Made by a program: the position numbers and the translations under genes. A stretch of DNA of 64,000 nucleotides from Geosiphon pyriformis uo1 (taxonomy: Eukaryota > Fungi > Glomeromycota): assembly GCA_016748015.1 (NCBI GenBank), contig JAAOMT010000226.1, positions 1,222,604 through 1,286,603 of the forward strand, in the 5' to 3' direction. Below are positions 1 to 64,000 of the stretch, piece by piece. Position 1 is the first letter of the stretch. Each line of letters opens with the position of its first letter. Below the pieces are notes generated by a model. The model was not told the origin of the DNA, searched no databases, and saw only the letters and a program-made list of their open reading frames with translations.

Positions 1-3000
1 CTTAATAAAAAATTTCAAGTTTTTGGGTTTTTCAGTTTAAATTTGTATTGGTTTTAAAAAATTAATTGTTTTTAACAAGAGTTTAATATTGGAATACATT
101 TATAATAAAGATTTTAATTAAAATAATAATTATATTAATTATAAAAAAAAATTGTTAATTTTTTTTATAGAAGTTTTTTTTATTCTATTAGCAATAACAA
201 TTATTGTTTAAACTAATTTGTCAATATTTTATTTTAACTTTTACATCAATTAATAAATAATAATACTTTTAGTAAAATAAATTTTTCTTTGACTTTTACT
301 TCTATGTACATAATAATAATTGCTTTTTTGTTTAAAAATAATTGTATTACTAAGTAAAAATGGAAATTTATTGGCTTTAAATTCGAATAAAAATATATTT
401 AAAATATTGGTATTTTTAGTTATTTTGGTTAATAAAATTGTTATGTTATTGTAAAAAAATTTTTGCTATTGTATTGTAATTCTATTTTTTAAGAATACAA
501 TTTGGTAAAAATTTTGATTTTCTGATATTGTAAGATAACTGAATTAAATATAGAAGTGTTTTGATAATTGTTAATTATTATTATAAAACACTAATTAATT
601 GTTAAAACCAATTTGGTTATTATTTAATTAAAAACAATTTTGCAGTATAAATTAATTGAATTGGATTAATTTTTTTGTTAATAATTAATAATTTAATATT
701 AAAGATAACTGATATTGTTGTTATTAAAATTGGAATAAAACATATTAATAGTAATTAAACTAAAGTCTTAAAAAATAATAAGTAAATAGTAATAGTAATA
801 AATAATATAATTGCTACTATTAGAGAAAATAATATTGATTATTCTGTTTTTGTTAATTTTTTGGCATTTTTCGACAATTATATTACCAGTGTTCTAAAAT
901 TCCACAATAATAACAATTTAAATTTGGTAATTGATTGTTGTTAAATAATAGTAAAATATTATTTAAATTTTATTATTATAATAGTTAATACTTTTGTTGT
1001 TAATTAACAAATTTGGTTTAGTTTGTTTCTTTTATAGTTATTTTATAATTTTTAATATATTAAATAATAGTAGTTAAATTTGCTAAAATATATTCTTAAT
1101 AAATTTATTTTTAAGTTTAATAATAAATTAATTCAAAATTTAAATATTAAAATAATAAGTATTTGTTTTTAATTGGCAAATTTTTTTGAAAAGTTTGTTG
1201 AATTTTTCAATATAAGCTATAACAGATTTAGATAATTTTTGTTTAATGTTTTAAAAATAATTGCAGAAAATAATTAAGATATTGTTATTTGTAAATTGCT
1301 TAAAAAAGGCAATTTTAAAGATTTGTTAATCTGTAAAAAAATTTTCTAAGTTTTTAAATTATTTGTTTACAATTTTTTAAAAAGATAAGAAATTATTTTT
1401 AATATTTTTGCTGTAGTTTATTCATTTGTATTTTTTGTTTTGATAACTTAATTAAACTATTCTTAAAAACTAATTTCAATGTTTTTTTCAAAAAAATCAG
1501 AAATTTTTGTAATATAAGTAGTGACTATTTTTTTGTTATTTTTTTTATTGTCTGTAATTTTTCTTTATTTTTATTTTTTTTCTAATAAATTCAGAAATGT
1601 TTTTTTTGTTGGCTAAAATTTCTAAATATTTATTTTAATTATCTGTTAAATAATTAAGAAAATTAATATTTGTATAAATTAGCTTTAACTATTAAATAAG
1701 ATTTTTTGTAAAGTTTTTTAGTCTTGAAAATTAATTAAGAAATAAATTAGATGTTTGTATTTAAACAAATAAATTTGAAAATAGAATAATTAAAAATAAT
1801 AATTTAATATTTGTTCTTTATTTAAATGTTTATAAGTATTTAGTTGTTATTTTTAGTTAAATTAGTCTGGTATTTCTTTTTTGTTTTTTTTTGCTACTTG
1901 TTTCTAGTTTTAATTTTAGTTCAAAAATAAATTGTAAATTAGCAAAATATTTTTTTTACAAAACTTAATCATATTATAATCAAGTTTTTAGAAATAAGTA
2001 ATACAAGTATTTGTATTAATAGTTTTTAATTTTGTGTTTAAATAATAAATTAAGTTTTTAAGAAAATTTTGTTTAACTTTTATAATATTGTAATTTCTAA
2101 AGAAATAATTATTAATTTGGTTTTTAATATATAAAAAAAGTGTTTTTTTAATAATTATAATTCTATCTTGTATTTCAAAGTATTATTTACAGTAAGTATA
2201 AATTAATTAATAATACTTTAAAGTTATTATATTAATATATAATTATTATTTTAATATAATTATTGCTATGTTATTTTTAAAAAAGCACCAAATATTATCA
2301 GAAATTTTTCTATTTTTTTTGATATTATTAATATTATTTTGCTATTAATAAAAGCTAATAAATCTTCAATAAGTTAATTTATCTTTCAAAATATTTTTCT
2401 ATACTTTAAACTATATATACTGTTAAGTTTATAATAAAATAGTTAATTTTATGCCAATTATTTTTATATAATTACTTTATAGTAAAAGTTAACTCTTTTA
2501 CAAAAAAAATTTATCTATAAGCTCTTTAAATAATATGTAGTTATTTTGTTATAAAGGTCAACTTTTCTACAAAAAATTTTAATTATAAACTACTTTAATA
2601 TTATAAATAAAATAAAAATAAAAAATGTATTTAAAGAATTATTTTAGATTCAAATCTAAAAATTACTAACAATTTATTGAAATTAGTAGTTAATTAATTT
2701 CAAAATATTAATATAAAATAATTAATTTTAAAATAATAATAATTAAAAAATTGTGTTTTTAAAATAAGTTTTATTAAAATAATTTATAATAACAAATTGT
2801 TAATTTTAAGAAAAATTAATTCTAATTAAAATACATTTTTTGAAAAAAAAAAGTTTTTTTTATATAATTTGTTGTAATACTATTTTATGATCTAGTATTT
2901 TTTTTTCTAATATTTTAATAAACCAAAGATATATTTTATTAAACTATAAGTTATTTTTATAAACTATAAATTATTTTGGTAAATTGTTAAATATTTTGTT

Positions 3001-3230
3001 GAATTTTTAAATATTTCAGCAAATTTTGAATATTATATAGTTTGGTATATTATATAATCTAATTATTACAATTTGGTTATATTTGTATTTTATACAAATT
3101 AAGTTATTAATTGAATAATAATTTGGATAATTTGATAAGATAATAAATAATAAATTAAAATAATAATATCTGTTAATTACTAATAAAATAATTTTATGCT
3201 AATTAATAATTCAAATTTTTACTGGTAATA
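1..3230 (-). mobile_element. Hyper-decayed Ty3/Gypsy family-B copy (protease, gag, PBS, 5' LTR); continues left of the window
   Basis: Colinear with family B at 56300-59685, e.g. 10-60 matches 56310-56360 and 1140-1215 matches 57560-57640. PBS remnant AGCACCAAA at 2284-2292 lies next to the decayed LTR end TATTATCAGA. Confidence 0.8.
2293..3230 (-). repeat. Decayed family-B LTR
   Basis: Termini TATTATCAGA...ACTGGTAATA are transition-decayed TGTTACCAGA...ACTGGTAACA; colinear with 58715-59685. Confidence 0.8.
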
Positions 3231-3682
3231 ATATATTGATTTTAATAATAATAATTAATACCAAATTTTGTGAAATTTTATTTAATTTAATCAATATTTT
3301 ATGTGTTTTTAATTATAATATCTTAGATATTATTAATGTTTTAATATAATATAGTTTAAGTTAATTATTATACTGCTTTGATTAAAATTTTGTTTTTTAG
3401 TTATAACTTATATGTTTTATTTTTAAGTTTTTCTTTAATATAAAATTGTTTGTTTTATTTTAAATTAAATTTTTTATTCTATTGTATCTTTATTTTTATA
3501 TTAATATAATAGTATTTTGTTTCTAATCTTAAATTTAGTTAGTTTGTTTAATAATTAACTATTATGTTTTTTTTGTTTTTTTTATTAGTAATGTTATTAT
3601 TTTTTTATATACTAATTCAAATAATATTATTTAAATAGTATTTTGTTTTATTGTTTAATAAGCAAATAACATAAATAATATA

Positions 3683-4962
3683 TGATGGAGTTGCAAGCTA
3701 TTGCACTGGCTCTAAAGAGTATCCCTTTACTGAGCTCTGTTAAATTGTTTTTGGATAGTCAATCTGCATTGGATGTCTATAAGTCTGAATTAAGTCTGAT
3801 ATGTTCTGACTTTCGTAATCAGTGTTGGGTCAAACATTGTCATATTGTCAATATTATTCACAGTAAAAATTTGAAGGTCAGCTGGCATAAGGTTAAAGGC
3901 CACTCTGGTGTTTCAGAAAATAAATGCACTGATGTGATTGCTAATAATGCTTCTCTCTCTAATTGGTATCTTTCTCTCTGCTTGGATGAACACTTTATAA
4001 TGGCTGGTAGTAATGTGGTTTCTGGTAATTCCAGACACTTTGTACATGATATTTATTGTTCAGTCTGTTGTGTGCACTAGGAGGTTGGTTCTGGTTCTAA
4101 GTTTTTGGCAGGCAGTTTGCTTTCTGAGGTTGACTGGCTCCATTTTTCTTTGGTTTGACACTCTGACTTGCACATGGCTGCTGGTTTTACCAGTAGACCC
4201 TCAGCTAATGCACACACTTATTTTATGAAGGCTTTGCACTACTGGCTGCTAGTTGCCATTCAGAAGTGCCTGTATATCTGAGTGTATTATGCTTATATTG
4301 TGACAATGTGGAGGTATCGGATTATATGTTTTCTTGCAAGATTGATAATTCTGTCCAATATCAGTTGTTGAAATTCTATGTGGACTCCTAGAAGGCAGTT
4401 TCTGGTCTCTCTCATTTTTTTTTGGATATACTACAACTGTTGTCTTCATGTGTTTTTAACTCCTCTTTGTTTATGGCTTTTTATAAGGATTTTGTTTTTA
4501 ATGATTGGTTTCACAAGGTGGTCACTGTCTTTCAAGATCCCAAGGTTGCTGGTTTAGAGATTGTCAAATTTGTGCACTCTCTTAGTCTTGATTTTAGATA
4601 TAATGTCTGGTCTGTTCATGCTAAACATTATGCTTTTATGGAGAAGAATGGATTGATTCTCCTCAACAGTTCAGTTCCCATCTCAGTTTCTGGTTTGGTC
4701 TCAGAGTTGTTAGCTGGGATGGTTAAATTGCTTGACATTGCTGATGCTTTTGGTGTTTGTTTTGGCTTTTGCAAATCTTGTTTGTTTTTTTCAGATGTAA
4801 GTGACTCAGTTTCAGTTTACATAGCTGCGTAGTGTTGTTCTAATCGGTTTGAGTGGCTGGTTACATGTAGAAAATACATGATTCATGCCTAGTTTAGATC
4901 ATTTCTTTGATATATAGCACTAGGTAGTGTTTAGACCTCACTTGTAAAGCAAATAAAAAAAT
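3683..4962 (+). mobile_element. 5'-truncated LINE 3' end: RNase H domain, C-terminal Cys/His region, 3' UTR, A-rich tail
   Basis: ORF 3682-4080 has RNase H motifs ELQAIALAL / FLDSQSAL / WHKVKGHSG..N. ORF2 stop at 4832, then a 3' tail shared with the other LINEs in the window, then AAATAAAAAAAT. Confidence 0.85.
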
Positions 4963-7340
4963 AATAATATAAATAAATCTTATTTTTTTTAATTTTTTTA
5001 ATTGATTTTGGTTAATATTTTATATAATATTTTATTAAATCTTTTAACTAAATTATTTGTTTATAGATAATATAATAATAATAATGGTTTTTTTACTCTA
5101 AATTTTTGGCTTAATTTTGTTAATGTTTTGTTAACAAAATAAGTTTTTTGATCTAATAATAGTTTTTTTGAACATTTATGTTAATATATTAAGTTTTAAG
5201 AAATAAATTTTGTTGTTGTTTTAATATTAACTTTTTAGATAACTTTGGTTTTAATTATTTGGTAAAATAGTTTATAATAATAATAATATATCTATTGCTT
5301 TTAGTTGTTATTAATAATAACTAAGTTAATTTTAATTTGATCAAATAATTGTTTTATTTTAATTGGTCTTAATAGCTTATTTGACATTTTTTTTTTGGCA
5401 TATGTTATAGTTTTAAATATATTGTTTTATATTTAAATATATTATTAGCAAATAATATAATTTTTTCGTTTTTTTAGTATTAATTTTCAATTAAAATGTT
5501 TTAATATTAGATTTAAATACATGTTGAATAATATTATTTCTTTTTATTATTTTTTTATTATCTTTAATAAACTATTTAGATTTTATTGATTTTTTTTAAT
5601 AAAATATATTTTAGTAATTAAAATAATATTTAATTTGTTAATATATTTTATTTTGTTTATTTTAAGATAATTTTTTCTTGAACTATTTAGTAATAATATA
5701 ATATAATATTTTTTAATATTTTTTATTATTTATTTTATTGTTTTGTTGTTGTTTTTATTTTTATAACTGTCTTATTTATAATAAACTATTAGTATTTTTA
5801 TTCATTTTTTTTTTATAATGTATTTTGTATTTAAAAAGTAAAAAAACTGTTTTTTAATTATTAATTTTATTGTTGATTAGTTTTTTTTAATAGTAATATT
5901 AATTTTTTATGGTTAGTATAGACATTAAATTTTTGGTATAAGTTTTTTTATTTAATAATAACTTAATAGATTATTAAGTATTTTAATGTTAAAATTTTAT
6001 AAATTTTTTAGTTGAATTTAAGCTTTAACTAATATATATTATTAAATGCTCTTATTTATTTGATTTGTATTTTAATAATATTGTTTTTAGTATATATTAG
6101 AAATATTTATAGTAATTATAAATTGTTTGCTATAATTTAAATAAATTAAAACTGGTATTTGTATTAATTTTTGTCTAAATGTTTTAAAAATCTGTAAGCA
6201 ATTACAAAAATAGCTTTAAAAAAAACTTTATTACTATAAATAAATTTTAAATTAATCATTAAAAAAAATACATAAATATATATAATAATTAAAATTTAAG
6301 AAATAATTTATATTATAACATTAAAAAAATGTTTTTAGTATAATATTAATATTATTATACAAATAAAATTAAAAAACTTATAAAAGATTGATTATAATAA
6401 AAATAAAAATATTAATAATTAATATATTAAGAAAATGCTTTTATAATAATACATATTTTAAGACTGTGTTTTTTTTTATTTACTTAAATTTATTAAAATT
6501 GTTATATATTTTATTTTAAAAACTATATATATTTTTTTTATTATGTTTTAACTAAGTGTGCCCAAACACTATCTAATACTATACGTCATTAAGAGATTAC
6601 AAATTAGATGTGAATTATGCATTTTCTACATGTAACAAACCATTTAAGTCAGTTAAAGCATTAACTAAGCTGAAACAATAGAAGGTGAAAATAATTCCAA
6701 CTCACAAATTTTTTTAATTACACCATTCAGATTCCTAGAATCAAAAATAAACTCACTAAGAAATAATCTAGTAAATTCAACACTACTCCTAATCTCAGCA
6801 TCTGACATCTGCCACAAAGCAATAACACGCTTAACAGTGTCTTTACTCAAAAGAAAAGGTTTGGTGGTCTGCATATCATCATAATCCATGCCACCAAAGT
6901 CAACTTCAGATTTAAGACAAGCAATGTCCTTAGACACACCAACCAAAAGATTGGCAAAATTGTTAAAAGCATATTTCATAGAAAGGAAATCTTTTTCTAA
7001 CTGAACAGTCTTGACAGCATTATTATCAAGGAAATGAGATACCAAGGCAACCAAAGAGCCAACACGCTCAACAATAAACTTTACCAAAGCAGCCAAATCC
7101 AAAATTTGCTTTTCCAAAGAGTCCAATCTAGACCCAACAGCAGGATCAACAACAGCTACAGAAGGGGCGGAAGCCACCAAAGGAGGAAATTCAGACATAA
7201 CAGGAGGAGCAGATGCCTTAGCATAAGACAAAGAACCAACAAAACGTGGTTTGAACACTTTGGGCATTTTAGGAAAGAGAGATGAAGCAACTTTACAGTC
7301 TATAGCCAAGTAACCTGTTTTTTGACACCAAAAACAACGC

Positions 7341-8002
7341 TGTTACGGGATAGTTTTCTTGTTATATTTAATTGCTGATATCCCACTTTAATTGCAATCA
7401 GTCTTCCGTGAGTTCCTCAATTTTATTTGTGTGATAATGTCACTGTTACACTGAAAGCTTTCTTTTTACTATTGCGATGTAAGTTATTCTTTAATTCTTG
7501 ATTGTTGTGTGTGTTTATGTACTCCTTCTCAGAGACTGAACTGAAATCTACCCACTGTCTGGGGTCTTCTCTGAGGCTATCCTTGCAATTGCCTGATGTG
7601 TTTTTCTAATTTAGAAACACAGAATGTTAATGGTCTTTAGCACTTTTCTAATTCTCACAATAAAGCTTTTATCAATTAGTAACAATGTGAATAATCTTGA
7701 TCAAGGATTATTCTTCCAAGGGATTCAGTTGATGAATGATAGTTTCATTCAATAAATAATACAAGTAAGTTTCTTAATACTTTGGGTTGTGATAGTTCCG
7801 TTTTAAATATTTTTTTTCATTTCTTTTTGATTTTTAAAGGTTTCTTGGGATATTTAATTTGAAAATATGATTTAAAGTGGAGTTTGTTGGATAAAATTGG
7901 ATCTGTTGCTTGATAAGTTATGATTTTTATTACTTGATTGATTATTTCCCAATATTAAAACTACTGTATATATACATGTTTGTAGTTCTATGAGAAAATA
8001 CT
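7341..8002 (-). repeat. Family A 3' LTR (inner end lost in N-gap)
   Basis: Near-identical to 16980-17580; PPT remnant CTTGAAAGGAG (minus strand) at 8023-8033. Confidence 0.9.
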
Positions 8003-8028
8003 NNNNNNNNNNNNNNNNNNNNCTCCTT

Positions 8029-9727
8029 TCAAGATTGAGCTCCATCGAAATCGAAGTTAATTTCTTCATTAAATTCTAAGTTACTATAGTGGTTCAATAC
8101 TGTGTTATTAATTTGTTGTTGTAATTCTTGAAATTACGAGTTGGTAAGTCATCTAATATTGTTGGTTGTTATTATGTTCATAGTTGGGTCCAACAATAAT
8201 TTGTGACAGTTTTCAAATGCTTTGAAAATTCTGTAAACTGTTTTTGAATGGAATGTAGTGTTGGTTTTTCCAATGAAAGGTTCTAATAGTTGGATAGTTG
8301 TTTTGTCAAACACTCTAGTTGAGTCTTTTGAGTATAATGTTTATATGTTCAAGTGCTTTCCTAGTTGATAATAACAGTAATTAATTGGAAATTTTGTTTT
8401 CAAGTTGCTAAATGTGTCTGGTGTTAATTCACTTATTTCTATTTCTTCCATTATTAATGTATTGCCCAATGCTATCTCTAATTTTTCAATAACTTTGCTA
8501 ATAAATTTGTTGTTATATTTGGCAATATTATATGGTTTGAAATTATGTTTTTTTCTTGTTTTTGGATTTTCTNNNNNNNNNNNNNNNNNNNNCCATTCTT
8601 TTTCATGTTTGTTACTAATTTTCGCCAGTGATTCGCATAATGTGCGATTAAATCTTTCAACTAATCCATTTGTTTGAGGGTGGTATGGTGATGACAGTGG
8701 TCGCTTGATTCCAAATTTTTGGCTAAGTTCTTTTAAGGTGCTGTTTATGAAGTGTGTGCCTTGATCTGATAGCAATTCTTGTGGACATCCATGTCAGCAA
8801 ATTAAGTCTTCATGTACAAATTGAGCTACGGAAATAGCATCAGCTGTTTTAATAGCTCTAGCTTCTGGCCATTTGGTGAGATAGTCCATGGTTACTGTAA
8901 TATAATGGTTGTTTCTTGTTGTTATTGGTAAGAGTCCAACTAAATCAATTCTGATTCTGTCAAATGGCTGTCCAACTTTTATTGGTCTTAATAATTCCGT
9001 TGTTTTTGCTTCTCTTCTTCATTGGCATGGATCACAATTTCTTATGTATTGGATTATGTCTGAACTCATTTTTGGCCAATAGTAACGGCTAGTTGCACGT
9101 TGGATGGTTGCTGTTTTTCCAAAGTGGCCTGAATGAATATCTGAGTGCATGTTAAATAAGATAGTTTCTTTTTCATCCGTGGTTATAACTCTTAATGGAT
9201 TATCTGGATTTTGTCGATTCCAGTAATAAAGTATGTGATTTTGGATGAAATAGTGTTTTGCTAATTTTTGGAGCTTAATTAGCTCTTTTACTGGCATTTC
9301 TTCGTCTATTTGTAGTGTTTCCAAGTATTGGCTGAGGTTTTTATAAAGGTGGTTGTTCATTGTTGTTGTGGCAGGTGGGTTGGTGATTTTTTTTTTTTTT
9401 TTTNNNNNNNNNNNNNNNNNNNNTGAAAGGTTCTAATAGTTGGATAGTTGTTTTGTCAAACACTCTAGTTGAGTCTTTTGAGTATAATGTATTGCCCAAT
9501 GCTATCTCTAATTTTTCAATAACTTTGCTAATAAATTTGTTGTTATATTTGGCAATATTATATGGTTTGAAATTATGTTTTTTTCTTGTTTTTGGATTTT
9601 CTATTGTTTTTTTTATGTATGTTATTTTGGAGCTATTAACTGTGATTTTTAGATCGGATTTTAATTGTTGTAAGCTTTCAACTAATTGTTGAGTTATATT
9701 GTTGATGTTTTCTGGAATAAGTATCAT
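8029..9727 (-). pseudogene. Family A ORF3 of unknown function between IN and PPT (pieced together across gaps)
   Basis: MILIPENINNITQQLVESL..YYQLGKHL..KTVYRIFKAFENC..IR*LTNS*FQELQQQI..FDFDGAQS*; homologous to 50785-51438. Confidence 0.7.
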
Positions 9728-11016
9728 TGTTTTAATTTTGACTGTTATTTTGGAATCTTTTGCATGCGTTTTTATGGTTGTTAAATCATTTTTGCTGTGA
9801 TCTAAGATTAATTATCTTTTTGAATAATGTTCAATTAAAACTATTGGTTCTAAATCTCGTGGAATTTGTTCTGGTAGAATTAAAGATAATTGTGTTCCAA
9901 TTCTGGGTGTTTTTGTTGTTATTACTGGTTTACTGTAATAGAATTTCAGCCAGTTACCATGTGCTGCTTTTCTTAATATTTTATCATCTAGTCTTAGCTT
10001 GTATGCTCCATTTCCAAGTATTTTGTGAATATAAAATGGTCCATTTCACTTGTGATCAAATTTTCCACTCCACTGTTTTTCCATTTTTGTACGATGCAAC
10101 AATACTTTATCTCCAATTTTGTAGCTAATTATATTATTTGGTAACTGGTTATCATGTCTCACTTTTTGTTGTTCTTGTGATTGTTCAATATTTTGTGCTG
10201 CTTTTCTTCTTTTGTTTTCTAAAGTTCCCATTAATTCGTATGTTCTTCTAAGTAGTGTTTCCTGGAATGTTGCTTCCGTGATAGTGTCACTTGGATAAGT
10301 TGGAATAGTAAGTTCAACAGGTAATGTGGCTTTTCTTCTATAAACTAGTTCAAACAGTGTGAATTGTGTAATATCTTGTTTTACTGTTCTATATACTAGT
10401 AGTACTGCTGGTATGAACAAATCCCATTCTTTTTCATGTTTGTTACTAATTTTCGCCAGTGATTCGCATAATGTGCGATTAAATCTTTCAACTAATCCAT
10501 TTGTTTGAGGGTGGTATGGTGATGACAGTGGTCGCTTGATTCCAAATTTTTGGCTAAGTTCTTTTAAGGTGCTGTTTATGAAGTGTGTGCCTTGATCTGA
10601 TAGCAATTCTTGTGGACATCCATGTCAGCAAATTAAGTCTTCATGTACNNNNNNNNNNNNNNNNNNNNGTTACCATGTGCTGCTTTTCTTAATATTTTAT
10701 CATCTAGTCTTAGCTTGTATGCTCCATTTCCAAGTATTTTGTGAATATAAAATGGTCCATCCCACTTGTGATCAAATTTTCCACTCCACTGTTTTTCCAT
10801 TTTTGTACGATGCAACAATACTTTATCTCCAATTTTGTAGCTAATTATATTATTTGGTAACTGGTTATCATGTCTCATTTTTTGTTGTTCTTGTGATTGT
10901 TCAATATTTTGTGCTGCTTTTCTTCTTTTGTTTTTTAAAGTTTTTATTAATTCATATGTTTTTCTAAGTAGTGTTTCCAAGTATTGGCTGAGGTTTTTAT
11001 AAAGGTGGTTGTTCAT
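8593..11016 (-). pseudogene. Family A integrase (HHCC, DDE, GPF module; no chromodomain), in duplicated fragments between N-gaps
   Basis: HSDIHSGHFG..CDPCQ; IDLVG; SDQGTHF; PYHPQTNGLVERFNRTL; KWDGPFYI. Confidence 0.88.
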
Positions 11017-11057
11017 TGTTGTTGTGGCAGGTGGGTTGGTGATTTTTTTTTTTTTTT

Positions 11058-14000
11058 TTATGTGTGTCTCATTCTTGACAAACAGTCGGCATTAGCATTT
11101 TTGGTACTTTCTTTGTATTTGATAATATAATCGTATGGTGCTAACGTTTGTGACCATTTAGCATATTTTCTTTTTAGCGCTTTCTTGTTATTTAACCAGA
11201 CCAGACCTCTATAATCTGTTGTAATCTCAAAGGGTTGGTACCATAAATATGTGTCAAAGTGAACACAACTCCAGACTACTGCTAAGCATTCAAGTTCATG
11301 TGCTGCATAGTTTTGTTCTGCCGTACTGAGACTTCTGCTGGCATAAGCAATTACACGTTCTCTTCCATTATTATCTTTTTGTGACAGAATGGCTCCAAGT
11401 CCAGTTCCAGAGGCATCTGTGGCCAAAATGAATTTTTTGTTGAAATTCGGATAGATCATTATTGGTGATTCAATGAGCTTTTGTCTAAGGTACTCAAAAG
11501 CTTTTTGTTGTGCTTCAGTCCATTCAAACTTCACATTTTTAGATAGTAGGTAATTAAGGGGTTTGGCGATGTTTGAAAAGTTTTCTACAAAGTGGCGGTA
11601 GTAAAATGCGAGTCCTAAAAAGCTTCTAACTTCTGAAACGTTTCGAGGTACTGGAAAATTTTTCACTTTGTCTATTTTTGATGGATCTGGTTTTATTCCA
11701 TCTTTTTTAACTATGTGTCCTAAAAATGCTAGCTCATTTTTCCCAAAAAAACATTTTTCTAGATTTAGTTTAAGTCCAGCGTGTCTCAATCTCTCAAAAA
11801 CTTGTTGTAAATGTTGGAGATGATCCGTGAATTTTGACGAGAAAACATTTGTATCATCCAAGTAGACAACAACGGATTGCCACAGGATTCTGGAGTAAAT
11901 TACATCCATTAGTTTTTGGAATGTCGTGGGAGCATTTGTTAATCCAAATGGCATTACATTGAACTCATAATTGTCATTTTGTGTTGTAAATGCTGTTTTA
12001 TGCCTGTCCTTTGGGTCCATTTCCATTTCTTGAAAATATATCAGAGTATTTTAAAATTAATGCTTTTAATTGTCACTGTTGGTCAGGATCCATTGTTCCA
12101 ATGTTTAATTTGGCCAATTCTTCTGGTGTAAATTGATAGCATTCTACCAGTTGTTGCCAATTTATTGAAGTGAGTTCACAGTAGAGGACAATTTCTGGGA
12201 AATTTAGAATTTCTTGTGGTATTGACGCATTTTCTAGCTCCGTTCCGAGGTATCCAATGATGGTATCTTCCAGAATGTAGATGGATTCTTCTGTGGTGTT
12301 TGCGATAGAAATTTTTATCCATTGAGCTTTATCAGCTGGAATAAAAAGGTTAGTAAGTCCTATGAGAAACTGTTGGCAAGTTTCTGGGTAGGGCTCAAAT
12401 ATTAGGTCTTTTTCTTTAATTGTCCTTTTTATTCTTATTTCTGATTTTCCATATGGTAGGAGCGTGATGGACTGCTCATTTTTAATTACTTCGCCTTTTT
12501 CCTCTATTGTTTCAGTGAAATTCGCTTCAATTCCTTTTCCTGTCGATCCAAAACCAAAAGTTCCTCTCGTTGTTTGTAACAATTCCTCACGATTTTCCAC
12601 TGGCACAAATTTCCCAATTTTTACCAATGATAGAAAAATTGCTTGTGCAATCTTTTTCTTAGATTTAATGATATAAGGCTTTTCTGAATTGTTCTGTAGC
12701 AAAACCATCAAATTTCTAGTGTATCCAGAGTCAATTACTCCTCCTTGAACGCTTATTCCTTTTTTCGCGAGGCTTGATCGTGACACCATTTGAACCATTA
12801 TTCCTGGCGGAATTTCAACTGCTATTTTTAGGTCAATTTTGGTGATGCTCCTGGGTGGTAACGTTGTGGATTGGTCTTCCGGATAACATAAATCGAATCC
12901 GGCGTCAGTTGGATGGGCTCTTTCAGGTATTATTCCTAAGTGTCTGTTGTCAAAGTATCGGATGTCAGTCACCTGTTCTAGGTCGGTATAGGCTACAAAT
13001 TTTTCTGACTCGGGACTGTCAGGTGAGTTTTGTTGATTTATTGATTGATTTTGAGATTGCTGATTCTCAATTTCCATTTTTCTTTCTAAGTTTCTTTCGT
13101 CTTGACACTCTTCATAGCACTGATTTTGGCACAGGATGAGACAGTTTTCGCAGAGGTAAGTGTTGATTTAGGCGAGGTATTGTTCTTGCTCTTGTCGAGT
13201 GGGGCATAGTTGTTGGTAGTAGTCCTGAAATTTGTCCACTGGGTCGAACATGTTGTAGCTGGCGACTTCGTTGGCTACTTCAGCTGACTCTTTCCAACGT
13301 CGTATTTCTTCGGTGGTTCCTCCTCTTACTTTGGCTTGTGCGGTGTTGTACAACTTGTCCTCGTCGTGTGGGTAGTGCTGTAGTCTTTTTAACGCTCTGT
13401 TGAATGCTGCTTCGAATGGTGTTCCTCCTCTTATCCAGTCACAGATGAGGATCATGTATTGGCAAGTTGCATCACACGTTCCTCCTCTGCCTGGTAAGTT
13501 GTTCCAGTCGCACCCTCTTGGTAACGGTTCTCCACAAGCGAAGCACGGTTCCTCGTCCCATTTTCCGTGTCTTTCTGGGTAACCGTATTTTTCTTTGTTA
13601 CAATGGTTACAATAGTAGTGGGTGGAGTTTCTTGGGTCTTCGTCTGGTGCGCTGCACGCAGTCATAGACGAGAGTTTTTTCTTGCAAACTGAGCATTTTA
13701 GCTTTGGTCTGTGTCGCTGGTGGTTTCTTCGTGAACTTACCTGGTTCCATTTGGATTTTTCTTTGCTGGTCCATGTTGGTACGGCTGGTAGTCCTGTTCT
13801 TTGGTCATCAGCCCAAGAGAGCTGATAGGTTTCGATGGCTGGTAGTGCTGGATTTTCTTCAAATTCGAAGGTAGGTCTTTGGTTGGTGCTGGGTTTTTGG
13901 AAGTGGCCACAGGTGGCTGGAATTTTGGCCTGGTGGCCATTATAATTGATCAGAAGCTCTTGGGTGGTCCAGTCTAGGGTGGTGTTGGCTTTTGTTAGCC

Positions 14001-16897
14001 AGTCATTTCCTACTAATGCTTGATATTGTGTAGCGTCCATTACTAATACTTTTGTAGGTATTACTATGCTGTTAATTTTGAAAGGGAATGAGTCGATTTT
14101 GCCATGAGACAGCTTTGTACTTCCATTGGCTGTTATGATTTGGGACGTTACGGCACGATCAACTTTAAAACCCAGTTGGTTTACTAGTTGAAGCGTTACG
14201 ATGCTTCCAGTGGATCTGCTGTCTAAGATAAGTTTGATTGGGGTATTGTTTACAGTGGCTTCCGTATACATAGCAGTGATTGGGCGTTTTTTGTCCAATG
14301 CTGCTCCACTGAACATAGCCTCGTTTTCCTCTAATTCAAAAGGAAAAATAGCTGCAAGGCTGCTATCTTCGATGGCAACTGTTGGTGGTATTGTCTGGCT
14401 CAATTTGGAGGAATTCTTGGTTCTGTTTATGTTTCTACTGTCATTGTTTCTGATGATCAGGTTTTCCAGTATATTAAGGTAAGTTTGTTGATAATTTTGG
14501 TAGTTTGGATTGGTTTGCTGATTGGTTCCGGTGCAGTTTGGATTCCTCTGGACCAACGCGTTCTGGTTCCATATGGGCTGATTTCGGGCCTTGGGACGCC
14601 AATTCGGGTTGGCTATCATGGGCTGTTGCTGGTAAGCTCCTTGATTTTGATATGTGGTGGAATATTGGCATGGTATTGGTGTGTACTGGTTTCTGGGCAT
14701 TTGGAGTGGTGCGTAGTAATTATTTTCGCGTGCTTCCTGCATCATTTGCATTTGACATTGACTAATCAAATGTCCTACGCATTTGCAAAAATGGCAGGCA
14801 TGTGTTTCTGTTCTGAATTCCTGGCGCGACAAGTGATTATTTTAACTGTTGCTGACTTCCTGGCTGCATTTTTGGGGTGGTTGGTATGTATTTTTTCTCG
14901 GATCCGGGATGAAGTAACTTTCTATTTCTTAGAGAGTTCCTCCCCTAATCGCATTACTCTTTTCTCTAATGTTTCTGTCTTATTTTCCTCTATTATCATG
15001 TTAACCATTTGACTATGGTTAGCTTCTTTCTCAGCCGATTCAAGAGCTCTGGTGAGCGTAACGGCTTCTGGTAAGGAATTAGGGTGGGCAGAGCGTACTC
15101 TTCCTAAAATGCTGCTTTTTAATCCTCTAATAAACTGATTTAAAACCTGAGGATCAGTGTAGTATCCTTGTTCAATTGCTTCAATCTAACGGCAAATTTG
15201 ATTGAATCGAGCAAGGTATTGGGTAACAGTTTCACTGGTATTTTGCTTGATAGTATTGAATTCATTCTGTAGTTGGATTACAGCGTTTGGGTCACTAAAA
15301 TACTTCAGGAGTGCATTTTTAAATTTGGCGAAGCTTGTGGATTTTGTTTTCAGGCTTTGATACCACGAGTCGGCTGTGCCTTTCAGGAAGAAAGGTAATG
15401 TTTGAATTGCTCTTTGGTTGTTCCAGTTATTTGCCTGGATGGCTTTTTGTGCTTCTCTGAGCCATGTGTGCACGTCCGTTTCTTCTTCCTCTCCTAAGAA
15501 ATCTGTTAGTCTTGCAATGTATGGTGTGGTTATTTTGTTGCCATTTTCTGCTGGTGGGTTTATTGGTCTAAGAGGAGGTGAGATGATATTTCCTTGAGCG
15601 TTCCTAAAGGTGGCTTCCCTTATATCCGGTTCTTCCTCTTGATCACNNNNNNNNNNNNNNNNNNNNNNNNNNNNNNNNNNNNNNNNNNNNNNNNNNNNNN
15701 NNNNNNNNNNNNNNNNNNNNNNNNNNNNNNNNNNNNNNNNNNNNNNNNNNNNNNNNNNNNNNNNNNNNNNNNNNNNNNNNNNNNNNNNNNNNNNNNNNNN
15801 NNNNNNNNNNNNNNNNNNNNNNNNNNNNNNNNNNNNNNNNNNNNNNNNNNNNNNNNNNNNNNGCCTTTCAGGAAGAAAGGTAATGTTTGAATTGCTCTTT
15901 GGTTGTTCCAGTTATTTGCCTGGATGGCTTTTTGTGCTTCTCTGAGCCATGTGTGCACGTCCGTTTCTTCTTCCTCTCCTAAGAAATCTGTTAGTCTTGC
16001 AATGTATGGTGTGGTTATTTTGTTGCCATTTTCTGCTGGTGGGTTTATTGGTCTAAGAGGAGGTGAGATGATATTTCCTTGAGCGTTCCTAAAGGTGGCT
16101 TCCCTTATATCCGGTTCTTCCTCTTGATCACGAGTTTTTTGGTTTCTGGACTGGCTGCTTGTTCCAGTGACTGGTTTTGTAATTGTTTTTTTACTGGTCT
16201 CTTTTTCGGATTCCGATTCAGACTCCTCTTCATGGTTTTCAAACCCCATTCTAAATTTTGGCTGAAAAAGAGGGTTTTGGAATAGTGATGAATATCCTCC
16301 TGTAATTGGTATGTCTCCCCAGTTACATTGTTTAATTTTATCAATATAACTAGGAGTTCTTGGCGTTTGTGGAGTTGATGTTGATGATGATGCAGCTCCT
16401 AATGAAATTTGTATCTTATTTTCTGATGAAAAATGGTATAATTTATCTTCTGGTGAATAAATACGTTGTTTCTTTATTGATTGAGTGACAGTTTTCTTTG
16501 GTGTTTGAGCTGGTGTTCCTAGTTTTTGCTGGTTACTTTCCTGATTAGTTTTTAAATTTTCTTTGGTTTTGTTGGTGCATTCCCTAGTGTTTCCTGTGGA
16601 TATTGGAAAATTTTCGTTGATGTATTGCTCAATTTTTCAATAGATTTTGACAATAGTTGTGGCTATTACTGCTATTTCTTTTGTAGTGTATTGTGATAAT
16701 TCTCTATACAATCCAAGTTTTGCGTCATGTGGTTCTTCTTCCTTTCCTATATGATAATTTATTCTGGCATTGATATAATAAGTGAGGGCAGATTCTGCTG
16801 GACAACATCCTTCTGGTAATCCAAGATCACTTTGATTTTGTGTGTAAATAGCATGGCAGAATTCAAGAACAGTAAGATTAGGAGTTTTTGTCGCCAC
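11058..16897 (-). pseudogene. Family A gag-PR-Cys-rich-dUTPase-RT-RNaseH polyprotein, disrupted
   Basis: Gag (WLREAQKAIQANNW..FFLKGTADSWY; knuckle CHFCKCVGHLISQC), protease LILDSRSTGSIV, RT (KTAFTT..MPFGLTNAPTTFQ..YLDD), RNase H (LATDASG..ELECLAVVW..NANADCLSR). Disrupted by CAA/CAG/CGA-derived stops, a 1-nt frameshift near 14927 and a deletion near 12030. Confidence 0.9.
12538..12963 (-). pseudogene. Trimeric dUTPase domain within the family A polyprotein
   Basis: All five motifs: DAGFDL, SRSSLAKKG, GGVIDSGYT, KIAQAIF, RGTFGFGSTG. Confidence 0.92.
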
Positions 16898-16960
16898 TTT
16901 TGTCTTTTCCTTTTTAGCAATGAATTATTGCTAATTATTATTTTCTTTTTGATTTTCTTT

Positions 16961-16977
16961 CCTCGTAGGGTTCACCA
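16961..16977 (-). promoter_or_regulatory. Primer-binding site TGGTGAACCCTACGAGG (tRNA-Trp-like 3' end, tentative)
   Basis: Starts 2 nt after the LTR terminus. Its complement ends GGGUUCACCA, as in plant-type tRNA-Trp (from memory; primer identity not verified). Confidence 0.7.
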
Positions 16978-16979
16978 AA

Positions 16980-17784
16980 TGTTACGGGATGGTTTTCTTG
17001 TTATATTTAATTGCTGATATCTTGTTTTAATTGCAATCAGTCTTCCGTGAGTTCCTCAATTCTATTTGTGTGATAATGTCACTGTTACACTGAAGGCTTT
17101 CTTTTTACTGTTGCGATATAAGTTATTCTTTAATTCTTGATTGTTGTGTGTGTTTATGTACTCCTTCTCAGAGGCTGAACTGAAATCTACCCACTGTCTG
17201 GGGTTTTCTCTGAGGCTATCCTTGCAATTGCCTGATGTGTTTCTCTAATCTAGAAACACAGAATGTTAATGGTCTTTAGCGCTTTTCTAATTCTCACAAT
17301 AAAGCTTTTATCAATTAGTAACAATGTGAATAATCTTGATCAAGGATTATTCTTCCAAGGGATTCANNNNNNNNNNNNNNNNNNNNTTTTTTTTCATTTC
17401 TTTTTGATTTTTAAAGGTTTCTTGGGATATTTAATTTGAAAATATGATTTAAAGTGGAGTTTGTTGGATAAAATTGGATCTGTTGCTTGATAAGTTATGA
17501 TTTTTATTACTTGATTGATTATTTCCCAATATTAAAACTACTGTATATATACATGTTTGTAGTTCTATGAGAAAATACTTTCTTTTTGATATTTCAACCT
17601 GGTATTTGCTGCTATCACCAGTTGGTGTTGACTGCTATTGTGAACTGGTGCTTGCCACTATCATGAGATGGTATTTGCTACTATGTTAATCATTACCTTT
17701 CTAAGATTATTACTGTGCTATATTATGATTGAATAGTTTGTATTATTTTTATGATTCTTTTTGCTAAATTCTTAAACCGTAACA
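16980..17784 (-). repeat. Family A 5' LTR
   Basis: TGTTACGG...CCGTAACA, adjacent to the PBS; contains an N-gap. Confidence 0.9.
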
Positions 17785-19499
17785 ACACTGACAATTAAGA
17801 GTCTTCCACCAAATATGGCACTTTTTAAGTGTACTAGTTTTGGCAACAGCAAGGTCTAAATCAGCTTGGGAGCCAAATGTAACTAGAGCAAAGCAGAGAC
17901 AACAACCAGAATCAAGAGACTGAGGAATGAAACAAGACTGGCCACCAACCTGAAAAATCATATTACTAATTTCAAAGACAGTACAGCCAAGAGGAAGGTT
18001 GACCAACTTGGCTTTAAATTTATCACAAGACAAAATAGTCTCATTTTGATTTACCAAGGGAAGAATTTTAACACTATCCCTGCCCACCAATACTGACCAA
18101 TGATTCAAAGCAGACATGGCAGAATCCAACTTTTCAAAATGAACCACTACATATTGCCAAATGCTAGCAGACTTCAGCACAACACAAGTAACCATACCAA
18201 AAACACTAAGAGCTGTCTTAATATCAGCAGCAGACACACCCAAAGGCACATCATGCAGCACAACAGCAGCAGAAGGGGATTCAAACTCAGAAACCACCAA
18301 AGACTTGGCAATTTTAAAAGTGACAAGACGAACAGAGCTTGTAAGTTCAACTAAAAATGCAACATCTAAAGAGATTTGAGAAGCAAATTCCACACAAAAA
18401 AGCTTCATATTGTCTTTTGAAACAGACTTAGCACCCAAAAAACCATGTACAAACTGAAAAACAGTCTTAATATGAGCCAATTTAATTTTAAAAGTAGCAC
18501 CAAGCACTAAAATGGAGGCCACCTATTTAGCAAACTTTTGACGACTAGTAATAGTTTCTCAAGCATCACCAGAAGTAGCACCAGAAACTAGAGAAGGAGA
18601 TGATTCAGTTTCCATTTGATTAGCCCAGTTCTCAAGAACAGATGAACCAACAGGAAGAGATTGTTTTCCATCTAAAACTGGTAATGATCTGCCAGAAGAC
18701 ACCATATTTGGCAATACAGCCAGTGGTTGATTTAAGCCCATCTTGGATAATGTACCAGATAATATTATGAAGATCTTATCTAAGATCTCATTGGGAACCA
18801 CAAAGGGGTTTGGTGTAAAAATAGCAGAGACAAGCAACTGCCCCCACTTTTCTGAACTTTTGGTCTTTTTGATCATTTTTTTGAAGAGATAGTGCTAGAA
18901 GCATCAGGTGTTAAATTTATAGAAAGAAAGACCAGCTTATTTACTAGTCTATTATTAAAAACTTTTGGGCTCTTAGTCGAGGTGGAGGCAACACTGGAAC
19001 TAATCCAGGTGTGTCTCTTTGAGGGAACTTTGACTGATGAGAAACCAGCCAAAGATGAGGAAATTGCTTCAGTGGCTACCAAAGACAGCTTATTACAATT
19101 ACTGGGTAGAGAAAAGACTTCTAAAATGTTCTGCCTAGTTGTTTCTACAATAGAGAAAGCTTCTCTGGTTGAAATTTTATTAGATATCTCAGGACAGATA
19201 TCAGATGCAGCTTTTTTACTCTTTGTTCTGATCATGGTTATAAAATTAAAGAGACAAAGAGTTTTTTTATTTTATTATATTTATTAAAAATATTAATATT
19301 TGAATTATTTAGATTATTAAATTCTATTATTTTAGATTTTAAACTTTTAATAATATTAAACAATAAATTTATTTTGATAAGTTAAAGAGTAAAGTTGTTA
19401 TATATACATAGTTTTATATTTTTTTTAACTAATTATAGTAATTAAACAAAGTAATAATTAATAAATAAATAATAAAAAATATATATTTTTTTAATTCTA

Positions 19500-19680
19500 T
19501 TAAACTCAAATAAGTTTGTGAATTTTAAACTAAATTTAGACTTATTAAAAAAATTTAACTTTAAACTTAAATCAAATTTACTTTTAAAAATTTAATTTAT
19601 TTTAGATTTAGTATATAATTTAAACCAAACTTAAACAATATTTAAAATTTGGTTTGATTTGGTTTATTAAATTTTTAATA
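19500..19680. repeat. Decayed AAACC(G/A)AAC-rich repeat resembling hAT/MITE subterminal sequence
   Basis: AAACCAAACTTAAAC / GGTTTGATTTGGTTT motifs similar to 48242-48420; no TIR or TSD resolved. Confidence 0.35.
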
Positions 19681-19689
19681 TAACAACAG

Positions 19690-20500
19690 ATTTAATTAAA
19701 GCAGCCAAATTAAAAATTTAAGATTTTAAAAAATTTAATTTAGACTTAATTATAAAACCAATAATAAAAACAACCAAAGAAATAACAAAAAAAAAAATAA
19801 AAAAAAGCCTTAATATATAACTTAAAATTATTAATAAGCTTAAAAAAAACTTAAAAATAAAAAATAAAAAATTTTACAATTTAAAACTAAATAATTTAAA
19901 CTTTAATATTTATAATAATATCAATATTTAAGAGTTTTTTACTAAATATAACACTTATAAAAATACCAATTTTTAAAATAACAAGATTTAAAATCTTTAA
20001 AAAATTAAATATTATAATAGCAAAATATTAATAATAATAAAAATAAATTAAAAAAATTTTATTCAAGATCTTATTTAAAATTATAAAAAAATTTAATATA
20101 ATAATAATAAATATAAATAATTATTGCTGTTTTTTAAAATTTTTGGTTTTTTTGGTTATTTGTAAAATAATAATAATAATAATAGTAATAAAAATAAAAA
20201 AGGTTAATTTATTAACTGACTTATTATTAAAAACTTTAAGACTTTTAAAAAAGATAAAAATAATACTAAAATTAATCTTAATATATTTTTTAAAAAAAAC
20301 TTTAACTGAAAAAAAACCATTAATTAAAAATAAAAAAATGTTTTAAAAACTGCTTTTAATACCTTATTACTATAATAAAAAAATTTTGTTTTATTAAAAC
20401 TTTATTAGTTATTATAAAAAAAATAATGTTTAAAACTTTTTATTCTTGTTTAAAAATTAAACTAATTAAATAAAAATTAAATTTTGTGTTGTTTTTAATA
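19690..20500 (-). mobile_element. Hyper-decayed copy of the 5' part of the ORF1-only element
   Basis: 20233-20318 aligns ungapped to 18961-19046, differing mostly by G->A/C->T. Boundaries approximate. Confidence 0.7.
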
Positions 20501-20599
20501 ATCTTATTAATTTTAATAATATTTAAAAAACTTTTACAAATTATTAAAAATTTTCTAAATAGATAATTTTTATTTTAGTATTTAATAAAATTAAAATTA

Positions 20600-21935
20600 T
20601 ATTTTAGTTTTACATAGTTTTTTGAATTAAAATTAACTTTTAAAGACAATTTTAGACTTTTTTATATAAAGTTTATATTTTAAATTTTTTTAAATACTGC
20701 TATTTAAGTTAAATTTGCTAATTTATTTATTTTATTTTTAAGATTATAAAATTTTCTGTAAGTTTTATATTTGGTTTTGTTTTTATTATTATAATTTTTT
20801 GTAATGTTTTTTTAAGTTATTATTAATAATATTAAAAATACTTTTAATATTTTTAATAAAGTTTTAAATATTAAATTAAAATTTATTAAAATTTAATAAT
20901 ATATTATTGTTTATTTTAAATATTATAAAATAGTTATAATTATTTTTGTTTATTAATTAGTATTAATTAAAAAAAATAATATTAAATTTTTTTTTGCTTA
21001 ATTAAAAAAATTATTATTTTATATAATATTTTTAAAATCAAAATTAATTAATTTTTTTAACTATATATATCTTTAAAATTAAAAAATTGGGGCTTTAAAT
21101 TTATAATCATTTTTGTTTTAATTTTTAATTTTTAATTTTTTTTAACAATTTAAATATGCAATTATTACTTTTAGTTTTTAAGCTAATTTAAATACTATTA
21201 TATATAAAATTAATATATTAAAAAAGTATTATATTTAATGAAAAAACTTTTAAATATTAGTATTGTTTTAAGTATATATTTTTTAAAGTCTTTGTTTAAA
21301 TTTGTAATTGGTCTTAAAAATTTAAAAAATTATTATTTTTTTGTTATTGTTATAATTATTAATTTGTAATTAATTTTAAATTAACTTTTTTAAAATTTAA
21401 ATTAATTAAGTTGGTTTATTAATTAGATTTATTGTTAAATTTATTGGTATTTTAGTTTTTTTGGTTATAAAATTAATTAGTGTTTTTTTTTATATTAAAA
21501 TTAAAAAAAAATTGGAAATCAAAATAAATATTGGTATTTTTAATAAAATTGTTAATAAATTAAACAAAAAAATAGTTAGTTTTAAGACAAAATATAATAT
21601 AAATAATAATAATAATATGTTTAATAAATACTCAAATTTTTTAAGTAAAAAAACTTTTATAAAATTTATAATGTTTTAAAAAATTTAAATTCTTAATATT
21701 AAATTCAATACAAAAATTGTTGTATAATTAACTAATTTGATTTTTAAGAAAAATACTTTTGTTATAATTTTACATAAAATATTTGCAATAAGTAAGTTCA
21801 CTTTTGTAGTTTTAATATAGATTAATTTAAATTGGACTTGTGTTTGATTAAATATAAAAAATACATAAATTATGTTTAATTTAGAACATTTTATGATTAT
21901 ATTGTATTAAATAGTTAAATAATAAAAAATAATAA
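20600..21935 (+). mobile_element. Second, hyper-decayed ORF1-only element
   Basis: 21410-21480 matches the ORF1 coiled-coil region (reverse complement of 7030-7100). A LINE-type 3' tail follows at ~21845-21935 with similar spacing to the 6533-7340 copy. Confidence 0.55.
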
Positions 21936-22098
21936 AATTATTTGTATTTTTATAATAAAATTACATATATTAGTTTTTTACATCTTTTTAAAAATTATTA
22001 GAATTAATTTAATATTTGTATTAAATTAGAATAATTAATCGTGCATTACTCAGGTAAAGTTTTCAATTTATAAGTTAATTTAGTCACAACTGATAAAA

Positions 22099-22185
22099 GC
22101 CCGGCTGGCGTAATCGGATAACGCACCAGACTTCTATGTTACTGACGATATCTGGGGATTGCGGGTTCGAGTCCCGCGTCGGGTA
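22099..22185 (+). tRNA. tRNA-Arg(UCU) with 13-nt intron (22137-22149)
   Basis: Acceptor stem GCCCGGC/GTCGGGT plus discriminator A; A-box TGGCGTAATCGG; anticodon arm CCAGA-CT-TCT-A-[intron]-A-TCTGG; T-arm GCGGG-TTCGAGT-CCCGC; T-runs downstream. Confidence 0.95.
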
Positions 22186-22366
22186 CAATTGAGAGATTTT
22201 AGAAGTTTTATTTTGAGTATCTTAAAAAGTTGACAAAACTGGCATCACCATTTTTAAGTTACTCAACGTAATACAATATAAATTCAATTCAAAAACACCC
22301 TCGTTTTTAAAGGTCGCGTTTAACACGTAAATATTACAAATATTTCAAACAACTTCTTGTATCGTA

Positions 22367-24240
22367 ATGAGTAATAATGGCGCTTCCGTGTCCTCTTCTG
22401 AGGTTAAAGCAACTTCAACCCATATAGGATCAGAAGAAAGCTCTAATACGCTTGATACTGCTCAAGTTAAAATCACTTCTACTCCCGAATTAAATGAGTC
22501 CGTCAAAGCTTCGATTCCCAATGACTCTTTCAATTCGGAAGAAACAGAAAATCTCCAACTATTGACTGAAGAAGGGAAGAAAGCCTATTCTAAACAGGAG
22601 TTCGAAATAGCAATTTACAAGTTCGGGGAAGCGTCGCGTCTCAGGTATGTAAAAGTAGCCTAACTTTTCTGATGTGTTCTCAGCTTGATTACATCATGAT
22701 AAATCTCAAACATAAATATTATTCCTTAAATCTCCTGAAATTCTCAAGTGAAAAACTTTATGGGGAACAGTCACCACAGTATGCTGATTCTTTGATTTAT
22801 TATGGTCGGGCATTATTCGAAAATGCAATAGCTCAAAGCTCCGTTCTAGGAAATAGTTTCCCCTCAAAAGATCCTGAAACGGATCACGGTAATCTAACTG
22901 GTTTTTAAATTTTAAGGATATCCATCTTTACTTTAATTTCTATTATACTAACACGGTATTACCCATAAAAATGAATAGTAGAAATTCCTTTAAATCCTCC
23001 ACCTGATAACAAGCGATTCTTTTTCGAAGGAGAACCAAACTTCGGTCAAGATGAAGGCGAGGAAATAGAAGTTATAGAAGCACAAGCCGAAGAAGCCGAT
23101 CTGGCTGATCAAGAGACATCTGATCAATTGGATGATTTATGCTATGCTTGGGAGGCACTTGATGCGGCTAGAGTTATTTATTCACGAATTGGCACCGAAG
23201 CAGCCAAAATAATTCTCGGTGACTTATATATAATATTGGGAGATATATCTCTTGAAAATGGTAACATTTATTCAACATATTGCTCTTTCTTGTTTACAAG
23301 TAACAAGTTCTTAACTTAAGTTAAAATACAGAATCGTTTGATAAGGCTGTCGTTGATTTCAAGGAGGGTTTGAATCTAAAACTGGCACAGCTGACAGAAG
23401 ATGATCGACAACTTGCTGAGGCATATCCTTTCTTGAAAAATATTCCTATTATATTACAAAATTCTAGAAACCACGTTTCTATTATGCTTGACTAATCGCA
23501 CTCATTATAAGCTGGCTTTAGGTTTAGAGCTAACCACACAAAACCAAACTCTTGCTGTTGAACATGTCCAAAAAGCGATGGAAGTTCTTAAAAAACATAA
23601 ACTCGTTTTAAATACTTCATTGATCAGTCTCCAAGAAGGAAATTTTGGCAAGGGCAAAGGCTTAGCAACGGCTATTGATGATCCCAACCGCATTGAAAAG
23701 GAATTAAAGGAGATTGACGGGTTCTTGCAAGATATGGAGGCTAAGGTCAAAGACATGGAATCTGGCCACACTTCAAGAAATATAGACGATCAAAACGCTG
23801 TATTCGATGCACTTTTGAAATCTGCCTTTACGACTAATGAAGATTCTTTAATCCAAACGTGTGAGCCCGAACTTGGGGCAAAATCCAAACATATATCTGT
23901 AAATGACCTGACTTCTCTCATTAAGCGGAAGAATTCAAAGATAACGCTCCCAGCTGAAAATAACTCTGAACCTGATTCGAATAACCCTGTTCCTATAATT
24001 GATAATAGTCTTAAACTTACAAATGATTCTGAGCCAGCTAAAAAACTTGAAACGACCCATGATAGCTTATTCTCAATAAAAGATGTTGATCAAGAAAATG
24101 CGCAGTCGTCAACAGTCAACCATCCTGTCACCAATAATACCGTCGATATTAATTCAAATCAAAACAATGAAGGCAAGAAAAGAAAATCAGACAGGGACCG
24201 GGATTACGGAGATAGTATCTCCAAAAAAAGTAGGATATAA
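22367..24240 (+). CDS. NASP: NASP/Sim3/Hif1-family SHNi-TPR histone H3-H4 chaperone; exons 22367-22644, 22749-22888, 22979-23260, 23332-23422, 23502-24240 (509 aa)
   Basis: Spliced frame is continuous (1530 nt). Motifs: EEGKKAYSKQEFEIAI, YYGRALFENAIAQSSVLG, acidic insert, DDLCYAWEALDAARVIY, LGDISLENESFDKAVVDF, RQLAEAHYKLALGLE, VNDLTSLIKRK, basic C-terminal NLS. Confidence 0.9.
23423..23501 (+). other. U12-type AT-AC minor intron (79 nt)
   Basis: 5' site ATATCCTTT; branch-like TGCTTGAC close to the terminal AC; removal gives GC|T CAT TAT AAG = conserved AEAHYKLAL. Confidence 0.9.
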
Positions 24241-24794
24241 GTTGGCAGAACTAAAGAGAGGCAATTCAAATCATGTTTTATGGGAATTTAAAAACTCGTT
24301 TATTTTTTCTTTTTTTCAAATTAATTTTTTCCTTTCCACTTTTTGTTTAATTATTAAACCCTATTACTTTTAGTATCATACATATTTTTCTGTAAATTTT
24401 ACATTACCCCTTTTCACAGCAAAATTCATGAGGATTTTAAAATCATCAACTTTTATAAATTTGATTACATAATAAATTTTTAATAAGTGTAACAAAACAT
24501 TAAAATAAATGTTTTTAAAATAAAAAATATAAAACCAATAAATAAGACAGTTTACATAATAAAATTTTAAAAACTTATATTTACATATAATATTAATATT
24601 TTTATTTATTTATTTATTTTAAATATTAGTTTTTAGTTTTTATTAATGTTTTAAATTATTTTGTTAAATAAATATAGTCTAATTATTATTTTTTTACATA
24701 TAACTTAAATATATTATATATTAATATATAAGTTATGTTTTATTATTATTATTATTATTATTAATTAACATATATTTTAATTATTTTTTAATAT

Positions 24795-27700
24795 TATTTT
24801 TTATTAAAAGATTTATAAGTAAAGCTTAACTGCTATCTAATATATAAATCCAAATTAAGTAGAACAAACTAAATACAGTTTATGTTCTTACTATATGTAA
24901 CCAGTCACTTAAACCAAACAAGACAATATTACACATTTATATAAACAACAACATTTTCATTCAAACTAGAAAAGAAAAAGCACAGTTTGTGCTTACTAAA
25001 ACTAACTGCAAAAGCTTTTACAATACCAAATATTTAAACCATTTCATTTAATAAAATAAATACTATCCTATAAGACAAATCTAAAACCAAATCATTATCT
25101 TTGATCAATCCAGTTTTTTTTATATTTATCTTATGCTTGAATTTTATAAGTTATATCTTAATATAATACAACTTCATCAAATGTCTTACATAATCAATAA
25201 AAACAGAAACAGCTTTTCTCTTTTCATTAAAAACCATAATAGTCTTAACATATTATTCACACAGCACAAATCTTTTATAAATTATAGTATATAAACTCAA
25301 ATTTAAAGAACATAAAAAAGTGTTTGCAAAACAACAAAAGAAGGCAAACAAAAAACATTTACTAATAACACTTATTTTTCAAAAGCCTTAGCCAAAATGT
25401 CTTTTTGGATACCAATATCCTCAGCATAAGTAAAAATATAGTCAGACAATTTCACTTTATTACACAGCAAACACAGTATGCCAGAATATACTTTGTTATA
25501 CAACTTTTTTCTAATCATTACAGATAGTTATCTATGTATAACTTTTATTAAATATGTGTATTAGTTAGCAGATTTTTTACTAATAAACCCAAAAAATATG
25601 TGCAAATTAGAATGCCAGACTCTTGTAATAGCTATTCAATTCACTTTTTTAATCATTGCACTTGAAACCATACTAAAACTAAGACCAGCTTTCTAATAAA
25701 TATAACAAATAGACTTGTACAAATCATAAACAAAAAAATGAGCATTACCAGACACAGTCATTTTATCAGTTATTAAAAACCATTTACAAATTCTTATCAG
25801 CAACAAAAAAGGAGAGTTAGCAGCCTTATCTATCATTGTGTCAATATGAATATTGTCAAAAATACCTGAATGTCTTTTAACTTTCATTTACATAACAGAA
25901 AAATTTTTATTTTTGACCAAATTAACAATATGTTTTTTTTCAATCTAATACTAATTGTGGAAGTCAGATGTAGCAAACAAAATCTCAAATAAACATGTAT
26001 TAATTGCAAATTGGCTATTTAAATATAAAATTACAGCACAAGAAGATAGAATATACTTCAATATTAGCATAATAGCTTGTAATTTAGCTAATGTAAATAA
26101 CACAAGCCCATATACTTTTATGTTGATATTCATATTCAAAACTGAAAAATAAGCAGCCATCTCACTAGTAACCTCAGCAGAACCAACACACTTTAACAAA
26201 TTATCTGTGTAGATTTTAATAAAATTGAACCAAATTTCAAGCAAACTTCTATGTACATTAGAGAACTTTTCAGACATTAAAACATCTAATTTACATGATT
26301 TATGGGCATTAGTAGACCCAACTGCTAAAGAGTCTATTTTACTTAAAAACACAGATGCCAGCTTAAACCAAAAAGACATAAAGCCTCTAAAATCTAATTT
26401 TTTCCACTTTCAAAATGTCTTTTAGTTTATAATATTCTTTTTTTTGTCTAAAAGTTTGTTATTAAAGCAACATTAAATTGCTTTAAAGAAAAACAGAACT
26501 ATAATACAGAGATTTTTCCAAAATGTTAGATATTGAAATCTTACCAGAACTACAAAAAGCACTGGGCAAATTGTTTACTAATAATAAATTATTATTTAAA
26601 AAAATTTTAACCACTATGGCCAAAAAATTGTTTACTAAATTAACACATAATTTAATAAAAAATTGCAAAAAATTCAAAAAAGATCATCCCAAAACCTGCA
26701 AATTTAAGAATTTATACTTAAATAAATGCTTAAAAATACCCAGTGCATTAAAAAAAACAATTAATAAAGCCAATTTTTTTTCAAATTGCACTTGTTTAAA
26801 AGATTTCAAAACATATAAAGATGGATAATACAGAGCTTTACTAGAAAAATTTTATAACAAACCAGCCTTGGCTTTAAGACTTTTTCTAATTATTACATCT
26901 TATTTATAACATATACCTAACAAAACAAAATTAAATTGTAACTAATAGCTAATTATAAATTATAAAACAGCTGACATCAAATAAAAAAACTGTTTATCTA
27001 TAATCACTTTTCTTAATATTATATTGGAAAAAAATCTAATATTTGCATAAGTCTAAGCCAAGCTAGACTTAGAAAGATCTTTAGCCAACAAAAAAATATT
27101 TAAGTATCTGTATAGTTTACTTTTTTTAGCAATTAAAATTAACAGGCCACTGATTATTAATAAAGTATTCTTAATATTCTAATTGATAGAAATAGCCACC
27201 ATTTTTTCATTATTAATTGAAATATTATTAATATTAAAAAATTCATTCACAATATTCAAAATATACTATATAGAAGCTTGGCTACTGCTAATCCAAATTG
27301 TATTATCAACAAAGACACTAGCAGCAAAAAATGAAGTTTTTTTTACTAATAGTCTCAATTCTGTTAGTCTTGGCTACAAACTTAATATTAATTTAATATC
27401 TACACAAATGTTTATGTCTTTTAACTTTACACAAAAACAGATCATAAAAAATTCTCTAAAGAAGAAAAGAAAAAACTTCACTTTAATTCAACTCATTATG
27501 TACCTTGTAACTATTTGAAAGCCCAAAATCAGTCATCATCTTATTAATCTGATCTTTATATATGTTGCCAAAAATTCAATAAACTGACTGTATATCTTAA
27601 TATATTACAAGCTAGCTCTTAGATAATACCACTTTATAGAATTATAAGTCTTTCACATATTCTATAAAACCAATCAAAGCTCCCTATTTTTCTTCAGTGT

Positions 27701-30700
27701 ATCTTTGACCACAGACCCAATAGCAAAAATAAGAGACTGAATTGAGATATTCTTCAACACTAAAAAGTTGTTATCATGAAAAACATTAAATTTGCTGTAT
27801 ACTAAGAATATCCAATCAAAAAAAATCTTGAATAAGATTTTTTTAGCTGTCTTAATTAGTATAATAAGTCGAGTATTTGTCAAAACATTATTCTATTCAT
27901 AAGATTTGGAGATCATAGAAACTCATGCTCTTTTCTAAGGAACTAAAACTATATCCAAAATTAAACACAAATTTAGCAATCTTAAAAAATATTTTAACAT
28001 CTTATTATTACAATGTTTTTAAAGTTTATTAGATATCTCAAACAATACAATAGCCTTGTTATTTGACAAATCATCAACTATTAAAGCTAATTTTTCCAAA
28101 TCAATCTTACTTATTATATCAGAAAAGACACTATTATTAATATAATTCAAAAGCATATATTGGTAAGACCAAAGCTTAGATATTCTTGAAAACATCAATT
28201 ATTTTTTTGTCCATTCTTTTATAATTTCATCAATTTTGAGCTTTATCTCCTTAGATTCTACTATCAATTTATCTCTTATCACCAAGTAATCTAACACAAT
28301 TTTGCAAAAAAGTTATTTTAAAATACTCTTTATTATTCTCTTTTTGTCAAAACAGAAAATTTTCATATGTTGCTCAATTGCCTTCCTAATAGCTGTATTT
28401 TTAGATATTTTTAACTTATAATATTTGGATTGCTAATACTTCTTCTTAACCAGTAACAAATGTTTAATAATGTCAGTTGATCTTATATAATCTTGAATCA
28501 TATTGGCCATCTTAGATGCCTTAATATTATTAACTGACAACTAAACATTAACAAGATGTTTAAACTTCAACAAATTACCAGAACATTATTTTTTATAATC
28601 TTGGCTATAAGCAGTTCTAACTTAAAAAATTTTAATAATAATTTGTTTTTTGCACAATCATATTTACTATACCAATATTTAGAGAACACTACATTAGCAG
28701 ATTGTATTATAGTTTCTTTCAACACATTTCATATTATATCCAAATTACTATAATATTCTGTTTTCTTGAATACATTAAACTCTGTTAATAATCTATTAAA
28801 AGTGTGTTTTCTAAATTTCACCTATTTGATGTTATTAGTATCTTTAATCTTAAACTTCTATCAATTTTAATTAACTTATTTATAGATATTATTAAAACAA
28901 ACATTTAAAAAACCATCCAGACCAATTAAAACTGAGACTATTTTATAATTAGTATTAAAAAATTTTGACACAATATTAATCTTATAACTTGTAATTACAG
29001 ATGCCAGATTTTTATTTACAAATATAAAATGCAACACTTTTTTAACACTTTTGGAATTGCTTTAAGTAAGAGTTTTACCCAAAAAATGCTTATTAAAAAC
29101 ATTAACCAGATTCAAATCCAAATAAAACTTGAAACTTGTATTCTTTTTGAACTTATTCTTATTAAAATTCTTACTTAAAACCATTAAAAAGCTAGAATTA
29201 ACTGTTTTTGAGATAATAAAATTGATAATAGAAGTCTGATTAAACTGTACATTAGTAGACCTTCCAATATATAAACCCAAAATTATAACCAAAAGCTTGT
29301 CTTTAAACAAGAGCCATATAGAAATTAAATAATCTAAAATCTTATTTATCTTAAAAACATAATAAACAAAAGAACTGTTCATAATTATAACAATGCTTAT
29401 ACCAAAAAAACCAACATCCAAACCAAAAGTAAAAATCCAAACTTCATTAAACTTATTTATAATTTATAGTCTAATGTTAGATTTTAATTTAGTTTATGTT
29501 ATAATCAAAATTATATTTTCTAATTCTATATGTCAATAAACAATATCTTTCTGTTTAGCAAGAACATTAAAACTCTAAACATTGTATGTAGCAATCTTCT
29601 AAACCAAATTTGTTATTGAGAAAAATAATATTCTGACCCCAAACAAGATTGTTAACTTTGGCTAAAAGATCTATAATCATATTTAAAAAACTTATTAAGT
29701 TGTCTCCCAATTTAAAAACTATTAAAAAATCTAAAGACACTGCTTTTATATCAGTTTTACTACAAGTGAATAGATTTGAACCCTTACTTATTACTATATT
29801 TGTCTTTTGATTCTGTGACAAAAAGATTACTAATGGCTAATATTCAAGACTAGACTGGAAAACTATTGGTCTAAGTATATCTAATCTCTTAGCCAGCTTG
29901 TTGACTTGCTTTGTAAGACTAACAAAACTGCATTTAAGAGCAGCAAATCTATTGTTTACATTCAAAAAAACCAGCAAGAGTGGTTTAGCATCCAAAAATA
30001 AACCAATACTAAAAAAAACCAAAGATACTACATGAGAAATGGAATCATTAACAATCTGTATTTAAGTTTTTCCACCAAATAAAATGAGATAAGTAATTAG
30101 TGCCTGCTTCTTTTTATATATGTTTGCCAGATAGATTTAATCTTGAAAGGTAACCAACTATTTACTGTGACTGCTCAAATTTCTATCTATTGAATATATA
30201 CTAAAAACATAATCAAAATAAGTGCACTGAGCACAGTAGACCAAAAAAAGACCAGTTCTAGTGCAAATTCACATTCTTAAAAACTGGCATAGAATTAATA
30301 GCAGCCTTTTTAGAAGCCTTATCAGCAAAACAAATTATAGCACATTTATTATGCACATATGAATTTAAATTACAGCCAATAAAACAAGTTTTTTTATCAT
30401 ATAATTTTAGCAAATTAGAAAAATTATAAGCAGTGTTACCAGTAGAATTTTAGCTATTAATTAGCATGAAATTATTCTTATAATTCCTATCAGTAATTAA
30501 AATGTTAATATCAATTCAAATTATCACTTATTATTTAATCAATTTATCACATATTACGATTCAATTAATAATCCAATTAGTACAACAGAAAGTAAGATGA
30601 TCAAATTACACAATACTCTGAACTTTGTAATATTCAAAAATTCGCCAAAATTTATAGAAATTCGCCGAAATTATGAATAGTTCATCCAAATTAATCAATA

Positions 30701-32590
30701 GTTCAGCAAAATAACTTGTAGTTCATCAAAATGTATTTTTAGTTTGCCGAAATTTGAGCAAAGAGAAGAAGTGCAAGTTCATAGACTAGTACTACAACAA
30801 GTTGTATAAAAGAAGAGTTTTTCTCTTCAAGAAAATGTATCTTACTTTAGATTTATCATTTAGAACCATTCCTATACACAAAAAAAGAAATAAATATCAA
30901 ATAATTCGAAAAACCAAATTCTTTAATTATTGCACTTGGAAAATTCTCAAAACCCAATTAACATTTTGAAATTGATTAGCTACTAATTTCAGTAAAACTG
31001 TTAGTGACTCTAGGCCTGGATAGAAAACGTTTCTCTTGACAGAATTCAATTTCTTTTACATTTCTTTTACTTTTCTTTTATTTTCTTATTATAATAATTA
31101 AGATAGCCTACAGATAAGATTTCTGTAGAAGAGTTGACTTTCACAACAAAGTAACTACACATTTTTAGTGAACTTCCAGATGAGCAATTCCTGAGAAAGA
31201 GTTGACATTTACTATAACATAACTACATAAAGTAACTGGCAAGGAATTGGTCATTCCACCTATAAGCCCAGCAGTTCAAATTATAAAAGATAATTTGAAG
31301 ATAAATTCAGTTACTAGAGGTTCAACTACTTCAAGCAAATGTGAATTTGCAACCAACAGACATTTACAACATTCAAGAAAAGAGACCAAAAACCTCTGGT
31401 AACAGCAGTAATACCAATTGACAAAGTATATAGCAAAGTCTAATAAAGATTTTTAGATACCCATGACTGTTTATTATTGATTATCAAAGCCACACACACA
31501 GAATTTTTTTCCATAAAAACTGACCAGTTGAAAACAATTGAGCTAACAACATCTAATAATTTAAATTCAACTAGAATCTTTTGCCAAAAACCAATTAGCT
31601 GTATTTTGATTGAAATAATATTGCCAAATTTAAAAAAGACTAATTCTACTGCCAATTTGAAGAAATTTACAGAGATTTCCTTGATAATAATCTTTTGCTG
31701 TATAGTTGTTTGGTTTTTTAATGTTATTATTAACCAGGATTTTCTTACTAACTGCCAATTTTTTTGTCTTTTTCAAACTCAATTCAGATGTAAAAAAAAA
31801 ATTTGATTATTTCAGAAAGTTTTGAGAAAGTAAAGACTTTTACAAAACCATCCACATAATAAAAATTTTTTTTTACAGCAATTAACTTATTATTATTAGT
31901 TTTGTTGAACACAGCAAACAGCTTAACATCTAATACAAATGATTTAACAGACTCAAAGTTTTACTTTTCCAAAACATGTAACTTAACCAATAGCAACTGC
32001 TTAGAACCAACAAACTTAAAAGATAAAAACACTAAACTATCATCATTATCATTCATATTAACAAATGAAAGTGTCTTTGAAAAATGACCCAATACATATG
32101 TTTAAATATGAATTTTTTTTAATGTAGTTTTGTTTATATTCTTATTACTTACCAAAGTATCTGAATTTGCATAACTTGTTTCCTTAGCATCTGTGTTTTT
32201 CATATTTTCAACATCTGAAAAACCACTAATACTACTTATAACACTATTAACATTGCTTTTTCAGGACACCACTAGCTTAATACCAGCTCCAATAATATTT
32301 TTTAAACTTAAAGGACCAGCAAATGAGTTAATTATACTATTAATTACAAACTTCCTTTAGTTTTTTATAAGATGTACTGCAAAAGTAGACACTTTTTACA
32401 CATTTTTTTTGGCACTTAGACAAATCTCCAAACCAGTTGAACCAAAACCAAAACCATTAGCAAACATGTTTACTGGTTTTATTATAACAAAAAAGGTTGT
32501 ATATGAAAAAATAACTAAAAAAAACAAAGAAAAAAAGAAGAAAAAAAAACTAGTTCTTTAATAAAGCTTTTATTCTCATTATGACCAGGA
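24795..32590 (-). mobile_element. Full-length decayed LINE (ORF1; ORF2 with APE endonuclease, RT, RNase H), split by a family-B solo LTR
   Basis: ORF1 RRM-like FFKFGNIISIKIQLIGFWQKILVEF; endonuclease LGLY..VLSKNFN (decayed GDFN); RT LIILIKTAKKI..FVDNTIW; RNase H IYTDNLL..AKLQAI..VKRHSGI; shared 3' tail at ~24800-24930. Ends approximate. Confidence 0.85.
30434..31404 (+). mobile_element. Family-B solo LTR (971 bp)
   Basis: TGTTACCAG...CTGGTAACA with perfect TSD GCAG/GCAG; reverse-complement homolog of 58715-59685; removal restores the LINE ORF1 frame. Confidence 0.95.
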
Positions 32591-33059
32591 AATTGACAAA
32601 AAAATTTTTATAAGTTAAATTGTATTTAATATAAAATATATATTTTAATATAATAAAATATTTTAAATTAATATACATATTTTTTATATATAATTAAATA
32701 TAAATTCAGTTTAAATTATATTATATTAAAATTATAAAAATAAATTTATTTATTGTAAAAATTTTATGCACAATTATAATTATAATATTACTTTTAAAAA
32801 TTAAATCAGTTAATTATACAGTTATATTTGTATTAAATTTAATATTAAAAATTTAAATCTTTTAAAATATATTAATTTTGTAAAAGTTTTCTTATTTAAA
32901 AAATTTAGGTTCTTATTAAATTTATTATTATTATTATTTATATACTTTACTTTAAAATTAATTATTTTTTTGTTTATTTTACCAACCTATTTTTTAATAA
33001 TACTAATATGTTTTTTAATAACTAGAGTTTTTTTTAATTTTAATATATATATTTTTTTT

Positions 33060-33509
33060 ATTAATATTTTATGAGTAAAATTTAAATACTACTTAACATA
33101 ATATATCAAACTAAATAATTTAAACTAAACACACATCATGTATTTTCTATATATGACCAATTACTTGAACTAATTAAAACAATATTATAAATCTATTTTA
33201 ACAAAGATTACATAATCAATACCAAAAAAAAAACTGTTGAGCTTACAAAAACCAAAACTAATACTATATATATCTTTAATTCTAAGCAACTTAATAATAT
33301 TATCAGAAAACAAAATCAAATAACTATGCACATTTGGAGACACAGAACCATTATGTGCAATCAAACTTTTTTTCTCTATAAATGTTTTATACTTAGCCCT
33401 TATTAATTACACTTTAATTTAATAAACTATTTTCAAATTCCATATTAAATCAATAATTTTTTTGCTGGCAGTCTTGATACAACTAAAAATAGAAACAGTC
33501 TTCAAGTAC
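33060..33509 (-). mobile_element. LINE 3' end fragment interrupted by Gypsy D
   Basis: 33100-33190 is homologous to the LINE 3' tail at 4833-4920. Confidence 0.65.
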
Positions 33510-36500
33510 TATTACAAGTTAGAATAATAAATTAACAGATAACAAAAGAGAACAAGATTGTAAGGTAATAGAAATAATCAAAAAAAGAATTACAATAAAG
33601 AAACAAATTAAATAAGTAAGAATTCAATATATATAATCAGTCTTATAAAAATCACAGTTACAAATTTTTTTTAAAAATCTAAAAATAGAGAAATAATCTA
33701 TGATTTTTAACAAAATAATACTACTGCTATTATTTTATGTCTTAACTTGGCAATTTTTAAAATTAATAACAAGTATTATTGTGCTTTTCAATTGTTTTTT
33801 TATTCAATAAATTACAAGAGCAAATAATTGCTTCTTAGACTAATTCTAACAATACAAATCAAAAATAAAATAAAATAAAATATGTAAATGTTAACAAGTA
33901 ATCTTTTATTTCAAAATATTCAAATACTTAAAAGTAGAAAAAAAAATAAGCAATATAAGAAGAAGTAATTAATAGTAGATTTTTATTTCATTACTTTAAT
34001 CATGTCTTTTTATAGCTAAGAAACTTATTACTTATATAGCTATTAAAAATGGTTAATAATCAGATTAACAACTAAGTTAATGATTAGATTAATGATTACT
34101 ATCTAAAAATAGAATGGCTAATTATATAACATTAGTGGCTAATATATGTAATAACTAATAAAAAGTATGAGTTTTAACCATAATATTATCCTTTTCAAAA
34201 AAATTGAGCTTTGGTAAAATCAAGCTATTTATAGAATAATCTATTTGAAAAGTTTTATCTAGCTTAAAACTAATTAGTTTATTGAAGTTTTTTGTAGATA
34301 AGATATATAATACTTAAAGTAAAATGAGTTTTATATCCAAGAGACCAAATTTTTATATAAGAGTTTTGGTTCTTTTAGCAATAGTCAAAACTCTTGGGAC
34401 ATCTAACTGTATAATGCCCAAAATTTTTACCTATATCTTTGAAGTTGTTTTTTTTATGAGCTTTATATCCTCTATAATTTTACCAAAATGACTATAGAGT
34501 TTTAATTGTTTTCCAGATAACAAGTTTTTGTCTATGAATAAAATTTTCTTAATTGTTTTTCTAATTATAATGGAAAGTAAAAATATTGTGGCTGTTATAC
34601 TTTCCAGCAGATATTTATTTATTTTGCTACCAATTTTTTCTTTTCTGGTAGTGGTTTTTTTTGATCTAATAACAGTATGTGTTTTACTGTTATCAGTTAT
34701 GGTGGTTTGTTTTCCAATAGTCAAAGTAGTATTTAGATAATTTTTAATTCAATACTTATGAAAAATATAGAAGACATTTTGAATGTTTTGATTCAGAAAA
34801 TAATTGTTTATGTCAATTAAAAATATTTTTGTTTTGGAAATAGTGTATTTATTTATATCTAATTTTTGTTAATTATTTGGGTCAGTATTATTATAACAAG
34901 TAACTAATCAGATTATTTGTAATATTTCTTGAGTTGTATATTATGAACAGAGGAATCATTGAAGATTGTTTCATATTGATTTTGTAGAATATAAGAATTA
35001 TTATTCAAAACTTTGTTGACTAAAAAGGGTCTTTTCTACCAGCTAGAAAATTTATTATCATAAATATTGTTTCTGTCTAAGTAATATTCCAAAACTAAGT
35101 TACTAATACTTAAAAAAAGTGTTTTATAAGTTTTTTTCTTTTTAAGCTTTTTTTAGAACTGTTTTATTTTTTCAAAGACAATTATTTATGTTTTATTAAA
35201 GAGTCAAAAATAGTATCAAGTCTTTTTTGCAAAATGTTTTTGTAATTTTCTATTGTGATTTTTTTAAAGGATATTGTCTTAATATTAATTTTTATTAATA
35301 GAATTGCTATTTATCCATAAAACAGATAAAAAAGTTCATAATTTGTTATATTATAATTTACAGTTTTATAAGCAAATAAAGCTGAAAGTAGTATTTTGTC
35401 TTATAAATATGTTTTTTACTGATTTTGGCCAATGTTTTACATAGAGTTCTGTTAAAACATTTTATTGGTCATTTGTTTAAAAGTGGTAAGAAGAAAAAAG
35501 TTTATGATGTATTTTCATTTTTCTACAAAGTTTTTCAATTAGTGTACTAAAAAAAGCTTTTTTTTTATTAGATAAAAGTTCTTTAGGGCAGCTATAGTAA
35601 CAAATGATATCTTTATAAATAAAATTGGCTATTGAGACTGCTGTTTAGTCTGAGATAGCTCTTGCTTTTATCCACTTTGTAAGATAATCAATAGCTGTGA
35701 TAATATATTTGTTGTTATCAGAAATTATTGTTAAAAGTCCAATAACATTTATACCAATTCTATTAAATAATTAACCAATAAAAATAAGATGTATATTTTC
35801 TTTGTAATTGGGTTTTTTTTTCTTTGACAGATATTACAGATTTTTATGTATTTAGCAATGTCTTTTTCTAAAATAAACCAATAATAACAAGCTAAAGTTT
35901 TCTGAATTGTTTTTGTTTTTCTAAAATATCCAACTAATAGATCAGTATACATATTATAAATCACAATTTTTTTTTTCAAATCTTATAATTTTTTGAAAGT
36001 GGTCAAGATTTTTTCTATTTTTTTTATATAGTTGGTTTTGGTAAATCAAATTTTTATTTGATTGTTTGCACAAATGTTCTTTTTGCTGCCAAGTATATTC
36101 TAATGAGCATTGTCTTTTACCCAAAAATTCTATTAAGACAGAGTAGTTGTCCAAGTTTATTATCATGTTTGTTAAAAAAATAATTACTAATAATTAGGTT
36201 AGTTTTGTTTGAGAAAATTGTACTGTTACTAAATAATAAGTTTAAAAAAAGTGTTAGTATTTTAATGATTAGCTCCTTTGCAATATTGAATGTTATAGTC
36301 AAATTTATTCAAGTAGAGTATCCAACAAGTTATTTGTTTGTGTTTCAGCTTTTTTTTATTATACAGCCAAACCAAGACTTAATAATCTGTTATCATTAAG
36401 AATTTTACACCAAAAAGATATTTATCTCAGTAATTAGTAGCCCAAACTACTGCTAAGCATTTTTGCTCAATAACTGAATAGTTTTGTTCTGCTGGTAAGA

Positions 36501-37106
36501 GAGTTCTACTAGCATAGATTATGATATGTTTTTTTCTATTTTTATCTTTTTAAGATAGAACAGCACCAAGTCCAAAACCAAATGTATTAGTGTGGAAAAT
36601 AAAAGGTTGATCCAGATCAAGTTGTTTGAGAATTGGTTCAGTAACCAGTTTTTTTTTTAGAGTTTTAAATGCTTTTTGCTAATGTGTCTTTCAATAATAA
36701 TTGATATTTTTCCTGAGTAGCTAATTAAAAAGAAAAGTGATTTTGGAAAAATCCTTGATAAATTTGTGATAGTAAAAAGCCAAATCAAAGAAAGAGCATA
36801 GTTTATAAACATTTATTGGTTGTCTAATATTCTGGACTTTTTCAACTTTGGCTGGATTAAAAAAGATTCCATTTTTTGTAATAAAATAACCAAGAAACTA
36901 GGTAGATTGTTGTCTAAAAAAAGATTTAATTGGGTTTATCTTGAGGCCAATATTTCTAAGAAGAGCAAAAACTTTTTGCAAGTGTTCAAGGTGTTAATCT
37001 CAGGTTTTTTAGTATACTATTATGTCGTTTAAGTAGACCAAAACAAAGTTTTTTTTTACTGATTTAAACACTTTGTCTATTAGACATTAAAAGATAAGAA
37101 AGACAT

Positions 37107-37973
37107 TGTTACAGATAAATATTTCTTTTGTTGGATTGAATAAAACAACCTGTAACTTGGTGCTCAAATTAAGTCACAGTTGATAATAATCTGAAGATTT
37201 GTATCTGAAAATTTTGGTTGAGTTCTTTGTATAATGAACAGAGATTCAATGGTAAGAGTTTTATTCATAGCTTTCTGAAACCACAGTTTTGTCAATTTTT
37301 TTTTCAGCTTGATGGCTGGTATTCCTTCTGATAAGTTATCCTCAATCAAGTGTTCTACTGTTATTCCTAGGTCTTTTACCAATCATGTTTATCCTGACGT
37401 CAATGCCCCACATGTTAATCCTCAATAGAATTAGTGAACAACAATAAACTCAAAGCAAGAAAATGAAGAAAAGAAAAAAAAATAAAGAAAGAAAAGAAAT
37501 AAGCCAAGGCGATTTGCAAGTTAGTATCCTATCAATAGCTGTGATTAAGAGCTATTGTTCTAGTATGGTTAAGTATCAGTTACTATCAACATAAAGTGTT
37601 GATAGTGAAGAATGAATTTGATATAGTGAATAATTATTTATTTGAGGATTGTGGTAACTAAGCTAAGAATTCTTGGTGTTAATTCTGTCTTTTCTGCTTC
37701 TAATGCTACTGTTATATATACATATTTGAGATTCCTCAATTCCTTAATTTCTTGCAACAGAAATCCTGGAATTCTTGGAATCCTGCAATTCCTGATGAGA
37801 GAAATCCTGGAATTCTGGAATCCTGTGATTCCTTGTCAGAGAATCCTGAAATTCCTGGAATCTTGCAATTCCTCTAAGAAGAATCTTGGAATTCCACATT
37901 TACTATATCTACATCTGATTGGCTAATATCTACTGGCTAATAATACTATATTTTCTATATTCTATGAATAACA
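37107..37973 (-). mobile_element. Family-C solo LTR (U3 type A)
   Basis: TGTTACAG...TGAATAACA with perfect TSD ACAT/ACAT; inserted in the decayed FGLTNAP motif of family D RT. Confidence 0.92.
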
Positions 37974-38682
37974 ACATTAATAAGACCAAAAAACATAACT
38001 GTAACTTTGTAGATGCCATACTTGATAATAAAAGCAGTTTTCTTTTTGCTTTCTAGATTTATCTCTACTTGTCAGAATTTAGCAATTAGATTAATAATTG
38101 AGAAAAAAGCAGTATCTTTGAATTGGTCTAATATTGCATTAATCTTAAGAAACAGATACATGTTTCTTTCAGTAATGACATTTAATTGGTAATAGTTGAC
38201 ACAAAAATGTAAGATTCTATCTTTTTTGGATATCACTACAACTGAAAAAGTCTATTTATTCTTGGTTTTTTGTATAAATCCAAGATTTTTCATTTAGTTT
38301 ATCTCTTTTTTGATGAACTTATTATTGTGTTAATTGGATTAATAAGGTTTTAAATAGATGAGGCAAGTTTTTTTAATAGTAATAATATGTTGTATTACAT
38401 AAGTTTATTCAAAGATATTACCTTCTTTTAAGATAATTAAGCTATTTTTAGCCAACAGATTTTTAATGTCTACTTTTTTTTTTCAAAGAAAAATTTTTTG
38501 GTTCTATTACAAGTGATTAGATCTTAAGTAATTCATTTTTAAAGAACTTCTGTACTTTTTTATTTTTTTTCTAGGTATTAAACTAATTAGTTTCCAATCT
38601 TTGTAATAGATTAGACAGGACTTGTATTTATTACTAGAAAAATACAAAGATTTATCACATTAATACTAAGCATAAGAACCAT

Positions 38683-39516
38683 TGTTATTCATAGAAAAAG
38701 AATACAAAAAAAATAGTAAAAAAAACAGATAGGAAAAATAGACCAATAAAAGAATAGTATTTAGCATATGAACACATTATTTAGCAATATAAAGCATTGT
38801 TAGAGAATTATAACACATTGCTTAGCAATAAGCATATTGTCAAAAATTACAGACATATTGCTTACAAATGTGCAAAATCTCATATAACATAAATTATATA
38901 TATATAGCAAGAATATTAAAAGCAAAAAAAGCAATTTCAGGAGAATTCAAGAATTCTGGAAGAATTTAATAGAGTTTTATTAATTTAGAACAATATCTTT
39001 CCTTTAAAAAATAGAATACTATAACTTAAAATAAAATTGTTCTCATATTAATAAAATTATTTATTATTCTCAAATCTATGTTATTATTTACTACTTAACC
39101 TGTTGGCACAATAGCTCTTAATTATAGCTATTAACAGAACACTTATTTCTTATTTTATTTTTTTTATTTTTTTTATTTTCTTTTGTTGTTTATTAAATTA
39201 ATTAAAAAGATTAAGTGCTGAGTTACTAACATCAAAGTGACTAATAAAAGACCCAGAAATAAGAGTAGAACACTCAAGAATTAAAGATAGCTTACCAGAA
39301 GAATTACTGGTCATTACATTAAGAAAAAAATTTGATGGAATTGTGATTCCAAAAAGCTACAGATAAAACAACTATTGAATCTGTTCATTATACAAAAAAC
39401 TCAACTAAAACCTTCAGATACTAAAAACCTTCAGATAATACCAACTAGATTAGCTATTGAGCACCAAGTTACAGGTTTGTTATTTGTTTTCAGACTCCAA
39501 ATAATCATCTGTAATA
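38683..39516 (+). mobile_element. Family-C solo LTR (U3 type B)
   Basis: TGTTATTCATAG...CTGTAATA; TSD CCAT/TCAT (one C->T). Confidence 0.88.
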
Positions 39517-40561
39517 TCATATTACTAATATTTGTATTTGGCTTTCTTGTCAAGTTTTCTGTCAAAGATTTTTCTAAAGATATTATAGTAAGGTTAGCAG
39601 ATCATCTTGCCATTTACAATGATTTTTTTTGTCAGCTTTAATATTGTCCAGTGACTTGTCATTGCTAGTGTTACAAGTAATTATTTAGATATAAAAATAA
39701 ATAACAAATCTGTAACTTAGGGCTCAATAACTTGGTAATATTAGTAATATCTAAAGATTTTGGTAATCTAAAGATTTTGGTGGAGTTTTTTATATAATAA
39801 ACAAAAATTCAATAGTTGTTTCAATAGTCTTTCAGAATGGTTATTCCATCAATTTTTTTTTAGCATAGTAATCAGTTTATTCTAACAATTATGTTCTTCT
39901 GGTAAATTATCCTTAATTTCCAAATTATATACTCTTATTTCTGAGTCTTTTATCAGGCTATTTTTAACATCAAATTATTTTGTGCTTAATTCTTTTAATC
40001 AATTTAATAAATAGCAAAGAAATGAAACAAAAAAAATAAAAAAAAATAAAAAAAATTAGTATCTTATCAATAACTGTAATTAAGAGCTATTGTTTTAGTA
40101 TAGTCAAATATTGGATTCTATTAACACTTCATGTTAATAGAATAGAGATAATTAATATTCTTTAATCAAATAACAATAATATGAATTCAGGTAATAATTA
40201 ATATTTTTATTAATATGTAATTGAATTTCACTTTAAGTTGTAGAAAACTATCTTTTGAAGGAAGAAACATGGAATAATTAATTGATTATGAATATTAATT
40301 TTGAAATTGATTCTGTTTTTTTGTTTTTAACACTTTTACTATATATACATATTTTTTGTTTTATAAGATTTCATATTTTTTTAAACAATATGCTCTAATT
40401 TACTAATATTGTTTACATTGCTAAGCAGTGTGTTCTAATTTACTAACATTACTTATATTGTTGAGCAGTATGCCATAATTTGTTAGTAATGTGTCATAGT
40501 TTTCTGATATTATGTTTATATATTAAATACTATTTTCTTATTGATCTATTTTCTTATCTGT

Positions 40562-40983
40562 TGTTACAGATAAACTTGATAGAATGTAGTAGTAATATTT
40601 GGTATTCAAAATTTGGGTTTCTAGAAAGCTTTTAATGGTTTTTTTTAGTAGGCTAATTTGTTGTATTAGTGTTATCAGTCTCTGAAAGTCTGTTTAATTG
40701 TTATGAATTTATTCATGGAGTTCTTTGGTTATAAGGCACAGAAATATGTTTTGTAGTGTTGCAATTTTTTGTATGTAATATGAGCTATCTTTTTCGAACT
40801 AATGAGCACAATTATTAGGATCTGGCAGTATTTTTTTGCTCTTTTAGTAAACTATTAAGATAATATTAATATTTAAACTTAAAAAAAGCCTCCTTTTTTT
40901 ATTAGGCTATCATGAAGTTTATTCCCAGACAGTTGATTTTTTTTATGTTGCTGCTTCACAAAAGAAAATAAAAAAAAAATAAA

Positions 40984-41016
<33 letters not shown>

Positions 41017-41572
41017 TGAATTAGTATTGTTAATTATTATGATCAAGAATGATTAGTCCAGGTTATTAAGAGTTTAAAACATTTATGCTAAGAGCATTTG
41101 TCCTAAAACAAAAGTATGAAACAAGGATTAGTTTAATTCAGACACAAGATGATTGATAACCATGTATTAATAATGTTGTGTTTTTTAAATAAGTTTTTTA
41201 TTTTTGTAAGATATAATAATTATAAGGAAAAAAAAATTTGATTCATGTCTAAATGCTTTTCTAATTTCTACAACTACTTGTTTTTATACATTTTTTTTGG
41301 TTCTACAGGATTGTTTTTTAATTGTTTTATTCTTGTTAGCTATTGCTTTGCTATTTTTGTTATCATTTTGTTCTTCTACATTATTACTAATTATCCTATG
41401 TTTTAATTAGTTATTTTGTACTATAACACATTATTAAGTTTTGTATTATGTTATCCTAAATTATTATGCATTATTTTGTGTTCTTTCACATTATCCTGTA
41501 TTATTTTATGTTATTATGTTTTTGGTCATGTTTTTTTCATAACTTTGGATTGGTTTTTCTATTCAGATAACA
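40562..41572 (-). mobile_element. Solo LTR of a fifth family inserted inside the family-C LTR
   Basis: TGTTACAG...GATAACA with perfect TSD CTGT/CTGT; the host LTR resumes exactly after it. Orientation inferred from a TATA-like motif. Confidence 0.88.
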
Positions 41573-44531
41573 CTGTTTTTCCAGTTTTTTTTTTGTATTT
41601 TTCTATGAGTAATATTATTTTCTTCTTTTTAATATTAAGCTCCATCAAAATTTTCACTTTAAATTAGATTTATTACTTCTTTTTTTAGTATTGTTTGTTC
41701 AATTTTGTTCTTTATTTCTTCACATTAAGAGTTGTTTATTTTTTTCTACTGGTTAACAGTTATTGTTTTCATTTCTTGGTATAGTAGTATTTTTGGATAG
41801 TTTTAAAATATGGTGTGTAGTCAGTAAATTGTTTTGATGTATATTCTTGTATTTGTCTTTTTCCCAATAAACTCTTCAATCTATTGTACTATTTCTTAAT
41901 TAAATATTTTTTTAGATTTATTGATATATAATTCCTAAATATTTAGCTTTTGTTTCAGCTGATAATAATAATATGTTACTGGAAGTTGTTTCATTCATAG
42001 CTTCTAATTTTTTTGGTTAGTTTTTTTGTTAAAATTATTTTCAGTATTTTTCCAAAAGTGTTTTTTACTTTTTATCTAACCAATACTTTGTTTGGTTCTG
42101 TTGTCATTAATATAGAGTTATTCCTGTTTTTCTTTCCTTTTTTGTGTTTCAATAGCAAATTGTTTGATGGTTGATAATAATTTCTATGTCTAATTGTTGT
42201 TAATTTATGGCCTGAAATAGTTGTTGAGCTATTAAGTAAATATAGTCTAAGATTTCTATTTTTTATTGTTGCTGTTGTTATGTTTACAGTGTCTTTATAT
42301 ATTATTTTTGTAAATTAATTTGATGTGTTTGTATTGATAATTATAATTGGTTTTAGATTTTATAAAATTTTATTTGGTTAAACTAATATTTATTGTACTT
42401 CCAATTGTAGAATATTATTAGTAGATGATAATACTATATTGTAATATGATTTCAATTGATCTCTATATGCTGCTTTAACTAAGATTTTGTTGTTCCATCT
42501 TAGTTTATAAGCTCTATTTCTTATAATTTTTTTAATATAAAATAGTCTATCTCATTTGAAGTCAAATTTTTTACTCCATTGTTTTTTCATTTTAGTACAA
42601 TATAAAAGTACTTTGTCTTCAATTCTGAATTCAACTAGTTTATTTGGTAATTGGTTATTATGTTATTTTTTTTGTTTTTCTTGTGACTTTTAAATGTTAT
42701 CAGCTGTTTTTTGTTTTTTGTTTTCTAAAGTTTCTATTAATTTGTATGTTTTTTTAGCAATGTTCTTTGAAAGTTGGCTTCTGTTATTAGTTCAGTTAAA
42801 TATGTGTTGATATCTATCTTAATTGGTAATATTGCTGTTTTATCATAAACAAATTTAAATGGTGTTGCTTGTGTGGTATTTTGCTTCATTGTTTGATAAA
42901 CAAATAGTACTGATAATATGAACAAATCCCATTCATCTTGGTTTTTTTAGCTGATCTTGGCTATTGCTTTATATAATGTTCTGTTGAATTTTTTGACTAA
43001 GCCATTTGTTTGTAAATAGTATGGTGATAATAATGATCTTTTAATTTCAAATTTTTGACTCAATTCTGTTAGTGTTTTGTTCACAAAGTAAGTTTTTTGA
43101 TTTGACAATAATTTTTTTGGGCATCTATATTAACAAATTAAATCCTGGTGGACAAATTTGGCTATGAATTTTGCATCTGCTTTTTGAATTGCTTTCACTT
43201 TTGGCTATTTTGTGAAATAATCCATAGCTACAGCTATATAATAATTGCCTTTACTGGTTATTGTTAATGATCTGACTAAGTCAATTTCAATTTAATTGAA
43301 TAGTTGTTCTACTTTAATTGGTCTTAGTGGTTTACTAAGTCTTGTTTTTTTTCTCTAACAAACATCACAATTTTGAATATATTAGATAATACCTAAATAC
43401 ATGAATGGCCAATAATATCTTTTTCTGGTTTTTTCTATAGTTGTTTTTTTATAAAAATGTCTTGCTGTTGGATCTAAGTACATGTTGAATAGTATTGTTT
43501 TTTTCTTTGGTTCTGTAATTACTCTGAATAGTTGATCTGAGTATTTTCTGTTTTTCTGGTATAATATATCTTGGTAAGTAATAAAATATTTTGCTTGTTG
43601 TTTTATGTTGTTTTGTTTCTTTTAAGATAATTTCTCCTTGAATTATTGAGTATTAATATAATATTGAAGTTGTTGATATTTTTGTGTATTCATCTTTTGT
43701 TATATTTTTGGGTTAAAATGTTCTTAGATTTGTTTTATTTATGATAAACCATTAACATTTCCATTTTTTTTTTCTTTTTATAATGTATTGTATAATTGAA
43801 TGATGATAGTTCTATTTTCCATTTTGTATAGCAATCATTTCCAAATTTTTGCTTTTGGATTGATGTCAATCTTTTGTGATTAGTGTACACATTAAACTTT
43901 TGACTCAAATATTTCTTCTATTTGATAACAGCCCAATAAATAGCTAAGTATTTTAATGTTAAGGTTTTATAATTTTTTTTTATTAAACTTAAACTTCTGT
44001 TAACATATGTTACTAGATGTTCTTATCTATCTGTTTTTTTTTGTGACAGTACTGTTTTCAATACTTGACCAGATATATTAGTGATAATAATAAATAGCTT
44101 ACTGTAATCTGAATAGATCAATATTAATGTTTGGATGAGCTTTCTCCTTAATATATTAAAAGCTTCTTGTTGTTTTTCAGTCCATTTATATTTGGTGTTT
44201 TTGGCTTGGAGTTGATAAAATAATTGAGCCAGTTTAGAGAAGTTTTGAATAAAGCAGCAATAGTATTTACCAAATTCTAAAAATGCTCTTAATTCTGTGA
44301 AATTTGTTGGTACTAGAAAGTTTTTAACAATTTCGATCTTATTTGAATCTGTTTTGATGCTGTTTTTGCTAATAACATGTTCCAAAAACTTAAGTTCAGT
44401 TTTCCCAAAGAAACATTTAATTATATTTAATTTTAATTCAGTTTTTCTTAGTTTTTCAAATACTTGTTGAAAATAATAAAGATAATTGTCAAATGTTTTG
44501 AAGAATATGTTGGTGTTATCTAAGTAGATAA

Positions 44532-45421
44532 TATTACAAATAATTATTTGGAATTTGAAAACAAATAACAAATCTGTAACTTGGTGTTTAATAGCTAAGT
44601 AATGTTGGTAATATCTGAGAATTTGGTAATTTGAAGGTTTTTATATCTGAAAATTTTAGGTTGGAGTTTTTTGTATAATAAACAGAGATTCAATGGTTGT
44701 TTCAGTAGTCTTTTGGAATGATTATTCTGTTAAATTTCTTTCTTTAGCATAATAACTGGTTTATTCTGGCAGTTATGCTCTTTTGGTAAGCTATTTTTAA
44801 ATTTCTTAATTCTATACTCTTATTTCTGGGTTTTTTACCAGACTATTCTTAATGTTAATTACTTAGTGCTTAATTTTTTTAATCAGTTAGTAAATCAACA
44901 AACAATAAAATAAAATAAAATAGATAAAAAAAATAAGAAAAAAAAATAAGAATTAGTATTTTGTTAATAGCCATGATCAAGAACTATTGTTTCAGTATAG
45001 TTAAATATTAGATATTATTAATATAAAGTGTTGATAATAGATAAGTGATGGAAATTTTTAATCAAATGACAATAACATGGATTGAATAATAATAAGTATG
45101 TTTATTAAATATTTTGGTGAATTCACTTCAGTTAATAATAACTATTCATAAAGTAAAGATTAATTAATAGATAAAAAAAGAGATATTAAATTGAAAACTG
45201 AATCCAATACTTTTCTTGTTTTTAATGCTACTGCTATATATACATAGTTGGTATTATATAAGATTCCTGGAATTTTACAATTTTAAGTAAAGAATCTTGG
45301 TATTCTGAGATTTTAGAATCTTGCAATTCCTTTAAAGAAATTCTGAAATTCTTTTATTACTACACCTACTTCTAATTGGCTATTTTTCTAATTATAATAT
45401 TTCTAATTTCTATAAATAATA
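44532..45421 (-). mobile_element. Family-C solo LTR (U3 type A) inserted just before RT YLDD
   Basis: Decayed termini; TSD ATAA/ACGA (CpG lost on both strands); removal restores SVVVYLD(N)TNI. Confidence 0.88.
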
Positions 45422-45870
45422 ACGACTACTGATTTTCAAAGTAATTTTCTATAGACAATTTTCATTAGTCATTGGAAGATAGCTGAAGTATTTATTAAGT
45501 TAAATGGCATAATATCGAATTCAAAGTTCTTTTCTCTGATGGTAAATGCTGTCTTTTTTTTATTGGCTGAATTCATGGCTACTTACTAATAATTACTGTT
45601 TAGGTCTAATGTTAAAAACCATTTTTTTTTTCCAAATACATTGAATAATTTTTGAATCTGTAAAGTTGAATACCTGTCTCCATGAGTAATATTGTTGAGC
45701 TTTCTATAATTTACACAAAAATGGATTTTTTTATTTTTTTTCCAAATTAATATCATTAGTAATAACTATAGACTTATAGATAGTTGAATTAACTTGTTAT
45801 CCAACATTCTGTTAATTTCTTGCTAGATAATTTCATGGCTTGCTGGTACTAGTTTGAACATTGGTTATTT

Positions 45871-48143
45871 GAATTTAAAAGTGGTAATAATTATAAATAA
45901 TACTTTTGCTTAATATATATATAATATCTTTAAGATTTTTGTTTATTTTTTTTTTCAGTTTGTTTGCTGTTTGACAACAAACTTTCAATAATTATTTTTG
46001 GTTTGTATGCTAATACTTTAACTAGTGTGTAATTCAATTAAATCTGTAAAATAAATTTTTATATTACTTATGTAGTTAATTCAAGCTTTTATGTAATGTT
46101 AAGTAATAACTTTAATAAAAATAAAATAAAACAAAGTGTAAGTTTTAAAATATGTTTTAATCTAGGTTTGAGCAATTTTCTCTTAATTAATTCTGTTGTC
46201 AAGCTCTTAATCTAAAATAATTCAAGAAATATAAAAAAAACTATTATTATATTTTTGTCAATAATTATTTTTTATTAATAATTATTAATTATAAAGTTTT
46301 TAATATGTTTAAGTTTTTTAATACTAATTACAAAACTGTTTGTTTTTTAGATTAAATGGCTTTTTGGATGCTTATTTGAATACTGTATATAAGCAGGCCA
46401 ATTAAGATTATTAGAAGTTTAAAATTAGAGATACAAATAATGTCAAGTAAATATACTTTATAAAATATTCTTCTAATAAGCTATCTGTAATAATAAATAA
46501 GTTTATAAATATAAAGATTTATGGTAATTTAAATGCAATATGAGAAGTACTAAAAAGAATAATAGTAAATCTAACTAATAAGATATTTTTTAGATATTGG
46601 TTTTTTAAGTTTAATTGTCCAAAAAACAAGTTGTTTTCAAAATTTTATGGATTAAACTGCTAATTGTTAAATTGGTAAAAAAGTTGAATTTGAATAAAAA
46701 GTTTAAATTTGACTATTTCTTGATAAAATAGTTTACTATTAATAAAAAAAAGACTTTTATAGTCTATGGTTTGATTTAAGATAATACAAAGTTATTAAAG
46801 ATTATTAAATATTTGTTAACAATTAAGAAAAAATATTAAAAGTCAAGTACTATGAATTAAAAACAATTGAAAATATATCTATTAAGAAAATAATTGATTA
46901 ATGCATAAAAAATTTTAGTTCTAATAAAAAAAATATGATAAAAAGCATTTTAGAACAGTTTTTTTATAAAATAATTCTAAATTATTTGGTAATCAAAAAA
47001 AAGTTGGTTTTAAAGCCAAATAAAATAAAGTTTAAAGTTGATAAAATTATAGTAAATTAAACAAAAAAACAGAATATGATTTCAATATTGTCTAGTTTGT
47101 AATTTTATTAGTATTTACTATTAAGTTATATAAAAAAAAATGTTTTTTTTGATGTAATAAGTAAGATCAATATAAATAAATTGGTTTTAATAATTAGTAA
47201 TCTGTCTAATGACAAAGCTGCTGGTTTATTTGACATTTCAAATGAATTTTAAAAGCATTATAATTGTATAGTAATAAAATGTTTCTTAAATCTATTGAAT
47301 TTTTGTCTGGTTTTTGGTAATATTTTAGTTTTTTGAAAAAAAACATAAGTTTTAATGATTTTTAAGCTACATAACTGAAATAATATTTTAATAACTTTTA
47401 TTGTACTAATTAAGATGGCTAGAAAAATTTTATTTTAGATTCTTTCAAATTGTATTTTATTTATTTGTAGTAAGTTTAATGTTTTTTAAGATAATATCTT
47501 TTAGTTTTAAAAAATATCTTGACTTAATTTTTTGTATTTGTTATTAGTTTAATAATAAAAAATAGTTTAAAAAAAAACTAGAAGCTGTGATTGGTCCTGT
47601 AAAATATGTACAAAACTTATAATTTGGTTGAATAATATCATTTAGAAACTAGTTTAAGATATATTAATATACATAATAAGTTTTTTGAGTTTTTTGAAAA
47701 TATATATATAAATAAAATTAACAGAATAATAACTGATTTTGGCTTTTTGAATAATTACAAAATACTAAATGAATTTGATTAAAATAAAGTATTTTTACTA
47801 TTTTTTTATAAAATTTTTTATGATTTTTTATTGTGCAAATAAAAAGACATAAATATTTATATAAATATAGAATTAACATTAACTTAATAGCAAAAATAAG
47901 CAGAATAAAAATTAAAAAGAAAAAATTTTCTTTTTTTATGACTAGTGCTTTTGTTGATAATACAATTTAAATTAAAAATAGTTAAGCTTCAATGCAGTAT
48001 ATTTTGAATATAATTAGTAAGTTTTTTAAAATCAATAATATTTTTATTAACAATAATAAAACAATGACTATTTTTATTAATTAGAAAGTTGTAAATACTT
48101 TTTTGCATATTAGTAATTAACTGGTTTTTATTGTCAAACATAA
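45871..48143 (+). mobile_element. Decayed LINE ORF2 fragment (endonuclease to RT)
   Basis: Colinear with the reverse complement of 27100-29400; LSNDKAAGLFDISNEF; AFVDNTI. Confidence 0.8.
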
Positions 48144-48241
48144 TGTTATTCATAGAAAATAAAAGTTATAATAATTAAATAAAAACAGCCAATTAGAAAT
48201 AAGCATAATAAAAAGAAAAATTTTAGTAGAATTTTGATATT
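48144..48241 (+). repeat. 5' stub of a family-C LTR (type A), interrupted by hAT
   Basis: TGTTATTCATAGAAAAT..CAGCCAATTAGAA, as in the reverse complement of 45330-45421. Confidence 0.7.
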
Positions 48242-49110
48242 CAGTTTAGTTTGGTTCAAGTTTAATCAAACCACTAAACCAAACCAAACTCAAACAGAAA
48301 ATTTGGCAAAATTTTGAACTCAAACTTAAATCAAACTTAAAATTACTGGACTTGAATCAAACCTGAACACATGCAACAAGTTTGGTTCAAGCTTAGTTTA
48401 AAGTTTATAAATATGTTCAGATTTAACTATTAAAAACATAATTTTTTTTTCAATGGTTTCTGTATTGCTCTTATAATTTTAAGCACTAAATAAAATCTTA
48501 TATCTATAATCATATTTTCACTTGCAAAAAAAGCACATTCAAAAGCAACAAATAATTTTTGGATTGCCAATTAATTACAAACCATATATACAATACAAAA
48601 AAATATGTTTAAATATCAAATTATTAATAAAATATTAATTTAGATAAATATTTTTTGTAATATATCTTCCACTATACTATTATATTCATTTTTTATTGGC
48701 CACTTTTTCAGAAATATAATGATCAATTTTGTTAAGTTTTTTTTCTCATTATTATCAAAATCTGTCTTTAATATGAATTATATAACTAATGTTTTAGTAT
48801 TATTAAAATTATTATTTAACAAAAAACTGTTATTTGATATTAATATAATATTTAGTGTGTATTCTATTTCAAAGAAAGTACATATTCTAAAAGTTTATTT
48901 ATTATGTGAGAATTGAAAAATAAAACTATTTAAATAAATTAATAACTTATAATTTTTTTATTTTATTAATATTATTATCAAAAAATTTTCTTTTTGTAAA
49001 ATAATAAAATTTTTTTCTTGGATTTAATATAATACAGAGCATTACAGTTGTATTTGTTTTAGAGTAATATTCAACCAACTTTTTTCTTACTGTTTTAGCT
49101 GTTATGACAA
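48242..49110 (-). mobile_element. hAT DNA transposon 3' remnant
   Basis: Decayed dimerisation motif MVCN*LAIQKLFVAFECAFFAS (cf. MARDYLAIQGSSVASERAFS); KKLVEYYSKT..ILNPRKKFYYF (cf. LDPR.K); AAACC-rich subterminal repeats. Confidence 0.75.
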
Positions 49111-49779
49111 TATTACTCATAAAGAAAATATATAAAAGAAAATAGTAGAAAAACAGATAGACCAATAAGAAAGTAGTAGTTAGCATATGAGCATATTGCT
49201 CAGCAATATGGAGCAATGTCAGAAATTATGGCACATTGTTTAACAATATAGAACAATGTCAAAAAATTAAGGCACATTGCTCAAAAAATTATAACACATC
49301 ACTTGAGAATATGAATGATCTCATAAAACCTAAATTATATATATATAGCAAGAGTATTAAAAGCAAAAAAAACAGAATTACTACCAAGACCTTCCTATTA
49401 CCACATTTATATTAGAATCATCAATATTAATAAATAATTATTTGCTATTCAAATCATTTTTCTCACTATTAACACTTTATGTTAATAGTATCTACTATTT
49501 GATAATACTGGAACAATAGTTCTTAATTATGGCTATTAATGAGATATTAACTTAATTGTCTTGACTTATTTGATTAATTTTTTTATGTTTTCTATTTTTC
49601 ATTTCTTTGTTTGTTTTATTAATTGATTAAGGATTAAAAGTGTTAAATTACAGACATCATAGGGACTAGTAAAAGACCTATGAAATAAGGGTAAAAAACT
49701 TATAGATTTGAGGATAGCTTATCAGGAGGATTATCAGCCACTATACTGAAAAAAAAATTCAATGAAATTGTGATTCCAG

Positions 49780-52700
49780 TATTATCAGAGGTTTTTGGTC
49801 TCTTTTTTTGAATGTTGTTAATGTTTGTCTGTTGCTATTTTCACGTTTTCTGGAAGCAGTTAAATCTCCAATAACTGAATTTATCTTCAAATTATCTCCT
49901 ATAATTTGAACTGCTGGACTTATGAGTAAAATGACCAATTCCATGCCAGTTACTTTGTGTAGTTACATTGTAATAAATGTCAACTTTTTCCCAGAAATTG
50001 TTCATCTAAAAGCTTACTAAAAATGTGTAGTTACTTTGCTGTGAAAGTCAACTCTTTTACAAAAATCTTGTCTGTAGGTTACCTTAATGATTATGATAAA
50101 AAAAGAACAGAAAAATAAAAGAAATGTAAAAGAAATAGAATTTTATCAAGGGAAACGTTTTTTATCTAGACCTGGAATCACTAACAGATTACTGAAATTG
50201 GTAGCTAATCAATTTTAAAATGTTAGTTGTATTGAGAGAATTTCAAGTATAATAATTTTAAGAATTTGTTTTTCAAATATTTAATTTTTATTTAAGATGT
50301 GTAAAAAGTGATTTGTTCTAATTAAAATATCTAAAGTGAGATACTATGTTAAAATACTGTGAGAAAATACATTTTCTTGAAGAAAGAAGCTCTTCTTTTA
50401 TATAACTTGTTGTAGTACTAGTCTTTGAACTTGCACTTTTCTCTTTGCTACAATTTTGGTAAACTAAAAATACATTTTGGCAAACTACAAGTTATTTTAC
50501 TGAACTATTGATTATTTCGGCCAATTTTTATTAATTTCGGCGAATTTTGACTATATTAAATGGTTCAAGATATTGTGTAATTTGGTCATCTTAATTTTTA
50601 TGATACAAATCGGATTATTGATTGAGTAATAATATTTGATAATTTGATTAAATAATAAGTGGTAATTGAAATAATAATATATGCTAATTAATAATAGAAA
50701 TTATAAGAGTAATTTCATGCTAATTAATAGCTAAAATTCTACTGGTAACATAATCTCCTTCTCAAGACTGAGCTCCATTGAAATTCAAGTACTATCTGTA
50801 ATATTAAGATAGTAATCCAAAATAATTGAAGTAATTTGGTCTGAAAATTGTTGAAATTTCAGTTCTGTGAGCTTTCCAATATATTGAATCTTTATTAGAT
50901 AAAGTATTGGATTTTGTAAGACGTTTTCACAAGTGTTGAATAACTTATAGAGTTTAAATGCTGCTTTAAGTTTGTAGTAAGTGTTTGTTGATCTAGCTGC
51001 TGTCTTGAATTTATTGTGAATTTGTTTTTGTATAGTCTTAGGAGTAATGTTGGTTGTTTCAAGTTCCAGTTTCTGTTTATAAAGTGTTTTTCCAATATAA
51101 AAATATCTATATATAAAGGTATATTTATTGTTCTGTTTATTGAGAAATAGTGGAAGTTTTTGTTGAATGGTGGCATTTGGTAGAATGTTAATAGAAGCAA
51201 TTAAAAGGTTTTCTTTTAATGCTTGCTTCAAAAGTTTTGGTAATTGGATTCCAGAGTGACCTTTTGTTTTTCTTCTATAGAAGTAATAATTCTGAAAATT
51301 ATTTATTATTAGTGTTGTGGTTTCTTTCTGAGTATAATTAATTTGATTTTTATTAATCATTATGGATAAGTCAGGAAGTGTTTTCAAAGCTAACATTAAT
51401 TTTTGGGATATTTGTTGAATATTTTGGGGAATAATCATGATAAAAATTGACTAATTAATAAAGAAAATTTGAAAAAAAATAAAGAAAATTATTTTTGAAT
51501 ATAGAATTTTTATTTGTTTTTGGGTTTGAGTGTTTCTTGTAATTATTTTACTATTTTTGTTTTTGTTTTCATTTGTTTTTTTTTTTTTTAAAAAGAATTA
51601 TTATAAAAAAATATTTTTAAATTAAGTGTTCAAGTTTTGTTGTTGTTCTATTATAATTATTGGTTTTAAATTTTAGAAAATATCTTTAAGACTAATTAAA
51701 GAAAAATGTGTACCAATTTGTAGAATTAATGGTTCAAGATTGTTTCTGGAATAATAGTGTTTTAATCTATCTCCATGTACAACTTTTGCTAGTACTTTGT
51801 CATCAAGTCTTAACTTGTATGATTTATTGTCTAGAATTTTATGGATATAAAATAGTCCATCCCATTTATGTTCAAATTTTTTACTCCATTGTTTTTCAGC
51901 TTTAGTTCTGTATAAGAAAACTTTATTTTCTACTTTAAATTTGTTGGTAACTGATGGCAATTTGTTGTTATGTCTTTCTTTTTGTTGGGCTTGAGAGTAT
52001 TTAATATGAGTGGCTGCTATATGTCTTTTTTCTTTCTATGTACTAAAAAGAGTGTAGGCTTTTCTTTAGAGTGTTTCTTGAAAGTTTTTTTCATTGGTTG
52101 GTTGCACTGAGTATGTTTTCACTGTGAAATTAATTGGTAATGTTGCTATTCTTCCATAAGTAAGATCAAATAGTGTGTGTTTCATAGTATCTTGTTTTAG
52201 TGTTCTGTATATTAGTAACACTGATGGAATAAAGATATTCTATTTCTGTTCAAAATTTGTTAAGACTTTGGCTAAAAATTCACACAATGTTCTGTTGAAA
52301 CATTTTACAAGTCTATTTGTTTAAAGATAATAAAGTGATAATAAAGGTCTTTTAACATTGAATTATTCACAAATTTCTTGTATCAAGTTGTTTACAAAAT
52401 GTGTTCCTTGATTAGATAAGAGTTCAATTAGGCATCTATATCTACAAATAATGTCTTCATAGATGAAATTTGCTACTAATTTTGCATCCACTTTTTGGAT
52501 GGCTCTAGCTTCAGGCCATTTGGTAAAATAATTTACTGCAATTGCAATATAACAATTTCCTTGGGTTGTAATAAGTAATGGTTCGACTAAATCAATTCCA
52601 ACTCTGTCAAAAGGTTGTCCAACTTTGATTGGATTTAAAGATTCTGTGGGACAAGTTTCTTTTCTTCTTTGACAACTATCACAAAATTTTATATATTGTC

Positions 52701-55700
52701 AAATGTTTTTTTGCATATGGGACCAAAAATAATGTTCAAAAATTCTTTGAATTGTTCTATCTTTTTCCAAGTGTGCTGAAGATAAATCTGTGTATATGTT
52801 ATATAGGATTGTTTCTTTTTTATTTTCCTGTACTAATCTGAATAATTGGTTTGGTTTTTGTGATTTTTGTAATAGATTTTGTTATAGTGTATGAAATATT
52901 GTTTGAATTGGTGTTGTAATCAATGTTTTTCACTTAAAAACCAATTTTTTGGTATGATAAGAGTCTTCAAATAGTTTTTAAGATTGTTGTAATTTCTGGG
53001 ATCTATTGTTGTTTTGTTGTTTTGTTGATAGTAGTAAGTTGTAATAGATTTGTTGGTGGTGTTAATCTTGTTTTATTCTTAAGAGGCTATCAATATTGGT
53101 GTGTAGTTTTCTTGGTTTGTGGTGTACAATATATTTGTAGTCTACTAGAAAAGCATTCCATTAAAACTGTTTGGCACTTTGTTCAGTTTTCTTTTTATTG
53201 AGCCATTTGAGACCAATATTGTCAGTTATAATGTTAAATTTTTTTCCATTTTTCAGATATTGCTGAAAGTGTTTAAGAGCCCAAATGACTACAGCAGCTT
53301 CTAATTCAGTTAAGCCATATTTGAGTTCTGTAGACTTGAGTGTTCTATTGGCATAAGCAATGACTTGCTTCTGGCCATTTTCATCTAATTGTAATAGGAT
53401 GACACCAAATGCTATGTGTAAAACATCAGTGGCTAGTTGAAACTGTTTGTTAAAGTCTGAGTAAGCAAAAACTGAAGCTGTTGTCAATTTTGTTTTGAGA
53501 GTTTCAAAGACTTTCTGCTGTTCTTCAGTTCATTAATATGGCACATTTTTGTTGGTAAGATAATTGAGTGATTTGGCAATTTCTGAGAATTCTTTGATGA
53601 ATTTTCAATAGCAAGAAACTAATCTTACAAATCCTTGTAGTTCTGTAGTATTTTTGGGAGTTTGAAAGTTTTTGACAGCACTAATTGTTCTAGGGTTTGG
53701 TTTGGCTCCATTTTTGTTGACAATGTGTTCAAGAAAAATTAAACTTGTTTTTCCAAAGTGACATTTCTTAATGTTTAATTTCAATCCTGCTTTCTATAAT
53801 TATTGAAAAACTTCTCACAGGTAGATAAGATGAGCTTCAAAATTTGGTGAGTACACATCAGTATTATCAAGATAGACAATTACTGACTGCCATAAAAATC
53901 CTTCATATACAACATCTATGAGTCGCTAGAATGTTGCTGGTGCATTGCAGAGTCCAAAAAGCATAATATTGAACTCATAGTTTCCTTCTTGGATGGTAAA
54001 TGCTGTTTTGGGTCAATCTTTTGGGTCTATTTCGATTTGTCAGTATTTACTTTCTAAGTCTAAAGTTGAAAAGAACTTGGCTTTTCCTAGAGCATCTAGT
54101 ATGTCATCAATTTTTGGAAGTGGATAGGCATCTTCAATTGTCACACTGTTGAGCTAACAATAATTTACACAGAATCTGATTTTTTCGTTTTTCTTTTTAA
54201 CAAAAACTATTAATGAGGCCCAAGAACTTCTTAATGGTTGAATCAATCTTTTATTAAGCATTTTTTGGACCTCTTCTCTAATAAATTGGTGACTAGCATG
54301 TAGAACTTGATAGACTTGTTGTTGTTTTGGTGGAGCATCTCTTGTATGGATCTAATGTTAAACAATGTCAGTTTTTCTTAGATCATTGTTGTTTTTTGCA
54401 AATATATTTGCAAATTTAGCTATTAGCTGTTTTATTGTCTTTGTTGTTGGGATTCTAAGGGACCCATGTTAATTTAAGAGAGTTTTTCTTCCAAAAGGTA
54501 GTAGTTTTCAGTAGTAAAGATAATATTTAGATTTGGAAATAGAGTATGTCTTACAATTTCGATAAAATTAGAGATGATTTGAGGGTTTTCATCTTGAAAG
54601 ATGTTACTGTATATGATTTTAATTTCTGATTTGTTCAATAAAACAATAGAATAATTATTGGGGTTGTAGAATGTAACTTGAAATTTTTTCATTCCTTTAG
54701 GAATATAAACGTTTGGAATTGAGATTTTATGCTTTAAACAGATTTATTTATTGGATTCAAAGATTTGTTGAGTAGTAGTGAGTTATGAGCAAGTGTAAAT
54801 TTCGTGATGTTTTCCAAAAGGTAAAATAGTAATTGGTTGGGAAAGTTGAAAAATCTGGTGAGATTTATTCTGTGTATTAAAAGCTATGTTTACTGGAACT
54901 GTAAATCATTCAGTTGAACCAAAATCTTGCATTCCTCTTTCACTTTTTCCTAATTGTTCTCTGTTGTTAACTGATTATAAACTTGAAATGTTAATTAAGA
55001 GTAGGTAAATTGTTTGGGCAATTTTTTCAGCATGTTCAATCCTAAATGGTTTGTCTGTTTTATTCTGTAACATGATATTAATGTCTCCAGTATATTCTGC
55101 ATCTATGACTCCTTCTCTAACATTGATTTCTTTGTTTGCCAATAATAATCAGGAAGCAATTTGGACTATTACTCTTAGTGATATTTCAAGAGCAATTTTG
55201 AGATTAATTTTGGTTAAAGATTTTGGTTAGAGAACCAAAATGTCTTTATCAGAATATCTTAAATCATATTTTGCATCAATTTCGTGGGCTTTTTCTGGTT
55301 TTATTCCTTTTCTATTGTTGTCAAAGTATTTGAGTTGTATAACAGATTGGTTTTTAGTAAGATAAATTGGAGTTGTTGCAATTTTTTCTTCTGGCTTAAG
55401 TTTTCCAAACTCAATTTTCTCCTGGTCATTTTTGTTGGGTAAGGAGATGCTAAGTGCATAGTATTCTGGACACCATTTGTTATCACAAAACATGATGTAT
55501 TTTTCACACAATTGAATGTTCATTTGCTCTAATTGTTGAATTTGAGCTTCTTAAGTCAGATAAATGTGACTTGCAATTTGATGGTATGTTTCCACTTCAT
55601 CTTCATAGTTGAATTTAGCTAATTCTATTGTATATTCAATGTATTCTGCTTCTTTCATTTGGCAGACATTTTTTTGTATGGCTCCATTAATTAAAGCTAT

Positions 55701-58700
55701 TACTAAATCAAAGATTATTTCAGCATCATAAGAGTAGTGGTAAAGTTTGTTGAGAGCACTGTTGTATGTTGTATCAAAAAGTGTTTCTTTTTTGACTTTT
55801 TTTGAGATTGATAGAGCATATTGGCAGGTTTGATCACATACTTTTTCTTTCATTGCAACATCAATCCAGTTGTATTTTTCTGGTAGCATATCTTCATATA
55901 TGAAACAAGAAATGTTGTTTTATTTTTCACTTCTTTTGGGATATCTAAATCGTTTCCTATGACATGCTTTGCAAAAGTAGCAGGTGCAAGTTTCATATTC
56001 CTCTTTTGGAGAAATACATGTTTCCATTAATGAAAGTTTTTTGTTGTAATCTTTGTATTTAAGTAGAATATAGAATGGTTGTTTCTGTGGTTCTGGTGTA
56101 GAATATCTAACTACATTCTATCTTCTGGTTTTCTCAAAGATTTTTTGTTCTGTTTCCTTGGCCCAACTGGATGTTAATCCAAAAATCATAAAAATTTTAA
56201 TAATTGGTAGTTCTTTCTCCTCTTCAAATTCGAATACTAGAGCTTTTTCAGATTTTTTATTAAAAGTACCACAGATGACAAATACTCTAGTGTATTGTCC
56301 TTGGTATGAAATTTTCAATTTTTGGGTTTTCCAATCTAAATTTGTATTGGCCTTGAAAAGCCAATTATTTTTGATAAGAGCTTGGTATTATGGTACATCT
56401 ATGACTAAAACTTTGACTGGAATGATAATTCCATCAATTGTAAATAGGAAGTTGTCAATTTCTCCGACTGATGTCTTTTTTATCCCATCTGCTATAACAA
56501 TAACAATTTGGGCTGGTCTGTCAACAGTTCTTTGAAGCTGTTGTATTAATTGATAAATAATAATACTTCTAGCTAATCTACTGTCTAAGATTAATTGAAT
56601 TTGTTTTTCTTCAATTTTAGCTTCAGTATACATTGCTGTAATTGCTTTTTGTTCATTGACTACTGTATTGCTAAACAAGAATGGTGATTTATTGGCTTCA
56701 AATTCAAAAAAAAATATATCTGAGAGGTTGGTATTTTGAGCAATTTGAGCTGGTAGAATAGTATTATTGGAAGGGTTTGATCTTGGTACTGCAACTTCAT
56801 TTTCAAAAAGTGCAGTTTGTTGAAAATCCGATTTTTTAGGCATTGTAAAATAACTAGGTTGAGTGTAATGGTAATTGGGTCTTTGCTGACCAGAATTTCG
56901 GGGAACCAATTAGTTGTTTGAATTGATTCTGTTGTTATTGTTCTGAAATTGATTTTGAGGTGTAAATTGGTTATGTTAAACCACTTTTTGGGCTGGTACT
57001 TAATATTGTTGTATAGGTGGTTGTTGATACTGTTGAATTGGTAGAAGTTGTTAGTATTGTTGCTGTGAAGCAGATTGATAGTAATTGGTTTGCTGTTGGA
57101 GTCTTAAGAAATAGTAGGCTGGTGGTGGAGACTGATAATGAGATTGCTGTATTGAAGAGTAATGTTGATTACTCCTGTTTTGTTGGTCTCTTTGTAGCTT
57201 TCTGCAATCTCGTTTTCAATGTCCTGGAATTCCACAATAGTGGCAACTTTGGCTTTGGCTGTTTGATGATAAGTAGTTGTTTTGGTTTTGTTACTGTGGT
57301 GGCTAATATTTTTGTGATTGTTGCTGTTGTTGTTGATTGGTAAAATAGTTTTCAACCTTTTTTATAAGTTGGTCAATTTTTTCTTCAGCTGCTGAGCTGG
57401 TTTTTTCAATAGCAAGATTTACAAGTTTGGTATAATTTGCTTCTTTCATTGTTATTTCATAGTTCTTTGCATGTCTAATAGCTGTTGCTAAATTTTTTGG
57501 GACATGTGGGTGAACTTTTTTGATTAACTTGTCTTTTAATCTTGCTATAAACTGATTCAAAATCTGGACATTGAAATAGTATTTATTGGTTTCCAATTGT
57601 CAAATTCATCGAAGAAGTTTGTTGAATCTCTTAAAATAGGTTATAATAGTTTTAGATGTTTCTTGTTTGATATTGTGAAAGCAATTGCAAAGAATAATAG
57701 AGGTGTTGTTGTCAGTAAATTGTTATAAAAAAGCATTTTTAAATACTTGCCAGTTTTCAAATGGTTCTTCTAAGTTTTCAAATCATTCTTCTGCAATTTC
57801 TTAGAGAAAGTATGAGATTGCTTTGAGCATTTTTGCTGCATTCCAATCATTTGTGTCTTCTGTTTTTTGAACTTTGTCAAGCCATTCTTGAGGGCTGGTA
57901 TCATTATTTTTACTAGTAAATTCTGGAATTTTTGCAATATAAGCAGTTGTTATTTCCTTTTTATTTTCTGTAGTTTTTTCTAATTCTGATTTAGTTTTTT
58001 CACTTTCCAGGTTCTTCAAATGATTACTTTCGTTTTTCTGTAAGTAATCAAGAAGATTGGTGCTAGTTGATATTGGTTTTTGCTGTTGAGTAGGATTTCT
58101 AGGTGACTGAAAATCTTCTGGTCTGAAGAAATAGTTAAGTAGTGAATTTGGTGTTTATGGTCAAGCAAATGAAATTGGAAATGGTGTAATAGAAAGTGGT
58201 AATTTGACACTGGTTTCTTGTTCAGGTGTTTGTAAGTGTTTGGCAGTTGTTTTGGGGTTTTTGGAGTATTTGGGGTGGTATTTGAGTGTTGTTTTAATTT
58301 TTGTTTGTTTTTGTTGCTTGTTTCTGTCTTTGATTCAAAGTCAATAGAGTATTTAGACTGTACTGAATATGTTTTTTTACAATACTTGATAATATTAAAA
58401 TTAAGTTCTTGGAAGTAGATGACAAGTGTTTCACTGTTAAGATCTTCAGTTCCCAACTGTAAATAGTGCACTAAATTATTGTAGAGGTTGCTTCTAACTT
58501 CTAAAATGTTGTAATTTCCAAGAAAATAATTGTTAATACAGTTTTCAATATACTGGTAAAATGTCTTCTTAACAATTTCAATTCCATCTGGAATGTTGAA
58601 TCTCTGCTTGCAATGGGTGTAAATTAACTGATAATACTTTAGAGTTGTTGTGTTTGGTGTGGTTGCCACTTTGAAGTTGTTATTGCTGTGTTATTTTTAT

Positions 58701-59685
58701 AGGAGAGCACCAAATGTTACCAGAGGTTTTTGGTCTCTTTTTTTGAATGTTGTTAATGTTTGTCTATTGCTACTTTCATGTTTTTTGGAAGCAGTTGAAC
58801 TTCCAATAACTGAATTTATCTTCAAATTATCTCTTATAATTTGAACTGCTGGGCTTATAAGTAGAATAGCCAATTTCATGCCAGTTACTTTGTGTAGTTA
58901 TGTTGTAGTAAATGTCAACTCTTTCCCAGGAATTGCTTGTCTGGAAGCTCACTAAAAATGTGTAGTTACTTTGCTGTGAAAGTCAACTCTTCTACAAAAA
59001 TCTTGTCTGTAGACTACCCTAATAATTATGATAAGAAAAAAATGGAAAAATAAAAGAAATGTAAAAGAAATAGAATTTTATCAAGAGAAACGTTTTCTAT
59101 TCAGGCCTGAAGTTACTAACAGATTACTGAAATTGGTAGCTAATCAATTTCAAAATGTTAGTTGTGTTTGAGGGAATTTCAAGTGTAATAATTTTAAGAA
59201 TTTGTTTTTCGAATATTTAATTTTTATTTGAAATATGTAAAAGATAATTTGTTCTAATTAAGATATCTAAAGTAAGATATTATGTTAAGATACTGTGAGA
59301 AGATACATTTTTTTGAAGAGAGAAGCTCTTCTTTTATACAATTTGTTGTAGTACTAGTCTTTAAACTTGCACTTTTCTTTTTGCTACAATTTTGGTAAAC
59401 TAAAGATACATTTTAGCAAACTATAAGTTATTTTACTAAACTATTGATTATTTCGGCAAATTTTCATTAAATTCAGCAATTTTGACTATATTAAATGGTT
59501 TAAAGTATTGTGTAATTTGATTATTTTAATTTCTATGGTACAAATCGGACTATTGATTGAGTAATGATATTTGATAATCTGATTAAATAATAAGTGGTAA
59601 TCGAAATAATAATATATGCTAATTAATAATAGGAATTATGAGGGTAATTTCATGCTAATTAATAGTTAAAATTCTACTGGTAACA
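49780..59685 (-). mobile_element. Full-length Gypsy family B element, decayed
   Basis: 971-bp LTRs 49780-50750 and 58715-59685; perfect TSD CCAG/CCAG; PBS TGGTGCTCTCCTA; PPT GAGAAGGAGATTA; gag-PR-Cys-rich-dUTPase-RT-RH 58669-53062; IN 53006-51673; ORF3. Confidence 0.95.
50785..51438 (-). CDS. Family B ORF3, hypothetical 217-aa protein between IN and PPT
   Basis: Open ATG-started frame; homologous segments occur in families A, C and D. Confidence 0.7.
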   Translation of the reverse strand: MIIPQNIQQISQKLMLALKTLPDLSIMINKNQINYTQKETTTLIINNFQNYYFYRRKTKGHSGIQLPKLLKQALKENLLIASINILPNATIQQKLPLFLNKQNNKYTFIYRYFYIGKTLYKQKLELETTNITPKTIQKQIHNKFKTAARSTNTYYKLKAAFKLYKLFNTCENVLQNPILYLIKIQYIGKLTELKFQQFSDQITSIILDYYLNITDST

Positions 59686-62600
59686 CCAGAAGGCTACTGA
59701 AACAACAATTGAATTTCTGTTCATTATACAAAAGACTCAACCAAAATCTTCAGATTACCAAAACTTTTAACTATTAACAATTAGATCAGCCATTAAGCAC
59801 CAAGTTACGAATTTGTTATTTGATTTGAGACCCCAAATAAACACTTGTAATATTTGGTGCTTCCTGTGAGGTTTAATCTAACAGAGAACCAACACCAACA
59901 ACATTCATCCAAAACAGTGGCAGAATCTGAAGAAACAGGAACAAATCATTTGGAATTTGCAAAATTCTTATTCCAACATTATCACACCTATTTCAAATTA
60001 ATAAATAATAGTTGGCCAACAGAATCAGCTTTTAATTGCTATGTCAACAAAAGAATAATATATTATTTGGGAGGCCAAGAAGATCCAGAATCTGCTTTCA
60101 ACAATTTTTTCAGTAAACTACTCCAAAGCACCACATTGTCACAGAATTATTTATTTGCATCACTAATTACAGAAATAAAAAAATACACCAAACAAAGATT
60201 TCCTATTATCTTTGCTAACAAAAGAAAAAAAAGATTGCAAACACCAGCAGGAACCCCAAAACAAATACAATTATTTACTTGGAAAAAACAGAGAGTTGAT
60301 TCACCTGCTAATTCATTATATTATTATATGCCCAAAAGCACTATTAATATAACATTAATAGGTGCATCCACCACAAATGCAACAACATCATTAAACAGAA
60401 TCCTGTTTCAAAGTAAACAAAAGAAAACAGAATTACTAAAAATGTATGGTGATTATTTTGAGAGATTTAAATCACAATCTCCAACATTATCAGGAACTCA
60501 ATTACCACTACTACAACCAAATTTCAAAGCCATTAGTCCTTAAGAAATAACCAACTCCAAGGAAAAGGAAACTAACAATCAAGAAATTAATAAATGAAAT
60601 CCAATTTTAGAAAATCTGGAAATTCAAATCCTGATCATTTCAACTCAGTAAAATCAGAACAATCCAAAGACTGCTCTTATTATTGCCCAAAACTTACCTT
60701 TAGTAATCATAATCAATCTACTACCAGCCCTACCAATTGCTGAACAACAACAGCAATAGCCACAACCACCATCCCAGCAACAACTGCAATAGCAACCTTA
60801 ATTTCAACTGCAACAACAACTACTATTAGTACCAATAGCATATACACTTATTGTCAAAATTGAAAAATTTATTGGCAAGAAAGATAACACCCAAGTATGG
60901 CTCAATAATATAGAAAAAGCCATCGCAGCCAATAGATAAAATGATGACAGAGCTCTTCAAGTAATTCCCTATTTTCTCCAAGATATTGCTAATTTATAAT
61001 ATCAGAGCTTAGCCACCAGACCACAAACTTTCCAAGAATTCAAACTTGAATTCTTAAGATATTTTAGTAATAATAATAGCATTAACTGCTTGGCAAATAC
61101 CTTTACTATTATCAAGCAAAAAGAAAGTGAAGCAGTTACTATCTACCTAGGATGCTTCTACAGAAATTTGCACCAAATTCAAGTCATTAACACTGACTAT
61201 TTTACAATGACCCAGATCTTGAATCAGTTTATCCATGGACTATGAAGTAACATTTTCCAACACATACATCCATTATATTTAGCCACCCTTCAAGCCACAG
61301 TCATACATACCAAAGACTTTGAATTAGCTGAACTAGAAGCCAATCTTACACAAGCCATAAATTTAGTAATAAACAGATTATCTGACTTGAATTTTAAATT
61401 GAAACAGTTCAGTAATTTGATCAATTAGAAATTAGAAAAATACTTAGCTAACAACAATTAGGCAATCTATCAACTTTTACAATAATGCAATAATTAGAGA
61501 AACTCAAATCATTTCCAAAATCAATTGCATCTATTATCATTGAGCAATCAACAGTGACAACAGAAAACACATATTTGCCACTATTATGGTAAATAAAAAC
61601 ATTTAAGAATCAATTGCTAATTAAGAATAGACAACCAATGATCAGGAAATTAGTATTGAAATTCTAATTACAGATTTTAAACTTCAAACTACACCAACAA
61701 TTTATCAACCAAACAATATCAATATTAGTCTCATTACTCTCAAATGACACAGCCAATTTATCAAACACTAATTTATCAACCAGCAACATCTATAATTTAT
61801 CAACCACTGCAACCACAAATAATTTATTAGGCACCTATAATTCCAACACTACTATCAAACACAGCTCAGATGACATTAGGAAATCCCAGATCAAAAGTCA
61901 TCCAAAACTGGAAATTGGTGATAGTTGTTCACTAACTAATTTCCAGTTCATTAAATCAGCCATCAAGATTGTGCCAGCAGAGTTTAAGAACCAAGTACAC
62001 CCAAAACCTGAATTCCCAACACTATTTAAGTCTCTTGGTCATTTCAGAAAATGTCTCACCCAACAACTAAGAAACCAGCCAAAAACAGCCACTTACTAGC
62101 AACATTCTACTAGCAATCAGTACTAAGAACAAAACACTTGCTGTCATATTCTCTTTTAAACTCAAAGAAACTGCTTCAGTTCTATTACTTAGTGAAATTG
62201 TTCTTGACACCAAACCCATTACCACAATGTACACTAATGTCAGAGTTGATAGTCAATCTATCAAGCTCATTCTTGATAGCAGTTTAGCAAACAGCATCAT
62301 TACAAGACAACTCATGAACCAATTAGGTCACCAAGTTGATCATACTGCCAGCACCAGAATCATTACAGCCAATAGAGTAACCAAAACTTCTATAGGCAAA
62401 ATCAATAACTTTCTATTTGAATTCAATGGTATCATTATCTCTATTAAAATTTTAGTAATGGAAGCCACCTAATACCAAACACTTGTCAGAAATAACTAGT
62501 TGTCCAAAACCAATACAGTGCTTGATTGGATCACACAAAAGCTCCAACTCAGTCAGAATGGACAACAAACATATGTACCAGTCATGTGTAGTCACTTCAA

Positions 62601-64000
62601 GACCACTCACACCCTAGTATCACTAATCAAGCTTGAAGAAAAAAAGGAAAAACTTATCTGAGAAGCCTACCAAGTCTCATGAGCCAACAATAAGCACAAT
62701 AAACTACTGTTTATACTCTTATGGGATGACAAGGAAAAGAGAAAGCAAAAAAAGGAACTTATTTGGAATAATGATCAAATATTGTGGACTGACAATAATT
62801 AGGATAAGCTGACACTAATTTGGAAGTGGAAAGAAACCAAAAAAAGGAAAGAAAAAGAAAAAGAAAAAGAGCCAGCACTAGCAACTATTACAACTTATAC
62901 CCCATATATCTATACCCTACCACAACTGTCTAACTATTGCCAATTGAAACTAGTGTATATCAATTATGGCAAGAAATTGTTATCAATAGATGCATACTGT
63001 AGTGATGATAAAAAATACCTAATGGCAACAAAATTTTATTGTTGTCTTTATATTTTTAAACAATTTGAATGACCAAAAAGACAAGAAAAATAGGATAATG
63101 AGTCTTGTCTTGCCTATAAAATTATCTTGTCTGATGAAAAAATGTGAAATAACATTCCTGGGCATAAAAGAACATGCAATGAAACATGTTAGTATATTAT
63201 CTTAATAAACAATTGAGTACAAAAAAAAACTCCAATTAATAATGCATGGAAAAGAGTGTTGTAATAATTGAAAGAATATCCCCACAATAAACATAAGATT
63301 TGGAGAATAGTGAATGTAAAAGCAGAAGATGCAATAATCAGTAAACTACTAGAAATTAAAAACAACTTCTTATTACTTCCAGAATCTAAATATGTCCAAA
63401 CTTTTAACATTTTTGACAACATTGAAGATAATTTCAAAGAATTCCACAAACATTACCAACAACTGGTCTCAACAAAAGAAAAGCAAAAACAATGGCTAGA
63501 GCAGTTGAATATTAGATTATGTCAATATTGTTTAATTTTCAGTAATTTTGAATATTGTGATAATTGTGATCTCATTTACAATCTACCACTACACATAATC
63601 TATACAATTCCAAAAGAGAAAAAACCAATAAACAGCTGCACATTAGAATCAAATTTCAATCCCAATTCAAACTCCAACAATGATAACAATGATAACAACA
63701 GTTCTAGCACTATTTAAAATAGCAACCAAAATAACAATGATTTAAATCCTGAACTATATATTGTGCTTCTTGATTTCACCAAGAAGCAGGAACTAAAATA
63801 GTTCAGTAACAATATTGAAGATATTATGTTAGAATGTATGTATAATACTGATGTTGGATTTAATTTGAGATATTCAGTAAAGAATACCATTAAATTAGAA
63901 CCATATTCACACATACGCATTGATCTTAAAATAGCACTGGAAATCTTAGCAACAACAATGATTCAACTAGCATCAAGGAGTAGTTTAGCAAAAAAAGGAA

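Follow-up and report, generated by a model that had tools for sequence, protein, structure and literature searches.

Transposable element (TE) copies of Geosiphon pyriformis lose cytosine to thymine on both strands and in two tiers, CpG cytosines going at about 8 times the rate of the rest. The footprint is real and amounts to a repeat hypermutation that is RIP-like in outcome yet lacks the CpA preference of canonical RIP; a link to methylation is its likely cause. Specifically, we lean towards dense CpG and non-CpG 5-methylcytosine (5mC) on repeats, likely set by DNMT1/DNMT5 plus a DIM-2-type enzyme and deaminating gradually. An earlier note on this DNA had described RIP-like, repeat-restricted and largely context-independent hypermutation, and had proposed either repeat-directed deamination or a non-CpG methylation defence; the methylation branch of that proposal is the reading favoured here.

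Features of the window

The window, a stretch of 64,000 nucleotides, consists of nested Ty3/gypsy and LINE-like copies surrounding one tRNA gene and one host gene. The features used in the analysis are as follows.

1003..3230, minus strand: old copy of the same family as the middle-aged element, comprising an internal part and LTR 2293-3230; GC 0.128, no CpG
7341..17784, minus strand: young Ty3/gypsy element nested in a LINE-like copy, with protease, dUTPase, RT-RNaseH and integrase ORFs
12900..15600, minus strand: gag-protease stretch of the young element, used for the multi-copy spectrum
18764..19096, minus strand: 5' region of a putative LINE-like ORF1, less-decayed copy; GC 0.384, CpG o/e 0.08
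20047..20370, minus strand: heavily decayed copy of the same putative LINE-like region, holding 20233-20318; GC 0.108, no CpG
22099..22186, plus strand: tRNA gene, CpG-rich, at the left edge of the CpG-keeping island
22367..24240, plus strand: NASP/SHNi-TPR, single-copy host gene of five exons, the unmutated control
30434..31404, plus strand: solo LTR of the middle-aged element's family, used as outgroup; TSD GCAG/GCAG at 30430-30433/31405-31408
49780..59685, minus strand: middle-aged Ty3/gypsy element with LTRs 49780-50750 and 58715-59685

The five-exon NASP model gives an open frame of 509 aa that agrees with G. pyriformis protein P0003 at 506/523 positions, the sole difference being the reading of one AT-AC intron; the next-best matches are from Ambispora (48-53%). 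NASP thereby places the DNA in Geosiphon (Glomeromycotina), and the supposition of a host outside Dikarya was right. The intron concerned is intron 4 (23423-23501), whose splicing restores a conserved helix and whose donor we take, by its motif, to be U12-type. Judged from the sequence, the public Geosiphon and Ambispora NASP protein models appear to misread it. The tRNA gene was left without an assigned anticodon by ARAGORN and by eye is likely Arg-TCT with a short intron.

An RT search placed the gypsy element among AMF-type gypsy elements, with named matches in Rhizophagus and Dentiscutata (48-53%). A metagenome scan with the gag-protease ORF returned 59 pattern matches, 0 of them confirmed, and found no relative. 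As assembled, the young element is broken by six N gaps and contains local duplications that are 100% identical, so that close copies have probably been collapsed into a mosaic there. Its TSD is ACGC/ACAC (7337-7340/17785-17788) and that of the middle-aged element CCAG/CCAG (49776-49779/59686-59689); these and the GCAG/GCAG of the solo LTR are all compatible with an intact or decayed central CpG. A second mismatched TSD that had been put forward, ACGA/ATAA, was not located by motif search.

Divergence between homologous copies

A hand count over the 86-bp ungapped alignment of 18961-19046 with 20233-20318 had started the inquiry, and our recount agrees with it exactly: 22 G>A and 7 C>T make 29 forward changes, beside 0 reverse changes, 6 transversions and 1 CpG in the less-decayed copy (18961-19046). 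The pair reflects true homology rather than coincidence. Reduced to purines and pyrimidines, its two sequences mismatch at 6 positions, against 24 for the runner-up among 127,828 ungapped placements, and the pair sits within a longer homology (18764-19096 with 20047-20370) whose alignment score of 395.5 compares with 52 +/- 5 (maximum 66.5) for 30 shuffles. This longer alignment holds 94 forward transitions, 7 reverse transitions and 26 transversions; 88/116 C/G sites have changed by transition in the decayed copy, and 7/179 A/T sites show the reverse. In the less-decayed copy CpG is already lost and most other cytosines are retained. A weak RRM_1 match (E 0.001) in the adjoining ORF suggests that the region is LINE-like. 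The LINE-like copy that hosts the young gypsy element has a CpG o/e of 0.06-0.22 and 32-37% GC.

Decay is staged across copies. The three LTR decay stages reported earlier do coexist, and 49780-50750 adds a fourth copy; the four have GC contents of 0.275, 0.263, 0.252 and 0.119. CpG o/e falls from 0.61 in the young gypsy interior to 0.10 in the middle-aged interior and 0 in old copies, a series that fits gradual decay, and the host elements are more decayed than the elements inserted in them. The old copy has had 346 of its 560 C/G sites altered by transition. Stops in decayed copies, which had been said to derive from Q, R and W codons, indeed lie opposite such codons in 34/68 aligned cases (6 stops facing gaps being left out), against a background of 12% (p=6e-14).

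The LTRs of the middle-aged element have kept CpG better (o/e 0.31-0.40, 11 sites) than its interior (0.10, 17 sites; p=0.0025). Given comparable starting CpG contents, such survival would be expected if promoter CpGs were partly unmethylated, and would be the opposite of what homology counting predicts. The surviving CpGs of LTRs 49780-50750, 58715-59685 and 30434-31404 are grouped in a region of short repeated TTCG/GCCGAAA motifs, possibly a protein-bound, unmethylated promoter element.

Sister LTRs

Since sister LTRs are identical at insertion, they offer the cleanest test of the spectrum. Between 49782-50750 and 58717-59685 there are 85 transitions and 2 transversions in 950 columns, a ratio that rejects 4:1 (p=1e-6) and 10:1 (p=0.012), and the young pair (7341-7727 and 16980-17366) differs by 14 transitions and 0 transversions in 385 columns. 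When 84 of the middle-aged differences were polarised by the solo LTR, 53 were C>T/G>A, 20 were apparent reversals, 10 were unresolved and 1 was A>T. The outgroup is itself ~16-19% mutated; by our own arithmetic, parallel hits in it would yield ~14-16 of the 20 apparent reversals, and a few may be genuine.

Both strands were hit at like rates in each sister LTR (31/165 and 17/111 in one, 19/165 and 18/111 in the other), the two LTRs carry similar numbers of hits (48 vs 37, p 0.28), and strand runs of C and G hits were found in neither, their order being random (p 0.58, 0.37). With the GC state taken as ancestral, the changes fall at CA 26/208, CC 19/90, CG 10/40 and CT 30/214. The earlier note had named transitions confined to ancestral CpG as a finding that would refute it, and they are not so confined: CpT or CpC is the context of 49/85 sister-LTR changes and of 17/29 changes between the copies of the 86-bp alignment, and CpG that of 10/85 sister-LTR changes.

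Spectrum across copies of the young element

Public contigs were aligned to the gag-protease stretch. The largest run (X1; 7,433 contigs), possibly the source of the window DNA itself and hence not independent, gave 278 places of C>T change and 304 of G>A, besides 100 of T>C, 59 of A>G and 35 of transversion; these figures are rough, places being counted at 1% share. A second run of the same sample (X2) gave 3 contigs and one of another sample (X3) gave 2; all are spliced at GT..AG joints and presumably represent RNA, although the X2 contigs are labelled 'DNA?' and the X3 contigs 'RNA? (probably DNA)'. The window copy has A/T for G/C at 77 places relative to an X2 contig, with 2 reverse changes and 0 transversions, and at 73 places relative to an X3 contig, with 1 reverse change and 2 transversions.

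Context rates in the young copy come from the 39 forward changes among the rows listed (40 of 779; 1 reverse row was set aside), which appear to exhaust the interior changes of five pieces that total 1,038 sites. Relative to the GC-rich, transcript-like reference contig, which may be a single expressed copy or follow the majority among several, 28/122 CpG cytosines have changed compared with 11/374 others, an ~8-fold difference (p=1e-10), with 0 transversions in the 1,038 sites. The earlier surmise that CpG goes first is therefore borne out, with 34/61 CpG pairs still surviving. Non-CpG losses are CA 3/135, CC 4/115 and CT 4/124. Across copies, when every CpG is counted as hit, C>T is found at 430/1,011 other C/G sites and 15 transversions at 1,538 A/T sites, a difference of ~50-fold, or ~45-fold by our own correction, which leaves out ~60 sites where mutation in the window copy has already taken the CpG partner. 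In places, non-CpG C>T numbers at least about 370-430, against 35 for transversions.

Changes in the young copy are skewed by strand (29/217 C vs 10/279 G, p=7e-5; at CpG 22 vs 6, p=0.004). Selection is not the cause of this skew, since 24 of the 32 listed changes in the gag-protease ORF are non-synonymous; antisense transcription or a burst may be. The X2 and X3 contigs are spliced across 12900-15600 on the plus strand, antisense to gag-pol, with 8 joints, 5 of which have GT..AG and typical donors. No long open frame was found in this transcript in the window letters, the longest being 110 aa by approximate exon boundaries. An antisense RNA of several exons could be a source of siRNA or help to direct methylation.

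Sequence context

The description 'largely context-independent' has to be given up for the process as a whole, in view of the ~8-fold faster CpG tier and a mild TpC preference at non-CpG sites; it fits the second phase only. The semblance of context independence came solely from the prior loss of CpG in the less-decayed copy (o/e 0.08), and any context-free reading of pairs of decayed copies is biased since the reference copy is already without CpG. In six older pairs none of the 16 trinucleotides is spared, with non-CpG rates from 0.48 (ACA) to 0.74 (TCT) and dinucleotide rates of CA 0.56, CC 0.55 and CT 0.63. Among sites with unchanged neighbours in five pairs, TCW (234/304) exceeds ACW (164/284) by a rate ratio of 1.7-fold, and in the most decayed DNA TpC is short (o/e 0.49) and GpC rich (o/e 2.06). 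No CpA preference was seen, either in the young copy (CA 3/135 vs CG 28/122) or in the older pairs.

The host gene as control

NASP keeps its CpGs, as had been claimed, with 51 against 59 expected (CDS o/e 0.86). Its introns have 27.0% GC (93/344 nt) and its 4-fold sites 36.7% (76/207), whereas decayed repeats have 10-13% GC and no CpG; compared with a decayed repeat (35/324), the differences are significant for introns (p=8e-8) and 4-fold sites (p=2e-12). At the edges of the gene island, CpG o/e falls from 0.86 to 0 within ~100 bp. The equilibrium GC predicted by the repeat spectrum, by our own arithmetic, is ~6-9%, near the lowest GC of the repeats and well under that of the introns. Decay limited to repeats fits these figures, and the claim of repeat restriction holds up by composition, for one host gene; the single-copy comparison is one of base composition only.

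Explanations of the two-tier loss

We propose that repeats are densely methylated and that methylcytosine turns to thymine, the change being fixed gradually over time. The fast tier would reflect CpG methylation by DNMT1/DNMT5-type maintenance enzymes, and the slow tier lower-level methylation of CpA, CpC and CpT by a chromatin-directed DIM-2-type enzyme; copies would sink toward ~10% GC. The deamination could be spontaneous or enzyme-assisted, and could take place in mitosis or in a cryptic sexual stage. The background is in keeping with dense methylation of fungal repeats. In R. irregularis, of an order other than Geosiphon's, 32.5-49.5% of cytosines are reported as methylated (PMC8298701), a level that in an AT-rich genome would exceed the capacity of CpG sites alone, and TEs are CG-methylated (10.1101/2021.03.30.436303). 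The AMF clade reportedly retains DNMT1, DNMT2, DNMT5, DIM-2 and RID (PMC8298701). In species with DNMT1/DNMT5 plus DIM-2, methylation is described as high at CG and low at non-CG sites (PMC7862722). Both CG and CHH sites bear 5mC in the TEs of Phycomyces (PMC11258239), Neurospora DIM-2 methylates non-CG sites with CpT preferred (PMC13297926), and Dim2 is the cause of a mitotic C>T mutation of repeats in Zymoseptoria (PMC8016269). Several points count against our explanation: the R. irregularis figures come from a different order, the Zymoseptoria Dim2 mutator is CpA-specific and spares CpG, a few of the sister-LTR reversals may be genuine, the single-copy control is the composition of one gene, and the strand skew of the young copy is not predicted by plain symmetric deamination, although a burst or a transcription-linked process might produce it.

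A variant of RIP, in which RID-dependent, homology-triggered C>T mutation with relaxed context acts in a cryptic premeiotic stage atop ordinary CpG decay, seems to us unlikely. The transition:transversion counts of sister LTRs (85:2 and 14:0) are in the RIP range, one young copy shows strand skew, RID is reportedly kept in AMF (PMC8298701), and the composite RIP index exceeds 0 in 13/64 1-kb windows. Against this, CpA is not preferred, neither sister LTR has strand runs, the linked direct repeats of the LTRs are not harder hit at CpG than the interior, and only 1/64 1-kb windows passes strict RIP thresholds. Moreover, a multi-copy family (7,433 contigs aligned) with long ORFs and spliced transcripts persists, RIP signatures are reported as absent in G. 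margarita, and a screen of 1,239 genomes reportedly found them in Ascomycota only (PMC12543289). Editing of retroelement cDNA by an APOBEC-like enzyme during reverse transcription could account for the skew of young-copy changes to G>A on the gag-pol sense strand and for the mild TpC preference, but we give it very little credence: both strands are alike in sister LTRs and across copies (278 C>T and 304 G>A places), flanking host bases in the TSD are mutated too, decay grows after insertion, and CpG is the top target.

Two further accounts dispense with non-CpG methylation. In one, 5mCpG deamination supplies the CpG tier and ordinary deamination or light damage, unrepaired in heterochromatin, the rest, with transversions kept low through loss of translesion polymerases. 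The near-flat non-CpG context with its 1.7x TpC excess suits this account, as does the reported loss of Rev1 in all Glomeromycotina (10.1101/2025.09.02.673565), which could lower transversions; the repair gap, however, must lift non-CpG C>T ~16-fold over T>C (11/374 vs 1/542, among rows listed), and we regard the account as rather improbable. Light damage at dipyrimidines would be additive at most, UV as sole cause being rejected on the heavy hitting of ApC (rates of 0.57-0.59) and the 1 adjacent double hit among 85 sister-LTR changes. The other account invokes a genome-wide GC-to-AT mutation bias and age, with genes kept GC-richer by selection or GC-biased gene conversion. AMF genomes are 27-28% GC overall (genome table of PMC12543289), the short NASP introns have 3 CpG against 5.8 expected, and the single-copy control consists of the base composition of one gene. 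Nevertheless, introns and 4-fold sites are far GC-richer than the decayed repeat though presumably older than any insertion, CpG o/e drops from 0.86 to 0 within ~100 bp of the gene edges, and the repeat spectrum has its equilibrium at ~6-9% GC, which together make general bias a poor candidate.

Relation to known systems

The term 'RIP-like' is apt for the outcome and inapt in the strict sense, given the missing CpA preference and the persistence of a transcribed multi-copy family with long frames. Geosiphon repeats share with RIP of Neurospora crassa and Pezizomycotina (PMC12543289, PMC13297926) both-strand C:G>T:A change with transversions near absent, AT-rich relics and nonsense codons from Q, R and W; they differ in lacking a CpA preference, losing CpG first, keeping intact transcribed multi-copy families and residing in a non-Dikarya host. 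The Zymoseptoria tritici Dim2 mutator (PMC8016269) is repeat-restricted, as the Geosiphon decay is by composition, and likewise dominated by C>T (there >95%); its tie to non-CG methylation and its independence of a sexual cycle may also be shared; C>T far above background at non-CG repeat cytosines, a Dim2-type feature, was found in Geosiphon repeats. However, >98% of the Z. tritici changes are reported at CpA with CpG spared, whereas in Geosiphon CpG is fastest and CpA, CpC and CpT are about equal, and the enzyme is putative. As in 5mCpG decay of methylated TEs (10.1101/2021.03.30.436303; PMC11258239), CpG disappears from repeats first, and entirely, and stays in genes, but in Geosiphon non-CpG cytosines are then lost at ~45-50x the transversion rate and repeats reach ~10% GC, so CpG decay alone is insufficient.

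Outside Dikarya, RIP-like change has also been claimed in Entomophthorales (PMC11105155), from dinucleotide indices, whereas the Geosiphon spectrum was measured between copies and its context is not CpA. In other studies, RIP signatures were reportedly undetected in G. margarita and Mucoromycotina, RIP was unique to Ascomycota in the kingdom-wide screen of 1,239 genomes (PMC12543289), whose genome table has no Geosiphon row, and RIP-like signatures were absent in Pucciniomycotina (PMC12210899). Our literature search, which covered the Geosiphon genome papers incompletely, found no paper that describes RIP, or hypermutation of repeats, for Geosiphon or Archaeosporales.

Implications

LTR elements reportedly make up 41.2% of the G. 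pyriformis genome (PMC11952901). Ages read from LTR divergence or from TE landscapes in this genome would come out far too high, because nearly all divergence belongs to one mutation class. Indices based on CpA and k-mer screens would largely miss such a mutator, as the single 1-kb window of 64 passing strict thresholds illustrates. A bolder possibility, which we hold only tentatively, is that a RID- or DIM-2-catalysed repeat mutator with its own context rule (CpG ahead of all remaining cytosines, with a slight leaning to TpC) acted in Geosiphon and the AMF ancestor and represents an ancestral, pre-Dikarya form of RIP; if that were true, and the mutator premeiotic as RIP is, every decayed TE would testify to cryptic sex in a lineage that has long passed for asexual. 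AMF reportedly keep RID and DIM-2 without a known job (PMC8298701), and a non-CpG mutator in Geosiphon would offer them a candidate function together with a testable prediction of context.
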